From Candidatus Gastranaerophilales bacterium (GTDB lineage Bacteria > Cyanobacteriota > Vampirovibrionia > Gastranaerophilales > Gastranaerophilaceae), in assembly GCA_944325605.1 (NCBI GenBank), contig CALVAX010000010.1, positions 5,933 to 69,932 on the forward strand: a stretch of DNA of 64,000 nt. Direction: 5' to 3'. The notes below the pieces were generated by a model. That model did no database searches. It was given only the letters and a program-made list of their open reading frames with translations, and was not told the origin of the DNA. The translations under genes were made by a program, and so were the position numbers. Positions 1 through 64,000 of this stretch are shown here, piece by piece. How positions within the stretch are numbered: the first letter of the stretch is position 1; every line of letters begins with the position of its first letter.

Positions 1-1
1 T

Positions 2-538
2 TTAAGAGAGCCGTCAAAAGAGGTTCATAAAGTATCACGAAAAATTACTGATTTAGTTCAGGATCTGCTGGATACATTGTATGCACAAAACGGTGTAGGT
101 CTTGCAGCACCTCAGATTGGTGAAAATTTAAGAGTTTTTGTTATTGATGTTTCAACAAATGAAGAACCGCTCAGGCCGCTTGTATTCATCAATCCGAAGA
201 TTATAAAAAAATCAGGTGCAATAGTTACAGAAGAAGGCTGTCTGAGTTTTCCCGAAGCATATGCAAATGTAAAAAGATATAAAAATGTAATGGTAAAAGC
301 TACAGATATTCACGGACGGTCATTTGTTATGGAAGCAAAAGACGGCTGTCTGCTAGCGCGTGCAATTCAGCATGAAAATGACCATCTTGACGGTATCCTT
401 TTTATTGACCACAGTGCAAACAGATTTGAAACAGAAGCTGTTCTTGAAAAACATCATCTTCCGCCAATTGAACCGGAACGTCTGATTTCAGAACCGGATA
501 TTGACGAAGAATTGGAGAAAGAAAAAAGTAATGATTAA
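2..538 (+). CDS. def: peptide deformylase (5' end cut by window edge)
   Basis: The frame is open from nt 2 (LREPSKEVHKVSRKITDLVQ...). All three PDF motifs are present: GVGLAAPQIG, EGCLSFP, HENDHLDG. Confidence 0.95.
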   Translation, partial: LREPSKEVHKVSRKITDLVQDLLDTLYAQNGVGLAAPQIGENLRVFVIDVSTNEEPLRPLVFINPKIIKKSGAIVTEEGCLSFPEAYANVKRYKNVMVKATDIHGRSFVMEAKDGCLLARAIQHENDHLDGILFIDHSANRFETEAVLEKHHLPPIEPERLISEPDIDEELEKEKSND

Positions 539-1448
539 GATTGTATTCTTTGGCACCCCTAAAATAGCGGTTAAATCTCTGGAATATCTGAATGCATCTT
601 CTGATATTGAAGTTTTAGCAGTTGTAACCCAGCCTGATAAACCTGCAGGAAGAGGGAAAAAACTCACAATGTCGCCGGTTAAAGAATTTGCAATTCAACA
701 TTCTATTCCTGTTTTTCAGCCAAAATCAATCAGAAAAGAACCTGAAATTCAGGAAGAATTAAAAAATTTTAAGCCTGATTTTTTTGTAACATTTGCTTTC
801 GGACAAATATTATCACAGGAAGTTCTAGACATTCCGAAATATTGTACAATAAACCTCCATGCTTCACTTCTTCCGAAATACAGAGGAGCCAATCCGCTTC
901 AGAGGGCAATAATAAACGGCGACAAAGAAACTGGTATCTGCACAATGATAACGGAACTCGGGCTTGATTGCGGAGATGTCTGCCTTAAGGAAGTAATTCA
1001 GATTCCGGAAGATATGAACTGTGAACAACTTTTTGAAAAAGTAAGCGAGATGTCGCCGGAATTGATAGAAAAAACACTTAAAGGTATTGTTTCAAACACT
1101 ATTAAACCAACACCGCAATGTGAAGAAGGGGTTTGTATGGCCGGAAAGCTTACAAAAGAAGAAACGGAAATTGACTGGAATAAAACCGCAGAAGAAATTC
1201 ACAACCTTGTCAGAGGGATCTATAAATTTCCAGGCGCCTACTTTATGCATAACGGGAAGATTATAAAAGTATTAGAAACAAAAGTTGACCACACATGCGC
1301 ATTAGCGGCTGGAGAACTCGGAAAAGCAGCAAAAGAAGGGGTTCCGGTCGGCTGCAGCCACGGAACAGTAATTTTGACAAAGGTCAAACCCGAAGGCAAA
1401 GGCGAAATGTCTGCACGCGACTGGTATAACGGAATTAAAAACAGGTAA
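531..1448 (+). CDS. fmt: methionyl-tRNA formyltransferase
   Basis: Starts MIKIVFFGTP at ATG 531, overlapping the def stop. Formyltransferase core HASLLPKYRGANPLQRAI is present. def-fmt synteny supports the call. Confidence 0.95.
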   Translation: MIKIVFFGTPKIAVKSLEYLNASSDIEVLAVVTQPDKPAGRGKKLTMSPVKEFAIQHSIPVFQPKSIRKEPEIQEELKNFKPDFFVTFAFGQILSQEVLDIPKYCTINLHASLLPKYRGANPLQRAIINGDKETGICTMITELGLDCGDVCLKEVIQIPEDMNCEQLFEKVSEMSPELIEKTLKGIVSNTIKPTPQCEEGVCMAGKLTKEETEIDWNKTAEEIHNLVRGIYKFPGAYFMHNGKIIKVLETKVDHTCALAAGELGKAAKEGVPVGCSHGTVILTKVKPEGKGEMSARDWYNGIKNR

Positions 1449-1453
1449 TCGGT

Positions 1454-1801
1454 ATGACAAAAGGTATTCGCGGAGCAACAACTTCTGCTAAAAATACAGA
1501 AAGTGCAATCAGAGAGGCAACCGTAGAACTTTTATCAGAGATGATAAAAGTCAATAAAATTGATATCTCAAAAATTTCACATGTAATATTCACGACAACA
1601 AAGGATTTAGATGCGGCATTTCCTGCAAAATTTGCAAGACTGGATATGGGTTTCACAGAAACAGCAATGATGTGTTTCAACGAAATAGATGTGCCCGGAG
1701 CCTTGAAAATGTGCATAAGAATATTGATAGTCCTTAATTGTGATGAGGATTTTAAACCTCAATTTGTCTATCTTAACGGCGCAAAAGACCTCAGAAAATA
1801 A
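1454..1801 (+). CDS. aroH: monofunctional chorismate mutase, AroH class
   Basis: 115 aa. Has GIRGATT near the N-terminus, plus FPAKF and CIRIL segments as in Bacillus AroH. Confidence 0.8.
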   Translation: MTKGIRGATTSAKNTESAIREATVELLSEMIKVNKIDISKISHVIFTTTKDLDAAFPAKFARLDMGFTETAMMCFNEIDVPGALKMCIRILIVLNCDEDFKPQFVYLNGAKDLRK

Positions 1802-1843
1802 GTACCCTGAAATCAAGCCGGATATGAGTTTACAGTGTTATCA

Positions 1844-2548
1844 TTATCTGACAGACAGAAATTTGTGCACCTGAGGAATAAGTCTGACTTTGTTATATTT
1901 TTTAAGGAATTTATCAAGAATAGTGACCGCAAACACAGATGTAACACTCATTTGGTCCTCCACCATTTTAGGCTGCAAAATCAAGAGCAAATCATATTTA
2001 TTTGCAAGTTCTATACATTTATTAATTTCTTCATCAGTAATATTATCGTCAAAAACAATTTTTGCAAAGCACTCATGCCCTTTGCAAATGGCGAAGAATT
2101 CGTCATGTCTGTCAAAAGAATTCATCATACCGGTTGCACTTTCAAGCTTTATATCAGCAGCAACAACATCAATATAATCAATAACTCTTCTCAGTTCCTC
2201 CGGCAACGTTGCATTGGTTTCAAGATAAATCTTTAAATTATTTTCTTTCAGTAACGGAAGAATTTTGCATAAGAAATCAACAGACAATAATGGTTCACCA
2301 CCCGTCAATGAAACAGAATAAATTGTTTTTAAATCGAACTGCTCTATAACTTCCATAAGCCGTTCAGGTGTATATTCGTCACAATCGCTGTCAAAATCAG
2401 TATCACAGTAATGACATCTCAAATTACAATTACAAAATCTAATAAACAATTGTTTTGCACCAATATAAGGCCCTTCTCCTTGAATTGAGGCAAAAACTTC
2501 CTTTATTTTTGCACTATTACCTGATTCAAAATTTTCTTCTTCAATCAT
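1844..2548 (-). CDS. queE: 7-carboxy-7-deazaguanine synthase (radical SAM)
   Basis: FASIQGEGPYIG and the CNLRCHYCDT cluster motif. The first ATG is at 2548; the track ORF starts at GTG 2575. There is an 8-nt overlap with the upstream gene stop. Confidence 0.85.
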   Translation of the reverse strand: MIEEENFESGNSAKIKEVFASIQGEGPYIGAKQLFIRFCNCNLRCHYCDTDFDSDCDEYTPERLMEVIEQFDLKTIYSVSLTGGEPLLSVDFLCKILPLLKENNLKIYLETNATLPEELRRVIDYIDVVAADIKLESATGMMNSFDRHDEFFAICKGHECFAKIVFDDNITDEEINKCIELANKYDLLLILQPKMVEDQMSVTSVFAVTILDKFLKKYNKVRLIPQVHKFLSVR

Positions 2549-3635
2549 TTGCTGACTTCTCTCTTTTGCATTCACCGGAAAGCTCTTTTAGCTTTGTATA
2601 AAGATTAATTTCCTCATCAGTAAGACTGTCCGGAATTTGTATCTTAACAGTAACTATTATATCACCAACAAAATTATTTTTCTTAACACCTTGAGAAGAT
2701 ATTCTGAAAATTTGTCCGGATTTTGTCATAGGCGGAAGCGTAAGCTGAACATACCCGGACAATGACGGAACCTTGATATCCCCGCCGAGTACAGCCTCAA
2801 ACGGAGATATCAGCACTTCACAAATCAGATTATTTCCGTCAATTTTAAACGCGGAATCCGGCGTAACGGTAATTTTCAAATATAAATCACCGTTTTTACC
2901 GCCGTTTTCACCTTTTTTCCCCTCGCCTGACAGCCTGAGTTTTGTACCGCTTTTAACATTTTGCGGAATAGTTACATTAATCTTCTGATGATTTGTAATC
3001 TCTCCTTTGCCGTCACAATGCTGGCATTTTGAACCGTTAATAAACTTTCTGCCGCTGCAATACGGACAGACCTCAGTATTTATAACATTAACGGTTTTTT
3101 GCGTACCTGTAATCGACTCTTTTAGCGTTATTGACACATCTGTATAAATATCAGCCCCTTTTTTCGGAACAGATTTCTTCTCAGAAAATGCCTTTTTCTT
3201 CTTAGGCTTTTGCGAAAAACCGTCTATAATATCATTTATCAAATCGCAAAAAGGTTTATCCTCTGATTTTTTTTGAGTCTTGCTATTGAAATCCTGTGCA
3301 TTTTTGCTTTCTGATTTTTCAAAAGAATCACGTTTTATTGTATCTGATGAAGCTGAAGGATTTCTGTAACTTTTTCTGTACGGCTCGCTTTTAAACTTTT
3401 CACTGCTTCCGGAACTTTTAAAAAAGCCGTTTAAAGTATCATATTGCTTTCTTTTTGCCTCGTCACACAAAGTTTCATAGGCTTCCATAATATCCTTAAA
3501 CTTCATTTCTCCGTCCGGATTAACGTCAGGATGAAATTTTCTGACAAGACGCCTGTAAATACTCTTTAACTCTCCTGACTCCACGTCAGGAGTAACCCCT
3601 AAAATTTCATAGTAATTTTTGCTGCTCTTTAACAT
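2541..3635 (-). CDS. DnaJ-family co-chaperone, atypical (J domain, K/S-rich linker, single Zn centre)
   Basis: J domain YYEILGV...KFHPDVNP. Only two CxxCxGxG-type motifs (CPYCSGRK, CQHCDGKG). A C-terminal beta domain is present. No G/F region. Confidence 0.8.
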   Translation of the reverse strand: MLKSSKNYYEILGVTPDVESGELKSIYRRLVRKFHPDVNPDGEMKFKDIMEAYETLCDEAKRKQYDTLNGFFKSSGSSEKFKSEPYRKSYRNPSASSDTIKRDSFEKSESKNAQDFNSKTQKKSEDKPFCDLINDIIDGFSQKPKKKKAFSEKKSVPKKGADIYTDVSITLKESITGTQKTVNVINTEVCPYCSGRKFINGSKCQHCDGKGEITNHQKINVTIPQNVKSGTKLRLSGEGKKGENGGKNGDLYLKITVTPDSAFKIDGNNLICEVLISPFEAVLGGDIKVPSLSGYVQLTLPPMTKSGQIFRISSQGVKKNNFVGDIIVTVKIQIPDSLTDEEINLYTKLKELSGECKREKSAND

Positions 3636-3670
3636 ATAAAAATTTATAATGATGCTTGAAAAAATATCAA

Positions 3671-4924
3671 CTAATCCACAGATTTGCAGATATCTTTACG
3701 GTATTTCTTACCGCTAAAATTAATAACATCAACATTTTCATAGAGCAATTCCCTGGCTCGGGATAAAGTTGAGGCAGTTCTGGTAAGCACAACCGTCCTG
3801 CCGCCGGACGTAAGATATTCCATATATTCATTTCTTCTGGTATTAAAATGGTTTATATCCAGATCATCAGCCAGCTCCAGACCGGAAATTAGATTGTCCT
3901 TAAGTTTTCCGCTGGACAGAACACAGGATACAGAAGAATTTTCAGAAACATCTATAGCATCATAATCATCTGCAAAAGAACCGACAGCACAGGCTTCAAA
4001 AAGAGTATAAAGATTTTCATTAATTAAATTCAAAACTGCCTGACAATCGTGGTTTGCCAAAAATGGTTTTAACTCAAGAATTGTAAATTCGCCTGACGAA
4101 GTCAGAACACCTTCCACACCGAGAATTCCAAGATAAGGAGTCTCTTTTGAGGCAAGACTTGAAATAACAGGCTCGACAACTTCATACAAAATTCTATTCT
4201 GGATTTCGCAAGAGAGTTTGTAATCCGGACAATATCCGCCCATACCCGGAGTCAAAATTCCGCCATTGCCGTCAGACATAAATTTGTAATTTGCAAAAGT
4301 TGTAAGCGGAAGAAAATGATACCCGTCAGTAATTACATACATTATAAATTCATGCCCGTAAACAAAATCTTCCAATAATATTTTTTGAGCGCCGGAAACA
4401 AAAAGATCCTCCACAAACACAGAAGCCGTCTGAATATTGTTACAAACCTGCCTGTCTGCTCCTTCTGTACTTTCATCCGTTCTTATAACAACCGGAAACT
4501 CTGATTTTTTTAAATATTCAATGGCCGGCTGCTGTTTTTCAAAAATACCAAACTTCGGAGTAGGAATACGCAGTCTGTAAAAAAGTTTTTTGCCCGTCGA
4601 TTTTGAAATTGCAGGAAAAGCACTTGCTGCAGACGGGCCGAAAATCAACTGTCCGTTTGCCTGGAATAAAGATACAAGATCAGCCTTAACGGCACTTTCA
4701 TCAGAACAAATAGTCATATCAACCGCATTTTCCAGAACGAAATTTAACAATTCCGAAGTATTTTCCGGTCTGATATCAACACGCTCACAGAATTCACCCA
4801 TTGCATCATTTCCGGGAGCTGCGTATATTTTTTTTACAAATTCATACTTTGCAAAAACAGAGGCTAAAGCGTGTTCCTTTGCCGAACTTCCAACTATCAA
4901 TATTTTTTTATTCTCAAGAGCCAT
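3671..4924 (-). CDS. purD: phosphoribosylamine--glycine ligase (divergent)
   Basis: 417 aa. N-terminus ILIVGSSAKEHALA...APGN parallels the PurD GGREHAL...APGN. The length fits an ATP-grasp enzyme. Confidence 0.75.
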   Translation of the reverse strand: MALENKKILIVGSSAKEHALASVFAKYEFVKKIYAAPGNDAMGEFCERVDIRPENTSELLNFVLENAVDMTICSDESAVKADLVSLFQANGQLIFGPSAASAFPAISKSTGKKLFYRLRIPTPKFGIFEKQQPAIEYLKKSEFPVVIRTDESTEGADRQVCNNIQTASVFVEDLFVSGAQKILLEDFVYGHEFIMYVITDGYHFLPLTTFANYKFMSDGNGGILTPGMGGYCPDYKLSCEIQNRILYEVVEPVISSLASKETPYLGILGVEGVLTSSGEFTILELKPFLANHDCQAVLNLINENLYTLFEACAVGSFADDYDAIDVSENSSVSCVLSSGKLKDNLISGLELADDLDINHFNTRRNEYMEYLTSGGRTVVLTRTASTLSRARELLYENVDVINFSGKKYRKDICKSVD

Positions 4925-4930
4925 AAAACA

Positions 4931-4958
4931 ATTATAAATATTTAAAATATTTATGCAA
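4931..4958 (-). promoter_or_regulatory. sigma70-type promoter of purD with leaderless geometry
   Basis: The minus strand reads TTGCAT, 16 nt, TATAAT, TGTTTT, ATG. No Shine-Dalgarno sequence is present. Confidence 0.5.
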
Positions 4959-5092
4959 GGTGTAATTTTCTACAACAAAATAATGATTTTATTAAGATTT
5001 ATAAAAAAAAATAAAAATTTATGTTATAATAATGACGAAAAGAAAATTATAATTAATAATAATTTGTAGCAAGTGTAACAGGTAGAAATTAT

Positions 5093-5341
5093 ATGGCAGA
5101 TTTAGTAAGTTTATTATCGAATGTATTTACGGCTCAGCAGGCTCCTGCAGCGGTTTCGACGCCTGCAATAAGCCCGAGAACGAACAATCCGTTCAGCAAT
5201 AATCCTTTTGTCAACTATAACGGAAACAGGTATAACAGCGCAACTTACGGCAAAAACACACCGGTAAGAGGCGGATATTTTGCCGGCTACTATAACGGCA
5301 AACAGAATATTGTCGGACAAAGGTTGTTTATTGAAGTGTAG
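5093..5341 (+). CDS. small hypothetical protein (N/P/Y-rich, 82 aa)
   Basis: The ORF is followed directly by a strong hairpin terminator. No recognisable domain. Confidence 0.45.
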   Translation: MADLVSLLSNVFTAQQAPAAVSTPAISPRTNNPFSNNPFVNYNGNRYNSATYGKNTPVRGGYFAGYYNGKQNIVGQRLFIEV

Positions 5342-5367
5342 CAATATTTGATATTTTTATTAAGTTT

Positions 5368-5402
5368 ACCGCTTAAATTATGGAATTTAAGCGGTATTTT
5401 TT
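5368..5402. terminator. bidirectional rho-independent terminator
   Basis: ACCGCTTAAATT, loop ATGG, AATTTAAGCGGT (12-bp perfect stem), then ATTTTTT. It lies between convergent genes. Confidence 0.8.
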
Positions 5403-6240
5403 AGTTTTCAGTTTTTATTTTATACACATCCTGCTTGAATGCATATCTGTATAGAGCATAAAACACAGCCAGATTAATTAAGAATTCGCACACAACTCCG
5501 GAATAGCTGTTAATAAGAATGTGCTGCCCTGTTAAACTCAAAAATGTTTCACTGCAGATAAAAGGCACTGCCAATGCAGAAGCAAGCATTGGTAAAGCTA
5601 AAATTTTCCACACTATCTGAGTGCCGATTTTAAGATTGTAAGCGTAACCTATAGCAAACAATACCTTTGCAGCCATAAACACCCAGCAAACAATATCACC
5701 CCACACCAGCACCCCGTAATCCATCATCACAAGACAACTGCTCAGATAAATTAAACCCTGAACAGCAATGTAAGTTAAAAACACTTTCCAATAGGGTTTA
5801 TTTACACCAGAAAAGGTTTCACAATTTTTTTTATAAATAATACACGCACTTAAAACAGGTGAATAAATTAACAAATATATCAAAAGAGATAAAACAAGCA
5901 GCCTTGAAATTGCCGACATGTAAAAGGCTTGATCCAGTGTACCAAACTCTGATTTCACCTGTACTGCCATAATATTAAGCCCTGTAATCACTGACATTAC
6001 AACACTAAAGACAAAAAATAAAATACAGAAAATAATCAGTAAATTAATAAATTTATTGCTGAAAAGCTTCTTTTTCCAGCCAAGAGCATAAAATAACCCG
6101 AGTACAGCAATAACAAAAATACTGAAAATATAGCTTAATGAAATTGAAAACTCGCTTAAGACAAATCCGTTTGAAATGCCTCCTATATTTAAAAAACAGA
6201 AAATTAACGATATAATTACAAACAGTATTTTCCAAATCAT
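5401..6240 (-). CDS. polytopic membrane protein, unknown function
   Basis: 279 aa with about 8 hydrophobic segments. A GAGGAG RBS lies upstream. Confidence 0.65.
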   Translation of the reverse strand: MIWKILFVIISLIFCFLNIGGISNGFVLSEFSISLSYIFSIFVIAVLGLFYALGWKKKLFSNKFINLLIIFCILFFVFSVVMSVITGLNIMAVQVKSEFGTLDQAFYMSAISRLLVLSLLIYLLIYSPVLSACIIYKKNCETFSGVNKPYWKVFLTYIAVQGLIYLSSCLVMMDYGVLVWGDIVCWVFMAAKVLFAIGYAYNLKIGTQIVWKILALPMLASALAVPFICSETFLSLTGQHILINSYSGVVCEFLINLAVFYALYRYAFKQDVYKIKTEN

Positions 6241-6371
6241 TGTTTTACTCCTCTTTTTGAACTTAACATATATATCACATTTTGTAAATTATCGTTTATT
6301 AAACAGTTAAGTAATATAAAAAAACACATATTTTAAGTATAATTATAATGGACATGTGAGGAAAACATTAA

Positions 6372-8174
6372 ATGAATACTAATCAAATATTTGAAAAAAT
6401 AAAAACGACTCAGGCATATATGAATTACTCAAGGATGTGGCCTTTCGTAAAACCTTACTGGTTCAGAGCACTTCTGGCCGTATTAATATGCATTCCCATA
6501 GGCTCGCTTGACGCTGTAATTGCATTGTCTTTAAAACCTTACATGGATCTTGTAATGGTTGAAAAAACAGTTGAATCCCCATGGTATATACCGTTCGGGA
6601 TAGTTGCTTTTACGACTATTCAAGGAATGCTTAATTATCTTGCGACTTACCTAAACACATGGGTTGGCGGAAAAATTACAAACGATTTGAAATTTGAACT
6701 TTATAAAAAACTTTTGACTTTCGAAACTGCATATTTTGACAGGAAAAAATCAGGAGATATTGTATTTAGATTTAACAACGACGCAGACACAGCATGCGCA
6801 GGACTTCTGGATAACCTCAAGACTTTTGTATCAAGATTGTTCTCATCAATTTCGCTTGTAGGTGTCCTTATTTATAACTCATGGCAGCTTGCACTGATTG
6901 CCATTTTTATACTTGGATGCGCATTTCTGCCGCTTGCTAAAATCAGACAGAGAATTAAAAGCGTTATGGATAAATCAGTTGTTGCAGGCTCGACAATAAT
7001 TACAGCCTACAACGAAAGCTTTGCGGGAAACAAAACTATTACTTCCTATAACCTCGCGGATTATCAGGAAAACAAATTCAAAAATATTCTTCACGAAATT
7101 TTCAAGTTTAAAATCAAAATGATACAAAGAACCTCCTGGCTTTCTCCGATGATGCACGTTATTGTATCTGTCGGTATCGGTATTGCAATCGGCTACGGCA
7201 GCCATCTTATCTTAACTAAACAAATTACAAGCGGTAACTTTGTATCATTCATTACTGCATTAATTATGCTCTATACCCCGATTAAAAACCTCGGAAACAA
7301 CTTCAATTCTGTTCAATTCTCGTTTATGGCTATTGAACGTGTGTTCGGAGTTCTTGAAAGCAGCCCGAGAATTAAAGATAAACCGAATGCAGTTGATTTA
7401 AAAGAAATTAAAAACGATATAACCTTTAATGACGTTTGCTTTGAATACCTGAAAGACAAACCCGTCTTAAAACACATAAACCTTGAAGTTAAAAAAGGCG
7501 AAACCATTGCACTGGTAGGCAATTCAGGCGGCGGAAAATCTACAATCGTGAGCCTTATCCCGAGATTTTACGACGTAAAATCCGGCTCAATTATGATTGA
7601 CGGTATTGATATCAGAAATTATACACTCAAAAGCCTGAGAGAAAATATTTCAGTAGTGTTTCAGGACAACTTTCTGTTTTCAGGCACAATAAAAGAAAAT
7701 ATTCTTCTAGGTAAAGAAAACGCAACGGACGAAGAAATTCAAAAAGCTGTTAAAATGGCATATTTAGATGAATTTGTGGCTACGCTTAAAGAAGGCCTTA
7801 ATACCCAGATCGGAGAAAGGGGGATGCTTCTTTCCGGCGGACAAAAACAGCGTGTTGCAATTGCAAGAGCTTTTCTGAAAAATGCGCCGGTTGTTATTCT
7901 TGATGAAGCAACGTCAGCGCTTGACAACAAATCAGAAGCAATTGTGCAAAAAGCAATAGACAACCTTATGATAGATAAAACGGTTTTTGTAATTGCACAC
8001 AGGCTTTCCACAATACAGAATGCAGACAGAATTGCAGTTATAAATGAAGGAGTTCTGGCTGAACTCGGAACCCACGACGAACTTATGCAAATTGAAAACG
8101 GTAAATACAAAAATCTTTATAATATGCAATTCAGGGGGCAAAAAGAGTCCCAAAAAACACCGGTTGCCGTTTAA
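6372..8174 (+). CDS. ABC exporter, fused permease/ATPase (MsbA-like type I exporter)
   Basis: N-terminal 6-TM domain. Walker A GNSGGGKST, signature LSGGQKQRVAIARA, Walker B VVILDEATSALD. Confidence 0.9.
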   Translation: MNTNQIFEKIKTTQAYMNYSRMWPFVKPYWFRALLAVLICIPIGSLDAVIALSLKPYMDLVMVEKTVESPWYIPFGIVAFTTIQGMLNYLATYLNTWVGGKITNDLKFELYKKLLTFETAYFDRKKSGDIVFRFNNDADTACAGLLDNLKTFVSRLFSSISLVGVLIYNSWQLALIAIFILGCAFLPLAKIRQRIKSVMDKSVVAGSTIITAYNESFAGNKTITSYNLADYQENKFKNILHEIFKFKIKMIQRTSWLSPMMHVIVSVGIGIAIGYGSHLILTKQITSGNFVSFITALIMLYTPIKNLGNNFNSVQFSFMAIERVFGVLESSPRIKDKPNAVDLKEIKNDITFNDVCFEYLKDKPVLKHINLEVKKGETIALVGNSGGGKSTIVSLIPRFYDVKSGSIMIDGIDIRNYTLKSLRENISVVFQDNFLFSGTIKENILLGKENATDEEIQKAVKMAYLDEFVATLKEGLNTQIGERGMLLSGGQKQRVAIARAFLKNAPVVILDEATSALDNKSEAIVQKAIDNLMIDKTVFVIAHRLSTIQNADRIAVINEGVLAELGTHDELMQIENGKYKNLYNMQFRGQKESQKTPVAV

Positions 8175-8209
8175 ATTCAAACATAATTTACAAAAAAGGA
8201 TAAATATTA

Positions 8210-9784
8210 ATGAAAAACACACTGACAGCGAACCTTAAAGGGGACATCCTCGGCGGTATAACTGCCGGTATTATAGCGCTTCCTCTTGCAATAGCCTTCG
8301 GCGTATCAAGCGGACTCGGGGCTGCGGCGGGGCTTTACGGCGCAATTATCGTCGGACTTTTTGCCTCGATTTTTGGAGGAACTCCTACGCAAATCTCTGG
8401 CCCGACAGGCCCTCTGACTGTTCTTGCAGCCTCAATTCTTGCGTTCAATTCAGACTCTCCGGATGTTATTTTTGCAGCTGTCTTTTTATCAGGAATTTTC
8501 CAGATAATCTTCGGGATATTTAAAATCGGAAAACTTGTTAATTTTATTCCTTATCCTGTAATCTCAGGCTTTATGAGCGGAATCGGAACGATAATAATTC
8601 TTCTTCAGGCAAACTCAATTCTCGGACTGGATTTTTCCGGCACTCCTGTCGAAGGCTTAATCAATGCCGTAAAAGCTGTTCCGCAGACAAATCTGCAGGC
8701 TCTTTTGCTCGGAATTATTACACTTCTGATAGTATTTCTGACTCCGAAAAAACTTGCAAAAATTATTCCTCCGCCTCTGCTTGCGCTAATCTCAGGCACA
8801 ATAATTTCCGTAATATTTAACTTTAACGTGCCGACAATCGGCGAAATTCCGTCAGGATTTCCTGCATTTAATTTTCCGGAATTTCACCTGACAGAATTTG
8901 AAATCGTAATCTCATCAGCACTGACAATTGCAGTTTTGGGTTCTATCGACACTCTTCTGACTTCTCTTGTTGCGGATTCAATGACTAAGACAAAACACAA
9001 ATCCGACAAGGAACTTATAGGACAGGGGATTGCAAATATGATAGCGTCGGTATTCGGCGGGCTTGTTTCATGCGGCGCAACGATGAGAACAGCCGTAAAC
9101 ATCAGAAGCGGCGGCAGAACAGCTTTATCAGGCGTGGTGCATTCAATATTTTTGATATTAATAGTTGTATTTTTTGCACCGGCAGCCTCAAAAATCCCGC
9201 TTGCCGTATTAGCCGGAATTTTGATAAAAGTCGGAATAAGTATTATTGATTACAAATTTATAAAACTAATAAAAATCGCACCGAAAAACGATCTTCTTGT
9301 AATGCTTCTTGTGTATTTCATAACGATATTCGATGATTTAATCCTTGCAGTAGGCGTGGGTGTTGTAATGTCATCCCTGCTTTTTGCGGCAAACGTTGCA
9401 AAACAAACAGACGTAAAACTAAAAGGTATAAAGGAAAACGAAAGCTACATCAACGAAGACTTAATCAACAACACAATGATAATGCACATAGACGGAACCC
9501 TGTTTTTCGGCTCAGCCTCACAGATTGCCTCAAGAATAGATGAGGTTTGGGACAACAAGGCAGTTATAGTGGACTGTTCAAGCATAAAAACTATAGATAT
9601 ATCAGGTGTTTTTGCGCTGGAAGATTTAATTCTTACACTCAAAAGCCGGGATGTACGGGTAATAACGATTTTCAACAACAGAGATATCGCCGCCCTTGCA
9701 CTAAAACTCGGCTTAAGAAAAATTATTACATCAAAAGATATAGCCTTCTCAACAGCAGAAGCTGTGGAATGCTGCTGTAAATAA
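8210..9784 (+). CDS. SulP-family anion transporter with C-terminal STAS domain
   Basis: 524 aa. N-terminus NLKGDILGGITAGIIALPLAIAF is typical of SulP. The C-terminal tail is STAS-like. Confidence 0.85.
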   Translation: MKNTLTANLKGDILGGITAGIIALPLAIAFGVSSGLGAAAGLYGAIIVGLFASIFGGTPTQISGPTGPLTVLAASILAFNSDSPDVIFAAVFLSGIFQIIFGIFKIGKLVNFIPYPVISGFMSGIGTIIILLQANSILGLDFSGTPVEGLINAVKAVPQTNLQALLLGIITLLIVFLTPKKLAKIIPPPLLALISGTIISVIFNFNVPTIGEIPSGFPAFNFPEFHLTEFEIVISSALTIAVLGSIDTLLTSLVADSMTKTKHKSDKELIGQGIANMIASVFGGLVSCGATMRTAVNIRSGGRTALSGVVHSIFLILIVVFFAPAASKIPLAVLAGILIKVGISIIDYKFIKLIKIAPKNDLLVMLLVYFITIFDDLILAVGVGVVMSSLLFAANVAKQTDVKLKGIKENESYINEDLINNTMIMHIDGTLFFGSASQIASRIDEVWDNKAVIVDCSSIKTIDISGVFALEDLILTLKSRDVRVITIFNNRDIAALALKLGLRKIITSKDIAFSTAEAVECCCK

Positions 9785-9798
9785 AAACTTACAGACTT

Positions 9799-11115
9799 TT
9801 AAAAAGCACCTCTTGTTTTTGTAATTTCTATGACATTCTTTTTTTCAAGTATATCAGTAATTATATCTTTCTCATTTTTAAAAGTATTAAAAACTCGATT
9901 TAAAATTTCCTGTTCATATGTTTGATAAATAACAATCAACCCACACTTATCAATAAATATTAAATCCCCTGGAGTTATAGTACAACCATCAATTTTAATC
10001 GGCTTATTAATATAATCCAAAACTGCTCTACGACGAACATCAGCAGCATTATATCCTCTTGTAAATACAGGATAATTCAAGGCCGCAGTTTCCTCCAGAT
10101 CTCTAGTCACACCATCAATTACTGTAGCTGCTGCTCCGGCACGTATTGCCAACTGCGCATTTAAATTACCAAAATAAGCAAATTCTTTGGCTTCATTTTC
10201 TACACAGATAACATCATTCTCTGATATTCCATCATAAGATGCCAATGCATCATAAATTTTTCTAAAATCCTCACCTACTTTTAATTTTCTTAAACGCAGG
10301 GTATTAGCCCGACCTAAAATTTTTACATTTTTCAAATTTGATTTCCAATTTGGGATAACAGCACCACATTTCACCCCCTTCTCAATTTCCATATCATCTA
10401 ATAGGTCAGACAGTGCAGGTGAAGTCATAAAATGTTTTACAAGATTTAAACGTTTGTTTTCGACTGCTCTTTTCCCCTTTGCGAAAGCTTCTGCAAATAC
10501 TAAATCCTCAGGTGTATTAACATCAATTAATTCTTCTAATTCTCCAAATATAAGCAACGGTTTTTCCCCATAACGGCGATTTGTTTTTAAAGCACTTGCT
10601 TTCTTGTGGATATACAATCCCATTGACTCATTTATCGTTTCAGGTAAATCCTTGCTGTTTGGAATATGGTTAATATCATATACAGGCTTATTATCCTTCC
10701 AAAAATAATATTTATCTTTTTTCATTAGAATAGCAGAATCATATTCTGTACTATTTTTAAGAGTTCTTATAGCTTTATCTATCGTTTCTGGATGTATAAA
10801 AGGTGATGTACACAACAATTGTACATATATGTCCGCATCGGAATATGAGTGAACTTCATTCATAAACATTTGATGTCCATCTGTTTTATTATTGGCAAGA
10901 CTTTCATCACGTTTCATAAAAGTAATTGGCAAATAGTCCGCCATCAAATACATCTCATCGGATTCAGTATCTAAAAACACTCGGTCTATTTCATTACATT
11001 TTAACAAAGTCTTAAGTGCTCTTATATAAAGGCGCTCCCCATCAAGGAAACGCATATTTTTACTTTCTACTCGTTCACTAGTTCCCTTTGCCGGAACAAA
11101 TGCATAAACTTTCAT
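9799..11115 (-). CDS. fusion: CMP-sugar (acylneuraminate-type) cytidylyltransferase + RraA/HMG-aldolase-like domain
   Basis: The N-terminal half has VPAKGTSERVESKN...LLCTSPF (CTP_transf_3 pattern). The C-terminal half has FGNLNAQLAIRAGAAATVIDGVTRD...PVFTRG...ITPGDLIFIDKCGLIVI (RraA-family pattern). Confidence 0.75.
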   Translation of the reverse strand: MKVYAFVPAKGTSERVESKNMRFLDGERLYIRALKTLLKCNEIDRVFLDTESDEMYLMADYLPITFMKRDESLANNKTDGHQMFMNEVHSYSDADIYVQLLCTSPFIHPETIDKAIRTLKNSTEYDSAILMKKDKYYFWKDNKPVYDINHIPNSKDLPETINESMGLYIHKKASALKTNRRYGEKPLLIFGELEELIDVNTPEDLVFAEAFAKGKRAVENKRLNLVKHFMTSPALSDLLDDMEIEKGVKCGAVIPNWKSNLKNVKILGRANTLRLRKLKVGEDFRKIYDALASYDGISENDVICVENEAKEFAYFGNLNAQLAIRAGAAATVIDGVTRDLEETAALNYPVFTRGYNAADVRRRAVLDYINKPIKIDGCTITPGDLIFIDKCGLIVIYQTYEQEILNRVFNTFKNEKDIITDILEKKNVIEITKTRGAF

Positions 11116-13579
11116 TTTTATCTCCTTTATTATTAATTTTTACATGCTCAAAATGATAACCTCTGTGTTCTGCAAAAGTTCTAAATTCGAGATTTTCCGA
11201 TAACATAGGCTTTGAATTTATATAGTTTGCACATTTCTTATACAAAACTGCTTTTAATTCTTGTTTTGAATAAGAGTTAGGATTAACGCTTAATAATTCT
11301 TCTATGGGTGTTGTATATTCCATAACCATTTTTCTTATTAAAAGACTTTGCCATTTAGTCTCAATAGGAACATCCCAATTTACGGGTAAATTTATTGTAA
11401 ATCCTGCAATTTGTGCAAATTCAATGGCTTGTAATGATGTCGAAGATCCCAACGAAACTACAGCCACAAACTCGTCTAAACTATAACAATCTAGCGGAAG
11501 ACTCGAATTTAAGATAGATATACTTGGATTATTTATATAATTTCTTGGATCTCTAGGATGTGGTTTAAAATAAATTTTATATCCTAGTTCTGTTAATTTA
11601 GCAATCATATCGTCTTGCAATTGCATATATTGCGTTTTTGAAAGACGAGTAATCTCCCACCAAGAACCACAAAAAATTATTGCTTTTTCTTCTTTATCTA
11701 AAGTAACATTTAATGGAAACATCGTTTCACACTCTTTAGTTACTTCTTTAAATAACTTGCGATCTAATGGGATCATTTTCCTGACAACATCCGGAGTGAA
11801 ACCATAATAATCTAATTTACCTATATAAGTATGGGTTATAAAATTTTTGAGCTTCCCGTAATCAAAATAACCGGAACGCGCTATTTTACAGCCGCAGCCT
11901 TCATCTGTCATTATCCAGGCAGCATTAGGGTATAACTCCTTTGGTATTCTAAAATCGCGATAAATATTAGGAAAATATACTTCATCAAAATTATACAATT
12001 TATTTTTCAAAAAATACTCTCTAATATCAGGAGTATTTGCATAATAAGAATGCACATTCTCAAAATTATGCAAACCCGCAATTTTTCTTGCGCATTCATC
12101 AAATTTATCATTTTTAAAATTTGAATATATAAAAAGCTCATCCTGACAATTAGGTTCATTCAATTGTTTTATAATTGTTAAAGTGTTCACAAGAGAAAGA
12201 TTTCCCGTTGTCATAAACAGGCGGCGTTTAATCTTTTTATTTTTTCTTTTCAGAAATTTATCATTTGCTTGTATAAAATGCTTAATTCTGTCTTCTAAAT
12301 TGATTTTATGCTTGAATGTAATACCAAAAATTCTCACTATTTTAACTTTATAATCATTTTTATAAGAATTACCTATAAAGAAAATTCTGTTTACTACTTT
12401 CTTAAAGTAATAGTTAAAGTCCTTATTTTTTGAGAACTTCAGTTTCACTCCTAAAATGTTGAATACCTTATGATTTTTAATTTTATCATTTGTAACTGAA
12501 AATATTTTTTGATAATGAGTTGAAATTTTTATTCCAAGCAGATTTAAAACAAAATATGGATTTTTATTTCTGAAAACTTTTAGACCGAAAAATCTATTGC
12601 CAAAATCAATATATGGAAGATTAAGCTGCTTAATTTTCCAAAATTGTCTTTTCCTAATATATTCAACTTCTGCTCCCCAATTATAATTAATATTCAACGA
12701 GTTTGCCAATTCTACTAATTTTTCTATTATAAAATTGCTATTTGAAGGAGTTGCAAATGTACAAGCCCACAAAATCACATTCAAAAAACGCCTAAAAATT
12801 AAATTACAACAAATATCTACTTTTTTATTTCTATTATAGAATTTGACAATTTCTTCCGCTGACTGAATATAATGCGAAAAAGCAAAAACAAAATTATAAT
12901 GAGGAGAATACTTTGTTGTTGCTGAATTTAATACTAATAAATAATGATATAATTCTTTATTTATAAAATAAATATAATTTACATCACACAAATACGAATA
13001 CACAAAAAGCGTATCTTCGGTATAATTATAATTTAAAAAACGAAGATTAAAATTTTGTATTATTTTCTTTTTAAATAATAAACGCCAAACACCACCGGAC
13101 ATTCTTAAACTTATCTGTAAGCTTAACTTCTTCTTTCCTGCAAAAGGATATTTGTGCCAACCTTTTATGTTTTTATATTCGTCCTTTCGATCATCCCTTA
13201 ATTGAACTACATTAACACCCCAGCTGACAAGGTCAATTTCAGAGTCTTTGAGAAACTCGGCTACTGCAAGTTCGTAACACTCTGGTTCCAGCCAGTCGTC
13301 TGAATCTACAAAGGCTATATACTCGCCTGTCGCAATATCAAGACCTTGGTTTCGAGCTGCTGAAACGCCTGCATTTTCCTGATGGATTACTATTATACGT
13401 GAATCCTTTTTAGCATATTCGTCTAGAATAGCACCACTATTATCTGGAGAGCCGTCCTCAACACATATTATCTCTAAATTCGTATATGTTTGATTTATTA
13501 CGCTATCCAAACATTTTTGTAAATATTTTTCTACGTTATATACTGGTATTATAACACTTATTAATGGTGTATTTTCCAT
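11078..13579 (-). CDS. bifunctional glycosyltransferase: N-terminal GT2 + C-terminal (poly)sialyltransferase-like domain
   Basis: GT2 signature: ISVIIPVYNVEKYL...VEDGSPD...FVDSDDW. The C-terminal half starts RLFMTTGNLSLVNTLTIIKQ. It carries a D/E-D/E-G motif (MTDEG, nt 11897-11905) and an HP motif (KPHPRD, nt 11555-11560). Confidence 0.7.
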   Translation of the reverse strand: MENTPLISVIIPVYNVEKYLQKCLDSVINQTYTNLEIICVEDGSPDNSGAILDEYAKKDSRIIVIHQENAGVSAARNQGLDIATGEYIAFVDSDDWLEPECYELAVAEFLKDSEIDLVSWGVNVVQLRDDRKDEYKNIKGWHKYPFAGKKKLSLQISLRMSGGVWRLLFKKKIIQNFNLRFLNYNYTEDTLFVYSYLCDVNYIYFINKELYHYLLVLNSATTKYSPHYNFVFAFSHYIQSAEEIVKFYNRNKKVDICCNLIFRRFLNVILWACTFATPSNSNFIIEKLVELANSLNINYNWGAEVEYIRKRQFWKIKQLNLPYIDFGNRFFGLKVFRNKNPYFVLNLLGIKISTHYQKIFSVTNDKIKNHKVFNILGVKLKFSKNKDFNYYFKKVVNRIFFIGNSYKNDYKVKIVRIFGITFKHKINLEDRIKHFIQANDKFLKRKNKKIKRRLFMTTGNLSLVNTLTIIKQLNEPNCQDELFIYSNFKNDKFDECARKIAGLHNFENVHSYYANTPDIREYFLKNKLYNFDEVYFPNIYRDFRIPKELYPNAAWIMTDEGCGCKIARSGYFDYGKLKNFITHTYIGKLDYYGFTPDVVRKMIPLDRKLFKEVTKECETMFPLNVTLDKEEKAIIFCGSWWEITRLSKTQYMQLQDDMIAKLTELGYKIYFKPHPRDPRNYINNPSISILNSSLPLDCYSLDEFVAVVSLGSSTSLQAIEFAQIAGFTINLPVNWDVPIETKWQSLLIRKMVMEYTTPIEELLSVNPNSYSKQELKAVLYKKCANYINSKPMLSENLEFRTFAEHRGYHFEHVKINNKGDKNESLCICSGKGN

Positions 13580-13583
13580 AAAC

Positions 13584-14627
13584 TTATACTCCTCTTCGTA
13601 ACTTTTTAGCGTTTTTTATTTTTTGTTTCCACTTTAATCTTTTGTCTTTATAATGTTTTTTAGCATTGCCAAAAGTAATATTTGAAAGAATTTTATATCG
13701 CCAATACTTCAGAATATTTTTTCTGTAGTTTAAAGCATCGCTTAACTGCGTTTTATCAATATTGTTGCGGACTTCTATAGTTTTGCTTTGTAATAAATTC
13801 ATAAGCATTGCTTCATAATAAGGTGATTTCCGTGCATAATACCAAAAATATTCAGCATAAGGAGTATTAATTTTTAACCAGGGTTTTTGACGTGCTGCAT
13901 AGTGTATAATACCATTATTTCTTAGCAATAGTTGGTTAATATGATATTCATTGTAATTGGGTTGATTATAATTAACATATATGTTCCAACGTGCATCAAG
14001 ATAATATATATTCTTTGCAAATGTAATATTAAAAATATCTTGATCTGGATATTCAAGTTTTTGCTTATACGTTATAGCTGTATCTTCAAATTTTTGTTCA
14101 ACATCTAATTCCCGCCACAAATCTAAATTTGCAACAAAAACTCCGGTATTACAGTAATGTACTATACTTTTTACATTTAATGCTTGTTTAACTCTCTCTG
14201 AAAGTGGATCAATTACCGCAGCAAATGGTTTTGATACAACGTCTGTATTGTAGAGCTCACTCAATGAACTTTGAACAATCATATCCGTTTCTAATACAAT
14301 TGCTTTCGATATATTTGGAAATAAAGAAGCAAGCTTCAATTTGTAATTACACAAATTTGTTTGAATATGCAACTTTGCAAATGGAATATTTTTTATTATA
14401 TTTGCATCTGGATATATATATTCAATATTGTAATTTTTATGCTTTCCGCAACCTAAAGATATTTTTATTTTATCAACTTTAGATATATCTTCTGTAATGA
14501 TATGGAATGATAAATAGTCATCTTCATTCGCATTTTCTAATATTGATATTAATAAAACTATTAAATATTGCGAATATAAAGATGATGAAGGTATAATTAT
14601 ATCAATAGGCTTTTTGTCTTTAATCAT
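13584..14627 (-). CDS. glycosyltransferase family 8
   Basis: NTGVFVANLDLW, DQDIFN and IIHYAARQKPW motifs. ATG 14627 overlaps the upstream stop (ATGA). Confidence 0.85.
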   Translation of the reverse strand: MIKDKKPIDIIIPSSSLYSQYLIVLLISILENANEDDYLSFHIITEDISKVDKIKISLGCGKHKNYNIEYIYPDANIIKNIPFAKLHIQTNLCNYKLKLASLFPNISKAIVLETDMIVQSSLSELYNTDVVSKPFAAVIDPLSERVKQALNVKSIVHYCNTGVFVANLDLWRELDVEQKFEDTAITYKQKLEYPDQDIFNITFAKNIYYLDARWNIYVNYNQPNYNEYHINQLLLRNNGIIHYAARQKPWLKINTPYAEYFWYYARKSPYYEAMLMNLLQSKTIEVRNNIDKTQLSDALNYRKNILKYWRYKILSNITFGNAKKHYKDKRLKWKQKIKNAKKLRRGV

Positions 14628-15973
14628 TTTAAAATCTCCATTTTTAAAACCTTTCTCCCATCGTCGAATGCCTGATGGGTCCAGAAGTATTCCCATTTGC
14701 CGAAGCGTCCGATACTTTCTATTCCAACTTTGTACAGATAGTCAAGAACTATCTTTTTGTTTTTGTAAATATCTTTGTCAAAGATTACGTTTGCATACTT
14801 TTCAAATCGAATATCTTTTACAGCAATTTCTTCTTCTTTGAACAGACCCATCGAAATTAAACTTTCTATTGTTTTTTCAAGGATTACCTCAGGCGGTGTC
14901 TGAGGATTAAAGAAACCCCTCCTCGAAATCACAGATTTCGGTCCTCCCGCAAGGGGAGGACAATTCTCTTGCGCTCCGGAATTTGCAAAGAATATTTCCG
15001 CCTGCAGTGAACTGCAGCCTTCCGGTACATTATCCGCAGACTTCAAGTTTGGCGAATAAACCCTTGCCGGCAAAATATCTTCATCATAAATATAAAACCA
15101 CAGATGCTTTGCCACATCCGGACGATTAAATCCTAATGACACCATATAACCTGATGTATGCATAAGATTTAAACCGGCTTCTTTTACTTCCTCCGGTATT
15201 CCGTCTATCATTTTTACTATTTCTGGCAGCGGAAGCGATGAAATCAATCTTGTGTATTTTGTGCTTGTTCCGTCTTTAAATATGACTATCTTTTCCTGAG
15301 GATTGATTTTGATGACTTTTTTGTTAAAACGTATATCCAAACCTTCGCGGCATTTGTTTAAGATTGAGCGGAACCCGCCTTTTTTAGGGTATTTCATCAC
15401 TTTTGAATAGTAAAAACATTCATCTTGAGTTTCAAATGAACCTTTTAAAACCTGTTTTAAATCAGGAGTATACATCCTTTGCCCCACCCATTTTGTTTCA
15501 AGCTCTTTTGGTTCTACTCCCCAGTATTTGCGGGTGTATTTGAACGGAAAGTTTTCGGCAAAATAATTTCCGTATTGAACCCTTAGCCATTCACCATAAT
15601 CTTGTATTTCATCAACTGGTTTTTCAATTCTGTTTACAAAATCATAGATAATGTCCGTTTTTTCTTCAGATGATAGGGGGGCAAGATTATTTTGAGCAGG
15701 GTGTCTAATCCAAATTCCTTTGTAATAATTCGACGGAAAAGGGACATGTTCAATCAGTTCAACAGATTCTTTAAATATATTTTTTATGTACTCATCCGGC
15801 GCAAAAGTAAAATGCACAAACCGGTCAAAACGGAAGCCGTCTATCGTGAAATTTCCGCATAAACCGCCCCAGTCGCTGTCTTTTTCATAAATAACGACAT
15901 TTTCACCGGATTTTTCAAGATGATAACCTGCAGAAATTCCGGCGATTCCGCTTCCTAAGATTACAGTTCCCAT
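14624..15973 (-). CDS. FAD-dependent nucleotide-sugar pyranose/furanose mutase-like oxidoreductase (long, eukaryote-type UGM-like)
   Basis: GSGIAGISAGYHL dinucleotide fold. GGLCGNFTIDGFRFD and RHPAQNNLAPLSSEEK resemble the PFQNN segment of long UDP-galactopyranose mutases. Confidence 0.6.
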   Translation of the reverse strand: MGTVILGSGIAGISAGYHLEKSGENVVIYEKDSDWGGLCGNFTIDGFRFDRFVHFTFAPDEYIKNIFKESVELIEHVPFPSNYYKGIWIRHPAQNNLAPLSSEEKTDIIYDFVNRIEKPVDEIQDYGEWLRVQYGNYFAENFPFKYTRKYWGVEPKELETKWVGQRMYTPDLKQVLKGSFETQDECFYYSKVMKYPKKGGFRSILNKCREGLDIRFNKKVIKINPQEKIVIFKDGTSTKYTRLISSLPLPEIVKMIDGIPEEVKEAGLNLMHTSGYMVSLGFNRPDVAKHLWFYIYDEDILPARVYSPNLKSADNVPEGCSSLQAEIFFANSGAQENCPPLAGGPKSVISRRGFFNPQTPPEVILEKTIESLISMGLFKEEEIAVKDIRFEKYANVIFDKDIYKNKKIVLDYLYKVGIESIGRFGKWEYFWTHQAFDDGRKVLKMEILK

Positions 15974-17055
15974 AGATATCCTTTATCCGAGTGTGCTTGA
16001 ATTTGTTTCTTACAAAATTCGAACATATCGTCCGAGTGCAGAGCTTCCTTGTACCAGTCAACCGTAAATTCTATAGCCTCTTTTAAATTAAGCATTGCTT
16101 TCCACTGAAGCATTCTGTATGCTTTTGTGACATCAAGACTCAACAGTGTATTTTCATGCACCATTTCTTTTCCTGATACATCTACTACTTTGCCTTTGCC
16201 GTAGTATTTAACCAGGTATTCCACAACTTCCCAAACTGTTTTGTTGCATTCTATCGGAGGCCCGAAGTTGAAACCTTCCGAATACTTAACAGGATCTTCC
16301 ATTAACTTCTGGCCGACTCTAAGGTATCCGCTTAAAGGCTCCATTACATGCTCCCACGGGCGTGTTGCCTTTGGTGATCGTATTTCGATATCTTTCCCTT
16401 CTTCAATAAATCTTATGCAGTCAGGGATTAAACGATTATCTGACCAGTCGCCTCCGCCGATTACATTTCCGGCGCGGACTGACGCTATTGCCTTTCCGTG
16501 TTTTGCATAATCTTTCGGGTTGAAGTAAGAGTTTCTGTAAGATGAAATCATTAGTTCTGCACACCCTTTTGAAGATGAATACGGGTCGTAACCGCCCATT
16601 CTGTCTGTTTCTTTGTAACCCCAGATTTGCTCTACATTTTCGTAGCACTTGTCAGAGGTAATCATAACAACCGTCTTAATACAATCAAATTTTCTGACAG
16701 CCTCCAGTATGTTCAAAGACCCCATAACGTTGGTTTCGTATGTGTATTTCGGATTTGCATAAGCTGTTCTGACTAACGCCTGTGCTGCAAGGTGGAAAAC
16801 AATTTCAGGTTTATACTTTGCGATTGTTTCTTCCAGCTTTTCACTGTCACGGACGTCACCCTTCACATCTGCAAATAAATGTTTTTCCAGATGTGAAGCC
16901 TTGTAGTTTCCTCTCTCGCTGTACGGTTCAAGCGCATAGCCGACAACTTTTGCCCCGAGCATTGTAAGCCAGATTGAAAGCCAGCTTCCTTTAAAGCCGG
17001 TATGACCTGTTACAAGTACTGTTTTACCTGAATAAACATTATTAAAATTTGACAT
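15961..17055 (-). CDS. rfbG: CDP-glucose 4,6-dehydratase
   Basis: GKTVLVTGHTGFKGSWLSIWL N-terminus and YSSSK catalytic motif. 364 aa. Confidence 0.9.
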   Translation of the reverse strand: MSNFNNVYSGKTVLVTGHTGFKGSWLSIWLTMLGAKVVGYALEPYSERGNYKASHLEKHLFADVKGDVRDSEKLEETIAKYKPEIVFHLAAQALVRTAYANPKYTYETNVMGSLNILEAVRKFDCIKTVVMITSDKCYENVEQIWGYKETDRMGGYDPYSSSKGCAELMISSYRNSYFNPKDYAKHGKAIASVRAGNVIGGGDWSDNRLIPDCIRFIEEGKDIEIRSPKATRPWEHVMEPLSGYLRVGQKLMEDPVKYSEGFNFGPPIECNKTVWEVVEYLVKYYGKGKVVDVSGKEMVHENTLLSLDVTKAYRMLQWKAMLNLKEAIEFTVDWYKEALHSDDMFEFCKKQIQAHSDKGYLWEL

Positions 17056-17947
17056 TATATTTTTCCTTTCCGAGCATTATAATCTCCTTAAGTGCTGTTT
17101 CAATCGTATATTCAGGTTCCCATCCAAGGTCATTACGTAGTCTTGAGTTGTTTCCGACAACAAATTTATACTGGTTACTTGCATGTTCATTAAATACCAC
17201 AAGATTTTCTTTTTTCATCAATTTTGCGATTGTTAAAACATAGTCTTTTATGCTGGTTGCAATTCCTGTTGAAATGTTAAATATGCCCTGCTTATCAGAA
17301 TCCAGAATCTCAACAAAGGCACTTGCAACATCTTTTGAATAAATATAATCTCTTATTAAACTTCCGCTTTTGATTTCAACTGTTTTATCGTTAAAAAGCG
17401 AGTTCATAACATCACCTGTCAATCTTCGTAAATCGCTTTCCAGACCGAAGGCGGAAAAAATTCTTCCCCACGCTAAGCTTATTCCGTTAGATTTACAGTA
17501 CAGTTCGGCTATCTCCCGTAAATAGTTTTTGCATTTTCCATAAATATGCTGTGGATTAAGCGGGCTTTTATATTCATCTAAAAGTTCTGCGCTTTCGGCA
17601 TATTCAATGTAAGTTCCTGCGATAACAACTTTTTCACCGCCATTTTCCTTAAAAGTTTTCAGCAGATTTAATGACGCTAATAAAAAATCAAAATTTATAT
17701 TGTCATTAAATTTGCCTGTTGTCTGCCAGGCAAGATGCAGTAAATGAGTCGGTTTTATTTCTTCAAATATCTTTTTCACTGTTTCAAAATCAAACAAATT
17801 TCCCTGAAGCCATATAACTTCACTATGGTGAGAAGGGATTTCACCCGTTGTGAGTGCAAAAACCTCATACCCTTTATCCAGTAAAGGTTTTAAGGTTTCT
17901 TTGCCGATAAGTCCTTTTGCTCCTGTAACAAATACTTTTTTAGGCAT
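17042..17947 (-). CDS. NAD-dependent sugar epimerase/reductase (extended SDR)
   Basis: VFVTGAKGLIGKE Rossmann motif and a YGKCK catalytic motif. It is a paralog of the next gene. Confidence 0.8.
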   Translation of the reverse strand: MPKKVFVTGAKGLIGKETLKPLLDKGYEVFALTTGEIPSHHSEVIWLQGNLFDFETVKKIFEEIKPTHLLHLAWQTTGKFNDNINFDFLLASLNLLKTFKENGGEKVVIAGTYIEYAESAELLDEYKSPLNPQHIYGKCKNYLREIAELYCKSNGISLAWGRIFSAFGLESDLRRLTGDVMNSLFNDKTVEIKSGSLIRDYIYSKDVASAFVEILDSDKQGIFNISTGIATSIKDYVLTIAKLMKKENLVVFNEHASNQYKFVVGNNSRLRNDLGWEPEYTIETALKEIIMLGKEKYNVKF

Positions 17948-18848
17948 TAATCTGTCCCCTCCACCATTCAACACATTCTGTCAAACCGTCATCAAGGGAA
18001 TATTCGGGAGTCCATTTGACTTCATTTTTCAGTTTTAAACAGTCGCCCACGACAACAGGATCTTCAAAACCCGCCGGAATTACACCGTATAAAATTTTGC
18101 CTGAAAAATTCGTTAACTCCTTAATTTTTTCAACAATTGTTTTCAGTTGAACAGGTTCGCCGGAACAAATGTTAACAGCTCCTTGTACATCGCTTTCAAA
18201 AAACTTGACTATTGCTTTTGAAACATCATTCAAATACAAATAATCCTGATATTTTGTGCAAGGCGAAACTTTAACATCTTCCCCTTTCAGCATGGATGTA
18301 ATTACATAAGGCATCAATCTTTCAGGACGTTCAAACCGGCCGTATAAATTAAATATTCTTGCCCATTTAAAATCAATTTCGTTTTGCCCGCAATAAGTTC
18401 TGGCAACATTAAACAAAGCAGCTTTTGACTGCCCGTAAAGAGATTTGTTATCAAGCGGAGTTAAATCTTCTTTAAAATATCCGTACCCAAAGTCGTATTC
18501 TGAAATACTTCCGGCAAAAAGAATTTTTTTTCCGCCGTTTTCTTTAAAATACTTTAAAAGATTAAGAGAAGCCCCTACCCATTCAATGTTTATATTGTGA
18601 GAATGGCATTTTTTATCGCCGTACCATGCCAGATGGATTAAATTTTCAAACCTGTTTGATTGAATAAAATCTTTGACCGCAGCAAAGTCCAACAAATTAA
18701 GTGTCACAATTTTCAAATTGTTGTGCCAGAAATCGACGTGATTTTGAAAATTAATACCGACGACATCGTATCCGTTTAAAACTAAATCTTTTACAAGTTG
18801 TTTTCCGATAAATCCTGAAGCTCCGGTAACTAAAACTCTCTCTTTCAT
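17940..18848 (-). CDS. NAD-dependent sugar epimerase/reductase (extended SDR)
   Basis: VLVTGASGFIGKQL Rossmann motif and a YGQSK catalytic motif. Confidence 0.8.
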   Translation of the reverse strand: MKERVLVTGASGFIGKQLVKDLVLNGYDVVGINFQNHVDFWHNNLKIVTLNLLDFAAVKDFIQSNRFENLIHLAWYGDKKCHSHNINIEWVGASLNLLKYFKENGGKKILFAGSISEYDFGYGYFKEDLTPLDNKSLYGQSKAALFNVARTYCGQNEIDFKWARIFNLYGRFERPERLMPYVITSMLKGEDVKVSPCTKYQDYLYLNDVSKAIVKFFESDVQGAVNICSGEPVQLKTIVEKIKELTNFSGKILYGVIPAGFEDPVVVGDCLKLKNEVKWTPEYSLDDGLTECVEWWRGQINA

Positions 18849-18850
18849 TT

Positions 18851-19666
18851 TTATATTACTCCGGCTAAGGTTTCATACGCGTTAGTTTTCTCCCAGACTT
18901 TCCAGGGAGCTGTACCGGATTCCCACATTTCATCCAGTTCAATTTTGTCTCTCAGAGTGTCCATGGGCCGCCAGAAGCCGTGGTGTTTGTATGCAGCAAG
19001 CCCGCCGTGTTCGGCTATTGTTTCAAGAGGTCTGCGCTCAAAGATTTCGTTTTCATTTCCTGCTTCTATAAAGTTAAACACTTCAGGTTCGCAGACAAAG
19101 AATCCGCCGTTTATCCAGCCGCCGTCGCCTTTTGGTTTTTCTCTGAATGAAGATATTGTTCCATCCTCTTCTATATTCAGCGCGCCAAATCTGCCGGAAG
19201 GCTGAACTGAAGTCATTGTCATTATTTTTTTATGCGAGTTGTGGAAGTCTACAAGTTCTTTAATATTCACATCCGCAACACCGTCGCCGTAGGTGAGTAA
19301 GAAGGGTTTGTTTCCGACATACTCCTGTGCTTTTTTAATTCTGGCACCTGTCATTGCATTCTGGCCTGTGTAGAGCATAGTGACTTTCCAGGGCTCCGTG
19401 CGCATTTTGTGAAGTTCAATAGTATTGTCGCGCATATCTATTGTTAGGTCTGAATATCTCTGGTAATAGTGCACAAAGTAATCTTTTATTACATGCGACT
19501 TATATCCTGTCAGAATTACAAAGTCATTAAACCCGTAGTGGGAATAAATCTTCATTATGTGCCACAGAATAGGATACCCGCCGATTTCTACCATGGGCTT
19601 TGGTTTGCTTACTGTTTCTTCTCCTATGCGCGTCCCTAAACCGCCTGCTAATATTAGTACTTTCAT
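18851..19666 (-). CDS. rfbF: glucose-1-phosphate cytidylyltransferase
   Basis: MKVLILAGGLGTRIGEET...KPKPMVEIGGYPILWHIMKIY, the typical RfbF N-terminus. Confidence 0.9.
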   Translation of the reverse strand: MKVLILAGGLGTRIGEETVSKPKPMVEIGGYPILWHIMKIYSHYGFNDFVILTGYKSHVIKDYFVHYYQRYSDLTIDMRDNTIELHKMRTEPWKVTMLYTGQNAMTGARIKKAQEYVGNKPFLLTYGDGVADVNIKELVDFHNSHKKIMTMTSVQPSGRFGALNIEEDGTISSFREKPKGDGGWINGGFFVCEPEVFNFIEAGNENEIFERRPLETIAEHGGLAAYKHHGFWRPMDTLRDKIELDEMWESGTAPWKVWEKTNAYETLAGVI

Positions 19667-19697
19667 TCTTATCTCGCACCTCTTAGACTTATAATTT

Positions 19698-20225
19698 TTA
19701 CAAATTTATCCCTGACTTAAATCTTGCACTTATTGATTCCTGAACATCAATATAACTCATTGTCTGGGCTGCTGACTGATGCCCGAAATACCACTGAAGA
19801 AAAGTTAAATCTTTATATTTTTCATAATAGTGGTACCCGAAAGTTTTTCTCCAGGATTCCGCTGAAATGTCTGCAAAACCAAGTTCTTCACACACTGCTT
19901 TAAAATTCTGGTATGCGGAATGTCTGCCCAGACGCTTGCCGAATACTGATGTAAACAAAGGTTCAGAAGCTTTTTTATTTTCTGTTATTTTATCTACAAG
20001 TTTTTGAATTTTCTCCGGCAAAATATACTCTGCACCGGTTTTTAATTTCAAAGATTTTTTGTTCTTTACATCTTTCACATCCAGATTTAAAAGGTTCACA
20101 ACCTTCATGCCGGTATTTATTGCAAGCTCAAAAAGGAGCAGATCCCTGTCATTACCGGTTCTGCGATAGTAATTTTTTATCTGGGCTATTAAATTTTTAT
20201 CTTTTAACGGTACAGTTTTTGTCAT
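19698..20225 (-). CDS. small tyrosine-recombinase-like protein (catalytic domain only, 175 aa)
   Basis: NTGMKVVNLLNLDVKDV (Arg-I position is Lys), SWRKTFG and FGHQSAAQTMSYI (H...Y) segments. It is the first gene of the glycan operon. Confidence 0.65.
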   Translation of the reverse strand: MTKTVPLKDKNLIAQIKNYYRRTGNDRDLLLFELAINTGMKVVNLLNLDVKDVKNKKSLKLKTGAEYILPEKIQKLVDKITENKKASEPLFTSVFGKRLGRHSAYQNFKAVCEELGFADISAESWRKTFGYHYYEKYKDLTFLQWYFGHQSAAQTMSYIDVQESISARFKSGINL

Positions 20226-20271
20226 GGCCTACATATTCTTAAAAGCTGAAATTCAAACCCCTGCCACATAA

Positions 20272-20294
20272 TATTCATTATGTTGTGTTTAATT
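20272..20294. repeat. left 23-bp inverted repeat (IRL)
   Basis: TATTCATTATGTTGTGTTTAATT, the exact reverse complement of 20400-20422. Confidence 0.95.
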
Positions 20295-20399
20295 AATTAG
20301 CTTTATATCCGCATATTAGCATAAACAAAAAATAAATAATACCACTATGTTAAAAATTGTAATATTCAAAAACCGTATTGTATGTATATTTTGCCAAAC

Positions 20400-20422
20400 A
20401 ATTAAACACAACATAATGAATA
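20400..20422. repeat. right 23-bp inverted repeat (IRR)
   Basis: AATTAAACACAACATAATGAATA, the exact reverse complement of 20272-20294. Confidence 0.95.
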
Positions 20423-20467
20423 ATTAGTAATGTTACAAATTAAACATTTTTAAACTTTTAGTGTTCA

Positions 20468-20476
20468 TGATACAAT
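20468..20476 (+). promoter_or_regulatory. extended -10 (TGATACAAT) of the MFS gene, leaderless geometry
   Basis: The -10 ends 6 nt before ATG 20483. No SD is present. Confidence 0.4.
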
Positions 20477-20482
20477 TGTTGT

Positions 20483-21904
20483 ATGACTAACAAATCTTTA
20501 AAATGGACAATATTTGTAATTACTGCAATTGGCAATTTTATAGCAATGCTTGATTCAACAACGGTTAATCTTGCACTGTACCCGATGTCCGTAGATTTGC
20601 AGGTTTCAATGAGCCAGATACAGTGGGTTATGATTGCATATATGCTTGTGCTGACTGTTTTTCTTCCGTTTTTTGGAAAACTGGGTGATATTTTTCCGAA
20701 AAACAAGCTCTATTCTATCGGATTTACACTTTTTGCAATCGGAGCGTTCTTGAACACTACTGCACAAAACTTCTGGCTGTTAATTGCATACAGATGCCTT
20801 GAGGCTCTTGGGGCGTCTATAATGCTATCTAACGCTCAAGCTATCATTGCTTCGATATTTAAAAATGAACGCAGGGGAAAAGCTCTGGGATTAAACGGAT
20901 GCATAGTTGCTATAGGCGGAATGAGCGGCCCTGCAATTGGAGGTATTCTTATCAATTCTTTCGGATGGCATTCGGTATTTTTTCCATGCATTCCGGTTGC
21001 GCTTGCCGGCGCTTACTATTCATACAGAATGCTCCCGCACACAGTCAAAACTGACAGGAAAAATTTCAAATTTGATTACAAAGGGTTTATATATTTTACA
21101 ATAAGCTTATTTGCACTTCTTCTTGCTATTGCGGAAGGTCATACCTGGGGATGGCATTCTTTAAAAATTATAGCCCTTGGACTTATAACACTTGTGTTCG
21201 GAGTGTTATTCTATATCAGAGACCACCATATAAATTATCCTTTGATCGATTTTTCACTGTTCAAAATAAAAACATTTACCTACGGAAACTTAGGTGTAAT
21301 GACGTCTTATATGGCAATGTACACAAACAGTATACTTCTTCCGTTCTTTTTGCAGGAGATATTAAAGTACAACGCGCTTGTGACAGGGCTTTTAATCCTT
21401 CCGTATTCAGTTACTTTATCAGTGGTTGCTCCGTTTGCAGGAAGATTATCGGGCAAATACGGAAGCAGATACCTGACACTTGCAGGCCCTGTCGTTTATT
21501 GCATAGCACTTTTAATGTTCACTTTGTATGACAAAAACTGTACTATGTGGCAGATTGTACTTGCCTCGGGAATTATGGGAATAGGAAACGGGCTTTTCCA
21601 ATCACCTTCAAACAATGCGATTATGACAAGTGTTACCCCTCCGGCTCTCGGGCTTGCGTCAGGAATTCTTGCGCTTTCAAGAAATATGGGCAACATCCTA
21701 GGTGTTGCGGTAACAATCACTTTGTTTGAAACGTTCAGAAATCTTCTTCTTGAAAACGGGAAAGCATATGACACAGCATTTTTATTTTCATACAGAACAA
21801 CGATGTGCTTCGGAATTTTGTTTGGTTTAATTTGCCTTCTGTTTGCCTATATCGCACACAAACCGGCAAAAACAGCTAAAAACAACCTGGAAATTACATC
21901 TTGA
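20483..21904 (+). CDS. MFS transporter, 14-TMS DHA2 (EmrB/QacA-like) type
   Basis: 473 aa and about 14 hydrophobic segments. LDSTTVNLAL and GKLGD MFS motifs are present. Confidence 0.85.
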   Translation: MTNKSLKWTIFVITAIGNFIAMLDSTTVNLALYPMSVDLQVSMSQIQWVMIAYMLVLTVFLPFFGKLGDIFPKNKLYSIGFTLFAIGAFLNTTAQNFWLLIAYRCLEALGASIMLSNAQAIIASIFKNERRGKALGLNGCIVAIGGMSGPAIGGILINSFGWHSVFFPCIPVALAGAYYSYRMLPHTVKTDRKNFKFDYKGFIYFTISLFALLLAIAEGHTWGWHSLKIIALGLITLVFGVLFYIRDHHINYPLIDFSLFKIKTFTYGNLGVMTSYMAMYTNSILLPFFLQEILKYNALVTGLLILPYSVTLSVVAPFAGRLSGKYGSRYLTLAGPVVYCIALLMFTLYDKNCTMWQIVLASGIMGIGNGLFQSPSNNAIMTSVTPPALGLASGILALSRNMGNILGVAVTITLFETFRNLLLENGKAYDTAFLFSYRTTMCFGILFGLICLLFAYIAHKPAKTAKNNLEITS

Positions 21905-21960
21905 AAATAAATTATCATTGTGTAAAATTGGTATGTTACATTTACACTACAAAATTATAA

Positions 21961-23772
21961 ATGGCGGGATATATGACAAAAAAGAATGAAAATATCAGAA
22001 ATATTGCGATAATCGCACACGTAGACCACGGGAAAACAACACTTGTTGACTGTTTGCTTAAACAGGCAGGTGCCTTCCGTGAAAACCAGCACGTTCAGGA
22101 AAGAGTTCTTGACAGCAACGACCTTGAAAGAGAAAGAGGAATTACAATTCTTTCCAAAAATATTTCAATCAATTATAAAAACACTAAAATTAATGTAGTT
22201 GACACCCCCGGACACGCGGATTTCGGCGGAGAAGTGGAGCGTGTATTGGGAATGGTTGACGGCGCTCTTTTGATTGTCGATGCTGCTGAAGGGCCTATGC
22301 CGCAAACAAGATTTGTTCTGTCTAAGGCGCTGGAATTGGGTTTGAAAATTATTGTCGTTATTAACAAAATCGACAAGCCGGCTGCTGAACCGCTCACTGC
22401 ACTTGACAAAGTTTTCGATCTTTTTACCGAACTCACTGACAGAGAAGATTTAATCGACTTCCCGTTCATTTTTGCAAGCAGCTTAAACGGATTTGCCATT
22501 AAAGATCTTGATGATGAAAAAAAAGATATGATTCCGCTTCTGGATTGCATTTTAGAAAACATTCAGCCTCCGCAGTGCGATGAAACAAAACCTTTCCAGT
22601 TCAGGGCGACAACTCTTGACTATAACGATTATGTAGGAAGAATTGTAATCGGAAGAATAGAAAACGGTTCCGTTAAATCTCAGGAGCAGGTTTGCGTAAT
22701 CCATGCTGACGGAAGTCAGGAGCGCGGGAAAATTACAAAGCTTTTCGGGTTTCATGACCTTGGCAGAATGGAAATTGAAGAAGCTTTTGCCGGCGATATT
22801 GTCGGAATTGCAGGTTTTGGAGATATTCAGATAGGTGAAACCATTGCCGATTTGAATGACCCGAAACCTTTGCCGCTGATTAAGGTTGATGAGCCGACTT
22901 TGCAGATGAATTTTTCAGTAAACGACAGCCCGTTTGCCGGCACCGAAGGGAAATTTGTAACTTCCAGACAATTAAGAAAAAGACTTTACAACGAACTTGA
23001 AAAAAACGTAAGTTTAAGAGTTGAAGATACGGATTCCACTGATGTTTTCAAAGTTTCAGGCAGAGGAGAGCTTCATCTCGGAATTTTGATTGAAACAATG
23101 CGTCGTGAAGGTTATGAATTTCAGGTTTCCAAACCGGAAGTTATTTATAAAACTATCAACGATGAAAAATGCGAACCTTATGAAAATCTTATAGTAGACG
23201 TTCCGGAAAGCTGTGCCGGCGGATGTATTGAAAGACTCTCGGGCAGAAAAGCCGAATTAAAGGAAATGCACAACGCAAAGGGCAGAACAACTCTTACCTT
23301 CCACATTCCGGCCAGAGGGCTTATCGGTTTCAGAAGCGAGTTTATCAGAATGACCAGAGGCGAAGGAATTATGTATCATACATTCCTCCATTACAGGCCT
23401 TACGCAGGGGATATTCCGCGCCAGAGAAACGGTTCTATCATTGCAATAGAACAGGGCGAAGCAATTCCATACGCATTAGCCCAGTTTGAAGACAGAGGTG
23501 TATTCTTTGTAACCCCGAAAACAAAAGTATATCGAGGAATGATTATCGGCGAATGCAACAAGCCGCAGGATATTGTTGTAAATATATGTAAAACCAAAAA
23601 ACTTACCAACATGAGGAGTGCTACGGCTGATGTTATGGTAACCCTTCAGGCTCCGAAAATTCTCTCGCTTGAAGAGTCTTTAGAATATATAGGCGACGAT
23701 GAGCTTGTTGAAATTACACCGGAAAATATCAGAATAAGAAAAGCTGATTTGACCAGAAAAATCTATAACTAA
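21961..23772 (+). CDS. typA: translational GTPase TypA/BipA
   Basis: [33 protein letters not shown] and NKIDK G-motifs. An alternative start is ATG 21973. Confidence 0.95.
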
Positions 23773-23797
23773 TAGGCAGAATTTGTCATTATATATA

Positions 23798-23826
23798 TTG
23801 ACATTCATGTAAAAATTTGTTATAAT
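23798..23826 (+). promoter_or_regulatory. consensus sigma70 promoter of hicAB
   Basis: TTGACA, 17 nt, (TGT)TATAAT. The -10 ends 6 nt before ATG 23833. Confidence 0.7.
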
Positions 23827-23832
23827 TTTTAT

Positions 23833-24075
23833 ATGGCTAATGTGAAAAAAATTGTGGATTCTTTCAAACAAAGCCGTTTTGGACATACATTTGATGACTG
23901 CAAAAAAGTTCTTGAAGCTATAGGGTTTGTTGAAAAATCTTCAAAAGGCTCTCATCACAAGTTTATCAAAAAAGGATTAAACAGACCTTTTATTCTGGCA
24001 AAGCACAGACCTGTAGATCCTGCAGCCATCGCTGAAATTATTGAATTTTTTGATAAGGAGTTTGATAATGATTAA
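23833..24075 (+). CDS. hicA: HicA-family toxin (mRNA interferase)
   Basis: 80 aa. GFVEKSSKGSHHKF core. It overlaps the downstream antitoxin gene. Confidence 0.75.
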   Translation: MANVKKIVDSFKQSRFGHTFDDCKKVLEAIGFVEKSSKGSHHKFIKKGLNRPFILAKHRPVDPAAIAEIIEFFDKEFDND

Positions 24076-24415
24076 AGATTTACAATACTATTTATCATTG
24101 CCCTGGCAGTTTGAATTTACAAAACACCCTGACGGGAAATATTCTGCGCGAGTTGAAGGCCTGTCCTGCTATTCAGGCGGAGATACACTTGAGGAAGCCT
24201 CTAAAGAAATCCAGGTCGCACTTGAATTTTATCTTGAAAGTTGCTTGGAAGACGGTATGCCGATAATTGAACCAGAAGATATTTCAAATGCAAACGGAAG
24301 AATTAGTATAAGAACATCTAAATCTACACATTTGAAATTACTTAAACTTGCGGCAAAAGAAAATGTTTCTGTTTCGCATCTGATTAATGACGCTATCATG
24401 AAACAATACAGCTAA
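24068..24415 (+). CDS. hicB: HicB-family antitoxin with C-terminal RHH-like tail
   Basis: GGAG RBS, with ATG 24068 overlapping the hicA end. The fold pattern is HicB-like. C-terminal STHLKLLKLAAKENVSVSHLINDAI. Confidence 0.7.
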   Translation: MIKDLQYYLSLPWQFEFTKHPDGKYSARVEGLSCYSGGDTLEEASKEIQVALEFYLESCLEDGMPIIEPEDISNANGRISIRTSKSTHLKLLKLAAKENVSVSHLINDAIMKQYS

Positions 24416-25296
24416 ATTGATTTTGTTTGTTTATTTTTCACAAATGATTGACCGAAAACCGACAGCAGTATCAGGGTTAAGCCGGTGTAAAATGACAGAC
24501 TGAGTTCGTGGGCTTCGTTGAAAAACAGCATTGCAAAAAGAATTCCGTAAACAGGCTCAAGGTTTCCTGCAAGGCTGACCGTAAAAGCTGAAAGCGTTTT
24601 CAAGACGGCGATATAAAGCAGGTATAAAAGTACAGTACAGAAAAAAGCAAGCACAAAAAGCCACAAAAAATCAACTGCCGTCGGAATTATTGTCCCCACA
24701 GGACTAAAGTGCAGATAAACAGGGATAAGAGCACTCATAAACAATGCCCCGCCAAGAAGTTCATAAAACAACATGCTTCTTGACGACTTTCCGACTTCCG
24801 CAACTTTATTTAAAACTGTATAAAGCGCGAACAATGCTGCAGAAATTACACCGATTACAATTCCTAACCTGAAACTTACATCAAAACTGAATATAAGCCA
24901 GATACCAGCAACAGCAATAAGGCTGTATAAAAGTTCAGTAAACGAAAATTTTGTCTTCTTAAAAAGCGGCTCAAAAAATACCGTGAAAAATCCGACAAGA
25001 GAATAACAAACTACTCCTACCGAAATATTTGAATATTTTATACTTCCGAAAAAGAACATCAAATGCAGCGCAAGCAAAGCCCCGAGCCCTAAAAACCTTA
25101 ATGCATCCTTCAAATTTTCCACAGGCTTTTTCTTCATAAATATCAGCATCACGGCGAATATCAAAAAAGCAAAAAGCATTCTGTACCAGACAATTACGAC
25201 TTCGTTCAAAGATATAAGCTTTGCAAAAAGCCCCGTAAAGCCCGACAGCAATACAGAAATATGAAGTTTTAGATAATCAAGTTTTTTATTGGACAT
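24412..25296 (-). CDS. EamA/DMT-family transporter
   Basis: 10 hydrophobic segments in a two-EamA-repeat layout. The likely start is MSNKKLDYL at 25296. Confidence 0.75.
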   Translation of the reverse strand: MSNKKLDYLKLHISVLLSGFTGLFAKLISLNEVVIVWYRMLFAFLIFAVMLIFMKKKPVENLKDALRFLGLGALLALHLMFFFGSIKYSNISVGVVCYSLVGFFTVFFEPLFKKTKFSFTELLYSLIAVAGIWLIFSFDVSFRLGIVIGVISAALFALYTVLNKVAEVGKSSRSMLFYELLGGALFMSALIPVYLHFSPVGTIIPTAVDFLWLFVLAFFCTVLLYLLYIAVLKTLSAFTVSLAGNLEPVYGILFAMLFFNEAHELSLSFYTGLTLILLSVFGQSFVKNKQTKSI

Positions 25297-25774
25297 TGTT
25301 TGTATTTTGTTGATTATAAGTTTTTTTCTTACTATAAAACAACACGATGCCGCACGCAATACATAATATACCTACAATCAGTCTTAAAGTTTTTAATGGA
25401 TTGGAATATTTATAAATAAAACTATTGTTTATGGTTAGCTCCCTTATAATCTCAGCATTTGCCTCACAATCATATTCGTTGTAATACGGCACTAAGTTGT
25501 TCAAGGTTATATTGGAATCTGAAAACTGCTCCGTGTTCATAAGAATAATTTTGTATTGGTCTGTTCCACGCGCAGATCCCTTTTTAAGGCATAAGATTTG
25601 GTTCTTCAAAGGCATATACCCGAGATTTATTTTAATAATTTCTATCCCGGCAAGTTCCGCCTTTTCATATAAAAGACGGTTTTCGCTTACCAGAAAATTA
25701 TTCGCACAGGACATAAAAATAAATGCCAAACCTGATATAATAATAAATAATCCAAAAATATTTTTTTTAAACAT
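25286..25774 (-). CDS. hypothetical membrane-anchored protein (lipobox-like FMSC, C-terminal TM)
   Basis: 162 aa with an N-terminal signal/anchor and a C-terminal hydrophobic helix. Confidence 0.55.
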   Translation of the reverse strand: MFKKNIFGLFIIISGLAFIFMSCANNFLVSENRLLYEKAELAGIEIIKINLGYMPLKNQILCLKKGSARGTDQYKIILMNTEQFSDSNITLNNLVPYYNEYDCEANAEIIRELTINNSFIYKYSNPLKTLRLIVGILCIACGIVLFYSKKKTYNQQNTNNVQ

Positions 25775-25788
25775 AACCAGTCTTCCTT

Positions 25789-27234
25789 TTATTTTCCTGT
25801 GAGTTCTTTATACATTTTTAAATATTCAGCAGAACTTTTCTTCCACGAAAAATCTGCCTCCATTGCGGATTTTCTCATAGCGTTGAAGGTGTATTTGTCG
25901 CCGTAAACATAAAGCGCACATTTTATTGCGTCAATCATTGCGCCTGAATCATATCCCCAGAACTTAAAGCCGGTTGAATTGTCAAGAGGATAACCCGTCA
26001 CTGTGTCCTCAAGCCCGCCTGTTGCTCTTACAACAGGCAGCGAGCCGTACCTCATTGCAATAAGCTGGCTCAATCCGCACGGTTCAAATTTAGACGGCAT
26101 CAGATAAAAGTCGCTTGCGGCGTAAATTTTGTTGGCAAGTTCTCCGCTGTATCCGACATAAGCCCTTATGTTAGAAGAATTGTTTGAAAGCCAGATGAAC
26201 AGGTTCTCATAATCCTTTTCGCCGGAGCCAAGGAACACAAAATCTGCTTCCATATTTCTTAAGGTATTTTCTGCCCCGCGTATAAGGTCAATACCTTTTT
26301 GTGCAACAAGCCGCGACACCATGACAAACAATGGACGGGCAGGATTATATTTCAAACCAAAATAATCACAGATATATTTTTTGTTTTCTTCTTTGTTTTT
26401 TAAAGTGTTTACATCATAATTTTTGACCAGCAATTTGTCGGTTTTCGGATTGAAAACATCATAATCAATTCCGTTCAAAATTCCGCGCAATTTATTCTCT
26501 GCGCCGCGAAGTGTATAATCCATTCCTTCGCCGTATTCGCCTGTCAAAATTTCTCTTGCATAGGTCGGAGACACGGCAACAACCCTGTCTGAATAATTAA
26601 TTGCACCTTTCATCCAGTTGACTCTGCCGTAATGCTCAACACACCATTCATTGTAGACAATGTCTTTTCGCATATTCGCAAAATCTAGAATACTCTCAAA
26701 CCATACTCCCTGATATGCAAGGTTATGAATTTCAAAAACAGTCTTAGTATCTTTCCAGAATTCATCAAATTTGTAGTTACTGTGCAGATATACCGGAATC
26801 ATTGCAGTATGCCAGTCATTTGCATGGATTACATCTGCGCGGAAGTTCAAAAGTTTAGCGTATTCCATTGTCGCAAGCGAGAATGCGATATATCTTTCAT
26901 GTTCATACTGAGGATCAAGCCATTTCGGGTAAACTTCATTAAAACAAGAAAAATACCAGTCATTATGAACAAAAAACACATTGATATTTGTTCCGGGAAG
27001 CTTTGTCATAAAAAGTCTGAATTTGTGCCCGTTGCGTCCGAAAGTAAGCCACATTTCAGAATTTTCAAGTTCTTTTATTCCGTATTTTTCTCTGTCTATA
27101 CAACCGTGAAGCGGTGTGAATATTGCGATTTCAGCATCTTTTTCAATATACTTCGGCAAACTGCCTACAACATCTGCCAACCCGCCCGCTTTTGAAAAAG
27201 GGGCAACTTCCGCTGCTGCAAAAAGAACCTTCAT
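25789..27234 (-). CDS. glgA: glycogen (starch) synthase
   Basis: MKVLFAAAEVAPFSKAGGLADVVGSLP N-terminus. 481 aa. Confidence 0.95.
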   Translation of the reverse strand: MKVLFAAAEVAPFSKAGGLADVVGSLPKYIEKDAEIAIFTPLHGCIDREKYGIKELENSEMWLTFGRNGHKFRLFMTKLPGTNINVFFVHNDWYFSCFNEVYPKWLDPQYEHERYIAFSLATMEYAKLLNFRADVIHANDWHTAMIPVYLHSNYKFDEFWKDTKTVFEIHNLAYQGVWFESILDFANMRKDIVYNEWCVEHYGRVNWMKGAINYSDRVVAVSPTYAREILTGEYGEGMDYTLRGAENKLRGILNGIDYDVFNPKTDKLLVKNYDVNTLKNKEENKKYICDYFGLKYNPARPLFVMVSRLVAQKGIDLIRGAENTLRNMEADFVFLGSGEKDYENLFIWLSNNSSNIRAYVGYSGELANKIYAASDFYLMPSKFEPCGLSQLIAMRYGSLPVVRATGGLEDTVTGYPLDNSTGFKFWGYDSGAMIDAIKCALYVYGDKYTFNAMRKSAMEADFSWKKSSAEYLKMYKELTGK

Positions 27235-30200
27235 TATTCCTCGCTTTCGTCTTCGTCCTCAGACTTTCCTGCTCCAACACCAACCTGAATATTTGATTGA
27301 TTATCCTGCTCCTCATCCGGATCCACCATTGGAACATAATGAGAAGCATCCGTATCAAAGTTAAATTGAATTCCGTATTTCTGCGTCAAATATGAACACT
27401 GAACTATACAAATCTTTGCCTGCTCTATCTGCTGTTTGTACATCAAAACCTTAAACATCTGATATTTAAACAACATTAACAGATATTCATTTGACCCGTC
27501 AGCCTTTTCCAGTTGAATTAATGAGTTGTTAATTATGCCGTATGCAACAGTATACCTGCCCTGACGTAAACTCATTTCGCTCATCATCAGCCAGGCAACA
27601 TAAGTCAAATCCGACATACCGTTATCGCCGGTTGTTTTTATTATTTTATAGATTATTAGTGACGCTTTATCAAAAGATTCCATATCATAATAGGCTTTTC
27701 CTATCATCAAGTCGCAGAACAACTCAAGCTGATGCAGATGATTGAATCTTGCAATGCGTTTTGCTGCATAAATTTCTTCTGCAAACCCGTTGCTGTCGTT
27801 TGAATATTTGTGAAAAGCTTCCATTATATGGAACAGAATTCCGGAAAAACGATCCCTGTCGGAAACCATAACCGGACTGTATGCGCTGTGATCTCCTTTC
27901 ATAAAGGATTCTAAAGCCGGAAATATATCATATGATGGAGGAATCTGCGGAAGGTCTGATTTTACAATATTCAAAAATTCTTTGACATTACCTTTCATTT
28001 GCAATACGCAGGCAAGCGCAACAAAACCTACAGCGTCCACAACAATAGCCTCGAATTCTTCTTTAGTGAAAAATTCAGGACGCAAAAGCTCCAGCGTAGA
28101 TTGATTTATAAAACTCAAAACCTTCAGCCCGATATCAATACAATCATCCAATGCGCCGACATTAAACAAGATTTCTATATGAACAAGCGACATCTGGAAA
28201 AAATATTTATTAAAATCTGACGCTGAAGGATCTATTGAGGCACTCGGAAGCCTTGAAAGAATTTTATGCGTAAGTTCTAAAGCGTGTGTATATTTACCCT
28301 CCCTGAGATACCCCTGTATCATTTTATTACACAATTCTATAATTCTGTCATTTTCGCCTGCCTGCTCAAGGCGTGATAAGGTATGTTCAGCAATTCCTGC
28401 GCTCTTTTGAGGGTCATAAGCAAAAAGGTTATTTGCAATGTTCTCTGAAAGGTCTAATTTATATTTATCAATTTCTTCCTGTTTTTCTTCATCGGTATTT
28501 TTGTCAAGAAGCTCAAGAATTTTGCCTGCACAATTTACATAAGCATTATAGTCGCCGAGAGAAAGATTTATCTTTGCAAGGTTTTCCCACTCGAGAAATT
28601 CTGATTTATAATCCTCTAAAAGTCTGTAAATATAAGCTTTTACAGGAGATGGCATGCTGTCAACAAAAACTTTTGTAAACATATCATTTGCAACGTCATG
28701 CAAAAGCTCTTTATTCAGCATAGACAGGATGCTCTCCAATAAAAGTGTATAATTCGGGAAATACATACAATTATTCCAGAAATATATATATCCCATATCT
28801 GAAAGTTTGCTTATTATTTCATCAATATTGTCATATTTTAAACTTTTAATTGTATCCTGATCGACTCTTGTTCCCATTAAAACGCATGTAGCAAGAAATT
28901 TTATTGCATCAGGGTCGTCTTCAAGAAGATTTAGTCTGCGCTTCATCAGTTTACGCAAACTTGACGGGATAATAATAGTTTTTGGATTTACAAGTTCAAT
29001 ACAATCGTCATTTGCCTCATAAACACCGCTTTCTATCAAATACTGAATTGCAATATCCAAAAACAGAATACTTCCGAATGAATATTTTGCAATTCTGTGG
29101 AAATAGAAACTGTCCATAATTTTACGGTAATATTCCTTATTTTCCTCAATCATCCTCTTGAATGAGGTTGGCTTAAGGGTTATTTCTGTGTAGTAAGGCT
29201 TTGACATCAAGGAATAAACATCCTTATGCAGAGAGAATGACTTATCATAAGAGATTAAATAACTTACTTTTAACCTCTCAAACTGTTCAAATAAAAACTT
29301 CATTACTTCGTAAGAACTGGCGTCAATTTTTTCAAAATTCTCGATAAAAATCAACGTTTCGGGAATTGCGTTCATCAAAGTAAAGAATAAATCATAATAA
29401 GTCAGATGCCTTGCTTTAGTTTCATCAATTCCACGCTCCTGCAAAGTCACCAGATCTTTTATCAATCCGTCAGGATCGATAGATTTGAACATTGAAAAAT
29501 CATTTGAACTAAACAATTTTTGAGAAACAGTAAATTCAAAAATAGCAGAAACCAATTCCCTGAAGAATGAATAAGGAGAATATTTCATCTCGTCATAGCA
29601 TGTTATACTTATAATATTTTTATAAATATTCAGTTCTTCAATAGTCGAAATTATTTTTAATGAATACGGAACATACAAAGGAGCTGTCTTAATTGCACAA
29701 ATGCCGTAAGGATGTTCAGAAAGCCTGTTTATCATATGATAAAAGACATCAATATTTTCTGTTCTGATAAATTCACACTGAATTTCATTAAAATGAATGG
29801 TTTCAATATCATAAATTGCGTCAGGATCAGTCGGAGATTCAAGTTTACTCAACGCTTCGCCATCAAGTTTATCTTGCTCGACAAGCATATTTTGAACAAA
29901 ATTCGGAACCTCAAGCTCCTCATCGGGTTTGTCTTCCAAATCTTCGTAATTGATTTTGATGCGGCTGCTTATGTCAACTTCGTGGAACATAACCATCTCG
30001 CCTTTGAGCATAACAGAATTCAGCGGGCTGGAAGAATATTCTGCTCCTAAGGATTCTTTAACATAATTGTCTACGATTATCTGAGAAGTATTGAGGGCTC
30101 TTTCTTTAGCGCTTTCACTTTGTTTTACCATACTGATATTAAAGCCGGATTTTATATCATAGGGGTTATCATCAATACTTCTGCGCAAGATAAACATATT

Positions 30201-30749
30201 ACATCTTACGGTTGCATTCTTTTTATTCGTAAGCTTAAAGTTAAGCTTTGTCATCTCAGTAATCAGGGTGACGGCTGCCGAAATAGCTGTATTGACACTG
30301 CTGTTAAAGGTATAATCTTTATCAAAGCGCAAAATATATGTATTATTCAAAACCTGACGCCTTATTCCGGCCGATTTTGCAACGTCAAAGATAATTTTGT
30401 CCAGTTTAATTTTAAATTTATTCAACAGCTGAACAGAGCCTAAAAGATTTCTTAATTCGTTGACGTTCGGAAAGTCAATTGTCATAAGTGCAAAATTGTC
30501 GGTATTTGATTCATTTAGAATAACACTCTGCTCAAGAGAAAATCCGCATTTTTTGCACTTTTTATCGACGGTCTGATTAATTTTACCGCACTTGTTGCAC
30601 TTTGTAATAATAACGTAACCGCATTTTTTACAGGTATTTGTTTTATTGATGGTTTTACAAATCGGGCAAACGACTTTCAGCACCTTTTTACAATTGGGGC
30701 ACACCGTCGTTTTTTCATCTATTTCTAAACCGCATTTTGGACATTCCAT
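27234..30749 (-). CDS. large multidomain protein: 4 zinc ribbons + degenerate class III cyclase-like domain + helical/TPR-like region + acidic tail
   Basis: CPKCG..CPNC, CPIC..CKKCG, CNKCG..CKKCG. FALMTIDFPNV...ILRFDKD...RCNMFILRRS follows the cyclase-homology pattern without catalytic residues. No Walker A seen. Confidence 0.6.
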   Translation of the reverse strand: MECPKCGLEIDEKTTVCPNCKKVLKVVCPICKTINKTNTCKKCGYVIITKCNKCGKINQTVDKKCKKCGFSLEQSVILNESNTDNFALMTIDFPNVNELRNLLGSVQLLNKFKIKLDKIIFDVAKSAGIRRQVLNNTYILRFDKDYTFNSSVNTAISAAVTLITEMTKLNFKLTNKKNATVRCNMFILRRSIDDNPYDIKSGFNISMVKQSESAKERALNTSQIIVDNYVKESLGAEYSSSPLNSVMLKGEMVMFHEVDISSRIKINYEDLEDKPDEELEVPNFVQNMLVEQDKLDGEALSKLESPTDPDAIYDIETIHFNEIQCEFIRTENIDVFYHMINRLSEHPYGICAIKTAPLYVPYSLKIISTIEELNIYKNIISITCYDEMKYSPYSFFRELVSAIFEFTVSQKLFSSNDFSMFKSIDPDGLIKDLVTLQERGIDETKARHLTYYDLFFTLMNAIPETLIFIENFEKIDASSYEVMKFLFEQFERLKVSYLISYDKSFSLHKDVYSLMSKPYYTEITLKPTSFKRMIEENKEYYRKIMDSFYFHRIAKYSFGSILFLDIAIQYLIESGVYEANDDCIELVNPKTIIIPSSLRKLMKRRLNLLEDDPDAIKFLATCVLMGTRVDQDTIKSLKYDNIDEIISKLSDMGYIYFWNNCMYFPNYTLLLESILSMLNKELLHDVANDMFTKVFVDSMPSPVKAYIYRLLEDYKSEFLEWENLAKINLSLGDYNAYVNCAGKILELLDKNTDEEKQEEIDKYKLDLSENIANNLFAYDPQKSAGIAEHTLSRLEQAGENDRIIELCNKMIQGYLREGKYTHALELTHKILSRLPSASIDPSASDFNKYFFQMSLVHIEILFNVGALDDCIDIGLKVLSFINQSTLELLRPEFFTKEEFEAIVVDAVGFVALACVLQMKGNVKEFLNIVKSDLPQIPPSYDIFPALESFMKGDHSAYSPVMVSDRDRFSGILFHIMEAFHKYSNDSNGFAEEIYAAKRIARFNHLHQLELFCDLMIGKAYYDMESFDKASLIIYKIIKTTGDNGMSDLTYVAWLMMSEMSLRQGRYTVAYGIINNSLIQLEKADGSNEYLLMLFKYQMFKVLMYKQQIEQAKICIVQCSYLTQKYGIQFNFDTDASHYVPMVDPDEEQDNQSNIQVGVGAGKSEDEDESEE

Positions 30750-30792
30750 ACAAAAATTATACCATAATCACATTTTTCAGTACAATATATTT

Positions 30793-31962
30793 TTAATTGT
30801 ATCTGATACCAGCATCTTTCATTCTTTGAATACATTTTTTAATAGTGTCAACATCTTTTGTAAGCGCAACACGGAAGTATCCTTCTCCGCATCTTCCGTA
30901 ACCGTTTCCCGGCGGAACAACGATGTTGGCTTTTTCAAGCATTTCAGTTGCAAATTCTTCACTTGTTTTGCCTTTAGGAACAGGAAGCCAGAGGTAGAAA
31001 GTAGCTTTTGACGGTTTAATATTCCAGCCGAGTTCTCTAAAACCGTTTTCAGCAGCATCGCGTCGTTCCTGATACATTTTGTTCAAATTGTCAATAAGCG
31101 ATTGATCAACAGTGAAGGCTTTTGCTGCGGCATCCTGAATAGCTTTAAAAGTGCCGCTGTCGATGTTGTTTTTGATAGTACCGAGCGCCTTAATTGCCTG
31201 AGCGTTTCCGCAGACAAACCCGACCCTCCAGCCGGTCATATTGTAAGATTTTGAATGCGAATAAAATTCAATCGCAACATCTTTTCCGCCTTCGACCTGC
31301 AAAACCGAAGGTGCCTTGTATCCGTCAAAAGTCATTTCAGAATATGCCATATCAGAACAAAGCAAAATATCGTATTTTTTACAGAAATCCACGGCTTTTT
31401 TGAAGAATTCAAGATCTGCAACAGCTCCTGTCGGGTTGTTCGGATAATTCAGGAACATTAATTTTGATTTTTTAGCGATATCTTCCGGAATTTTGTCAAA
31501 ATCAGGCAGGTAGCCGTTTTCTTCTAATAACGGCATCTCATAAGGTGTTCCGCCTGCAAAGATAGTTGCATTATGATAAACCGGATACCCCGGATCCGGA
31601 ACAAGCGTGTAATCTCCCTTGTCTACAAAAGCCAGAAATACATGTGCAATTGCTTCTTTTGAACCGATATTGGCAAGCATTTCTGTATCAGGATTTAATT
31701 CAACGCCGAATCTTCTTTTCATCCAGCTGCAGGCAGCTTTGCGGAAATTTTCCGTACCGTTGTAAGGAGGATAGTCATGATTTTTCGGATTGTCAATTGC
31801 CCTGTGCATTTCTTCAACCACCGGCGCTAAAGTCGGAGTGTCGGGATCTCCAATCCCCAGACTTATGACATCACAGCCTTTTGCCTTTGCTTCTGCAATT
31901 TTTCTGTCTATTTCTGCAAACAGGTAAGGCGGAATTTTTTCCAAGCGTTCTGAAACTTTCAT
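30793..31962 (-). CDS. dapL: class I PLP aminotransferase, LL-diaminopimelate aminotransferase-like
   Basis: IPPYLFAEIDRKI...ISLGIGDPD and SKSYNMTGWRVG (PLP lysine). Confidence 0.7.
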   Translation of the reverse strand: MKVSERLEKIPPYLFAEIDRKIAEAKAKGCDVISLGIGDPDTPTLAPVVEEMHRAIDNPKNHDYPPYNGTENFRKAACSWMKRRFGVELNPDTEMLANIGSKEAIAHVFLAFVDKGDYTLVPDPGYPVYHNATIFAGGTPYEMPLLEENGYLPDFDKIPEDIAKKSKLMFLNYPNNPTGAVADLEFFKKAVDFCKKYDILLCSDMAYSEMTFDGYKAPSVLQVEGGKDVAIEFYSHSKSYNMTGWRVGFVCGNAQAIKALGTIKNNIDSGTFKAIQDAAAKAFTVDQSLIDNLNKMYQERRDAAENGFRELGWNIKPSKATFYLWLPVPKGKTSEEFATEMLEKANIVVPPGNGYGRCGEGYFRVALTKDVDTIKKCIQRMKDAGIRYN

Positions 31963-32064
31963 AACTTCTCCTTCTAAAAATTTTACAATAAGACTGATTT
32001 TATGGTATCATAAAATTATCAAAATGAACAATAGTGTAAAATTTTTATACACACAGGCGGGGAA

Positions 32065-33141
32065 ATGAGTATAATTCCAGACAACAACGATTTCAAAACA
32101 GAACACAATATAACACGCAAAAATCCCGTAGTAAAAGCGGAAAGCCTTGACTCGGACAAAAATTTTGAAAACTCAATCCGCCCGAAATCTTTTGAAGCAT
32201 ATATTGGTCAAAGCGCCTTAAAAGAAACCCTTAAAATCACGATAGAAGCAGCGAAAAAAAGAGAGCAGCCGCTTGATCATCTATTATTTTACGGCCCTCC
32301 GGGGCTTGGCAAAACAACTCTGGCCGGAGTAATTGCAGAACAAATGGGGGTTAATATAAGAATAACCTCGGCGCCGGCGCTTGAAAGACCCCGCGATATT
32401 ATCGGAATTTTGATGTCCCTGAAGGGCGGCGAAATCCTGTTTATTGACGAAATCCACAGATTAAACAAAGTTGCGGAAGAAATTTTGTATCCTGCAATGG
32501 AGGATTTTTTCCTTGATATGACAACCGGAAAAAGCCAGACAGTCAAAACACTACGGGTTCCGCTCCCTAAATTCACACTAATCGGCGCGACCACAAAAGC
32601 CGGCGAGCTTTCAGGCCCGCTGCGCGACAGATTCGGAATTATACACAGGCTTGAATTTTATACGGAAGATGAACTTGCAAAAGTTATTACAAGAACAGCA
32701 GGGATTTTGAATATAGAAATTACGGAAGAAGGCGCGCGCGCAATCGCAAAACGCTCGAGAGGAACACCGAGAATTGCAAACAGGCTTGTAAAGAGAGTAA
32801 GTGACTTTGCGCTGGTCAAACACGACGGCAAAATTACAGAAAAAGTTGCCAACGACTCTCTTGATATTTTAAAAATCGACGCCTTCGGACTTGACACAAC
32901 TGACAGAAGCCTGCTTAAACTTATAATCGAAAAATACGACGGCGGCCCGGTCGGCGTGGAAACAATTGCCGCAGCAATAGGAGAGGATGTACGAACTATT
33001 GAAGATGTCTGCGAGCCGTATCTACTACAGGCAGGGCTTTTGCAGAGAACCCCGAGAGGCAGAAAAGTTTCTCCTGCTGCCTACAGACACCTCGGGATTA
33101 CGGACAGGGACATAAACGACCAGAAAAGTTTGTGGAATTAA
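32065..33141 (+). CDS. ruvB: Holliday junction branch migration helicase RuvB
   Basis: [21 protein letters not shown] and TPRIANRL motifs. Confidence 0.95.
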
Positions 33142-33244
33142 TTTACCACGGGTAGTCATCGCGGATTTCCCAGCCGTCGGTCATTATGAGAGCAGAGCAG
33201 AATGCGCCGTTGGTTTGTCCTGCTTGTTTACTGCAGCCGTAGCG

Positions 33245-33937
33245 TCACGCTGACTTTAGATACTCACGGTCAAATGTGTCATAAGCGTTTCCCATATCGC
33301 AGGTGCCTTTATATCCGTAAGGCACAAGTCCGTATTCCTGAGATATTGAAAACATAAACAAATCCCGACCAAACCTGTTTGGCTTCTTGTAGCCGTTCAA
33401 ATCAAGCACAATGTCAAAAGCCTTTCTTGTCATTGCTGTACTGCCACCTGTAATATAAAATGTCATTCCGTCGACCGTGCTTACAACTAAAGCATTTGAA
33501 TAAAATAGAGTAAAAGTATTCTCAACACTCCCGTTCGGGCGTGTGTATTGCACTTTATCCGAAATTTTGCCGTATGTTGTTTCATTTATTTTTGCAAAAT
33601 GAGGTTTTAAGTACTGGTTGAAAAAGTCCGCATTTGACTGATTAAAATTCCAGTATTTAACGCTTTCATTGTGAACTTCTGAAAGCTCAATTGCCTGCGC
33701 CATAACGGAATAGGCCTTCTTTAACCGGTTTATGGTTTCGGCTTTCTGGTACCCTTCAATTACGCCCGGAAGTGTCATAGCTGCAACTATTCCGATTATT
33801 CCGAGGGTAATCAGGACTTCCGCCATTGTGAAGGCCGCGTGTTTGGATTTTTTCCTGTCATTCTGAACGGAGTGAAGAATCCAATTACGTTTTAAGTGGA
33901 TCCTTCGCCTTTGGCTCAGGATGACGCTTAATTCCAT
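33245..33937 (-). CDS. prepilin-type (type IV pilin/pseudopilin-like) protein, copy 1, probably disrupted
   Basis: AFTMAEVLITLGIIGIVAAMTLPG class III signal. An in-frame TGA at 33245-33247 is followed by 33 more pilin-like codons to TAA 33143. The leader is not connectable to the upstream start. Confidence 0.7.
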   Translation of the reverse strand: MELSVILSQRRRIHLKRNWILHSVQNDRKKSKHAAFTMAEVLITLGIIGIVAAMTLPGVIEGYQKAETINRLKKAYSVMAQAIELSEVHNESVKYWNFNQSNADFFNQYLKPHFAKINETTYGKISDKVQYTRPNGSVENTFTLFYSNALVVSTVDGMTFYITGGSTAMTRKAFDIVLDLNGYKKPNRFGRDLFMFSISQEYGLVPYGYKGTCDMGNAYDTFDREYLKSA

Positions 33938-33982
33938 TACTTTCGGCTAAAACGCTTGAAGGAGCCTGATTATAGGTTGCCA

Positions 33983-33991
33983 CCCCCCCCC
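33983..33991 (-). repeat. homopolymeric tract (G9 then TGG on coding strand) in pilin-1 leader cassette
   Basis: 9 C on the plus strand. It is the interrupted version of the 12-mer tract at 51679-51690. Confidence 0.9.
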
Positions 33992-34060
33992 GTAAATTCA
34001 ATCATAGTACGGCTTTTCATACTCTTAGCTCCTTTGCTTTTTCACGTTCGTTACTCTTTT

Positions 34061-34089
34061 ATTTTAGCATGATTTTTTATGCTTTTCAA
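34061..34089 (-). promoter_or_regulatory. pilin-1 promoter
   Basis: The minus strand reads TTGAAA, 17 nt, (TGC)TAAAAT. AAGGAG and ATG 34020 follow downstream. Confidence 0.65.
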
Positions 34090-34128
34090 GGGAAGGGAAT
34101 TTTTTTGCGTGAAGGACTTTTCACACTT

Positions 34129-34218
34129 CCGCCCCATTTTGTCATGCTGAGTTTATCTCAGTATCTCAACGGGATTCTGAAACAAGTTCAGAATGACAGT
34201 GTAAGACAAAATGGGGCG
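34129..34218. mobile_element. MITE-like element E1, short form (90 bp)
   Basis: 14-bp perfect terminal inverted repeats CGCCCCATTTTGTC / GACAAAATGGGGCG. Confidence 0.7.
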
Positions 34219-34468
34219 ATTTCTTATCGCCTTTATTCCGAAACTAACCTTTCAACCTTTCACCCATTCCACTATTCAACTCTCCTCACGCTTCACGCTT
34301 CACTCTTCACTTTCCCGTCCGCCCCCTCACCCTGACCCTCAGCCATTCGGCATACAGTCTCACTCGGCTCGTTCCTCGCCGGTTCGAACTAGCATCCCAC
34401 AAGGGGAGATGGAAAATATTTTACTTAACAAACCTTTCAACTTTTCAACTATCTTCACTCTTCACTTT

Positions 34469-34644
34469 CGCCCCATTTTGTCATCCTGAGTTTGCGGATT
34501 TTCGGTAGGGTGAAGCAAAGCGGAACCCGTAAGGTGCGGGTCGGACGTTACTCCGCCCGCACCCCGAATAATCCAAGATAGTCTCAGTATCTCAACGGGA
34601 TTCTGAAACAAGTTCAGAATGACAGTGGTAGACAAAATGGGGCG
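34469..34644. mobile_element. MITE-like element E1, long form (176 bp) with nested 86-bp GC-rich insert (34494-34579)
   Basis: Same 14-bp TIRs. It matches 50223-50398 over the insert and most of the body, with differences only just inside the right TIR. Confidence 0.7.
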
Positions 34645-34724
34645 ATTTCTTACCGCATTTTTCTGAAACTAACCACTCAACTTTTCAACCATTCACCATT
34701 TCAACCCTCTTCACACCTCACTTT

Positions 34725-34830
34725 GTTAGAACCTGACTTACAAATCACCCACACCCGAAATTGTAAGTTCGCTAATGCTCACTAACAATTTCTTCCCTCT
34801 CCCCTCAAGGGAGAGGGGATTTATTTTACG
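34725..34830 (+). repeat. 106-bp palindromic module E3, copy a
   Basis: Identical to 35006-35111 and 52004-52109. It ends in the hairpin CCTCTCCC/GGGAGAGG followed by ATTTATTTT. Confidence 0.9.
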
Positions 34831-35005
34831 TAAAGAACTTTTCGTCTTATCGTCCTTACGTCTTTATTTAAAGTGAATAAGTGAATAGGTGATGAAGTGA
34901 ATAAGTTCTTTGCGGCGCTTCGCGCAAATTTTAATTAAACATTACGCACTTATTCACCTATTAATTTTCAACTCTCCTCACGCTTCACACCTCACCCCTC
35001 ACTCT

Positions 35006-35111
35006 GTTAGAACCTGACTTACAAATCACCCACACCCGAAATTGTAAGTTCGCTAATGCTCACTAACAATTTCTTCCCTCTCCCCTCAAGGGAGAGGGGA
35101 TTTATTTTACG
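35006..35111 (+). repeat. 106-bp palindromic module E3, copy b
   Basis: Identical to copy a. Confidence 0.9.
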
Positions 35112-35335
35112 AAACAAACCTTTCAACCATTCAACTTTTCAACTTTTCAACCTTTCAACTCTTCTCACGCTTCACACCTCACTCTGATAAAAACTTAACG
35201 CCATATCGCCTTGCAGTCTTATCGCCTTTTTTCGAAACAAACCACTCAACTTTTCAACCATTCACCCTTTCAACCCTCCTCTCTCTTCACTGAAAATGTT
35301 TTCATGGTAAAATTGCTGTCAAAAGGGGATTCGTG

Positions 35336-36442
35336 ATGAAAAAAATTTTAGTTCTTTTTGTTTTAATTATAACAATTTTTGCAAGACCGGCGTTTGCGCA
35401 GAACGAAGAAAGCATTCTGCCGTCCGAAACCGGTGCTGTTATGTCTGTTGAAAATATTTACAGTGATGACAACCCCAACCAGCAGGGCACACAGCAGATT
35501 GTGAAAGTTAAAATTCTCTCAGGTGAATACAAAGGGCAGGAAAGGGATATTATAAATATTTTAACGGAAAATCCGGCCTACGACATACAGCTTAAAAAAG
35601 GCGACAAGGTTGTGCTCCACCTCGAAGAAGACCCGACCGGAGGAATGAACTTTTTTATTGCAGATTTGAAACGTGATTCTTCAATAATGCTCTTTGCCTT
35701 TATATTTTGTGCGTTTCTCGCTGTTATCGGCAGAAAAAAAGGCGTTTTCAGTCTTGTTTCAATAATTGCAACCGTCGGATTAATCCTTTTTGTTATGATG
35801 CCGCTGATTCTGGCAGGATTTTGCCCGATTGCGTCAGCAATAATCGTCGGCGCATTAAGCACGCTGATTACAATATATCTTGTCGGCGGGTTCAATGCTA
35901 AAAGTACGTCTGCAATTTTAGGCACTATGTTCAGTCTTGTTTTTGCCGGAGTACTCTCTATTCTTGCGATTTATACTGCACATCTGACCGGATTTGCAGG
36001 CGAAGAAACTTTATTCCTGTACGGCGCAAGACCGGATTTGAGTTTCACCGGAATTTTGTCTGCCTCTATGATTATCGCGGCTCTCGGCGCATTGATGGAT
36101 ACTTCTGTTTCTATCGCAAGCACAATCAACGAAATTCACGAAACCGACGAAACTCTCGGGGTTGTCGAACTTTTTAAATCCGGAATGAACGTCGGCCGCG
36201 ATATTATCGGAACAATGTCTAATACTTTGATTCTTGTTTATATGGGAAGCGCGCTTCCGCTGGTGCTTCTCGGAAGCAGCATTGACCTTCAGAAGTTCTT
36301 TAATCTCAATCAGGTTTCGACTGAAATTTTGTCGGCGCTCACTGGAAGTATCGCAATCCTTGCATGCGTACCGATTACGGCTATCATTGCGGCTTATCTC
36401 ATTAAAAATAAAAAAGTCCGGAATGTTGATTTTAATTTCTAA
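35336..36442 (+). CDS. YibE/F-like membrane protein
   Basis: Signal peptide, a soluble N-domain (KVKILSGEYKGQE) and about 7 TM segments. A TGGTAAAAT -10 lies at 35305-35313. Confidence 0.6.
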   Translation: MKKILVLFVLIITIFARPAFAQNEESILPSETGAVMSVENIYSDDNPNQQGTQQIVKVKILSGEYKGQERDIINILTENPAYDIQLKKGDKVVLHLEEDPTGGMNFFIADLKRDSSIMLFAFIFCAFLAVIGRKKGVFSLVSIIATVGLILFVMMPLILAGFCPIASAIIVGALSTLITIYLVGGFNAKSTSAILGTMFSLVFAGVLSILAIYTAHLTGFAGEETLFLYGARPDLSFTGILSASMIIAALGALMDTSVSIASTINEIHETDETLGVVELFKSGMNVGRDIIGTMSNTLILVYMGSALPLVLLGSSIDLQKFFNLNQVSTEILSALTGSIAILACVPITAIIAAYLIKNKKVRNVDFNF

Positions 36443-36462
36443 ATTTGTAATATAATTATTTT

Positions 36463-37356
36463 ATGCAAATACTTAAAGAATTAACAAATATACCTGACTT
36501 GTCGCTTGCGCTTGGTTTTTTTGACGGAGTGCACAGGGGGCATCAGGCAGTTATAAATAATGCCGTAAATTATGCGCATGAAAACGGTATAAAATCAGCG
36601 GTTATTACATTTTCTGATCATCCCTGCTGTTATTTTTACGGAGTTGCTCCTAAATATATTCTGACAAGAGATGATCGTGCAAAACACCTTTCAAATCTCG
36701 GGATTGATTATTTGATAGAACTTGATTTTGAAAGTATATCAGGACTTACCGCTGAAGATTACCTGAGAGATGTGCTCGTTAAATATTTTAAACCCCGCGC
36801 CATCACGACAGGCTGGAACCATAATTTCGGATACAAAAAATCCGGAAATGTTAAATTTTTGGAAAAATATTCTAAAAAATTCGATTACAATTACTTTGAA
36901 ATTCCTCCGCAAAAAGTGGATTCAATTACGATAAGCAGCACTACAATCAGGGAATTTCTATCAAATGGTAAAATTGATAAAGCAAATGAAATGCTCGGAT
37001 ACAACTTCACAATCTGCGGAAAAGTTGTAAAAGGACAGCAAATCGGAAGAACCATCGGATTTCCAACGGCAAACATCCTTTATCCATCAGAACTTATTGA
37101 GCTTCCGTTTGGCGTTTATGCCGTTTGTGTCAAAATTAACGACGAGATGTTCAAAGGGATTACAAACTTCGGAATACGCCCGACAGTTTCTGATACAAAA
37201 CAACCTTCCCTTGAAACCCATATCCTTGATTTTGATAAAGATATTTACGGACAAAATATTGAAGTTAAATTTTTAAAAATGATTAGGCCGGAAAAAAAAT
37301 TCGACTCGCTTAATGCATTAAAAACTCAAATCGCTCTTGATATTCAGGCCGTTTAA
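36463..37356 (+). CDS. ribF: bifunctional riboflavin kinase / FMN adenylyltransferase
   Basis: GFFDGVHRGHQ, GKVVKGQQIGRTIGFPTAN and ETHILDF motifs. TATAAT (36451-36456) ends 6 nt before the ATG. Confidence 0.95.
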   Translation: MQILKELTNIPDLSLALGFFDGVHRGHQAVINNAVNYAHENGIKSAVITFSDHPCCYFYGVAPKYILTRDDRAKHLSNLGIDYLIELDFESISGLTAEDYLRDVLVKYFKPRAITTGWNHNFGYKKSGNVKFLEKYSKKFDYNYFEIPPQKVDSITISSTTIREFLSNGKIDKANEMLGYNFTICGKVVKGQQIGRTIGFPTANILYPSELIELPFGVYAVCVKINDEMFKGITNFGIRPTVSDTKQPSLETHILDFDKDIYGQNIEVKFLKMIRPEKKFDSLNALKTQIALDIQAV

Positions 37357-37441
37357 TTATTTTTAAACTCTCTTATTCGCATTAAAAAAGGCTCAAGTCC
37401 TTTATGCCCAAGCCTTTCCTATGTAAAGACCAAACTAAATT

Positions 37442-37987
37442 TTACTTAATCAAAGCCTGAATTTCTTTAAAATGAGGATTTTTAGCAGTCTTAAGCCACT
37501 CAAAAAGAACAATTTCACCACAGCTTACTTTTGCACCGTTTTGTGCCATAAGTTCTATCCCCTGTTTAAATTCATATTTGTTGCGGCTTGCGCATGCATC
37601 TTTCACTACATAAACTTCAAAACCTTCTCTTAACAGCGCGGCAGCTGTCTGGTGCACACAAATATGAGTTTCTATCCCGCAAATTACAATCTGCTTTTTG
37701 CCGTAAGATTTTATTTTATCAAGCACTCCTTCTGTTTCCAGAGCATTAAAGGCTGTTTTTTCAAAAACCGGCGTATTTTGCGGAAATTCTGATGCCACTT
37801 CAGCAACTGTTGCTCCGAGTCCTTTTGGATATTGTTCTGTTACAACAACAGGTATTGACAGAAGAGCAGCGGATTTCACAAGGTTTGAAACCCTTTTAAC
37901 AATTATATTTTTATCAAGTGCATTCACTAACCTTTCCTGCACATCAATAATTAGCAAAAGTGAATTTTCAGGATTTAAAACATTCAT
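37442..37987 (-). CDS. isochorismatase-family cysteine hydrolase
   Basis: LLLIIDVQ, VVTEQYPKGLG and ICGIETHICV (catalytic Cys) motifs. Confidence 0.85.
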   Translation of the reverse strand: MNVLNPENSLLLIIDVQERLVNALDKNIIVKRVSNLVKSAALLSIPVVVTEQYPKGLGATVAEVASEFPQNTPVFEKTAFNALETEGVLDKIKSYGKKQIVICGIETHICVHQTAAALLREGFEVYVVKDACASRNKYEFKQGIELMAQNGAKVSCGEIVLFEWLKTAKNPHFKEIQALIK

Positions 37988-37999
37988 AATTTTCTCCTC

Positions 38000-39235
38000 T
38001 TAAATATCTATACACGATTTATATTCTTCTACGAAAGTACAAACAATATCTGACAAAGATTTTTCCGTAAGATCTTTGAGAGGAAGAACAATTTCTCTGT
38101 TTTCCGGACTGTCAAGCCCGCTGTGCGTAATATACAGCACAATCTTGCCCAAACCTGCATAAACTATTGTCAAACGGCTTGTCTGTTTTAAACTTTTAAG
38201 ATGAAATATACACTGAAATTCATCTGTTGATTGCTCGATTTTTGTATCCGGCAGTTCATCCTCAAATACCTTCTGTAATCTGTAAAAGACAGGTGTTATA
38301 ACATTTTCCGTCTTTTTCAAGAACTTCTGCCTGAATAATTTAAAATCTTTCTTCTCAGGTTCAATTTCAATATTCCAATCTTTTTCCTGCAACGCCTGTT
38401 CTTTTTCTGTATATATACAGTAATCGTTTGCACTGAGCATTGCCTCAGATAATGCCGCTGATGCCTTCTGTTCTATAATTCTAAAATCTTTAGATGTTAT
38501 CTTTTCAATACCGGCTTTCAGCCTGAAAGCCTCCTGCAAATTTTCTTTTATTTTTCTAAATACTGCTATTCCGCCGTTAATATCTGTATTTGGCAACAAT
38601 ATATAGAACTTTGAGGTCTTTAATTCGACAACAGTGTCACTTTTCCTGACTGATAAACTCAGGGCACTTCTCAAAGCATCTAAAGAAAACCTTGCCCTGT
38701 CAAGTTCATCATAAGTGACAATCATAAACACACCATCCGCCAGAGCTTCAAACTCCTGATTTATAAGTTCGTTTGCACAACGCTCTGTATAAAATCCGCT
38801 TTCAGAGGATATAACATCCAATTCTTTTAAAAGTAATTCATTTTTATAAGCAATTCTTCTTTCTTCTGCGCGCTTTATAGCATTTACAACCTTAATCAAA
38901 ATATCCGCCGGTGTAGAAGACGGCAAAATATAATCATCAATTCCACAGTCATACATGCCTGCGATAAAGTCCGGTTCAGAAGATTTTGACAATAAAATTA
39001 AAAACACATGCCTGTCTTGCTCTTTTATATAACGGATTTGTGTTTCAATTGAGGTTTCTCTTCCATAAGAATCAAGCAAAATCACATCTGTGTAATATTT
39101 TTTGAATAAATCCTGAATTGCATCAAAACCGAGAGTCTCAATATCATCAGAATTTCTTAAAAGCAAAAGCTTTTCAGCAAGTTCTGTTTCTGCTTTTTTA
39201 TTGTCACTTATTAATATGATACTTTTATTTTTCAT
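38000..39235 (-). CDS. response-regulator receiver + degenerate GGDEF + unknown C-terminal domain
   Basis: REC-like N-terminus (VILLD). The GGDEF fold has ELKTSKFYILLPNTD in place of RxGGDEFxxLLP. Confidence 0.6.
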   Translation of the reverse strand: MKNKSIILISDNKKAETELAEKLLLLRNSDDIETLGFDAIQDLFKKYYTDVILLDSYGRETSIETQIRYIKEQDRHVFLILLSKSSEPDFIAGMYDCGIDDYILPSSTPADILIKVVNAIKRAEERRIAYKNELLLKELDVISSESGFYTERCANELINQEFEALADGVFMIVTYDELDRARFSLDALRSALSLSVRKSDTVVELKTSKFYILLPNTDINGGIAVFRKIKENLQEAFRLKAGIEKITSKDFRIIEQKASAALSEAMLSANDYCIYTEKEQALQEKDWNIEIEPEKKDFKLFRQKFLKKTENVITPVFYRLQKVFEDELPDTKIEQSTDEFQCIFHLKSLKQTSRLTIVYAGLGKIVLYITHSGLDSPENREIVLPLKDLTEKSLSDIVCTFVEEYKSCIDI

Positions 39236-39240
39236 AAACT

Positions 39241-40149
39241 TTACACTTGCAAATGCTTTTTAATACACAGGAAGCTTCCGCCGGCGCCGAAGAGCGTTCC
39301 GACCGCAAACATTATAATAATAACAATATTCTGTGCATAAATCGGAGATGGCACCATAAAGAATTGATGCATATTGATTAAGCCGTTCTGAACAAAATTC
39401 AGCGGAATAAGCGCAATTAAAGCCCCGGTAAACCCGTAAAAAGCACCCTGCATAATTAACGGGAACCTTATATACCAGTTGCTGACTCCCATTAAGCGCA
39501 TGATTTCAATCTCATCTTTTCTTGACTGTATAACAAGCTGAATAGTATTATTAATAATGGTAATCGTTAATATTGCCATTATTATTACAACAAAAACCGT
39601 AATAGTGTTTACTACATGGTTAAGCATCTGAATTCGTTTGGCCAAATCCTGTGCATAACTCATATCTTCAACCGAAGACAGCTCTTTTATCTTATTAAAC
39701 ACAGGCTCTATATTCTCAGGCTTGTCAACCTTTACGTGCAAAGTGTCCGGCAATGGATTTGTCACATCCGGAAGATTCATCTCCCTTTTCAGGTTTGCCC
39801 ACGAAACATCCTTTGGTATAATCTTTACACCTTCTACATATTCAAAATCCTTTATCCTGTTCTTAACAGTATTCGGGTCTGATCCTGATTTGAGATATAC
39901 TGAAATTTCAAGAACATTTCCCAGTTCATGCGCAAACGATGAAATAGACATTGCTGTTCTGAAAAAAGCTCCGAAAATTGTAAGAATTGCAGCCATTGTC
40001 GTGATTATGACAATATTCACAATACCGGTTCTTTTTATATCATTAAAAGTTTCCATTGAAAGACGGTACAAAATTCTAAGTTCGCACAGCCAGTCTTTCG
40101 GTATATGTTTTTTAACTTTCTTTTTTATTTTAAGTTTTTGATCATTCAT
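39241..40149 (-). CDS. ftsX: cell division permease FtsX
   Basis: 4-TM FtsX topology with a large first loop. It overlaps the ftsE stop. Confidence 0.85.
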   Translation of the reverse strand: MNDQKLKIKKKVKKHIPKDWLCELRILYRLSMETFNDIKRTGIVNIVIITTMAAILTIFGAFFRTAMSISSFAHELGNVLEISVYLKSGSDPNTVKNRIKDFEYVEGVKIIPKDVSWANLKREMNLPDVTNPLPDTLHVKVDKPENIEPVFNKIKELSSVEDMSYAQDLAKRIQMLNHVVNTITVFVVIIMAILTITIINNTIQLVIQSRKDEIEIMRLMGVSNWYIRFPLIMQGAFYGFTGALIALIPLNFVQNGLINMHQFFMVPSPIYAQNIVIIIMFAVGTLFGAGGSFLCIKKHLQV

Positions 40150-40819
40150 AAGTACCTGCTTGTATATCTCTTACAATTTCACCTTTATCAAGAGTAATTA
40201 CACGTTTTCTGAAATAATCAACCATGGCATTATCATGAGTTGATACAATAACAGTTATCCCTCTTTGATTAATTTGATCTAAAATCTGCATAATTTCAAG
40301 TGAATTTTTAGGGTCAAGGTTTCCTGTAGGTTCATCTGCAATCAACAGCGGAGGCCCGTTTACGATTGCACGTGCAATACCGACCCTCTGTTGTTCGCCG
40401 CCAGAAAGTTCAGCAGGAGTGGCATGCATTTTGTCATACAATCCGACAATCTTCAATGCTCCGGTAACCCTTGCATTAATTTCTCTTGAGCTGATTCCGA
40501 GAGTTCTGATAACATAAGCCACATTATCGTAAACACTCTGGTTTTGCAGAAGCTTATAATCCTGAAAAACAATTCCCATACATCTTCTTAAATTAGGGAC
40601 TTTGTCATTTGAAAGATTTGCGATATTAATGCCGCCGATTGTGACGGTTCCGCTTGTCGGACGCTCTTCGTTGTAAAGAAGTTTCATCAAAGTAGACTTC
40701 CCTGCCCCCGAGGCACCGACAATAAACACAAATTCTCCTGATAAAATATCAAGATTTATATTTTTCAATGCATAATTATCATTTTTATATTTTTTGGTAA
40801 CTGCTCTGAACTGAATCAT
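40142..40819 (-). CDS. ftsE: cell division ATP-binding protein FtsE
   Basis: GASGAGKST, LSGGEQQRVGIARA and LLIADEPTGNLD motifs. 225 aa. Confidence 0.9.
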   Translation of the reverse strand: MIQFRAVTKKYKNDNYALKNINLDILSGEFVFIVGASGAGKSTLMKLLYNEERPTSGTVTIGGINIANLSNDKVPNLRRCMGIVFQDYKLLQNQSVYDNVAYVIRTLGISSREINARVTGALKIVGLYDKMHATPAELSGGEQQRVGIARAIVNGPPLLIADEPTGNLDPKNSLEIMQILDQINQRGITVIVSTHDNAMVDYFRKRVITLDKGEIVRDIQAGTYE

Positions 40820-40825
40820 TTTAAA

Positions 40826-41779
40826 TTACCCCTTTTTACTAATTTCTTCTTTTATTGTTCCGGCAAGCTTTTCGGCCGACAAGCCATAATAATCTAAAAG
40901 AAAATCTGCTTTTCCGCTCTGGCCGAACCTGTCGTTTACACCTATTCTTTTGACTTTTGCCGGATAATATTCCGCCAAAACTTCACATACCGCACTGCCA
41001 AGCCCGCCGATTACAGAATGATTTTCAACAGTTATAACAAGTCCTGTTTTACGTGCAGATTCGACAACAGCTTCTACATCCACGGGCTTCACAACGGGCA
41101 TGTGAAGAATTCTTATTGAAATTCCGTCTTCTTTAAGCTTGCGGCATGCTTCAATTACTTCAGCCAGCGTTTCTCCGTTTGTGATAACTGTTGCCTCAGT
41201 TCCATCCTCTATGACTTTTGCCTTTGCAATATCAAATTTATAACTGTCATCAAATATATCACAGACATTTGTTCTTGGAATTCTGATATACATAGGCCCG
41301 TAATTTGCTGCGGCATATTCAATAACTTGTTCGCACTCTCTGCAATCAGCAGGAACAATAACTGTCATATGCGGCAAACCTCTCATAAGAGCAACATCTT
41401 CAAGAGCCTGATGACTTGCACCATCTTCTCCTACTGTCACGCCGCCGTGAGTACCGACTATTTTTACATTGAACTCAGGATAACAAACAGAATTTCTAAT
41501 CTGATCATAAGTTCTTCCGGTTGCAAACATTGCAAAACTTGCAGCAAAAGGTATTTTGCCGGAAGACGCCAGACCGGCCGCAGTTGCAATCATATCCTGT
41601 TCCGCGATTCCACAGTCAAAAAATCTTTCCGGAAAACTTTTTGCAAAAATTTGAGTTTGAGTAGAGCATGCCAGATCAGCATCCAGAACAACAATATTTT
41701 TGTTCAAATGCCCCAAACGCTCTAGAGTCTTGCCAAAAGCAGATCTGATTGATTTTGTTTCTTTTCTGTTCAATATCAT
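40826..41779 (-). CDS. transketolase, C-terminal (pyrimidine-binding) subunit
   Basis: GIAEQDMIATAAGLA and HGGVTVGEDGASHQALEDVALMRGLP motifs. No N-terminal subunit gene is adjacent. Confidence 0.85.
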   Translation of the reverse strand: MILNRKETKSIRSAFGKTLERLGHLNKNIVVLDADLACSTQTQIFAKSFPERFFDCGIAEQDMIATAAGLASSGKIPFAASFAMFATGRTYDQIRNSVCYPEFNVKIVGTHGGVTVGEDGASHQALEDVALMRGLPHMTVIVPADCRECEQVIEYAAANYGPMYIRIPRTNVCDIFDDSYKFDIAKAKVIEDGTEATVITNGETLAEVIEACRKLKEDGISIRILHMPVVKPVDVEAVVESARKTGLVITVENHSVIGGLGSAVCEVLAEYYPAKVKRIGVNDRFGQSGKADFLLDYYGLSAEKLAGTIKEEISKKG

Positions 41780-42044
41780 AAAAGTCCGGCCTCGTATTCC
41801 CTCTGTCAATAATTATACACACAACATATTAACATAAATAAGTCAGTTATGACAAATTAAAGAATTTTATATTAGAAGTTTTGTAAATATTTTAAAGGTT
41901 GAAAGTCATTGTTAACAATGTTTTTGCTAATATTATGTTAAGAATTATTAAAAATATGATTTTATATAGCAATTTATTTTTTTCAGGGATATTAAAACAG
42001 TAGAATAGGAATAAAATATTTATTTATTGAAAGGAAACGATAAT

Positions 42045-43199
42045 ATGATGCAAATTCCAAATCTCCCCAATCCTTACATGCAGGTAGCACAACCTCAACA
42101 GCAGCCGCAAAGCTACAACGCTGTCAAAATTGATGTTCACAATCCGTCAGTAATTGCACCTGGCGTAGCAGCAATGCCTCAGGCACAATACGCACAACCG
42201 ACAATGCCTTATTACAACTACCCGCAGTCTTCAGTTTACCAGTATCCTCAGGCACCGATTCAACCATACTACATGCCTGCACAACAACCAACTATAATTC
42301 CTCCGCAGGTTACGGAACAAACACCTTCTGCTCCGACAGCTCCGGCAGTTGCAACAGAAGTTCCGCAGACTCCGCAGCCTGAAGTTCCGCAGCCGGTTGT
42401 AACTCAAAAACCTGCAGAACAACAGCCTAAAGCTCAACAGACCCCTCAAATCGAAACTCCTGCCCCGCTTGAACCGCAGGTTGATTTGAACGGTTTTATC
42501 GCTAAATTAACAAACCCTGATTATGAAGTTCAGGCAGCAGGCATGGAAGAAATAGCCAATATGGTTAAAGACAACCCGCAAAAAGCAACTGAATTACTTG
42601 ATGTTAAAGTAATGGATACTTTAAATAAGATTATTAACACAGATTCTTCAAAACTTGCAGGCCCGACTCCGGAACAAATCGCAGCAAGACAAAAATTAAT
42701 GAAGAACGAAAAAATGACAGATGCTGAAAAAGCACTTGCAACTTCAATCACGCCGATGGAACAGGCTGAAAGAAACAAAAGCTATGCAATGTTCACAACT
42801 GCAATCTTGCAAAAACTCTACTCAGAAGAAGTTGCAAAATTGACAAACACAACAGTTCCTCTGACAGAACTTCCCGGCGCAGTGTCAATCGTTGAACAAC
42901 TCAAGAACAACCCGAACCCGATGGTAAGAACTTCTGCAATTGAAGCTTTAAGCTATATTCAACAGCCGGCATACAAAGCAGATCTGAATACCTTGTTCAC
43001 AATTGCTAAGAACGATCAGGACAAAAACGTACAGGATGCAGCAAATGCAGCACTTGCAAAATTAAACCAGATGCAAGACTCAAATACACAGGCAAAAACA
43101 ATTGAAATGACTCCTGCTGCGCAACCGGCACAAAACCCTCAGCAAGCTAAATCTGTCGAAATGAACCCTGCAGCTCAAGCTCCGGCACAAGCAGCATAA
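42045..43199 (+). CDS. P/Q-rich protein with C-terminal HEAT-like repeats
   Basis: About 150 aa of low-complexity PQ region. Then NPNPMVRTSAIEALS and DKNVQDAANAALAKL, which look like HEAT/PBS-lyase repeats. Confidence 0.6.
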   Translation: MMQIPNLPNPYMQVAQPQQQPQSYNAVKIDVHNPSVIAPGVAAMPQAQYAQPTMPYYNYPQSSVYQYPQAPIQPYYMPAQQPTIIPPQVTEQTPSAPTAPAVATEVPQTPQPEVPQPVVTQKPAEQQPKAQQTPQIETPAPLEPQVDLNGFIAKLTNPDYEVQAAGMEEIANMVKDNPQKATELLDVKVMDTLNKIINTDSSKLAGPTPEQIAARQKLMKNEKMTDAEKALATSITPMEQAERNKSYAMFTTAILQKLYSEEVAKLTNTTVPLTELPGAVSIVEQLKNNPNPMVRTSAIEALSYIQQPAYKADLNTLFTIAKNDQDKNVQDAANAALAKLNQMQDSNTQAKTIEMTPAAQPAQNPQQAKSVEMNPAAQAPAQAA

Positions 43200-43230
43200 G
43201 CACAATCAATTCCTTTCTTTAAATAAAACT

Positions 43231-43262
43231 AAAAGCTCTTAAGAATTTCTTAAGGGCTTTTT
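43231..43262. terminator. bidirectional rho-independent terminator
   Basis: AAAAGCTCTTAAG, loop AATTT, CTTAAGGGCTTTT. It lies between convergent genes. Confidence 0.75.
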
Positions 43263-43293
43263 AATAATTAAACTAAATACCAAAAACCTGCAG

Positions 43294-43998
43294 CTAAACT
43301 TCCGCCTGTTCGGTTTGTCTGCTTGCCGGATAAGGCAGAAGGTTTTCATATCCTGCCAGTTCTGACATCTGTTCTCCCCATTGATAAATAATTTCATCTT
43401 CGGGAAGTTTATAAGAAATCGGTTTTCCAATATGCAGTTTTACATTACGTCTTGTGAAAGGTTTAAGCTTGGGATACCCGTCAAAGCCTTCAATACCGAC
43501 AGGCAGGATATCAGCCTTTGCGTTTTTGGCAATTACAACAAAACCTTTTTTAACCTCATCAATTTTTCCGTAAGGCCTTATTCCGCCCTGCGGGAAAACG
43601 CCTAAAGACCAGCTTGTGGAAAGAATATCTCTTACGGTTTTAAAAGTTGCAATCTCCGGCTTTGAACGGTCGACTGCGAAAGCGCCGAGACGTTTTACAA
43701 GCCAGCTTAGTTTTTCTTTAGGATCAAACAATTCTTTTTTAGCCATATAAGCAATAGGCTTTCCGGTTGCCATAGAAACCATCGGCGGGTCAAATATTGA
43801 AACATGGTTTGCAGTATAGATAAATTTTCCGTTCTTTTCTTCTTTCGGAAGGTTTTCTCTTCCCGTGATTTCGTAGTTGTAGAAAATCTTCATAAACGGA
43901 ACAACAACAGTATAAAGAAAAGTCATATAGAACATCGTTCGGAATATTCCATATTCCGAAGGATATCTTCTGTTATAATTTCTTTGTTTTCCAGCCAT
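43294..43998 (-). CDS. plsC: 1-acyl-sn-glycerol-3-phosphate acyltransferase
   Basis: NHVSIFDPP (HX4D) and FPQGG motifs. Confidence 0.85.
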   Translation of the reverse strand: MAGKQRNYNRRYPSEYGIFRTMFYMTFLYTVVVPFMKIFYNYEITGRENLPKEEKNGKFIYTANHVSIFDPPMVSMATGKPIAYMAKKELFDPKEKLSWLVKRLGAFAVDRSKPEIATFKTVRDILSTSWSLGVFPQGGIRPYGKIDEVKKGFVVIAKNAKADILPVGIEGFDGYPKLKPFTRRNVKLHIGKPISYKLPEDEIIYQWGEQMSELAGYENLLPYPASRQTEQAEV

Positions 43999-44010
43999 AT
44001 CTTAAAACTC

Positions 44011-44715
44011 CTAACTAACTTTTTTTTCAGATTCGATATTTTCAATATACTTAAAACCTGTTAATTCCTGAATAGATTTAGACCATTCTGCAACAACCTT
44101 TTCCGTGTCATCGCTGTATGGAATAGGTTTGCCTATTTTCACAACAATTTGCCCGGAAAAAGGCAATCTTTTAACTTCATTTGTTCCAATTATGCCGACA
44201 GGAAGAACTGCACATTTTGTAATTTTTGCAAGACCGGCAAAACCTTTTGATATATTTGAAATAGTTCCGGGTTCCTCTCTTGTACCCTGAGGGAAAATTC
44301 CGAATACCCAGCTGCTTTTTTTAATATTCATAACAGTTTTAATCGTGGAAGGGCCAAGACTTTCTCTGTTGACAGCAAATGCTCCGAGCCAGTCTATCCA
44401 CCATCTCAAAAACCTGATGTCAAACAGTTCTTTCTTTGCCATAAACGAAACCCGTCTTGGCAAAACAGCAGCCACAAGAGGAGGATCTAAAGTTGACAGA
44501 TGATTAGGGCAAACGATATACGCGTTATCTTTCGGAACATTTTCAAGCCCCTCTACCTTCAGCCTGTATACAAGCTTCAGCCTTATCATATAGAATATTT
44601 TGCAAACTATCCACTGAAAAACCGACCGCCACAAATTAAATGTTTCGACGGGTCTGTTTGAATAATTTTTTGGATCTTTACTCATTCGGTACTCCTCAAA
44701 AATATTATATATCAA
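44011..44715 (-). CDS. 1-acyl-sn-glycerol-3-phosphate acyltransferase paralog
   Basis: NHLSTLDPP (HX4D) and FPQGTR motifs. In tandem with the previous gene. Confidence 0.85.
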   Translation of the reverse strand: MIYNIFEEYRMSKDPKNYSNRPVETFNLWRSVFQWIVCKIFYMIRLKLVYRLKVEGLENVPKDNAYIVCPNHLSTLDPPLVAAVLPRRVSFMAKKELFDIRFLRWWIDWLGAFAVNRESLGPSTIKTVMNIKKSSWVFGIFPQGTREEPGTISNISKGFAGLAKITKCAVLPVGIIGTNEVKRLPFSGQIVVKIGKPIPYSDDTEKVVAEWSKSIQELTGFKYIENIESEKKVS

Positions 44716-44787
44716 AATTTATATTGAACAATAGTTATTTTTCTTATATAATTCACCTGACAGGCTATATTTAAGAAGGAGAAAGCG

Positions 44788-47055
44788 ATGACGTTATGCC
44801 GAAAATCAAATAACAGACTTGAAAACGAACTTTTCGAAAGCGTTTACGAAAAAACCCCCGAATACATAAAAGAACTTAATTTAATGGATTTTAATAATAA
44901 AGGTGAATTTACATTTACATTAAAGAAAGAACATCTTGCCCCTTATGACAAAGAAAGAAATCCGGAAGGATTAAATCTTAAAGAATGGTTTGCCAATTAT
45001 GCAAAGGAAGCTAAGGTTTCAACGGCAGGAATCCGAGGCCCGCAGAATATTCTTTTTCCGCAGGACACGAGATTTCCGATTAACCTTGTCGGAATTGTCC
45101 TTGCAACTTTAGCCAAAGCCCTTGTCGCAAAAGAAAAATATTCAGGAAAAGAAATTTTAAAAATTGCAGGAAGAGAAGTAAGATACAACTCTGACCTTTA
45201 TCTTGAAGCAATCGCAAGAGTTCAGGCTGCCCAAGGGATTAAAACACTGCTACCGGAAGGCAGAAAAACCATTCCAATCTGGCTTGCGTCATTTTTGGCA
45301 TTCAAGCTTGACCTTCTGGGCGGCGAATATATAACTTCATCTCACGGCATTTCGGTCAAAAATGCAACAAAAGACTTAAACTCTCAAGGCAGCCAGTATT
45401 TGCCGGAAGAAAGCCTTGAGTTTGTCGATAAAATAAACGAAATTTTTGAAAAAACCGAAAAAGACGGTAAATATGAAATCAAAATTGCAAAATCCGACAG
45501 CGCGCTTATTGATGAAAAAATAATGAAAAAGCTTGAGGACGGAACGAACTTATATGTAGAATATTTGAAATCAGGAGTTGCGCAAAAACAGAATTTAAAT
45601 CTTATAAAAGGACTGGAAGATAAAATTGTCATAGAAAACGTAGGCGGTTCAGCTTACAGAACTCTGGGAAGAGTATTAAAAAAACTTGATATTGCTGACA
45701 AATTTATCTGGTTTAATACGGAAGAAGATCCTTTCTTCCACTCTATCGGGAAATACGACCATACCCCAAAAGGCGAAAAAGCCTTCTACGATTATTCAGT
45801 AGATGCAACGGTTCTTGCAAAACGCCAGAACGGAGAGAAATTCTTCCCTGTTATTGAAACAATGCACTATGAAGAAAAACTTAAAGATCTGCCGTATTTA
45901 ACAACGGTCTTAATCACTGATCCGGATCATGACAGGCTGACAATCGCCCAGAAGGAAACTATCTTAAGAATTCCGAAACTTGAAGAGGCAGGGATTGATT
46001 ACATAAAACTTGACGACAAATCAATTCTTACGATCTTCACGGCAAATCAGGCATTTCTAATGCTTATGGATTTTCAGGCAAAACAACTGAAAGCGCAAGG
46101 GTTATGGAAAAATCATCCGAGATTTATGATAAAAACAACGGCATCGGCTCTAAGCTGGGATGAATGGGCAAAACATCAGGGAGTAAAAGTTGTCAATGTA
46201 CCTGTCGGCTTTAAAGAAATTGCAAACATAATGAAAAAGGTTGAACTTAAACTGAAAAAAGCGCCGGAAAAAGAAGTTATTGTTGACGATGTATTTTCAA
46301 ACCCGATTAACCTCGGCGTAAACCCGCGGCTTATATTTGCAGGCGAAGAAAGCGGAGGCATGATTATGGGAACGGAAGAACTCATCAAATCAAATGCCGG
46401 AAGATGCGCGGTTGCTATGCGCGAAAAAAGTGCAACAGAAGCCATAATTGTAGCGTCAGCCCTGATTGCAAGCCTGAAAGACGTATCTCTTTCCAGAAAT
46501 CTTGTTAGAATCTTTGACGAATGCTCAATTAAAGGCCGATATGATACCAGAATAGATATTGCCTATTATAACGAATCCGAACCGGATATTGAGAAACTCA
46601 AACAGGCCAAAATCGAAGGGGAAAAGAAAAGAACAGAAAATGACCTGTTCTATTTGACAATGGCAATTGCAGTTAAAGAAGGTAAAATGACACTTGATGA
46701 TGTAAAAGAAGTTCTTAATGATTCCTTCAAAAGCCTTTGTTTTGACAATCTTTTGTCAATAAAATTTGTGGGCGACGGCACATATCTTGAATTCAACGAC
46801 AAATTTATAGAAATCCGTCCTTCCGGCACTGACGCAAAAACAAAAGCCTACGGAGCCGGAATTGACAAACAGGTGCTGGAACTTTATGCGGCCAATATGG
46901 GCAACTACAGCGGATTTAGAACCGAACTTCATAAAAAATTCATTGATGACGCATTCTACAATTCAACAAAAGATAAAGCCATGGAATATTATCTTGCTTT
47001 TGTTGATAAAGACGCTAACAATGAAAAATTTGAAATTCCTGAATATAATTTTTAA
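44788..47055 (+). CDS. alpha-D-phosphohexomutase superfamily protein, unusually long (755 aa)
   Basis: Mg loop DPDHDR, sugar loop GEESGG, phosphate loop RPSGTDAKTK. The active-site loop reads TSSHGIS instead of TASHNP. Confidence 0.7.
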   Translation: MTLCRKSNNRLENELFESVYEKTPEYIKELNLMDFNNKGEFTFTLKKEHLAPYDKERNPEGLNLKEWFANYAKEAKVSTAGIRGPQNILFPQDTRFPINLVGIVLATLAKALVAKEKYSGKEILKIAGREVRYNSDLYLEAIARVQAAQGIKTLLPEGRKTIPIWLASFLAFKLDLLGGEYITSSHGISVKNATKDLNSQGSQYLPEESLEFVDKINEIFEKTEKDGKYEIKIAKSDSALIDEKIMKKLEDGTNLYVEYLKSGVAQKQNLNLIKGLEDKIVIENVGGSAYRTLGRVLKKLDIADKFIWFNTEEDPFFHSIGKYDHTPKGEKAFYDYSVDATVLAKRQNGEKFFPVIETMHYEEKLKDLPYLTTVLITDPDHDRLTIAQKETILRIPKLEEAGIDYIKLDDKSILTIFTANQAFLMLMDFQAKQLKAQGLWKNHPRFMIKTTASALSWDEWAKHQGVKVVNVPVGFKEIANIMKKVELKLKKAPEKEVIVDDVFSNPINLGVNPRLIFAGEESGGMIMGTEELIKSNAGRCAVAMREKSATEAIIVASALIASLKDVSLSRNLVRIFDECSIKGRYDTRIDIAYYNESEPDIEKLKQAKIEGEKKRTENDLFYLTMAIAVKEGKMTLDDVKEVLNDSFKSLCFDNLLSIKFVGDGTYLEFNDKFIEIRPSGTDAKTKAYGAGIDKQVLELYAANMGNYSGFRTELHKKFIDDAFYNSTKDKAMEYYLAFVDKDANNEKFEIPEYNF

Positions 47056-47076
47056 TTAATTAATAAAAATAAAAAG

Positions 47077-47109
47077 CAGCTCCTGACAGACTGGTCGGGA
47101 GTTGTTTTT
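47077..47109 (+). terminator. rho-independent terminator
   Basis: CAGCTCCTGAC, loop AGACTG, GTCGGGAGTTG, then TTTTTA. Confidence 0.7.
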
Positions 47110-47161
47110 ATTTATCAAAATAATTAGGCCGCCAAGTTTCAAACTGTGCTATAATCAGCTT

Positions 47162-48013
47162 ATGAAAATAAGAAAGCTATATAAATCAGAAAAAACTGTT
47201 ATTTCTTTTGAAATATTTCCGCCGGATTGTGAAGAGAAATTTTCACGGCTAAACAATGAAATAACTGTTTTAAGCAGTTATACCCCTGCATTTTTTTCCT
47301 TAACCTGCGGGGCTTCCGGTAAAAAAAATTCTTACTCAAAAAATATTTTAGAAAGATTAAACACACATGTAAAAACGGACATAATGCCGCACTTTACCTG
47401 CATAAGCTGCTCAAAATCCGAAATTGACAGCCGGATAGAATTTCTAAAATCACAGAAAATTGAAAACATTCTTGCACTCAGAGGAGATTTTCCGGAAAAC
47501 ACGAATGAAATCTGCAAAGAATTCTGCCACGCAAATGAACTTGTAGAATATCTTAAAACGAAAACTGATTTTTCAATAGCTGTCGCAGGCTATCCTGAAG
47601 GCCATATTGAAAGCCCGTCAATAAAAAAAGACATTGAAAATTTGAAAAAGAAAATTGATGCAGGAGCCGATGCAATTTTTACCCAGATGTTTTTTATAAA
47701 TAACAAATTTTTCTCTTATCTTGAAAATCTTGAAAATGCAGGAATTAATGTACCTGTAATAGCAGGGATTATGCCGGTCATAAGCGCAAAACAGCTTGAT
47801 AAAATGACGCAGCTTGCAAGAATTACAGTTCCATCAGCGCTTAAGGACAAAATACAAACACACGCAGCCGATAAAAACTATATTAAAAACCTCGGAATAG
47901 AATTTTCAACAGCCCAATGCAAAGAACTGCTTGAAAACAAGATAAAAGGACTCCACTTTTTCACACTAAACAGAGCGTATTCAACATCAAAAATTTTAGA
48001 CAATATTTTATAA
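47162..48013 (+). CDS. metF: methylenetetrahydrofolate reductase
   Basis: ISFEIFPP, ENILALRGD and AGYPEGH motifs. TGCTATAAT (47147-47155) ends 6 nt before the ATG. Confidence 0.9.
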   Translation: MKIRKLYKSEKTVISFEIFPPDCEEKFSRLNNEITVLSSYTPAFFSLTCGASGKKNSYSKNILERLNTHVKTDIMPHFTCISCSKSEIDSRIEFLKSQKIENILALRGDFPENTNEICKEFCHANELVEYLKTKTDFSIAVAGYPEGHIESPSIKKDIENLKKKIDAGADAIFTQMFFINNKFFSYLENLENAGINVPVIAGIMPVISAKQLDKMTQLARITVPSALKDKIQTHAADKNYIKNLGIEFSTAQCKELLENKIKGLHFFTLNRAYSTSKILDNIL

Positions 48014-48024
48014 CAGGAGGAATT

Positions 48025-48681
48025 ATGGAAAACATAAACAGACACATCGAACATACTCTGCTGAAACAGGACGCAAAAGAAGAAGATTTTATAAAACTTT
48101 TTGAGGAAGCGAAAAAATATAACTTTCTCGGAGTTTGCGTTAACCCTATGTATGTAAGACTTGCTAAAGAAAACCTTAAAGACAGCCCCGTAAAAGTCGT
48201 AACAGTAGCAGGTTTTCCGCTCGGTGCAAACAGACCGGAAGTTAAAGCTTTTGAGACAAAACTTGCGATAGAAGACGGCGCAGATGAAATTGATATGGTT
48301 ATAAATGTTACAGCACTAAAAACCAAAGACTACGATTTTATCAAATATGATATTGAAACCGTAAAAGCTGCCTGCAAAAATCACCCGCTGAAAGTCATCT
48401 TAGAAACAGATTTGTTAACTAAAGACGAGATTAAAAAAGCGTGCGAACTCTGCATTGAAGCAAAAGCTGATTTTGTAAAAACATCAACAGGCTTTGTAAA
48501 AGGCGGTGTTGGCGCAAAGGCAGAAGACGTTGAATTGATGTATAAAACAGTATCCCCTTACGGCCTTAAAGTAAAAGCCTCGGGCGGAATAAGAGACAGA
48601 GAAACAGCAATAAAAATGCTTGAAGCAGGAGCAGAACGCCTCGGCACCAGCAGCGGAGTGAAGATTGTGGAAGGAAATTAA
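48025..48681 (+). CDS. deoC: deoxyribose-phosphate aldolase
   Basis: IEHTLLK, EIDMVIN, FVKTSTGF (Schiff-base Lys) and KASGGIR motifs. Confidence 0.95.
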   Translation: MENINRHIEHTLLKQDAKEEDFIKLFEEAKKYNFLGVCVNPMYVRLAKENLKDSPVKVVTVAGFPLGANRPEVKAFETKLAIEDGADEIDMVINVTALKTKDYDFIKYDIETVKAACKNHPLKVILETDLLTKDEIKKACELCIEAKADFVKTSTGFVKGGVGAKAEDVELMYKTVSPYGLKVKASGGIRDRETAIKMLEAGAERLGTSSGVKIVEGN

Positions 48682-48736
48682 CTGTTTTTATCTGCAAACA
48701 GAATGTTAAACAAATTCAAACGGTTTTGACATCTAT

Positions 48737-49463
48737 TTACGGAAGGCGGCTAAAAAAGTCTTTGTCATAAAGTGCTTTTATCGTGCATCCGCCGCCATTC
48801 ATATAATCGGTTGCAGTTGCGGAACATTTCATATTGCCCCAGCCTCTGTCAGGCATTTCACCTGAAGGAAATACACCGTCCTCATAGATAAGAAACATAA
48901 ACAAATCCTGTCCGAGTCGGTTTGGCCCTTTTTTGTAACCGTTTACATCAATACTTATACTCTTCGGGCAGGCTCCTATTGAGTTGACAAATATCATTGA
49001 ACCATCAGTCAAAATAAATTGCCCGTCGTCAAAACATTCCATATTGATATCAGTTGTTCCGGTAAAATTTTTATACGCCGGTCTGTTAATTGAAACACAT
49101 GCAGAGTCACGGTCATCGTACCCGAATCCGCAGTCAACAAGAACAGGCATATATTTCATAAGAGTTTCTTTAACCATATTTCCGTCTATATTATCATTTC
49201 TGGTAACAATACGTTCTCCTGTCAGTGCATAATGCATATCCAGCGCCTGATAAAGTCTTGAATAATTCTTTTTAAAAGCGGCTTCAAGCTGTTTGCCGCG
49301 TGCACGGTTTATTAACGACGGAAGCGTCATTGCGGCAACTAATCCGATTATTCCAATTGTAATCAGCACTTCCGCAAGTGTAAATCCTAAAAACCCGCTC
49401 AGAGGAAGTCTATGCGGCTGCCCCCCCCCCCCCTAAATCAGCTCTACAACTACGTTTCAGCAT
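48737..49463 (-). CDS. prepilin-type pilin-like protein, copy 2, frameshifted at a G13 tract (phase-variable candidate, OFF as sequenced)
   Basis: GAGGAGG RBS and ATG 49463 give MLKRSCRADLGGGG, then a frame break. With 12 G it continues QPHRLPLSGFLG|FTLAEVLITIGIIGLVAAMTLP. The span is 727 nt (3n+1). Confidence 0.75.
49421..49433 (-). repeat. homopolymeric G13 tract in pilin-2 leader
   Basis: 13 consecutive C on the plus strand. Confidence 0.95.
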
Positions 49464-49496
49464 TTTATCCTCCTCTGTTAGTTTTTCTTTAATTTT

Positions 49497-49525
49497 ATTT
49501 TAACAAATTTTTGTCACTTGTGCAA
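49497..49525 (-). promoter_or_regulatory. pilin-2 promoter
   Basis: The minus strand reads TTGCAC, 17 nt, (TGT)TAAAAT. Confidence 0.65.
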
Positions 49526-49577
49526 TATTTTATTTTTGGGACTTATATAGCAAATTCCAGAGATACAATAAAAGCCA

Positions 49578-49734
49578 GTCATTCTGAGGACTTTAGTCCG
49601 AAGAATCTTTTTTATTAAGATACTTAGCTAACGCTCAGTATGACATTCTTTTTCAAGTCATTCTGAAGGCGAAGCTCGAAGAATTTCCCCGCTTCCTGTA
49701 CGTCATTCTGAAGGAGCGAAGCGACTGAAGAATC
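49578..49734 (+). repeat. cluster of three REP-like units GTCATTCTGA-N-GAAGAATC
   Basis: Units at 49578-49607, 49657-49684 and 49702-49734. The last recurs exactly at 51548-51580. Confidence 0.85.
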
Positions 49735-50222
49735 TCCTTCTGTTTTTTATTTCGTCCTCCGGACGGGGGCACTCGCTTGGTTGCTCGCGTTATGCGGGTC
49801 TACGCTGCAAGGCTCATCGCCTTGACCGGCTCCGCCCTCTGCTCGCAATCCGCTTTGATGGCAAAGCGACGGAAACCAGCCGCACGCTTCGTTCTCTAAT
49901 AATTTGCTAGACTCGGCATTTTGGCGGGTAAACTCGCTGCGCTCACTAATCAATTGTAACCGTTTCAATTAAGCAAGTGAACTCGTGCTTCGCACTCAAA
50001 CAGCACTTGTTTTGAAGTTTTGAAACGGAACATTGATTGTTCGCTCCGCAATGGTCGGAGGGAAAATATTTTATGTAACGAACTTATCGTCTTAACGTCT
50101 TTTTTAAAGTGAATAAGTTCTTTTCGGCGCTCCGCGCTAGCTCCGCGCAAATTTTAATTAAACATTACGCACTTATTCACTTTGTTAAAATCGCCTTTCT
50201 CAACTCTCTTCACCCTCACTTT

Positions 50223-50398
50223 CGCCCCATTTTGTCATCCTGAGTTTGCGGATTTTCGGTAGGGTGAAGCAAAGCGGAACCCGTAAGGTGCGGGTCGGAC
50301 GTTACTCCGCCCGCACCCCGAATAATCCAAGATAGTCTCAGTATCTCAACGGGATTCTGAAACAAGTTCAGAATGACAGTGTAAGACAAAATGGGGCG
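50223..50398. mobile_element. MITE-like element E1, long form, second copy (nested insert 50248-50333)
   Basis: Same 14-bp TIRs. It matches 34469-34644 apart from differences just inside the right TIR. Confidence 0.7.
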
Positions 50399-50641
50399 CT
50401 GTCTTAACGTCCTAACATCTTTTATTCCAAAACAAACCCTTCAACTTTTCAACCCTCTTCACCCTTCACACTTCACGCCTCACTTTTTAGTCCGCCCCCT
50501 CTCCCTAGCCCACTCCCAGAGGGAGAGGGCAAAAATTTTACCGCATCACTAAGGTGTCAGTAATCAGAGATTCTCAGAACCTGCTAAAAACTACGCTTGA
50601 GATATAAATTTTTGTCTGACTGCCGGACAAGATTGCCGCTA

Positions 50642-51700
50642 TCAATCTTTAGAACCGTAAAAATAATCCATATTATCATAACGAATAATCCATTCGCCGC
50701 AGGTTCCGCCGTTACCTGTCGTAGCATTCTGATTTTTTTTCTTGCAGAACTTTTTTACATATTCATCGGTTCTGTTATAACCAACCGGAAAAATCCCTTT
50801 GTTAGTCGCAGCAAAAACGAAATGATCTTTTCCAAAATAATTTTTATTCTTCGGGTTACTGTTATTTGTAACAACAGCATAAATTATACCGCATTCATAA
50901 ATGGTTGTGGTATATGGATTCCCGTCATCATCAATATTTTCCTGATCGTATTCGCAACCCTGATGGACAGGATCAAGAATCATAAGAGAAAACCCGCCGT
51001 TCAAACGGATTTTCGGATAAATTTCCATATCATTCAACTCTCCCCAGCGATGCTCCCCGCTTAATGAAACAAACGAACCCTGAGATGTGCAGCCTTTTTT
51101 ATAATAGCATTTTTCAACAACATTCAGGTGCGGCTCCAGAATTTTTAACAAATCAGCTTCATCCTCAAGAATCCACGAATCCGGCGGGCCGCTTTCCATC
51201 ATCGCAAGATTGTATGCGTTTGCAAGAACCGAATACACTTTTTTGTATTTGGTTATAATAGCCTTTTCTTCATATCGTTTTGTAAGATTAGGAATAGTAA
51301 GGGCTGCGACAACTCCTATCAAGCCTAATGTAATCAGGACTTCCGCCATTGTGAAGGCTGAATGCCTTCTTTGCTTGTCATTCTGAACGGAGTGAAAAAT
51401 CCAGTTAGGTTTTAAGTGGATCCTTCGCCTTTGGCTCAGGATGACGTCCTTTTTTATGTCATTCTGAGGGTGGAAGCCCGAAGAATCTTCTTGTGCTGCC
51501 TTGTCATTCTGAAGGCAAAGCCCGAGGAATCCACTCGCACCCTGCACGTCATTCTGAAGGAGCGAAGCGACTGAAGAATCTTCTTGCTTTTTAATAAGAT
51601 CCTTCGCCTTTGGCTCAGGATGACGCTTAATTCCATTATTTTCGGCTAAAACGCTTGAAGGAGCCTGATTATAGGTTGCCCCCCCCCCCCGTAAATTCAA
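50642..51700 (-). CDS. prepilin-type pilin-like protein, copy 3, with about 115-codon repeat-built leader and G12 tract
   Basis: SAFTMAEVLITLGLIGVVAALTIPN class III signal. The ORF is open back to the G tract. The RBS-equipped ATG 51719 is out of frame by one nt (span 1078 = 3n+1). Confidence 0.75.
   Translation of the reverse strand: MNLRGGGATYNQAPSSVLAENNGIKRHPEPKAKDLIKKQEDSSVASLLQNDVQGASGFLGLCLQNDKAAQEDSSGFHPQNDIKKDVILSQRRRIHLKPNWIFHSVQNDKQRRHSAFTMAEVLITLGLIGVVAALTIPNLTKRYEEKAIITKYKKVYSVLANAYNLAMMESGPPDSWILEDEADLLKILEPHLNVVEKCYYKKGCTSQGSFVSLSGEHRWGELNDMEIYPKIRLNGGFSLMILDPVHQGCEYDQENIDDDGNPYTTTIYECGIIYAVVTNNSNPKNKNYFGKDHFVFAATNKGIFPVGYNRTDEYVKKFCKKKNQNATTGNGGTCGEWIIRYDNMDYFYGSKD
51377..51624. 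repeat. six REP-like units embedded in the pilin-3 leader-coding region
   Basis: Units at 51377-51402, 51418-51445, 51458-51487, 51503-51532, 51548-51580 and 51598-51624. Confidence 0.85.
51679..51690 (-). repeat. homopolymeric G12 tract in pilin-3 leader
   Basis: 12 consecutive C on the plus strand. Confidence 0.95.
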
Positions 51701-51759
51701 TCATAGTGCGGCTTTTCATACTCTTAGCTCCTTTGCTTTTTCACGTTCGTTACTCTTTT

Positions 51760-51788
51760 ATTTTAGCATGATTTTTTATGCTTTTCAA
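51760..51788 (-). promoter_or_regulatory. pilin-3 promoter (same sequence as the pilin-1 promoter)
   Basis: The minus strand reads TTGAAA, 17 nt, (TGC)TAAAAT. Confidence 0.65.
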
Positions 51789-51828
51789 GGGAAGGGAATT
51801 TTTTTGCGTGAAGGACTTTTCACACTTT

Positions 51829-51917
51829 CGCCCCATTTTGTCTTTCTCTGTCATCCTGAATTTATTTCAGGATCTCATCGGGATACTGAAACAAGTTCAG
51901 CATGACAAAATGGGGCG
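51829..51917. mobile_element. MITE-like element E1, short variant (89 bp)
   Basis: Same 14-bp TIRs with a divergent interior. Confidence 0.65.
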
Positions 51918-52003
51918 CTCCGTATCGCCTTTTTCTGAAACAAACCCTTCAACCTTTCAACTTTTCAACTCTTCAACCCTCCTCACCCTTCACGCCTCAC
52001 TTT

Positions 52004-52109
52004 GTTAGAACCTGACTTACAAATCACCCACACCCGAAATTGTAAGTTCGCTAATGCTCACTAACAATTTCTTCCCTCTCCCCTCAAGGGAGAGGGGATT
52101 TATTTTACG
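52004..52109 (+). repeat. 106-bp palindromic module E3, copy c
   Basis: Identical to 34725-34830 and 35006-35111. It is followed by the same 8-mer array and E5 module (52199-52244) as at 35112-35230. Confidence 0.9.
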
Positions 52110-52347
52110 AAACAAACCTTTCAACCATTCAACCTTTCAACCATTCAACTTTTCAACCTTTCAACTCTTCTCACTCTTCACCCTTCACCCCTCACTCTGA
52201 TAAAAACTTAACGCCCTATCGCCTTGCTGTCTTATCGCCTTTTTAAACGTAACGAACTTTTCGTCTTTACGTCCTGCGTCCTATCGTCCTATCGTCTTTC
52301 ACATATTTTTTTGACCATGGTATAATAATTATTAAGAAGGAAGCAGT

Positions 52348-53445
52348 ATGGGTGATGAAGATAAACAATTTGATGCGACGCCCAGAAAACTGGAACAGGC
52401 TCGCAAAGAAGGTCAGGTTGTAAAATCAAAAGATTTTTCAACTGCTATTTCTTTGCTCGTTTTGTTTACTGCAATTTACGGAGTTTCACCTTTTATATGG
52501 AATCAAATTACCCAGCTTTTTACGCTTATGTATGAGCAAATTCCGAATGCACATCTTGAAAAGATAGGTATGGCATATATTTTGATGATTACGATAAAAT
52601 GTGCCGCACTTATTATCGGGCCTATTCTATTTCTGGCCTGGCTTGTGGCAATTCTTGCGGATTTTATTCAGGTCGGCCCGCTTGTTGCGACAGCTCCTCT
52701 TATGCCGAAACTCGATAAACTTAACCCTACTAAATATTTCAAAAACATTATGTCCATAAAAACCCTCTTTGAACTTTTTAAGAATATAGTAAAAGTTGTG
52801 CTTCTGGGGTATATAGGCTGGACAGTATATATGGCGCATATTGAACATATTTTGATGCTTGCGGCTATTGACAACAATTTTGCTGTAATGATAGAGTTCG
52901 GAAAACTTGTTACTGAATTTATTTTCAAAGCCTGCATTGCGTTCCTTGTTATTGCCGCTGCCGACTACGGGGTTACTAAATGGAAGTTTCTGAAAGATCA
53001 GAAAATGTCTTTTAAAGAAATTAAAGATGAATATAAAAACACCGAAGGCGATCCAAACGTTAAAGCTGCTCTCAGACAAAGACGTATGCAGATGCTTCAA
53101 CGAGGAATGATGGATGCTGTTCCGGATGCTGATTTCGTCGTGACAAACCCTATTCACATTGCCTGCGCACTTAAATATAAAGCGGAAGAAATGGATTCTC
53201 CGATGCTTATTGCAAAAGGGACAGAGCTTATCGCAAAAAAAATTATTCAAATTGCAAAAGATCACAACATTCCGGTAATAGAAAATCCGCCGGTCGCAAG
53301 AGCCTTGTTTAAGATGGTCGATTTAAACAGGCAAATTCCGCCTGAATTGTACAAAGCTATTGCAGAAATTTTACTTTTTGTTTACAACTTGAAAAATAAT
53401 CAAAAGAGAAGTAGAATAGGTACAGAGCCTAATACTAGAAAATAA
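52348..53445 (+). CDS. flhB: flagellar export apparatus protein FlhB
   Basis: FDATPRKLEQARKEGQV N-terminus, 4 TM segments and the autocleavage site region VVTNPIHIACAL. TGGTATAAT at 52318-52326 and an AAGGAAG RBS lie upstream. Confidence 0.9.
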   Translation: MGDEDKQFDATPRKLEQARKEGQVVKSKDFSTAISLLVLFTAIYGVSPFIWNQITQLFTLMYEQIPNAHLEKIGMAYILMITIKCAALIIGPILFLAWLVAILADFIQVGPLVATAPLMPKLDKLNPTKYFKNIMSIKTLFELFKNIVKVVLLGYIGWTVYMAHIEHILMLAAIDNNFAVMIEFGKLVTEFIFKACIAFLVIAAADYGVTKWKFLKDQKMSFKEIKDEYKNTEGDPNVKAALRQRRMQMLQRGMMDAVPDADFVVTNPIHIACALKYKAEEMDSPMLIAKGTELIAKKIIQIAKDHNIPVIENPPVARALFKMVDLNRQIPPELYKAIAEILLFVYNLKNNQKRSRIGTEPNTRK

Positions 53446-53447
53446 TC

Positions 53448-54110
53448 ATGATTATGCAGGAAAAAAACAGACTACAAGAATACCTTGATATAGTAAGAAA
53501 AGTTGCAAAAGTCGAACACAGAAGAATACCGGCTCATATGGTTGAGTATGAAGAATTGTTGTCGATTGGTATTATTGCAGTACAGGCTCTTATCAAAAAC
53601 AAAACTCCGGAACAGCTTGCAAGATATAACATGGCCTATGTTGCAACCGCTGTCAGATGGGCAATCCGGAATGAACTTCGCATCCGATACAAATGGTATT
53701 CAATGAAACATAAAGCAGACGAAGAATTTGAACAGGATGAAGAAGTTGAAGGAATGGACATGCAAAAAGCAAAAGTCCGTGAAGCGGTGTATGAAACCGT
53801 TTTATCTATTGACGGACTTGCAGCTGCGGCCAGTGACAACGATTCTCCGTTTGATTTCTTAAAAGATCCGCACGCAAAACCTGATGAACAGGCAGAAATA
53901 GCCGAACTTGGCAGAATGATTCGTGCTGCAATTTCAAAACTTCCGCCAAAAGAAAGAACTGTTGTCGAATACAGGTTCTACAGGAATATGCAGGTAAAAG
54001 ACATAGCCACTCAGGTTGGACTTTCGCCTTCCAGAGTCACCCGTATAGTTCAATCATCGCTTAATTTCGTCAAAGAATATCTTAATAACCACGAACAGTA
54101 TGACTATTAA
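53448..54110 (+). CDS. fliA: sigma-70 family sigma factor, FliA/sigma-28-like
   Basis: Regions 2 and 4 are recognisable (VKDIATQVGLSPSRVTRIVQ HTH). It follows flhB directly. Confidence 0.7.
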   Translation: MIMQEKNRLQEYLDIVRKVAKVEHRRIPAHMVEYEELLSIGIIAVQALIKNKTPEQLARYNMAYVATAVRWAIRNELRIRYKWYSMKHKADEEFEQDEEVEGMDMQKAKVREAVYETVLSIDGLAAAASDNDSPFDFLKDPHAKPDEQAEIAELGRMIRAAISKLPPKERTVVEYRFYRNMQVKDIATQVGLSPSRVTRIVQSSLNFVKEYLNNHEQYDY

Positions 54111-55666
54111 GCTTGAACAATATTAACTCTCCGGTCATCTCTGATTTCAAGAGGCTGTTTCATTTTCCTGATATAATCACAGGCTAATTTATTTTTGTCT
54201 ACATCGTATTTCTTTATTATGAAGTCCGGATTTTCATTGCTTGGCAAATAATTATCCCCTCCGGTTGCAAAGAAGTCATCCATTGCACAGGTAAGTTTAT
54301 GATTAGGATCAGGATTATTTACATCAATTTTATGTTCATTACCGTCTTTATCCTGATATGACAAATCAAGCAGTTCGCCTTTATCATTCATGGTATATTT
54401 CATGCCTGAAACCAGAAGAATTCCGGGTTTTGAATTGTGCGACACAAGCGACTTGCCGCCGACTTTCAAAGCATCAACTATATCTTTTTCTGAAAGGCTT
54501 CCGACAAGCATTTTATCCTCAAAAGGCGTAATGTCATTAATCAAACGGCTGTCTACTTTGCCGACATCAAAATGTCCTCTTATGTTGCCTGCGTTCAGAA
54601 TTGCGATTTCTGTACCCAATTCCTGCCGCATAGCGTCTGCAATAAGGTTTCCATGAGGGTTGTTGGCAATCAATCTGTTCTTAGGTTCCGGATCTGCATA
54701 AGCTACGGTTCCTAAAATCTCTGGTTTTCCGATAATTTCTTCTACAGCAGTCCGGCTGGGAAGAGTTCTATTGAATTTTCGGGTATTAATCACATTATTT
54801 TGGACTTTTGACAATACGCCGTCATCAGTCCATTCTACATTCAGAACACCGACATTTTCACCGTCTTTGCCGGCCTGAGTAATGACTACCGGTTCGCCGG
54901 ATTTTGAATAAAAAAGATTTTCGCCTTGTTTGATATCCTTAACCATTTCATGAGAATGTCCGCCGATAATTATATCTATTCCTTCCGTTTCCTGAGCGAT
55001 TTTTTTATCCTGCTTAAGCCCGCTGTGAGAAAGAAGAATAATCTTATTAATGCCTTTTGAGCGCAGATTGTTTACTTCCTCCTGAACTTTTCTGATTGTT
55101 GTATCAAAATCATCAATTTTAATATCTTTCATTGAATCGTTAAGTTTGACGCGTTCTGCCATATCAGAAGGGGCAACTCCGATTATACCGAATTTCTGGC
55201 CATCACGTTCTTCTATTGTAGATTTCTGAATTTTTCCGGCCATCGGACTTGTCGGAGCCACTGACGCATTGATTGCCAGAAGTTTAAAGTTTGCATTTTT
55301 CAACAATTCTGCAAGGCGGCTCGGAACAACATCCAGTTCATGGTTTCCAAGTGCGTTTGCACTGACTCCTATCCAGTTTAGGAATTTGCTTGCGACCATA
55401 TTTGATATAAAATTAGCACCTAAGATAATATCTCCGGACGCAAGTTTTAATCGGACAGTGTTTTCATCTTTCGGAGATTTGTCAAAAACATCTGAAACCG
55501 TCTTAATTCGTTCCATATTAGTCATTTTACCGTGTACGTCATTCAGATAAAAAATGCTTGTCTTTGCTGTGGGATGTTTTTTATTTTGAGGGGTTGATGT
55601 ATTTTCATGCCCTTGCATATCTTGCTTTATTATATTTGAATTCGGATATGAATTGAAATTAATCAT
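54107..55666 (-). CDS. bifunctional metallophosphatase / 5'-nucleotidase
   Basis: LNDVHG, GNHELD and GGHSHE metallophosphoesterase motifs, plus a C-terminal 5'-nucleotidase domain. Confidence 0.85.
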   Translation of the reverse strand: MINFNSYPNSNIIKQDMQGHENTSTPQNKKHPTAKTSIFYLNDVHGKMTNMERIKTVSDVFDKSPKDENTVRLKLASGDIILGANFISNMVASKFLNWIGVSANALGNHELDVVPSRLAELLKNANFKLLAINASVAPTSPMAGKIQKSTIEERDGQKFGIIGVAPSDMAERVKLNDSMKDIKIDDFDTTIRKVQEEVNNLRSKGINKIILLSHSGLKQDKKIAQETEGIDIIIGGHSHEMVKDIKQGENLFYSKSGEPVVITQAGKDGENVGVLNVEWTDDGVLSKVQNNVINTRKFNRTLPSRTAVEEIIGKPEILGTVAYADPEPKNRLIANNPHGNLIADAMRQELGTEIAILNAGNIRGHFDVGKVDSRLINDITPFEDKMLVGSLSEKDIVDALKVGGKSLVSHNSKPGILLVSGMKYTMNDKGELLDLSYQDKDGNEHKIDVNNPDPNHKLTCAMDDFFATGGDNYLPSNENPDFIIKKYDVDKNKLACDYIRKMKQPLEIRDDRRVNIVQA

Positions 55667-55744
55667 TACTTTTACCTGTTTTCACTATTTCTAACGTTTC
55701 TAAAATTTTTTTTTGACTATTCTGGAAAAATTTGTAACAAATAG

Positions 55745-57181
55745 TTACGCTGCCATTTTTTGGGGCACAGAGTCCGGTTTGCTGTTTTTTTTCATTTCCT
55801 GATATGATTTAAGACCTTCTACCCAGTTTTCTACGAGGTTTACGTCATCTTTGACAACTTCCTGAGGCAATCCGGCATGATGAATTTTAGGAAGCAGGAC
55901 TTCCGCACTGTATTCTACAGCATGTGGAATATCGTCATCCGTGTCATTGCAGATGTATATCAATTTGCCTGATTCATCATATTTTTGACCGGTTATTGTA
56001 ATTTCATGACCGTTTATAATTTCATTGCTGTCATCAACTTCTGTATAGCCGATTATTACATTTTCACCTTTTGCCAGAGCATCGGAAATCTGTTTTTTCA
56101 TTGTTTCAAAATCCGTTTCATACCCTATAAGTTTTGCATTGTCATCTACTTTCTGATATGTCACGGAAATTTTATTTTTATCTTCGACTACAGACTCTGT
56201 GAATGTTTTTTCAAATTCAATCAAACCTTTGTCATTGTTGTTGAATTTACCTTTGCGTTTATCGCTTAAGGAATCATAAGTTTGCTGCGAGCCGACCTGC
56301 ATAAATGTTGACTGCATAAGAACGTCCAGTGCAGATCTTTCATACGGATCTCTGTTCGTTGTCTGAATTCTTGCTCTTATAATGGCATTTTTGTCAGGTG
56401 CAAACGTAAGATTTGCATTATCATAATCATCCATTTTAAATGGAATTTCAAAAGCATTCAAAAGCCAGATTGAATCCAGAGTGTTGTCTGTTAAATTTTT
56501 CATTTTTATATTTTTATTAACAGACATTGCAGGAGATGTAAGACCCTCTGCAAATCTTGCAAATTCAGCAGGAAACTTTGAAGCCAGATTAAATTCGATA
56601 CTTGAAGCCACACAGGTTCCTGAATGTTCAACATTTATATCATCTTCAGCTATTTTGCGCTGCAAAAGCATAGCTTTATCAAGGTTGTGTTCCCTCATAT
56701 AGGAATCAAGTATTTGGGGTTTTTGATTTTCAGGAATATCGCCGAACTGCTGGGTTATCACATGAGGATCCGCAATTGTGTCTATTGTATCTTTAAGAAT
56801 ACCTTCTCTGGAAAGCCCGTGTGCACGCTCTTTTACTGCAATATTATAAAGATTATCAAGAACTGTTGAATTGTCATTTGAATTTGCATTTAAAAGAATT
56901 CCGGTTTTCAACAGATCTTTCATCTTCTTTTTTGAAGATTTGTCAAGCATAGTTAAAATCGTATTATATTTATTTTTTTCTTCCTGACTGTTCATACGTG
57001 TTCTTAATTTAGAAGATGCAAAGGAGGGATTGTACGGGATTTTGTCATTGTACAACGGGTTTGAAACATAACCGGTTGAAAATTGTCCTGCCTGATTTGA
57101 CACCGTTGAAACTTTTTCCGTTTGCGAATTCCGGCTTGTGTTATAATTATAATATCTTGAATTTACACCTACTGGATACAC
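55745..57181 (-). CDS. hypothetical protein, possible papain-like Cys/His peptidase
   Basis: HSGTCVASSIEF (candidate nucleophile Cys) and INGHEITITG (candidate His). Only weak pattern evidence. Confidence 0.35.
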   Translation of the reverse strand: MYPVGVNSRYYNYNTSRNSQTEKVSTVSNQAGQFSTGYVSNPLYNDKIPYNPSFASSKLRTRMNSQEEKNKYNTILTMLDKSSKKKMKDLLKTGILLNANSNDNSTVLDNLYNIAVKERAHGLSREGILKDTIDTIADPHVITQQFGDIPENQKPQILDSYMREHNLDKAMLLQRKIAEDDINVEHSGTCVASSIEFNLASKFPAEFARFAEGLTSPAMSVNKNIKMKNLTDNTLDSIWLLNAFEIPFKMDDYDNANLTFAPDKNAIIRARIQTTNRDPYERSALDVLMQSTFMQVGSQQTYDSLSDKRKGKFNNNDKGLIEFEKTFTESVVEDKNKISVTYQKVDDNAKLIGYETDFETMKKQISDALAKGENVIIGYTEVDDSNEIINGHEITITGQKYDESGKLIYICNDTDDDIPHAVEYSAEVLLPKIHHAGLPQEVVKDDVNLVENWVEGLKSYQEMKKNSKPDSVPQKMAA

Positions 57182-57274
57182 TACAATTTCACTCCACTTA
57201 TTTATATAAACAACAATAACGCAAAAAAATTGCTATAAAAATTAATTAAGTAAATAAATGTAAAGAAGGAACTA

Positions 57275-58279
57275 TTGGAAAAAATAAAAATAAAACCGCT
57301 TACTAAAGAACAGTTACTTATTTCGGCAGACAGGCTGACCAGATTTAAAAATACCGAAGCTAAGTATCTTAGAGTTTTCAAGGATATAATAACCGGCAAT
57401 CTGATAACGCCAAAGTTCAAAAAACAACAGCTTGATGAAACAGATTATTGCCAGCTTAAAATTATGGCTGAAAACATAATCAATTACTCGCTTGAAATAT
57501 TAAATATCAACCCTGACGGAGATTATTTGATAAATCAGAGGCTTTATGACTACGAAAAATCAGTATTTAAAATTTCAGCACAAACAGAAAATCTTCTGCA
57601 AAACAAAATTAACTACAAGGGAATAACTAAACTTTTTTCCGGCAATGAGGTCAAAAATTTAAAATGGCTTGAAGCACTTGAAAATTCTCCGGATATAATA
57701 CAAACGAGAAAAGAAAAGTCACTTTTATTTCCTGTTGAAAAAGTAATAATTTGCGAAGGAATTACAGAAGAAACCCTTCTGCCTGTGTTTGCGGATATTT
57801 ACGGCTTCAACTTTGACAGAAACGGTATTCACATTATCTCTGCAGGCGGGAAAAATCAGGTTGTAAAAACTTATTATGAACTTGCCGAAAACCTTAAGAT
57901 ACCTATCTTTGTCCTTCTTGACAAGGATGCTTCGGATAATCTTTTATCAATAAAGGCAAGACAAAGAGAAATGGATAATGTTTATATACTGACAAGCGGT
58001 GAATTTGAGGATTTGCTGCCGGTTCCGCTTATTGAAAGGACTCTGGCGTACGCTTTTGAAAATATTTCGCTTGTCGATCTTGAATTTTTAAAACAAGAGA
58101 TGCCTAAAGTTAAAATTTTGGAAGAGATATTCAAAAACAGGGGGCTGCATGAGTTTAAAAAGTCAGAATTCGCAAACCTCGTAAAAATAAACATTAAAAG
58201 CAAAGAAGATTTATCTGATGAAATAATTAAGATACTGGAAATTTTGCAAGCAGGAACAAGCAAAAAGGAACTTGTGTAA
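57275..58279 (+). CDS. stand-alone OLD-family TOPRIM domain protein
   Basis: VIICEGITEETLLP (TOPRIM Glu), GGKNQV and IFVLLDKDA (DxD). TTG start with a GAAGGA RBS. No ATPase domain. Confidence 0.65.
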   Translation: MEKIKIKPLTKEQLLISADRLTRFKNTEAKYLRVFKDIITGNLITPKFKKQQLDETDYCQLKIMAENIINYSLEILNINPDGDYLINQRLYDYEKSVFKISAQTENLLQNKINYKGITKLFSGNEVKNLKWLEALENSPDIIQTRKEKSLLFPVEKVIICEGITEETLLPVFADIYGFNFDRNGIHIISAGGKNQVVKTYYELAENLKIPIFVLLDKDASDNLLSIKARQREMDNVYILTSGEFEDLLPVPLIERTLAYAFENISLVDLEFLKQEMPKVKILEEIFKNRGLHEFKKSEFANLVKINIKSKEDLSDEIIKILEILQAGTSKKELV

Positions 58280-58333
58280 GTTCCTTTGTAAAAATGGAGT
58301 TTAAACCATATTCGTAGAATTACAATCCTAAAT

Positions 58334-59170
58334 CTAGTTACCAACCAGCCTCAAGGCTTCTTCAAGCAATTCTTTGTTGGTTGATATTAATTTATTGGAA
58401 ATTTCCATCTGAAGCTTTGCCATCTGATAATAAGAAATATTTCCTTTAAAATCAGCATTAGACATTTCCAGAAGTCCAGAACGAATTTCGCCCATACCAA
58501 GAACAGGCTTGCCAGATTCTTCTGTTTCTATAAAATATCCTTCATTAATTTCATAAAGAGCTGCAGCATTGTGGAAATTGCGGGTTGTTATCCGGTATAA
58601 CGGAATTGTTCTTTTTCCGCCGTCCGCTTTTCCGTAAATAGTGCCGTCTTCCTTAATTTCATAATCGTCATATTTACCTAAAAATTTTCCGTTGCTCGGA
58701 TCTATCCACAATTTGATATTTGTAGTCGGAACATCAAGAGCTCCGCCGTTTAATGCTGTTTGCTCATACAAATCCTGAGAAACAGTCTTGGTACCCTGCA
58801 TGATTTCGCCTTTATCATTCAGAATATACCCTTGAACAGTATTGCCGTTCTTTGCACGGTAAACCCCTTCGCCATCAAAAGTAAATTCTCCAAGACGGGT
58901 ATAAACACTTTTCCCTTCAGGAGTTTTTGTCAGGAAAAAGCCTTTGCCTTCTAAAAAGAGGTTATCTTTTGAAGTACCCGGGGTTGATTTACCCTGATCT
59001 GTTTTTTTATCATAATCATCAGCAATTGCCCCGCCAAGGAAAGTCTTAAAATTGACCTGAGCTTCCCTAAAACCGGGAGTATAGACGTTAGTCATGTTGT
59101 ATGCAATAACGTCCATCCAATTCTGGGTAGATTTCTGGGTATTCAGCGCCGTGGTATAAGAATCATTCAT
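58334..59170 (-). CDS. flagellar hook/rod protein (FlgE/FlgG family, short form)
   Basis: N-terminus MDVIAYNMTNVYTPGFRE and C-terminus GLLEMSNADF...YQMAKLQ. It lies downstream of the fliK-like gene. Confidence 0.75.
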   Translation of the reverse strand: MNDSYTTALNTQKSTQNWMDVIAYNMTNVYTPGFREAQVNFKTFLGGAIADDYDKKTDQGKSTPGTSKDNLFLEGKGFFLTKTPEGKSVYTRLGEFTFDGEGVYRAKNGNTVQGYILNDKGEIMQGTKTVSQDLYEQTALNGGALDVPTTNIKLWIDPSNGKFLGKYDDYEIKEDGTIYGKADGGKRTIPLYRITTRNFHNAAALYEINEGYFIETEESGKPVLGMGEIRSGLLEMSNADFKGNISYYQMAKLQMEISNKLISTNKELLEEALRLVGN

Positions 59171-60104
59171 TATCGTTCTCCTTATCTTTGCGTTTTCCGG
59201 ATTCCTGATCCTGCTGTTTATATTTGCTGTAGGTTAATTCGTTATATGGAAGATTTTCATCATCAAAGCGTTGTCTTAAATATGAGATATTATTTCTTAA
59301 ATAGGCCTCCACAGCCTTGTCGCCGGGGATAAAATTAGCGTTTAGATTTCCGTCTTTATCAACTCTCATAACAACAGAAACATCTTTGTCAAAATCTATT
59401 CTGAAAGCTTTATTGTTATTCATGGAATCAGCCAGCGCATCCATCAAAACACTTGAAACTTTTGCTGTTTTTTCGACAGACTGAACATTTGCAGTATTAA
59501 GAGCTTTTTGAAATCCGCCGGCAATACTTTGCATTGACATATCTGTCTTTGTTACAAGATTTGCAAAAAACAAAGCGTCACCTTCTGACATTGAAAAACG
59601 ACTATAATCAATTGCAGGAGCTGATGTATAAACATCTTCGCTTATGCCGGTTTTAAAATTTACATTTTGAAGGCAGTTTACATTTCCATTTTTAGAATTC
59701 AATCTTAACATCTCTGCTATTTCATCAGAAAGCATTGAGGATTGCGGATTTTGATTATTTTGCTGCCCTTGCTGCTGATTTTGTTGATTTTGTCCGGAGG
59801 TGTCCTCATTCTTAACCTGATTATCTTTCTGCTGTTCTGATTTTGGGGTTTTATTTTCGTCTGCCTTTGCTGTAACTTTTGTATCATCTTCAGTTTTGTC
59901 ATAATCAGATTTTACAGCTTCACATTCAGCATCAGCTTCAATCTCAGAGTCCGAATTTTCAAGCTTTGAAGTTGTAGTTTTTCCGGAAAGCGATTCCATC
60001 TGAAACTTAAAAGCCTCATCACCTTTTGAAATAGAATTCTGGTATGCAGCAATATAGTTATTTTTATCGTTTGCCGGTGTAAGAGTTGATGTATCTATAT
60101 TCAT
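59163..60104 (-). CDS. fliK: flagellar hook-length control protein FliK-like
   Basis: Q/N-rich central region. The C-terminus (FRIDFDKDVSVVMRVDKDGNLNANF) is Flg_hook-like. Its position is between fliJ and the hook gene. Confidence 0.55.
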   Translation of the reverse strand: MNIDTSTLTPANDKNNYIAAYQNSISKGDEAFKFQMESLSGKTTTSKLENSDSEIEADAECEAVKSDYDKTEDDTKVTAKADENKTPKSEQQKDNQVKNEDTSGQNQQNQQQGQQNNQNPQSSMLSDEIAEMLRLNSKNGNVNCLQNVNFKTGISEDVYTSAPAIDYSRFSMSEGDALFFANLVTKTDMSMQSIAGGFQKALNTANVQSVEKTAKVSSVLMDALADSMNNNKAFRIDFDKDVSVVMRVDKDGNLNANFIPGDKAVEAYLRNNISYLRQRFDDENLPYNELTYSKYKQQDQESGKRKDKENDNE

Positions 60105-60583
60105 TAGCCCTCCAGTTGTTTCAACTGATTCATCAGTTCTTCCTCTTCCTGACGCTCCTGTTCCTGCCTGAAGAAACGCTGGACACCAAGTTCGGAATAG
60201 CCTTTAAGCTCTGCTTTTTTCTCTTCTTCTAGATATGCCTCACGGCTTTTTTCTTTGTGTTTTTCAAGAACTTTTACGGCTTGCTCCAGCTTTACAAGCT
60301 TTGCCTTCTCCATATCGAGAACTCTCTGAGCTTCCGCGCGTATTTGTTCTAACTGTTCTGCCTTTTCCCAGAGATGTATAAGGTACCTGTCATAAGTTTC
60401 ATACATCATAGGATCCGCCTGCCTCATATTTATCTGAGTTTCACGAATTTCTTCGTTATTTTTACGGATATTTTCCTCTGCAATAAATACTGCCTGTTGG
60501 GCTTTTTGAACAACCAGAAGCTGTTCTTCTTTCTTTCTGATTCGAAAATCAAGCACTTTTTGCAGTCGGTATCTAAAAGGCAT
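60104..60583 (-). CDS. fliJ: flagellar export chaperone FliJ
   Basis: 159-aa coiled coil with FRYRLQKVLDFR at the N-terminus. Confidence 0.7.
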   Translation of the reverse strand: MPFRYRLQKVLDFRIRKKEEQLLVVQKAQQAVFIAEENIRKNNEEIRETQINMRQADPMMYETYDRYLIHLWEKAEQLEQIRAEAQRVLDMEKAKLVKLEQAVKVLEKHKEKSREAYLEEEKKAELKGYSELGVQRFFRQEQERQEEEELMNQLKQLEG

Positions 60584-60672
60584 CTTTTACACTTTCTTAT
60601 GTTGATTATCCGCTATTTAGAAAGTGATACAAACATCTATTTGTATGATATTAATTTAAGGATTTTTTTAAA

Positions 60673-61764
60673 TTAGTCAAGAATATGCACCCCCATACCA
60701 CCGCCGCGCATGGTATTACTGTACGCATAACCTCCCCAGTTATCACGGTATCCCTGCTGAATTCCGCCTCCGTTAAATCCAAAATTAGGAATTGCATACG
60801 GAATTACCGGAGGAGTTACGCCTGTTGGATATCCGCTGAAGTATCGTCCGGCACGGCTTAGAGTATTACGCCAGCCACTTTTTGTCCCGTAATCTCCGTA
60901 GCATGTTGAATATGGATCATCCTGCACAACTTCAGGCTTTTTTGCAACTAATGCATGCTCAAGAGTTGCAAGCCTGCGCTTTAAATCTCCGCTTTGAATT
61001 GTGCCGAAAACCCGTTCCTCTAAATTCGATATTCTTTCTGCATTTGCCTTATCCTCAAAAGTCTTGTTAAAAACCCGCATTTCCAACTTTGCAACAGCAT
61101 CTTCAGAAACAGCTTTAGAATTGTAATTAACAAAGAGATTATTTATCCTCTCTGATTCGCTCATTGCAGGATAAGTTTTATCAAACATCTCCTTTTCAAG
61201 ACGATTTAATCTTAAACTTGATGTCTGATGCTCAAACGTTTTGCCATATATATTTTTTTCTACAAGAGAAAGTCTTGGATCCTTTGTATAATTTTCTTTG
61301 TTTGCAACATCAACTATGCTGTCGCCGGAAAGGCTTTTTAGTTTGTAATTAAGAACCTGTTCTTCCTCCGGAGCATAATCACCTGTCTGTTCGAGAGTTC
61401 TGCGCATTGTAAAAAACTTATCAAACATCGGCTTTTCTTCAGTTGAAGCGCTTGCGGCTGCGTTATTATTGCTTTGAACTTCATATTCCTCATAAGGCCT
61501 GCTGTAAGTATTTGCGCCGTAATAAACAGGATAATAAGTTCCGTTATAAATACGCCCGAACGTATTGCCGTAATAAGGACGAATAAAATTTCTGCCGAAA
61601 TAACTGTTATAAGGTCTTGCATAATGCCTGTAATAAGGCCTGATAAAAGGATTTACCCTTCTGTTGTATGGCGGAAACGGCCGGGAAGTAGTGATTACCC
61701 TTGAAACCGCCATGAGATTTGGGGCAAACAGTGCAACTATCAATAATAAAACAGCTTTTTTCAT
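60673..61764 (-). CDS. secreted repeat protein (RPYY-rich N-region, four LE..vF.KTf...R(I/L)..LE repeats, G-rich tail)
   Basis: Signal peptide MKKAVLLLIVALFAPNLMA plus the internal repeats. Confidence 0.6.
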   Translation of the reverse strand: MKKAVLLLIVALFAPNLMAVSRVITTSRPFPPYNRRVNPFIRPYYRHYARPYNSYFGRNFIRPYYGNTFGRIYNGTYYPVYYGANTYSRPYEEYEVQSNNNAAASASTEEKPMFDKFFTMRRTLEQTGDYAPEEEQVLNYKLKSLSGDSIVDVANKENYTKDPRLSLVEKNIYGKTFEHQTSSLRLNRLEKEMFDKTYPAMSESERINNLFVNYNSKAVSEDAVAKLEMRVFNKTFEDKANAERISNLEERVFGTIQSGDLKRRLATLEHALVAKKPEVVQDDPYSTCYGDYGTKSGWRNTLSRAGRYFSGYPTGVTPPVIPYAIPNFGFNGGGIQQGYRDNWGGYAYSNTMRGGGMGVHILD

Positions 61765-61832
61765 TTCTATCTCCTGTAACTCTTCTTATAAAAGTTATAA
61801 CAGGAGAAAGTTGTTCACATTATCCGATAAAG

Positions 61833-62249
61833 CTATTCTTGAGGAGGATTTTGCTCCGCAGCGGCAGAACTTCCGTTATCAAATGTTGTAATTATTGAAA
61901 CCAAAATTAACGTAAAAATCAGCCCGCACGGCAATGCGATAAAGATTGATGCGATATACAACAAAACAGCAGGAACTGATTTCCACAATTTTTTGCAAGT
62001 TACAATTGATGCGCCAATAAATACAGTAAATAAAAATCCAATTATCGGCCCCCACAAGCGGCCTATATTAGTTCCGATAGAGCTGCCGTCCGCAATACAA
62101 GCCTGAGGTTTCATTAAACAATAAAAAGTTGCAAGTAAGGCTGATACCAGACCGCACAACAATCCGCCAATCAGCACATAAACAATATAAAAGCCTAAAG
62201 CATTTAAACCGCTCCGTTTTACTGAGAAATCAAACAAATTCTTAAACAT
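61833..62249 (-). CDS. small 4-TM membrane protein
   Basis: 138 aa with four hydrophobic segments. Confidence 0.55.
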   Translation of the reverse strand: MFKNLFDFSVKRSGLNALGFYIVYVLIGGLLCGLVSALLATFYCLMKPQACIADGSSIGTNIGRLWGPIIGFLFTVFIGASIVTCKKLWKSVPAVLLYIASIFIALPCGLIFTLILVSIITTFDNGSSAAAEQNPPQE

Positions 62250-62258
62250 CCAATCCTC

Positions 62259-63020
62259 CTAGCAAATTTCCTGCAAAATGTTTGTTGAATTGAATTTTCT
62301 CGGGGAATGAAGGTTGATGTACCCCTTCAAAAGTTCAAAACATACATTACAGATTTTTTCAGTAGCTTTTTCTTCAAACTCACTTTTTTGCTCAAAATCA
62401 GTAATTTCAAGAGCTTTCAGAAAATCTCTGAGTTTGTAATGCATAATTACCGGAATACCGTAAGTTTCGTTGCAATCCTTACAAATTACCCCGCCTAAAG
62501 TTGAAGAAAAATACATATTATCTTCCCCTAACGCACATCCGCACTTAAGGCACGAATTAAGCTCTACCCCGAAACCTGATAAAACCATCATTTTCATCTG
62601 AAACTTCAAAACAGCTATCAGAATTTCAATCTTATCCGAAGACGAAGCTATATGCTCTAAAGCTTTGTACAACAAATCAAACACTTCATTTGAACAAGGA
62701 TCATCCTCAACCCCGAAATTAGCAACAACCTCGCTTATATAAAGAGAATAGAATATTTTATCCATATTCTGCCTTATACGGTTAAATGTATTTAAAGCTT
62801 CCGCCTGACAGATTGTATCAAGATTTTTACCCTTATAAAGCATTAGTTTATTTGCCACAAGAAGATCCATACGGGCACCGAGTTTGCTTTTGGGTTTCTT
62901 AACACCTTTAGCAACCCCTCTTATCAGCCCCTTATCTCTTGAATACATTACTATAATTTTATCTGACTCGCTTAGATTATACGATTTCAGATTAATTGCA
63001 TCCGTCACAAAATTATTCAT
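62259..63020 (-). CDS. recO: DNA repair protein RecO
   Basis: OB-fold N-terminus (SESDKIIVMYSRDKGLIRGVAKG) and a CLKCGC...CKDC zinc finger. Confidence 0.85.
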   Translation of the reverse strand: MNNFVTDAINLKSYNLSESDKIIVMYSRDKGLIRGVAKGVKKPKSKLGARMDLLVANKLMLYKGKNLDTICQAEALNTFNRIRQNMDKIFYSLYISEVVANFGVEDDPCSNEVFDLLYKALEHIASSSDKIEILIAVLKFQMKMMVLSGFGVELNSCLKCGCALGEDNMYFSSTLGGVICKDCNETYGIPVIMHYKLRDFLKALEITDFEQKSEFEEKATEKICNVCFELLKGYINLHSPRKFNSTNILQEIC

Positions 63021-63022
63021 AA

Positions 63023-64000
63023 CTATTGATAATCTCTGTCTTTGCCGGAACTTGTGCCGCGGAATACACCACGGAACATCTGGCTTAATTCATTCTTGTC
63101 ATCAGAATATTCAAGAGCAACATCTTCTGATATAAAGCCCTCATTATACAGATTATAAAGCGACATGTTCATTGTAATCATGTTGTTGAAAGAACCTTTA
63201 CGTACAAGATCATAGACATCTTCAAGCTTGTCTTTTTCTATAAAATCTTTAACTGTAGAAGTTACAACAAGAAGCTCGCAAGCCGGTCTGCGCCCCATAC
63301 CGTCTTGAAGCGGCACCAATCTCTGGGATACTGTTCCTCTTAAAATCTGTGCAATCTGTCCTCTGATATGAAGCCTGTCAGCAGGATCAAACATATTAAC
63401 AATTCGGTTTACGGTTTGAACAGCATCGTTAGTGTGAATAGTTGCAAACACTAAATGCCCTGTTTCTGCTGCTTTTAAGGCACTTACGACGGTTTCCCTG
63501 TCCCTGATTTCTCCGATAAAAATAACGTCCGGATCCTGTCTTAATGCATATTTTACACCTTCAGGGAAAGATGGCGTATCTATGCCTATTTGTCTTTGCG
63601 TAACTATAGATTTTCTGTTATTAAAAATAAACTCTACAGGATCTTCAATTGTAATAATATGTTTTGGATAGTTTTGATTTATATAGTCAACAAGAGAAGC
63701 AATAGTTGTTGATTTACCGCTTCCTGTCGGGCCTGTAATCAATACCAGCCCGTTGTTTAAAGTTGCAAACTGTTCAATAGCAAGAGGCAAATGAAGCTCT
63801 GAAACAGTTTTGATTTCATAAGGAATTGTTCTTATTACTAGAGAAAATCTGCCCAGTTGACGGCTCAAATTCACACGAAATCTTGAACATCCGGCAATTT
63901 CATAAGCAAAATCCAAATCATAAATATTATCAAGCATTGTATTGTTAATACTTGCAGGAAGCAACGCCCCGTAAGCTTCATCAATATCTGTCGCTGTTAA
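63023..64000 (-). CDS. pilT: type IV pilus retraction ATPase PilT (N-terminus beyond window)
   Basis: GLVLITGPTGSGKSTT, DPDVIFIGEIRD and HLVFATIHTNDAVQTVNRIV motifs. The frame is open to nt 64000. Confidence 0.9.
   Translation of the reverse strand, partial: LTATDIDEAYGALLPASINNTMLDNIYDLDFAYEIAGCSRFRVNLSRQLGRFSLVIRTIPYEIKTVSELHLPLAIEQFATLNNGLVLITGPTGSGKSTTIASLVDYINQNYPKHIITIEDPVEFIFNNRKSIVTQRQIGIDTPSFPEGVKYALRQDPDVIFIGEIRDRETVVSALKAAETGHLVFATIHTNDAVQTVNRIVNMFDPADRLHIRGQIAQILRGTVSQRLVPLQDGMGRRPACELLVVTSTVKDFIEKDKLEDVYDLVRKGSFNNMITMNMSLYNLYNEGFISEDVALEYSDDKNELSQMFRGVFRGTSSGKDRDYQ

Follow-up and report, generated by a model that had tools for sequence, protein, structure and literature searches.

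A DNA switch heading a glycan operon in Gastranaerophilales inverts in natural populations and adjoins a degenerate tyrosine-recombinase paralog

A short segment bounded by inverted repeats (positions 20272-20422) in a 64,000-nucleotide stretch of DNA from a Candidatus Gastranaerophilales bacterium, the whole of which is referred to here as the window, is a real invertible element and a working phase-variation switch. It stands before a glycan operon whose first gene encodes a 175-aa protein related to tyrosine recombinases. Homologs of this protein form two clades, a canonical one (clade A) and a second one (clade B) to which the window protein belongs. Our preferred reading, held with a probability of roughly 0.65, is that the 175-aa protein is most likely not the catalyst of inversion, that a clade A-type invertase encoded elsewhere flips the switch, and that clade B proteins are non-catalytic partners. 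Gastranaerophilales (Melainabacteria) are common, uncultured gut bacteria in which surface variation is almost unstudied.

Results

The invertible segment is delimited by a 23-bp sequence, TATTCATTATGTTGTGTTTAATT, at 20272-20294 (operon-proximal copy) and by its perfect reverse complement at 20400-20422 (the copy proximal to a transporter gene of the MFS family). The two copies enclose an interior of 105 bp (20295-20399), and the perfect repeats described at this spacing in the original prediction proved to be exact reverse complements. A scan of the window for the 23-mer at up to 3 mismatches recovered these two copies only, with 0 expected from 100 shuffles. The pair is also the longest perfect inverted repeat of the 64 kb; shuffled windows contained a mean of 0.6 inverted repeats of 14 bp or longer. 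When the 18-mer ATTCATTATGTTGTGTTT was scanned in a metagenome contig collection that lacks this lineage, no contig carried two copies. The 99 matches were single, scattered over unrelated environmental contigs, and were discounted as chance matches.

Orientation was compared among contigs of public metagenome assemblies that carry an identical 175-aa gene, found by exact-protein look-up and aligned over a 257-bp region reaching from the MFS gene to the recombinase-like gene. The segment has one and the same orientation in the window, L001 and L106. It is reversed relative to the window in L002-L010, L098, L103 and L107, and in L104 over the part covered. Both orientations therefore occur in nature, in three assemblies of the window type (window included) versus 13 inverted samples, with near-identical flanks; the inverted form of 20295-20399, which the original prediction proposed to seek in other metagenomes, is the more frequent one. 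The window-type orientation is present in two strain backgrounds, both of which also have near-identical relatives with the segment reversed. There are 12 differences in about 2.1 kb between the window and L098 or L010 and 7 between L106 and L005, versus 37 between the window and L106. With both orientations in each of two backgrounds, no fewer than two recent inversions must have taken place independently.

Any one assembly gives a single consensus orientation, and the two forms could on that account be an old fixed polymorphism or an assembly artefact instead of active switching. This explanation is very hard to reconcile with the remaining evidence, and we give it almost no weight. Besides the occurrence of both forms on near-identical flanks in two backgrounds, two markers argue against it. 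One is a SNP in the repeat, at the fourth base from its inner end: L001 has it in the copy next to the MFS gene, L005 and L006 in the copy next to the operon. This SNP co-inverts with the segment, which places strand exchange further out within the repeat. In addition, the internal SNP allele of the inverted contigs is present in L001, which has the opposite orientation. Contigs L105, L097, L241 and L242, from independent assemblies, start or end exactly at the inner repeat boundary, as would be expected of an assembly-graph branch produced by mixed orientations, since a de Bruijn graph would fork at that point only where a single sample contains both forms; it is on these break points that the case for switching within a sample is based. 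Mis-joining is unlikely because a 23-bp repeat is shorter than the k-mers common in assemblers. Finally, the same pattern was found at two other loci of the family (P0215 and L016-type, described below).

The ends of the segment indicate which kind of enzyme acts there. On the operon side, a core-type dyad, ACATAAT-attc-ATTATGT (20266-20283), spans the outer portion of the repeat and the adjoining flank and is a probable recombinase binding and crossover site. Its mirror site at the MFS-proximal end (20411-20428) keeps the inner arm and the centre; the outer arm is degenerate, with only TAAT retained. Switches adjacent to clade A genes, namely L037 (TCTATACACAAT-taac-ATTGTGTATAGA), L059 (TTTCAACAAAAT-agat-ATTTTGTTGAAA), L041, L042 and L091, are built alike, with arms that reach 12 bp on either side of a 4-nt centre. 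Judged by base pattern, the window switch ends have the core-site anatomy of tyrosine recombinases. Such anatomy would put the crossover at repeat positions 2-5, in agreement with the behavior of the repeat SNP. With crossover at these positions the exchanged DNA would measure about 145 bp and include most of both repeats, rather than the 105 bp of the interior.

The gene for the 175-aa protein (19698-20225, minus strand) is the first of the operon. It is followed by eight minus-strand genes (9799-19666) that overlap or are separated by gaps of 31, 2 and 4 nt, so that the layout is as originally described, an eight-gene glycan operon with gaps of at most 31 nt. In order from the switch, these genes encode a glucose-1-phosphate cytidylyltransferase (RfbF; 18851-19666; TIGR02623, 394 bits versus a cutoff of 300), an SDR nucleotide-sugar epimerase/dehydratase (17940-18848; PF01370, E = 2e-36), an SDR nucleotide-sugar epimerase/reductase (17042-17974; PF01370, E = 8e-32), a CDP-glucose 4,6-dehydratase (RfbG; 15961-17055; TIGR02622, 481 bits versus a cutoff of 278), a flavin-dependent oxidoreductase resembling amine oxidases and UDP-galactopyranose mutase (14624-15973; PF13450, PF01593), a GT8 glycosyltransferase (13584-14696; PF01501, E = 2e-34), a GT2 enzyme fused to a polysialyltransferase-like C-terminal domain (11078-13579; PF00535, E = 1e-41; PF07388, E = 2e-6) and, as last operon gene, a CMP-sugar-type cytidylyltransferase fused to an RraA-like aldolase domain (9799-11115; PF02348, PF03737). 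On the other side of the switch, a DHA2-family MFS transporter gene is divergent (20483-21904, plus strand; TIGR00711, 243 bits).

RfbF and RfbG, both scoring above their NCBIfam cutoffs, catalyze the first two steps of the CDP-hexose pathway. Pfam and NCBIfam searches of the eight genes returned no match to a flippase, a polymerase or an initiating transferase. Lacking a flippase and a polymerase, the operon probably decorates an existing surface glycan. The nearest members of the recombinase-like family all come from Gastranaerophilales MAGs of the human gut, in the same cohorts, and the window RfbF is 68-71% identical to RfbF of these MAGs; the window is thus probably from a human gut bacterium of this group. 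GC content is about 37%. Neither Rfam nor tRNA scans of the window gave a hit.

Inside the segment, an extended -10, TGCTAATAT (20313-20321, minus strand), faces the operon in the window orientation. The motif TGnTAATAT is conserved in the window and in sister lineages L091 and L214, with only n varying, and we infer the identity of the promoter from this conservation. The extended -10 of the original prediction is accordingly present in two sister lineages as well, and the ON state that it assigned to the operon as sequenced is still the best reading. The window most likely represents the ON state, with 13 of the 16 sampled populations most likely predominantly OFF; in the inverted state the predicted promoter would, from geometry, face the MFS gene at 20483. 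A consensus scan detected a second promoter-like site in the same direction, ATTACA-N16-(TGg)TATTAT (20336-20363, minus strand). The sister lineages do not share the -10 of this site, which was demoted from main promoter to a weaker candidate. Related loci have TTGCAT-N16-TGaTATTAT inside the segment, where it faces the operon in L012, L024 and L030 and away from it in L014.

A promoter assigned by consensus invites the alternative that the switch inverts but controls the operon in another way, through an orientation-dependent terminator or leader with the promoter elsewhere, as in cwpV or flgB of C. difficile. Indeed, a sigma-70 scan gave 5 sites versus 5.0 in shuffled sequence, which is no excess. 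The arrangement of the locus nonetheless makes this alternative improbable. The MFS gene upstream of the switch is divergent, so that no upstream transcript runs into the operon and no other source of its transcription is apparent. Only 46 bp lie between the repeat and the start codon of the 175-aa gene, and no terminator-like site was found in 19500-20700. Conservation of TGnTAATAT in three lineages and the analogous promoters in other switches likewise argue for a promoter carried by the segment itself.

The first operon gene had been described as tyrosine-recombinase-like, and its product does match Pfam Phage_integrase (PF00589, E = 3e-19), the match covering the catalytic domain only. An AlphaFold model (pLDDT 91) has the PF00589 catalytic-domain fold and superposes on the catalytic domains of XerA, Cre and Tn1549 Int, with Foldseek TM values of 0.70-0.75. 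The best PDB sequence matches are 4a8e (E = 5e-15) and 5hxy; a scan of genome contigs did not recover the species of the window, its best match to the protein being 48% identical. The catalytic set of the family (Arg-I, hairpin Lys, His-II, Arg-II, His/Trp-III) is incomplete in the window protein, which has K41 at Arg-I, E123 at His-II and Ala in the hairpin-Lys column. R126, H149 and the nucleophilic tyrosine, Y158, are present.

Comparison with homologs showed that these changes belong to a larger pattern. Clade A proteins, of about 180 aa, carry R-H-R-H-Y in 130 of 131 cluster representatives. Their number exceeds 5,700 at E <= 1e-30, and many of the matches listed are 68-75% identical to the query. 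Clade B comprises at least 120 profile matches at E <= 6e-72; the 1,230 matches of its profile at E <= 1e-20 may include clade A proteins. Among 129 clade B representatives, Arg-I is kept in 4 (N, D, Y, G and K being among the replacements), His-II in none and His-III in 3, with Gln at the latter position in 126. The tyrosine is kept in 24 and replaced by Phe in 105 (81%). Arg-II is present in all 129. A further mark of clade B is the loss of 5 residues from the beta2-beta3 hairpin, where the catalytic Lys resides. By its residues, the window protein ranks among the least degenerate members of clade B. The Lys that the original prediction saw at the first catalytic Arg is thus K41, and it does mark an undescribed subfamily. 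Degeneracy does not mean decay, since the window gene is under strong purifying selection: dN/dS is 0.036 relative to a 92%-identical ortholog in a sister lineage, and all polymorphisms within the lineage are synonymous.

With part of its active site in place, the 175-aa protein might itself be a dedicated invertase that has a divergent active site and acts on the switch upstream of its own gene. It retains R126, H149 and Y158, the last being the nucleophile, and purifying selection on the gene would suit an enzyme. Lys at Arg-I goes together with a retained Tyr in 9 of 10 Lys-bearing clade B members and is also found in otherwise canonical Clostridium members of the family (K-H-R-H-Y in L076 and L078). 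Furthermore, a tblastn search of the 64-kb window with 34 proteins for a second family member or a clade A gene found only the gene at 19698-20225. The window protein may possibly have residual activity. As an explanation of the switch, however, catalysis by the adjacent protein is unlikely on several grounds. The protein departs from the canonical residues at three of six catalytic positions, including Arg-I and the hairpin Lys, and an Arg-to-Lys change at Arg-I cripples Cre, XerD and topoisomerase IB. The same substitution is the one used for captured complexes of Tn1549 integrase with DNA (PDB). The 92%-identical ortholog, which has the same K-E-R-H-Y, adjoins a canonical clade A gene beside its switch. 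Most of the subfamily (the 81% cited above) is without a nucleophile, yet the switches of these proteins invert. Moreover, a protein that is not made in the OFF state would leave the switch trapped OFF unless expression were leaky.

Genomic context supports a non-catalytic role of the 175-aa protein. Across Gastranaerophilales genomes, a repeat-flanked segment of 110-400 bp directly follows the clade A gene and directly precedes the clade B gene; clade B genes head tightly packed glycan operons. The full layout of clade A gene, switch, clade B gene and operon was found in L013, L017-L020, L022, L023, L025, L026 and L034. The protein nearest to that of the window (L091, L239) is encoded in this layout as well, behind a canonical clade A gene. 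Where a switch is accompanied by clade A only, the genes under its control encode glycosyltransferases, a radical SAM enzyme, a DNA methylase and an SNF2/PLD protein. The position of the clade B gene downstream of the switch and inside the switched operon, with the canonical paralog upstream, does not fit the dedicated recombinase proposed originally. At a further locus, P0015, a clade B gene heads a glycan operon that has no repeat and has an Xre-type regulator upstream; with no repeat there, the role of clade B may extend beyond its own switch.

Two loci bear directly on the source of the catalyst. At P0215, where both orientations occur, the clade B protein has D-A-R-Q-F and a clade A gene is adjacent. 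The L016-type locus has PriA upstream, a clade B protein with M-A-R-Q-F and no clade A gene nearby, and it too occurs in both orientations (L016, L237 and L238 versus L233 and L234). A clade B protein without a nucleophile cannot invert DNA, and an unlinked enzyme must therefore flip this orphan switch. Its configuration, compared at the level of gene and residue layout, matches that of the window. The identification of the mini-recombinase as the invertase of its switch is consequently doubtful: the subfamily is catalytically degenerate, and an orphan switch whose clade B protein has no catalytic Tyr still inverts. Precedent for an unlinked tyrosine invertase is provided by experiments on RecV of C. 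difficile (PMC2784873). An orphan clade B switch and an orphan clade A gene were found in the same MAG in two pairs, L012 with L064 and L030 with L082. Three candidates for the trans-acting enzyme of the window lineage were rejected. P0037, the nearest unlinked candidate, which is 89% identical to the clade A protein of the sister lineage, lies in a CreD locus without a switch, and its seven samples share none with the sixteen that carry the window lineage, so that no link between them is supported. The other two, P0047 and P0036, proved to represent loci of the sister type.

Discussion

The window switch combines features of several known systems. Like fimS of E. coli, it is a short segment between inverted repeats, predicted to carry a promoter, with half-sites that flank the repeats and outer arms that are unequal at the two ends. 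FimB and FimE resemble the family in being small tyrosine recombinases that consist of the catalytic domain only (about 200 aa, versus about 180 aa in clade A). Relationship to them is remote, with the window protein scoring 37.7 bits versus a cutoff of 222 (NCBIfam PRK09871); it falls below the cutoffs for FimB/FimE membership (PRK09870/PRK09871), and clade A proteins fall far below them too. FimB and FimE keep the full catalytic set and are encoded outside and upstream of their switch, as are clade A proteins, whereas the window gene is degenerate and lies downstream, inside the operon. Cargo also differs, being fimbriae in fimS and a glycan operon here.

In Bacteroides fragilis, invertible promoters precede capsular glycan operons at several loci per genome, and the invertase can be unlinked. 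The Bacteroides invertase Mpi is a serine recombinase, and the first genes of the operons encode locus-specific, non-enzymatic factors, the NusG-like UpxY and its inhibitor UpxZ. The present locus is similar in that a predicted invertible promoter heads a glycan operon and the first gene of the switched operon would encode a locus-specific factor. Multiple loci per genome have a parallel in related MAGs, one of which contains L014 and L024, one ON-like and one OFF-like; the pairings of L012 with L064 and of L030 with L082 would fit the pattern of several switches served by unlinked enzymes. Unlike Mpi, the sites and the family here are of the tyrosine type. Nor is the window first gene a UpxY or UpxZ gene: it matches only PF00589, is derived from a recombinase and has no homology to either.

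C. difficile RecV, with switches such as cwpV and flgB, offers a further likeness, in which short repeat-flanked segments are inverted by a tyrosine recombinase whose gene lies apart from them (PMC2784873). The C. difficile cwpV switch differs in having its promoter outside the invertible DNA and in acting by terminator control, and the switched operon there is without a degenerate recombinase paralog. Xer proteins, through the catalytic domains of XerA, XerH and XerD, provide the best sequence and fold matches of the window protein. They differ from it by an N-terminal core-binding domain, a full catalytic set and a function in chromosome dimer resolution. What is new relative to known switches is a degenerate recombinase paralog built into the switched operon. 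In a literature search, with most subscription journals outside its coverage, invertons of Gastranaerophilales or Melainabacteria were nowhere described, and nothing relevant on Tyr-less recombinase paralogs at invertible promoters was found.

We propose the following model of the switch. About 145 bp would invert by conservative site-specific recombination between two core-type sites with 7-bp arms and a 4-nt centre. In the window orientation, an outward promoter with the extended -10 described above would transcribe a nine-gene operon, comprising the 175-aa gene and then genes by which CDP-hexose-derived and CMP-sugar building blocks would be made and transferred. The inverted state would leave the operon without a promoter. 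From the catalytic residues and the layouts of related loci, we infer a trans-acting enzyme and a role for clade B. Inversion would most likely be performed by an unlinked clade A-type invertase, and clade B protein would be made in the ON state only. That protein is probably a DNA-binding regulator that acts at the switch: it may lock or bias the orientation, or it may mediate cross-talk with other switches. A DNA-binding role at recombination sites fits proteins that keep the fold and Arg-II, are made only in the ON state and evolve quickly, as the repeats do. A broader and more tentative idea, which we would not yet favor over its denial, is that clade B proteins are widespread pseudo-recombinases that do not cut DNA. 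Produced solely in ON cells, they would bind recombination sites and thereby either lock or bias the switch of their own operon or silence rival switches of other glycan loci.

The locus constitutes sequence-level evidence that DNA inversion switches glycan-modification operons in Gastranaerophilales. Unexpected was the finding of a strongly conserved paralog that has the recombinase fold, has probably lost its catalytic function and now forms part of the switched operon. It also counsels caution in automated annotation that relies on an inverted repeat plus a neighbouring recombinase. If clade B proteins read or control the state of the switch, they would be a new type of component in phase variation. 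Should the pseudo-recombinase reading be true, they would represent a recombinase-derived counterpart of the UpxZ logic of Bacteroides within a gut lineage of uncultured, non-photosynthetic cyanobacteria.

A hypervariable glycan cassette behind the switch

Among strains of the window's own lineage (L001-L010), an identical clade B gene, encoding the catalytically degenerate invertase paralog, and rfbF lie ahead of a region of variable gene content (3' of rfbF, locus coordinates about 4378-6528). Gene pairs found after rfbF encode, for example, proteins of 302 and 301 aa, 307 and 360 aa, or 307 and 378 aa, the last followed by a GT2 gene. Thus, the switch fronts a hypervariable glycan cassette. 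In the window, GC content is 28% across the GT8 and GT2 genes (12001-14000) versus about 37% elsewhere, a drop that suggests these glycosyltransferase genes were acquired or are fast-evolving.

Switch orientation also affects annotation. Comparison of calls at L016, L237 and L238 with those at L233-L236 revealed that one clade B gene is predicted to encode either 263 aa (P0164) or 183 aa (P0161), according to the orientation of the upstream segment. Gene callers extend the clade B ORF into the switch in one of its two orientations, and protein clusters can therefore split by switch state. In several switches that otherwise have little in common (L012, L014, L016, L024, L030 and L236), a GGGGTAAAT motif recurs beside one copy of the repeat, within the invertible segment at the end opposite the promoter.

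A promoter-like site outside the switch (TTTAAA-N16-TGaTACAAT, 20449-20476) lies just in front of the MFS gene, and its -10 element ends 6 nt ahead of the ATG. No Shine-Dalgarno sequence of this gene is visible in window positions 20423-20485. The MFS mRNA may be leaderless, in which case read-through from the inverted promoter might be poorly translated.

Elsewhere, the window contains a short interspersed repeat family with no relation to the switch (34130-35300, 50223-50398 and 51829-51917). CGCCCCATTTTGTC is present in 8 copies versus 0 expected, arranged as inverted pairs with a spacing of 61-148 bp. TTCAAC/TTCAC-rich direct repeats of 75-133 nt also occur within the ORF-poor 33.9-35.3 kb interval. 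The family may represent a MITE- or REP-like element.

Clade A and clade B genes at other loci

At the P0015 locus (L223-L232, about 2100-3055), a clade B gene with residues N-A-R-Q-F at five catalytic positions is first in a GT2/LicD operon. No inverted repeat was found upstream of this gene, its place being occupied by a divergent gene for a 70-aa Xre-type HTH protein. Clade B is therefore kept even without a recognizable switch. At the syntenic CreD locus of L207-L213, a clade A gene, 89% identical to that of the sister lineage, is followed by a convergent GT8 gene and a GerE-family regulator gene; neither a switch nor a clade B gene is present there. A rearrangement may have left this clade A gene behind as an 'orphan' invertase; any link to the window's species would be hypothetical.

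Clade A-linked switches also precede a DNA methylase (L035, 6537-7993) and a SNF2-helicase/PLD-nuclease protein (L068, 669-3936). Together, these two switches suggest that the same bacteria have phase-variable restriction or defence genes.

Follow-up and report, generated by a model that had tools for sequence, protein, structure and literature searches.

Pilin-like gene 2, one of three such genes in the window (the whole 64-kb stretch of DNA that was analysed), lies on the minus strand, downstream of a promoter-like site at 49497–49525. This site consists of a −35 element TTGCAC (49525–49520), a 17-nt spacer and an extended −10 element TGT-TAAAAT (49505–49497). A consensus scanner renders it as TGCACA-16-TAAAAT, with 9 of 12 matches and the TG present. 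It is unchanged across all allele loci read, and its match to the consensus makes it a putative promoter. The Shine-Dalgarno (SD) sequence GAGGAGG (49469–49475), located 5 nt upstream of the ATG, is kept across the allele loci, with a GAGGTGG variant in two haplotypes; every allele read retains the promoter-like site, SD and ATG. From the ATG (49463–49461), the first ten leader codons (49434–49463) read ATG CTG AAA CGT AGT TGT AGA GCT GAT TTA and encode MLKRSCRADL. They are followed from codon 11, in the 5' coding region, by a run of 13 G (49421–49433), which leaves the pilin out of frame. The sequence 3' of this tract is CA GCC GCA TAG, and the peptide of the G13 (OFF) frame, MLKRSCRADLGGGGAAA-stop, terminates after 17 codons at the TAG at 49410–49412.

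With one G fewer, the start at 49463 is joined to the 210-aa open reading frame at 48737–49369, and the product is a complete prepilin of 241 aa, MLKRSCRADLGGGGQPHRLPLSGFLG|FTLAEVLITIGIIGLVAAMTLPS. In the pilin frame, the second half of the leader (QPHRLPLSGFLG, 49385–49420) ends at Gly −1 (49387–49385) and is translated in the 241-aa proteins P0122, P0123 and others. Phe +1 is encoded at 49384–49382 and Glu +5 at 49372–49370. The span 48737–49463 measures 727 nt, that is, 3n+1, and a change of a single G moves the gene between the 17-codon peptide (G13) and the 241-aa prepilin (G12). An earlier sequence-only reading had described this layout from promoter to stop, including the GAGGAGG, the ATG at 49463, the G13 and the 727 nt, and every detail matches the sequence; its claim that the removal of one G fuses a prepilin start to the 210-aa frame was confirmed. 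The pilin frame has a TAG directly 5' of the tract, and no ATG, GTG or TTG occurs in it between this TAG and the GTG at 49369, so that the G13 allele is left without an alternative start. A CTG start yielding MSGFLG| is not preceded by an SD and was judged unlikely. A scan of the whole window against Rfam gave no family match.

The mature pilin-like protein (48737–49384, minus strand; 215 aa and stop) begins with FTLAEV and bears a prepilin-type N-terminal methylation motif, the prepilin leader and its cleavage site reading ...SGFLG|FTLAEVLITIGIIGLVAAMTLP. TIGR02532 scores 16.6 bits on the gene 2 product, against a cut-off of 16.3. PF07963 (N_methyl) scores 17.2 bits, below its gathering score of 21.2, but all 30 of the family members match this model. 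The product matches only pilin and pseudopilin N-terminal models, and no homology to PilC/PilY1 was found. The AF2 model (pLDDT 83) shows a helix at residues 29–81, followed by a sheet of about seven strands; the cysteines of this head domain, C111, C122, C213 and C226, are invariant in the family alignment. A Foldseek search of the model against the PDB returned nothing significant, the best match being C. difficile PilA1 (E = 0.45). Sequence and model together make surface exposure of the product likely. The body evolves under purifying selection (pN/pS = 0.0081/0.0663 = 0.12), and in-frame stops are absent from the gene 2 bodies of the alleles read. A T2SSE-family (PilB/PilT-type) secretion ATPase at 63023–63964 on the minus strand (PF00437, E = 1e-45), cut by the window end, indicates that the genome encodes machinery for type IV filaments. 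A prepilin peptidase was not found among the scanned open reading frames of the window.

Only three G/C runs of at least 9 nt occur in the window, and all of them lie in the 5' ends or leaders of its only three pilin-like genes. The G9 pattern has ten matches, all inside these three tracts, against 0.04 expected from shuffles, and a chance origin was rejected on these grounds. Gene 3 (SD-ATG at 51719–51717, body at 50642–51700, minus strand) carries a G12 tract at 51679–51690; read from the ATG, the window allele is out of frame. Two of its alleles, L002 (G11) and L001 (TTTA+G12), are in frame from the ATG and encode 359 aa, and two others (L003, L012) share the window state; the tract is polymorphic between ON and OFF, as for gene 2. 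Gene 1 (ATG at 34020–34018, body at 33245–33937, minus strand) looks decayed. Its tract is interrupted (G9-T-GG, 33980–33991), stop codons in the leader uncouple the tract from the pilin frame, and the gene contains an internal TGA.

A comparison of tract length in related assemblies, which the sequence-only reading had suggested as a check, revealed the exact G12 product beside out-of-frame alleles. The predicted protein is identical, residue for residue, to the public protein P0122 (241 aa; 16 contigs in the cluster table) from metagenome assemblies of the same species. One 90% cluster holds 241-aa in-frame alleles (P0122 and others) together with out-of-frame calls of 210 and 197 aa (P0121 and others). 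The 197-aa forms are alternative gene calls on OFF alleles; the idea that they represent contigs broken at the tract was rejected. Among the listed cluster members, about 41 contigs are ON and about 104 OFF (in-frame about 28%), frequencies taken from cluster contig counts, since protein look-ups depend on the gene call. The species was reached only in ENA, Logan and NCBI assemblies, via such look-ups, and a gapped flank pattern gave 0 matches in JGI metagenomes.

As DNA, 54 gene 2 allele loci were read from two metagenome projects and from Logan assemblies (k=31 contigs). The distance from ATG to Phe +1 is 78 nt (ON), 79 nt (OFF) or, once, 77 nt (OFF), all lengths being assembly consensus values, for a homopolymer of 12–13 G at which PCR and Illumina sequencing are prone to error. 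OFF is exactly ON+1 in 31 of the 32 OFF alleles, and in-frame length variants of ±3 were absent among the gene 2 alleles read. The tract alleles comprise G13, G12, A+G12, A+G11, T+G12, A+G13+CACC, A+G12+CAACC and G12+CACC; in every allele read, the spacer from tract to Gly −1 is open in the pilin frame. Between the window and L004 (G13) on one side and L012, L013 and L020 (G12) on the other, the assembly consensus sequences show 0 SNPs over 2300 nt of flank. Other haplotype clusters contain interleaved ON and OFF alleles, and both phases are present on each of five local haplotypes. On the assembly consensus, the length of the tract varies between otherwise identical backgrounds, as expected of a tract that mutates faster than point substitutions build up. 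In the assembled loci L133–L135, the promoter and leader of gene 3 are joined to the body of gene 2, as either a 2.26-kb deletion or an assembly chimera would produce, and short conversion patches were seen around tracts.

Leader tracts are also found in other species. In 80 loci from other Gastranaerophilales (Melainabacteria) species (398 kb), 30 of the 31 G/C runs of at least 8 nt lie in pilin leaders, which points to a selected feature. The common layout is an SD, an ATG, about ten codons, the tract and then the pilin N-terminus, and a G or C tract occupies the same leader position in about one third of the family in other Gastranaerophilales. Of 26 frame-coupled tracts in other species, 2 are ON, 8 need −1 and 16 need +1. 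This split departs from equal thirds (chi-square 11.4, our own calculation), which is not expected from frame-blind sequencing error. Full-length and truncated gene calls stand side by side in other clusters with a tract, the truncated ones being more numerous, whereas gene length is uniform in a cluster without one. In some members, the tract is closely preceded by an additional ATG or TTG in a different frame (MKKHDLLERRGGG vs MIYWNVGGG; MKNYDLLKCRGGG vs MSGGGH), and gene 3 of the window likewise has a second start in another frame (ATG vs TTG). In a distant species, locus L084 has a similar pre-tract peptide, MSKRSHRASF-GGG. The expectation of the sequence-only reading that orthologues should carry the tract holds for the third of the family mentioned above and fails for the closest homologues, P0002 (80%) and P0003 (71%), which have short leaders without a tract. 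However, these two lie in a MacB/SNF2 neighbourhood and gene 2 in a DeoC/MTHFR/PGM neighbourhood, and as orthologues they were set aside because the comparison says little on the gene 2 locus.

Gene 2 is probably a slipped-strand phase-variation (contingency) locus in a pilin-like family that is mostly kept OFF. Phase variation had already been proposed from the sequence, and this proposal is strengthened by ON and OFF alleles on identical 2300-nt flanks and by the family-wide tracts. According to this model, the promoter, the strong SD and the ATG would open a prepilin leader of 26 residues, in which codons 11–14 are formed by the G12/G13 homopolymer. Slipped-strand mispairing at replication may add or remove one G. 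With 12 G and 78 nt from ATG to Phe +1, the leader would be continuous with the pilin-like protein, and prepilin peptidase would presumably cut after Gly −1. With 13 G, translation would stop after 17 codons and no pilin would be made, because the pilin frame lacks a start of its own and is closed by a TAG just 5' of the tract. The mature protein would be unconstrained by the tract, since the latter sits in a cleaved, disordered leader; the predicted disorder also makes it plausible that changes in leader length are free of cost. The device of SD, ATG, about ten codons and G/C(8–13) would precede about one third of a very large pilin-like family of Gastranaerophilales from gut and rumen. OFF in most assemblies, it could lead to stochastic, combinatorial expression of pilus subunits, with host immunity or phage as the possible selective agent.

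Short-read data are known to be unreliable at long G runs, and a single real length (G13 or G12 everywhere) could have been turned into two by PCR stutter, sequencing error or miscalling. The lengths are one base apart, and nearly all OFF alleles are ON+1, as a systematic one-base undercount would produce. Such an artefact is nevertheless unlikely. Each of the two lengths was assembled many times independently, across two projects and among the k=31 Logan contigs. Within the same project and pipeline, and on identical haplotypes, both occur at high coverage (64x for ON alleles; 119x and 39x for OFF alleles) as well as at 16x, according to contig names, and a dependence of ON calls on coverage is not apparent from these values. 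The 77-nt allele also exists, and error is frame-blind, yet only 2 of the 26 tracts in other species are ON.

Recoding offers a different explanation of these data. The OFF arrangement would be the functional one, RNA-polymerase or ribosomal +1/−1 slippage on rare GGG codons would set a low level of expression, and variation in DNA length would be secondary. The strong predominance of OFF, with the same 2 of 26 coupled tracts in frame and truncated calls commoner in other clusters, is consistent with this idea, as is the purifying selection on the body despite that predominance. The G run is, in addition, slippery in every frame, and GGG is presumably rare at 37% G+C. However, gene 2 often has in-frame alleles at DNA level (about 28% of contigs), gene 3 has them too, and the shift needed is inconsistent (−1 for 8 tracts, +1 for 16). 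Where transcriptional slippage is known to be efficient, the runs concerned are chiefly of A/T. Neither a fixed OFF state nor a conserved direction of shift was found for gene 2 and the family tracts, and there is little likelihood that recoding accounts for them.

A location of the tract outside the pilin coding sequence is still less probable. The pilin would then start elsewhere, and the mini-ORF of ATG and tract would serve as a 5' UTR element or upstream ORF that affects transcription or translation indirectly through its length. Several relatives do have such an architecture: L052, L060, L083, L108 and gene 1 of the window possess their own SD-ATG near the pilin N-terminus, with stops after the tract, and in P0191 the tract leader lies upstream of an MKKA start. 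In gene 2, by contrast, the first possible start (ATG, GTG or TTG) after the TAG that precedes the tract is the GTG at residue +6, and initiation there would remove the cleavage site. The gene 2 spacer is open and in frame in every allele read, and the cleavage site of the 241-aa form, G|FTLAE, is canonical. That the frameshift is a step in the loss of a decaying pseudogene is extremely improbable: gene 1 of the window does look decayed, but the gene 2 bodies read are free of stops and under purifying selection, promoter, SD and ATG are conserved, and both phases occur on five haplotypes.

Beyond the phase variation of gene 2 itself, a broader reading can be put forward tentatively, with somewhat more doubt than belief. 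Gut Melainabacteria may possess a lineage-wide modular contingency system, in which a portable leader cassette, present in both orientations and mostly OFF, passes from one paralogue to another through recombination at the tract. The cassette would comprise SD, ATG, about ten codons, G or C(8–13) and weakly conserved, strand-specific flanks, and its two orientations would give poly-Gly or poly-Pro leaders. The proposed recombination at the tract site draws on the joined contigs L133–L135 and the conversion patches. If such a system exists, it would mean combinatorial variation of the pilus surface in an uncultured commensal, with ON and OFF states readable from metagenomes. The poly-C leaders also raised the idea of a real-time inversion of the tract module; all 54 gene 2 loci have the same orientation, which lends the idea no support at this locus.

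The switch proposed for gene 2 resembles several known systems in part. Poly-G phase variation of pilC1/pilC2 in Neisseria gonorrhoeae and N. meningitidis was reportedly described by Jonsson and co-workers in 1991, and the pilC tract is located in the part encoding the cleaved signal peptide. Neisseria pilC is listed with a genic G(9–20) tract (PMC5953494). Common to both genes is a G tract, of about 9–20 nt in pilC, that forms part of the coding sequence of a type IV pilus protein; ON/OFF switching of pilus-related phenotypes by frameshift, known for pilC, is proposed for gene 2. The likeness is one of mechanism only. PilC is a tip adhesin of the PilY1 type and has a Sec signal peptide, whereas the gene 2 product is a pilin-like subunit whose leader is of class III (prepilin). 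The device is spread over an entire paralogous family here, and the lineage is Melainabacteria, not Proteobacteria.

The poly-G/C contingency loci of Campylobacter jejuni, said to be known from Parkhill in 2000 and from work of the Bayliss laboratory, are reportedly similar in that an AT-rich genome has few G/C runs of about 8–13 nt, otherwise absent, in the 5' coding regions of surface-structure genes. They are also said to toggle mostly between two adjacent lengths, with many loci OFF in vivo. Their targets, in contrast, are reportedly genes for glycosylation, capsule and flagellar modification, and their rates have been measured in culture. Haemophilus influenzae lic1/lic2A reportedly contain tetranucleotide repeats with starts in two frames (described, it is said, by Weiser and co-workers in 1989). 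Some members of the present family similarly have a second start in the other frame, which could give strong, weak and off levels. The repeat is a homopolymer here and CAAT there, and gene 2, having no second start, would be a pure ON/OFF switch. In promoter-repeat fimbrial phase variation, as in the poly-C of Bordetella pertussis fim and the TA repeats of H. influenzae hif, slippage of simple repeats likewise controls subunits of surface filaments, and several paralogues switch independently. Those tracts alter the −35/−10 spacing and thus transcription, whereas the gene 2 tract is translated and would act by frameshift.

The best reading is that of a slippage switch of the classical kind, but in a new lineage and with a new kind of leader. 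As far as we know, most of what has been established about contingency loci comes from a small number of cultured pathogens, such as Neisseria, Haemophilus, Campylobacter and Helicobacter, and the literature searched yielded no paper on repeat-mediated phase variation or such pilins in Melainabacteria/Gastranaerophilales. These results suggest that many pilin genes are switched stochastically in a non-photosynthetic lineage of cyanobacteria that inhabits the human and animal gut. A large set of this kind points to strong fluctuating selection on the surface, for which secretory antibody, phage and adhesion niches are plausible causes. Metagenomic reads that already exist should in principle reveal which loci are ON and which are OFF, and this makes the hypothesis testable without culture. 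Gene callers truncate or mis-start genes of this kind, as seen in the 210-aa and 197-aa "MLITIG" and "MAEVLIT" forms and in the TTG-start forms.

Gene 2, a pilin-like gene encoded on the minus strand, is preceded by a promoter-like sequence that matches the consensus only: a -35 element TTGCAC (49525-49520) and, after a 17-nt spacer, TGT-TAAAAT (49505-49497). The Shine–Dalgarno (SD) sequence GAGGAGG (49475-49469) lies 5 nt ahead of the ATG (49463-49461), from which the codons CTG AAA CGT AGT TGT AGA GCT GAT TTA lead to a poly-G tract of 13 G (49433-49421) followed by CA GCC GCA TAG. In the window, the frame opened by the ATG reads MLKRSCRADLGGGGAAA and ends at the stop codon at 49412-49410. 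With 12 G, it reads GGGGQPHRLPLSGFLG|FTLAEVLITIGIIGLVAAMTLPS... and runs into the 210-aa ORF at 48737-49369; the gene spans 727 nt, that is 3n+1. The sequence-only reading had taken G13 as OFF (leader ATG out of frame with the pilin body) and G12 as a continuous prepilin. The frames read on the minus strand bear this out, and the product predicted for G12 is identical to P0122, a database protein from public assemblies. The tract is far beyond chance: a G9 pattern matches 10 times in the window against 0.04 expected, always within three tracts, which are the only G/C runs of at least 9 in these 64 kb of 37% G+C.

Judged by its sequence, the G12 product passes as a prepilin. It scores 16.6 bits against TIGR02532, the NCBIfam prepilin-type cleavage/methylation domain (cut-off 16.3), with partial matches to the GspG, PilA and ComG N-termini. 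Pfam N_methyl scores 17.2 on it, under the cut-off of 21.2, and matches 30/30 aligned family members. An AlphaFold model computed from a 30-sequence alignment (pLDDT 83) predicts a pilin-like architecture, in which leader residues 1-24 are disordered (pLDDT <50) and an N-terminal helix of 53 residues is followed by a beta-sheet head. Four cysteines in the head are invariant in the family alignment. Foldseek found no significant solved relative, the top match being C. difficile PilA1 (E = 0.45). The family counts 5426 database matches; the MAGs that carry it are Candidatus Gastranaerophilales / Melainabacteria recovered from the guts of humans, chickens, rabbits and ruminants.

Both phases of gene 2 occur naturally. 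The 210-aa out-of-frame gene call is found in 95 blocks of public assemblies, and its 90% cluster also contains 241-aa proteins, P0122 among them; among the cluster members listed, in-frame forms come from ~41 contigs and out-of-frame calls from ~104. Alleles at 54 loci were read as DNA in assembled contigs and compared by how far the Phe+1 codon lies from the ATG. This distance is 78 nt (ON, leader ATG in frame) at 20 loci, all found through in-frame proteins, 79 nt (OFF) in the window and at 30 loci found through out-of-frame proteins, and 77 nt (OFF) at one locus, L141; the other three, L133-L135, have a different leader. Each of five local haplotypes was seen in both phases in the assemblies, with the OFF/ON pairs G13 / G12, A+G12 / A+G11, T+G12 / T+G11, A+G13+CACC / A+G12+CACC and A+G12+CAACC / A+G11+CAACC. 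The window and locus L004 (G13) share an identical downstream flank of 2300 nt with L012, L013 and L020 (G12), and ON alleles are interleaved with OFF alleles in other haplotype clusters. The two metagenome projects, BRZ_* and ONAT22-1, each yielded both phases, as did independent Logan assemblies built at k=31; going by the contig names, coverage in BRZ spans 3x-64x for ON contigs and 3x-119x for OFF contigs. The body of gene 2 is under purifying selection, with pN/pS = 0.0081/0.0663 between the most diverged haplotypes, and in-frame stops are missing from all alleles read.

The leader tract is conserved across the family. A leader GGG(G) occurs in ~35 of the best 120 cluster representatives, and ~10 of these 120 start internally with 'MAEVLIT' and look like OFF alleles with a wrongly called start. 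When G/C runs of at least 8 were counted in 80 loci (398 kb) of other species, 30 of 31 lay upstream of a pilin N-terminal motif, arranged as SD, ATG, 8 to 14 codons and then the tract. As assembled, 2 of the 30 are in frame, 8 need -1, 16 need +1 and 4 are uncoupled, with stops before a pilin that has its own SD-ATG. The 2:8:16 distribution departs from equal thirds (chi-square = 11.4), so a frame-blind error is not its source; in consensus genomes the ON state really is uncommon. In the P0018 cluster, ~3 contigs carry full-length forms versus ~55 with truncated or short ones, and the tract-less cluster P0061 is uniformly 238 aa over hundreds of contigs. The one run of the 31 that falls outside pilin leaders is a G8 at position 126 on the reverse strand of L109, just ahead of a small predicted membrane protein (MFNKINGGLNIL...).

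Poly-C (C10-C11) takes the place of poly-G in 6/30 leaders (L068:2473, L077:2428, L082:2230, L085:58, L103:2420 and L106:2400), encoding Pro-Pro-Pro (...EALRIAPPPE...); one of the six is ON and the rest are OFF. Read on the G-rich strand, tract flanks show weak conservation (roughly TTC-Gn-CAAYCYTWAAGCT), and the poly-C leaders match this profile only on the G-rich strand, antisense to the gene. Scored against flanks of control G5-7 runs, with the two bases adjacent to the tract left out, 6/6 exceed the 95th percentile and 4/6 the 99th. Because these flanks fit in antisense, the same DNA module seems to serve both orientations.

The best-supported reading is that slipped-strand mispairing probably toggles prepilin translation in gene 2. 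Mispairing at the homopolymer would change the tract length and thereby switch the prepilin ON at 78 nt and OFF at 79 nt or, rarely, 77 nt. A prepilin peptidase would cleave the leader, and the product would be exposed at the surface; the mature protein would be unconstrained by the tract, because the tract is part of the leader that is removed. Most loci are OFF in the majority of populations, as would be expected if expression were costly or targeted by immunity or phages.

Homopolymer miscalling might instead account for the length differences, and it is compatible with gene 2 OFF being almost always ON+1. It is nevertheless unlikely, given that consensus lengths are sample-specific at high coverage within one pipeline, that a 77-nt allele exists and that the frames are biased across species. 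Alternatively, expression might run mainly through recoding, whether the slippage is transcriptional or ribosomal. Purifying selection on the body, combined with predominant OFF alleles, favours recoding; against it stand the many in-frame alleles at DNA level and a required shift that goes in no consistent direction. As the main route it is improbable, though OFF alleles may well be expressed leakily alongside DNA switching. A few uncoupled paralogues do have the tract in an upstream ORF, but this is very doubtful for gene 2, where a TAG in the pilin frame lies directly 5' of the tract and no start codon follows in that frame before the GTG at residue +6, which leaves the G13 allele no other way to start. 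The evidence on gene 2 also makes it scarcely credible that the gene is a pseudogene.

In some paralogues, the tract comes right after an additional start codon that lies in a different frame (P0205 / P0072, P0198 / P0051: MKKHDLLERRGGG vs MIYWNVGGG, MKNYDLLKCRGGG vs MSGGGH). A leader-pilin ORF is thus formed in two of the three tract phases, and strong, weak and off levels could result, as in H. influenzae lic1. In P0191, the tract leader reads through into a gene with its own MKKA start.

Neisseria pilC carries a genic G(9-20) tract (PMC5953494). It and the Campylobacter poly-G loci use the same classical mechanism as proposed for gene 2. The gene 2 product is no PilC homologue. The mechanism itself is unsurprising; what is new is a large, mostly silent pilin repertoire with this device in an uncultured gut lineage. 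Among the papers searched, none connected Melainabacteria/Gastranaerophilales with either repeat-mediated phase variation or pilins of this family. The pilin switching hypothesis is directly testable from existing metagenomic reads.

The window has exactly three pilin-like N-termini, each with one of the three G tracts upstream. Genes 1 and 3, also on the minus strand, have a promoter, SD and leader in common (ATG AAA AGC CGY ACT ATG ATT GAA TTT AC-Gn, with CGC in gene 3). The G12 tract of gene 3 (gene 50642-51719, tract 51679-51690) puts the pilin out of frame with the SD-ATG in the window and likewise in L003 and L012; the gene is in frame from the ATG in L002 (G11) and L001, with a 359-aa product called. 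A TTG 10 nt ahead of the tract is in the pilin frame and yields a 352-aa ORF; cluster members measure 353, 359, 368 and 480 aa. In gene 1 (33245-34020), the tract is interrupted (G9-T-GG), stops separate it from the pilin frame, and an in-frame TGA (33245-33247) is followed by 33 more codons resembling the conserved family C-terminus. Gene 1 looks like a decaying copy and is plausibly a pseudogene.

The tracts of genes 2 and 3 are direct repeats (D12). In L133, L135 and the k=31 Logan contig L134 (L133:1-137, L135:1-123, L134:1-80), the promoter and leader of the gene 3/gene 1 type are fused to the gene 2 spacer and body, and the poly-G tract is the exact junction. Either the two tracts truly recombined or lost the 2.26 kb between them by deletion, or the contigs are assembly chimeras. 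Tract flanks in gene 3 of L001 are of the gene 2 type; conversely, gene 2 in the P0124 haplotype shows CAACC, the flank of the gene 3 type, instead of CAGCC. These swapped flanks suggest short conversion patches.

Intergenic DNA near the pilin genes is dense in short palindromic repeats, GTCATYCTGAG...GAAGAATC (51380-51640, 49578-49746, 33850-33925), and contains TTCAACC/TTCACCC arrays with an 8-nt period (51943-52204, 50419-50476, 34240-34330); Rfam gave no match for these intergenic repeats. Several palindromic units are read in frame within the open leader of gene 3 (~117 codons), recalling in-frame palindromic-element insertions of other bacteria.

The window is ordinary chromosome, with fmt, dnaJ, purD, sugar-nucleotide and glycosyltransferase genes, ruvB, flhB, a FliA-like sigma factor and recO. 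A PilB/PilT-type (T2SSE) ATPase (63023-63964, minus strand) is cut off by the window end, and FlhB, the FliA-like sigma factor and an FlgE/F/G-like rod or hook protein are encoded close to the pilin genes (52348-54110, plus; 58334-59170, minus). The organism thus encodes parts of both flagellar and type IV filaments. A short phage-integrase-family ORF of 175 aa (19698-20225, minus strand) borders the sugar-nucleotide/glycosyltransferase block at 9.8-19.7 kb, whose G+C content is lower (0.28-0.34 at 10-16 kb) and which may be a horizontally acquired surface-polysaccharide island.

Follow-up and report, generated by a model that had tools for sequence, protein, structure and literature searches.

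In Neisseria, a poly-G tract lies in the signal-peptide region of pilC, and poly-G/C contingency loci are also found in Campylobacter, Helicobacter and Haemophilus. The gene switched at pilC and the other poly-G/C loci encodes an accessory protein or a glycosyltransferase, not a pilin-type subunit, and none of them is known to have a long translated spacer between tract and functional protein. The opa genes of Neisseria carry CTCTT repeats in the region coding for the leader peptide, where the repeat number sets the reading frame and the copies switch independently, and a poly-C tract is found at opc (PMC3960869). Here, we describe a pilin-like gene (gene 3) on the minus strand of a 64,000-nt stretch of DNA (the window; CALVAX010000010.1) from Candidatus Gastranaerophilales (GTDB; Melainabacteria/Vampirovibrionia). 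Among known systems, its locus appears closest to Neisseria opa and pilC, and gene 3 is very probably a slipped-strand contingency locus, whose on/off state is set by a hypermutable simple repeat.

The likeness to opa lies in a multigene family of predicted surface proteins in which each copy has its own promoter and start, with a slippage-prone repeat inside the region of a presumably cleaved leader; the apparent exchange of 5' parts by recombination is also a feature of opa (PMC3960869). The repeat is a homopolymer of G or C here but a pentamer in opa, and the leader is of the class III prepilin type here whereas opa has a Sec signal peptide. The proteins are pilin-like instead of beta-barrels, the host is an uncultured gut relative of cyanobacteria, and, unlike in opa, the leader is up to 120–240 aa long and made of interspersed repeats. 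With pilC and the poly-G/C loci, gene 3 shares a homopolymeric G tract a few codons into the ORF and the predicted on/off frameshifting of a surface or pilus-associated protein. At the protein level, it resembles type IV pilin-like (class III) proteins in the motif G/A↓F-T-x-A-E (↓, predicted cleavage site) with Glu+5, in the ~20 hydrophobic residues and in a predicted long helix joined to a beta-rich domain. It departs from canonical class III proteins in its leader of 121 aa (up to 243 aa in P0126 and P0129), which ends in Ala, and in a globular part without a significant PDB match. DUF6613 (PF20318) is an uncharacterised family with which homologues of gene 3 are annotated, gene 3 itself falling below detection. 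The searchable literature on Gastranaerophilales or Melainabacteria pilins, phase variation and homopolymers, and on DUF6613, contained nothing describing such a system.

The features of gene 3 and of two neighbouring paralogues are collected in Table 1. The initial annotation of this DNA had claimed a promoter, an AAGGAG, ATG 51719 and a G12 tract at 51679–51690, and all four are present when the minus strand is read. The promoter sequence has an identical copy upstream of gene 1 and in orthologous contigs. The tract begins 29 nt after the first base of the ATG, and as sequenced this frame does stop early, as had been proposed, after 16 codons at TAA 51671–51669. The long ORF (50642–51700; 352 codons counted from a TTG) is in the +1 frame relative to ATG 51719. 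From 51719 to 50642 there are 1078 nt (3n+1), and therefore G11 or G14 joins the ATG frame to the pilin ORF, an arithmetic that bears out the fusion suggested earlier. With G11, the product has 359 codons in all and a 121-aa leader that ends in RRHSA↓FTMAEV and lacks an in-frame ATG, in line with the earlier description of ~120 aa without ATG before SA↓FTMAEV. A TTG had been named as the only in-frame start, without a Shine–Dalgarno (SD) sequence; the lack of an SD stands, but the TTG (51700) is not the only such start, as GTG 51547, also without an SD, is in frame too. ATG 51349 is Met+3 of the mature sequence, and its sole SD-like element is an AAGG ~16 nt upstream; a search for a usable SD at the internal start codons of the gene 3 ORF found none. 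Transcriptional phase variation, in which the tract would act as a promoter spacer, was rejected: both promoter hexamers are upstream of the ATG, whereas the tract comes 29 nt after it. The 64-kb window contains three runs of at least nine G, against 0.04 matches expected (>100-fold above chance); all three are on the minus strand, 29–30 nt after an SD-equipped ATG and upstream of a pilin-like gene.

Table 1. Coordinates, within the window, of the features of gene 3 and of its paralogues gene 2 and gene 1.
Feature	Position	Strand	Remark
Sigma-70-like promoter (TTGAAA, 17 nt, TAAAAT); TG upstream of the -10 hexamer	51760..51788	-	10/12 matches
Shine–Dalgarno AAGGAG, 8-nt spacer to ATG	51728..51733	-	Read directly from sequence
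ATG start of the phase-variable frame (MKSRTMIEFT...)	51717..51719	-	In-frame alleles P0131 and P0125 (359 aa) begin here
G12 homopolymer, out of frame here; G11 or G14 in frame	51679..51690	-	Orthologous tracts G11, G12, G13
TAA ending the 16-codon off-state peptide MKSRTMIEFTGGGGNL	51669..51671	-	ATG 51719 frame as sequenced
Leader-coding stretch from tract to Phe+1 codon; mosaic of hairpin-type interspersed repeats, 0 stops in pilin frame	51356..51678	-	
Complete hairpin repeat nearest the 3' end of the leader (GTCATCCTGAGCCAAAGGCGAAGGATCC ... GGATTTTTCACTCCGTTCAGAATGAC)	51377..51445	-	
Predicted mature pilin-like protein, 237 aa, beginning FTMAEVLITLGLIGVVAALTIPNL; class III-type N-terminus, Glu+5; relatives with Pfam DUF6613	50645..51355	-	
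Stop codon TGA of the pilin-like ORF	50642..50644	-	
Gene 2, same switch with short classical leader; ATG 49463, G13 at 49421–49433 (off)	48737..49463	-	
Gene 1, decayed paralogue with the same 5' cassette; ATG 34020, interrupted tract G9TGG at 33980–33991	33145..34089	-	

In the mechanism that we propose, the constitutive-looking promoter and the strong SD would drive translation from ATG 51719, and the ribosome would meet the poly-G tract ten codons in, where tract length would set the frame. With G12, as sequenced, translation would end after 16 codons and no pilin-like protein would be made. Slipped-strand mispairing during replication, to G11 or G14, would join the start to the 359-codon ORF. 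The product would consist of a 121-aa hydrophilic, basic and disordered leader, translated from interspersed hairpin repeats, then a class III-type N-terminus (A↓FTMAEV-LITLGLIGVVAALTIPNL) and a DUF6613-related pilin-like domain of 237 aa. The hydrophobic helix would insert in the membrane, leaving the leader on the cytoplasmic side, and a prepilin peptidase would then cleave behind Ala-1 and release the leader; such removal would account for the tolerance of insertions in the leader as long as the frame stays open. Related paralogues, each with a tract of its own, would switch independently and yield a variable repertoire of surface proteins.

Natural alleles in both frames are found at orthologous gene 3 loci, which share the syntenic order FliA-FlhB-gene3-gene2-DeoC on contigs from other gut metagenome assemblies. 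Among 11 contigs the tract is G11, G12 or G13, and the mature genes are nearly identical (1.3% polymorphic columns). The in-frame alleles have either G11 (L001) or TTTA+G12 in place of TTTAC+G11 (L002–L004) and encode MKSRTMIEFT/RGGGA..., in full form MKSRTMIEFTGGGATYNQ…A↓FTMAEV (359 aa). The seven other contigs carry out-of-frame alleles: G13 in one and G12 in six, among them a contig whose sequence starts shortly before the tract. Two contigs, L098 and L107, start at the gene 3 tract or within it, a hint of mixed tract lengths within samples. The tract lengths are all taken from consensus short-read assemblies (ENA, NCBI and Logan contigs), in which runs of 10–13 G are error-prone, and any single tract length may therefore be off by one. 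The in-frame alleles are present in four independent assemblies with linked flanking SNPs (TTTAC to TTTAG and CAACC to CAGCC) and thus are not random miscalls. An exact-pattern scan for the cassette (GTATGAAAAGCCGYACYATGATTGAATT) in JGI metagenome contigs gave 0 matches, so the tract-length data are those of the ENA, NCBI and Logan contigs alone. The initial annotation had inferred that expression depends on tract length and had named an invariant tract across populations as one observation that would speak against it; no such invariance is seen among the assembled orthologous contigs, and the in-frame and out-of-frame alleles support the dependence, the in-frame ones being those from which the protein would be made. 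The differences in tract length between samples are polymorphism, as distinct from reversible switching within one clone; high-frequency reversible switching within a lineage may underlie them.

The same switch can be followed in gene 2, in which G12 gives MLKRSCRADLGGGGQPHRLPLSGFLG↓FTLAEV. Its on alleles encode 241 aa and its off alleles 210 aa, each found on at least 10 contigs with many more in the cluster table, and its tract ranges from G10 to G13 among contigs. In one sample (ERZ24773419), two contigs that overlap by ~127 nt across the gene 2 tract differ solely in having G10 or G12. Gene 3 and gene 2 show no fixed pairing of states: on/off, off/on and off/off are all seen. Gene 1 has a partly deleted repeat array, stops in all three frames and a nonsense codon (TGG to TGA) at 33245–33247; intact orthologues have G12 and a 367-nt open leader (L093 and L094), and an in-frame allele also exists (P0189). 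A short-leader allele, MIKRA↓FTMAEV, was considered as a gene 1 orthologue and rejected, because it lies at a different locus (HTH-gene-PNPase) and is therefore a close paralogue.

The architecture extends across Candidatus Gastranaerophilales. Among 79 paralogues from GTDB species genomes, 23 have an upstream poly-G tract (counted at G8 or longer) and 11 a poly-C tract. The shared layout consists of an SD, an ATG, ~10 codons, poly-G, an open leader and A/G↓FTLAEV, and in nearly all tract-bearing loci the ATG is preceded by an SD and lies 27–35 nt from the tract. The pilin frame is open from the tract to Phe+1 in 20/23 poly-G loci, against 1/23 in each control frame, over intervals that include 425, 308 and 284 nt. 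Residue -1 is Ala in 58 and Gly in 21 of the 79 paralogues, and position +3 is Leu, not Met, in most family members. Only one of ~21 scorable loci in the GTDB genomes is in frame, the other 20/21 being out of frame. An allele from another species (P0135/L115) combines SD, ATG and a G12 tract in frame with a 172-aa leader.

The leader of gene 3 is hydrophilic and basic (pI 9.6, GRAVY -0.86) and contains repeats of the interspersed hairpin type with a 45-nt period (GTCATCCTGAGCC... / ...TTCAGAATGAC). It is predicted to be disordered, with an AF2 pLDDT below 50 and no secondary structure, and the tryptic peptides HPEPK, DVILSQR and IHLKPNWIFHSVQNDK fall within it. The leader-coding stretch has an RNA folding z of -3.0, and it matches no known RNA family, as an Rfam scan of 48600–52400 with E up to 1 gave two sub-threshold matches to miRNA models only. 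The hairpins were also considered as intrinsic terminators and rejected, since a minus-strand scan showed no terminator-like site in 51356–51700. The pilin frame has 0 stop codons across the leader, whereas the other two frames contain 10 and 4. This frame is kept by each of the strain indels (-3, +45 and +381 nt), and the leader has 14.6% polymorphic columns among gene 3 strains versus 1.3% in the mature part (~12-fold); the changes are spread across all codon positions (pN/pS ~0.6–0.7) and none creates a stop. These observations speak for translation of the leader. The open frame is not universally kept: a 26-nt deletion within the 3'-most hairpin repeat closes the leader in contig L009, and that of gene 1 in the window is closed as well. 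Since two of the three frames are open in every repeat arm, the openness of the gene 3 leader is by itself not very improbable (a few percent, as a rough estimate). Because the frame is open across strain indels and in 20/23 tract-bearing paralogues, compared with 1/23 per control frame, chance does not account for the long stop-free leader. Its length reflects a secondary insertion of interspersed repeats into a leader that is normally ~20–25 aa long.

The protein itself carries a class III-type motif, A↓FTMAEVLITLGLIGVVAALTIPNL, with a small residue at -1, Phe+1, Glu+5 and then ~20 hydrophobic residues. Gene 3 scores just below the cut-offs of TIGR02532 (15.4 vs 16.3) and PF07963 (18.6 vs 21.2); gene 1 passes both, and gene 2 passes TIGR02532 only (PF07963 17.4 vs 21.2). 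In the AF2 model of mature gene 3 (pLDDT 88.8), an N-terminal helix of 53 residues leads into a beta-rich domain, and a Foldseek search with the mature-domain model gave no match in the PDB at E ≤0.001, so the fold is not tied to a solved pilin. PF20318 gives no match in gene 3 at E <0.1 (gathering threshold 24.3 bits) and a weak one in gene 1 (22.1 bits, below the cut-off). Many homologues at 42–50% identity to gene 3 are pre-annotated with PF20318, and gene 3 is therefore a divergent relative of DUF6613 and not a scored member. Ala at -1 may be cleavable by PilD. Canonical class III signal peptides have 6–26 aa and end in Gly, Ala at -1 being unusual (PMC4471445); the 121-aa leader of gene 3, ending in Ala, is outside this range, and its cleavage is therefore putative. 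The initial annotation had called the long leader and the Ala unusual for class III; for the Ala this holds in general (PMC4471445) but not within this family, where Ala is the majority residue at -1 and is also found in short-leader members such as MIKRA↓FTMAEV. A T2SSE-family ATPase is encoded within the window at 63023–63964, and the relative Gastranaerophilus termiticola is reported to encode pilA, pilB, pilC, pilD and pilT (PMC5877343). The pilin-like genes are scattered among housekeeping genes, outside any pilus operon. Gene callers mis-start or truncate the tract-bearing members (at TTG, GTG or MAEV), and assemblers break contigs at the tracts.

If translation began independently of the tract, at ATG 51349 (Met+3, MAEVLITLG...) or another codon, then the upstream ATG, the tract and the leader would be vestigial or a regulatory uORF. 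An in-frame ATG is indeed available within AFTMAEV, gene callers start the alleles P0122, P0123, P0128, P0010 and P0013 at MAEV, and the leaders of gene 1 and L009 are closed in all relevant frames with the N-terminal coding stretch intact. However, the AAGG is too far from ATG 51349 to serve as a usable SD and the TTG and GTG have none, and the Phe-Thr codons and the Ala/Gly at -1 that precede this ATG are conserved family-wide, mostly with Leu at +3. Internal initiation would not require an open frame between tract and pilin, yet that frame is open far more often than the control frames. Gene 1 has independently decayed by a nonsense codon, and its closed leader therefore reflects a dead gene and no working alternative. 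We consider such initiation very improbable. Little probability is also left for a dead or dying gene, in which repeats destroyed a once short leader, G12 is a fixed frameshift, the openness is coincidence and the tract variation is sequencing or assembly error. In favour of decay, paralogue gene 1 is a clear pseudogene with the same cassette, the repeat arms make chance openness over ~108 codons only moderately unlikely, runs of 10–13 G are hard for short-read assemblers, with contigs breaking at the tract, and most family loci are out of frame in reference genomes. Against decay, the in-frame alleles recur in the four assemblies with their linked SNPs, three independent indels keep the frame, strains hardly differ in the mature part but vary 12-fold more in the leader, the architecture is conserved across species with its strong bias to the open frame, and gene 2 has each of its two allele classes on at least 10 contigs.

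Slipped-strand switching of gene 3 could also be leaky. In other bacteria, long homopolymers are known to cause transcriptional slippage, and slippage of RNA polymerase or the ribosome on G12 might give some pilin-frame product from 'off' DNA, so that the tract would tune the level of expression. The excess of out-of-frame loci in the reference genomes would be easier to tolerate if 'off' alleles gave some product, but the coexistence of G11, G12 and G13, a DNA allele for each frame class, is what slippage at the DNA level predicts. Leaky control, which we hold to be extremely improbable, modifies the contingency-locus explanation and does not exclude it.

A wider reading, quite possible but put forward tentatively and as a whole, is that the family forms an Opa-like repertoire of independently switching pilin-type surface proteins, in which ~40% of several hundred detected paralogues have poly-G or poly-C in the leader region. 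The cleaved prepilin leader would be an insertion-tolerant zone, where hairpin repeats and even former intergenic DNA may be translated as disordered leaders of 120–240 aa and then removed; such leaders would exceed every described class III leader in length by a factor of about five to ten. A 0.5-kb module of promoter, ATG, poly-G and leader would move between non-orthologous pilin genes, possibly by recombination between upstream repeats and the conserved N-terminal coding stretch. Among searchable papers, this might be the first contingency-locus system in the cyanobacterial lineage.

Gut Melainabacteria are uncultured, and little is known of their dealings with host and phages. The long leaders raise the question of how long and how arbitrary a processed prepilin leader can be, with Ala at -1, and they show interspersed repeats absorbed into coding sequence at a place where the product is presumably discarded. 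With family-wide switches, the length of the tract would be a concrete marker that can be read from existing metagenomic reads. If the reading is true, family-wide hypermutable switches would mean that gut Melainabacteria follow the same contingency-locus strategy as Neisseria, Campylobacter and Helicobacter.

The 5' end of gene 3, a pilin-like gene on the minus strand, places a poly-G tract between a start codon and the pilin-like ORF. Every element listed in the initial annotation (promoter, AAGGAG, ATG 51719, G12, early stop and +1-frame ORF) is present in the minus-strand reading. By frame arithmetic, one G less or two more would join ATG 51719 to the ORF, and the fused product would carry a leader of 121 aa followed by A/FTMAEVLITLGLIGVVAALTIPNL (the slash marks the predicted cleavage point, with Phe at +1). 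In the stretch from tract to Phe codon, the pilin frame is free of stops, whereas the other two frames contain 10 and 4. TTG 51700, GTG 51547 and ATG 51349 (Met+3 of the mature sequence) are in-frame alternative starts, none with a usable SD; the annotation had correctly described the TTG as lacking an SD, but this codon is not the only one, since GTG 51547 was overlooked and ATG 51349 is also in frame. G runs of at least 9 occur at three places in the 64-kb window (0.04 matches expected by chance), all on the minus strand, 29-30 nt past an SD-equipped ATG and upstream of a pilin-like gene.

Features of the pilin-like genes and their surroundings, and gene 3 alleles (on, ATG fused in frame to the pilin-like ORF; off, out of frame)
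Feature	Position or locus	Strand	Remark
Promoter-like TTGAAA-17-TAAAAT	51788-51760	minus	direct reading and consensus scan
AAGGAG (SD)	51733-51728	minus	8 nt ahead of ATG 51719
Start ATG, gene 3	51719	minus	opens ten codons, MKSRTMIEFT
G tract, exactly 12 G	51690-51679	minus	first G belongs to tenth codon after ATG 51719
TAA closing 16-codon peptide from ATG 51719	51671	minus	
Pilin-like ORF of gene 3, 352 codons	50642-51700	minus	+1 frame relative to ATG 51719
Gene 2	48737-49463; tract 49421-49433	minus	G13 here, off; short classical leader
Gene 1	33145-34089	minus	pseudogene in window, as sequenced
Flagellar FlhB and FliA	52348-54110	opposite to gene 3	directly upstream of gene 3
T2SSE-family secretion/pilus ATPase	63023-63964	minus	window edge
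Gene 3 allele	L001		TTTAC+G11; on
Gene 3 allele	L002-L004		TTTA+G12, linked SNPs; on
Gene 3 allele	window, L006, L007, L008, L106		G12; off
Gene 3 allele	L098 (contig starts just ahead of tract)		G12; off if 5' end usual
Gene 3 allele	L005		G13, one T less ahead of tract; off

The proposal that gene 3 expression depends on tract length is supported by sequence comparison, as natural on alleles exist with G11 and with TTTA+G12. The 90%-identity protein cluster around gene 3 includes P0131 (MKSRTMIEFTGGGATYNQ...) and P0125 (MKSRTMIEFRGGGAAYNQ...), which are 359 aa each and are encoded on contigs syntenic with the window (5'-nucleotidase, FliA, FlhB, gene 3, gene 2, DeoC). Many public contigs carry the on allele of gene 2 (G12, MLKRSCRADLGGGGQPHRLPLSGFLG/FTLAEV, 241 aa), and many carry off alleles of the G10/G13 type, called as 210 aa; the states of genes 2 and 3 combine freely across contigs. 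In sample ERZ24773419 the end of contig L007 and the start of contig L112 share ~127 nt that are identical except for the gene 2 tract (G10 versus G12), and two contigs, L098 and L107, have their first bases at or within the tract of gene 3. Mixed tract lengths in reads would produce such overlaps and breaks; homopolymer error is another possible source. Poly-G tracts recurrently coincide with ends or starts of public metagenome contigs; thus the tracts break assemblies. Gene callers also mis-start tract-bearing genes, at TTG, GTG or MAEV.

The same architecture was found among 79 paralogues from GTDB genomes. Of the 79, 23 carry G8 or longer in the 900 nt ahead of the Phe codon, and 11 carry C7 or longer in the 500 nt ahead of it. 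Nearly all tract-bearing loci have an SD, an ATG, 27-35 nt and then the tract. In 20 of 23 loci, no stop interrupts the pilin frame between the tract and Phe+1, over intervals that include 425, 308, 284, 175 and 172 nt, whereas each of the two other frames, an internal control, is open in 1 of 23. In a second species, P0135 (locus L115) is an in-frame allele with SD, ATG, G12 and a repeat-laden 172-aa leader. This frame bias and the P0135 allele argue that ribosomes really start at the upstream ATG and read on across tract and leader as far as the pilin-like domain, and they show long leaders to be a recurrent, tolerated state. Among reference loci L010-L087, 1 of ~21 scorable tract-bearing paralogues is in frame (L082), against the one-third that chance would give; this deficit suggests that most copies are kept off. 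In eleven paralogues from other Gastranaerophilales genomes (L030, L038, L041, L043, L045, L050, L054, L055, L058, L083 and L085), poly-C of 9-16 nt replaces poly-G upstream of the mature N-terminus, and some of their leaders read ...GCPPPE... Separately, the long leaders of P0007, P0135, P0014 (leader residues ~18-27), L022, L077, L086 and L058 hold, ahead of the genuine A/FTLAEV, a second and degenerate copy of the pilin N-terminus (GFALELL..., FTLAEGATHV...). The arrangement suggests that the 5' end of a short-leader gene was joined upstream of another complete gene, with the DNA between them now serving as leader.

In other species, the leader of most orthologues is short, on the pattern M..GGGGAPVNNAPEWILSG/FTLAEV. 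Gene 3 differs in that interspersed hairpin repeats were inserted after the tract, ahead of the mature N-terminus. Their arms (GTCATCCTGAGCC... and ...TTCAGAATGAC) have a period of 45 nt, and repeats of this type in the window are almost confined to the three long intergenic fields beside pilin-like genes. The leader RNA folds well (z = -3.0); the leader protein is hydrophilic and basic, with AF2 predicting disorder (pLDDT below 50 at residues 1-107). Polymorphic columns make up 14.6% of the leader versus 1.3% of the mature part (~12-fold), and leader changes are distributed over all codon positions, with pN/pS of ~0.6-0.7. Thus, the amino-acid sequence appears nearly unconstrained, yet its reading frame is preserved. 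From ATG to the Phe codon, gene 3 alleles measure 364, 366/367, 412 and 748 nt; corrected for tract length, the differences are -3, +45 and +381 nt, all without stops. A homologue of the 381-nt insert lies in the window in the intergenic DNA ahead of gene 2. An element that is intergenic there (49747-49968, minus strand; translation ...ISERSEFTRQNAESSKLLENEACGWFPSLCHQS...) is inserted, in other strains, into the leader of gene 3 with the frame kept, and in P0126/P0129 (L006, ~3340-3720) it yields an open leader of 243 aa. In the L009 allele, the frame is closed by a 26-nt deletion.

The 5' modules of genes 1 and 3 in the window show 3 differences over ~250 nt, and intact alleles of the two genes are 93-97% identical between ~-470 and +26, counted from the Phe codon; beyond this stretch the DNA is unrelated and the proteins are ~32% identical. 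The shared module (~0.5 kb, 93-99% identity; window ~51330-51830 and 33806-34130, minus strand; L093 versus L007) comprises promoter, ATG, poly-G tract, repeat leader and 26 nt from the start of the mature coding sequence. On the upstream side the module adjoins a MITE-like inverted repeat, and on the downstream side it ends within the conserved N-terminal coding stretch. A near-identical module on genes with such divergent mature parts, together with the placement of its edges, suggests cassette transfer between pilin-like genes by recombination. Gene 1 of the window is, as read, a pseudogene: its tract is interrupted (G9TGG, 33980-33991), the repeat array is partly deleted, stops occur in all three frames ahead of the pilin, and a TGG-to-TGA nonsense codon (33245-33247) removes the conserved C-terminus. 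Its orthologues in L093 and L094 are intact (G12, open leader of 367 nt), and P0189 is an in-frame gene 1-type allele. Three unusually long, repeat-packed intergenic fields adjoin the pilin-like genes (33940-35330, 49440-50640, 51790-52340). They contain hairpin repeats (GTCATYCTGA and TCAGAATGAC), 8-nt-period arrays of AACCTTTC on the plus strand (e.g., 35117-35164, 51943-51992, 52115-52165) and MITE-like inverted repeats CGCCCCATTTTGTC...GACAAAATGGGGCG (50223-50398, 51829-51917); an Rfam scan of 48600-52400 gave no family match.

Homologues of the mature part of gene 3 number 396 at an E-value cut-off of 0.001, many annotated as DUF6613. In GTDB species genomes, scanning turned up at least 591 related stretches; almost all belong to MAGs of Candidatus Gastranaerophilales, Melainabacteria or 'Vampirovibrio' from the gut of animals or humans, some of them filed under the wrong name, Brachyspira sp. 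or Clostridium sp. CAG. The N-terminus of the gene 3 protein resembles the prepilin cleavage/methylation motif and scores slightly below curated cut-offs; gene 1 exceeds the cut-off in both prepilin models and gene 2 that of TIGR02532 only. The confident AF2 model of the mature part (pLDDT 88.8) has an N-terminal helix of 53 residues followed by a beta-rich domain; Foldseek returned no significant match to it in the PDB. A canonical class III leader is Gly-terminated and 6-26 aa long (PMC4471445), and since the gene 3 leader (121 aa, Ala-terminated) lacks this feature, the protein is termed pilin-like and not a proven pilin. Ala at -1, initially noted as unusual, is so against canonical Gly but is the family norm (58/79 paralogues), including short-leader members with ordinary SD and ATG (e.g., MIKRA/FTMAEV). 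Genes 1-3 are interspersed with housekeeping and flagellar genes (FlhB, FliA, DeoC, MTHFR, RuvB, YibE/F), and an OLD-like TOPRIM-domain protein at 57275-58279 (plus strand) is a possible defence gene. In a relative, Gastranaerophilus termiticola, pilA, pilB, pilC, pilD and pilT have been reported (PMC5877343).

Gene 3 is quite likely controlled by a slipped-strand contingency switch that sits in the sequence coding for a cleaved leader, as one of a large repertoire of independently switching genes. Slipped-strand mispairing would change tract length and shift the frame between ATG and pilin-like ORF, and the leader carrying the tract would be cleaved off after Ala. Internal initiation at Met+3 would instead bypass the upstream ATG; the missing SD and the maintained frame from tract to pilin both speak against it. 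A dead gene combined with homopolymer artefacts is likewise less favoured, since in-frame alleles recur with linked SNPs, indels preserve the frame and the architecture is conserved across species. Leaky expression through RNA-level slippage would be compatible with the contingency switch, as a modifier of it. The original observation is real, and its tract-dependent reading is supported.

Neisseria pilC, with a poly-G tract in its signal-peptide region, is close to the gene 3 switch. Closest of all is the Neisseria opa family, in which each paralogue carries CTCTT repeats in the leader-peptide coding region (PMC3960869). In literature searches, neither phase variation nor homopolymeric tracts nor the gene 3 family turned up in any paper on Melainabacteria. 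The mechanism is of a known kind, and the lineage and gene family are apparently new for such switching, as are the long leader of translated repeats and the sharing of a 5' cassette.
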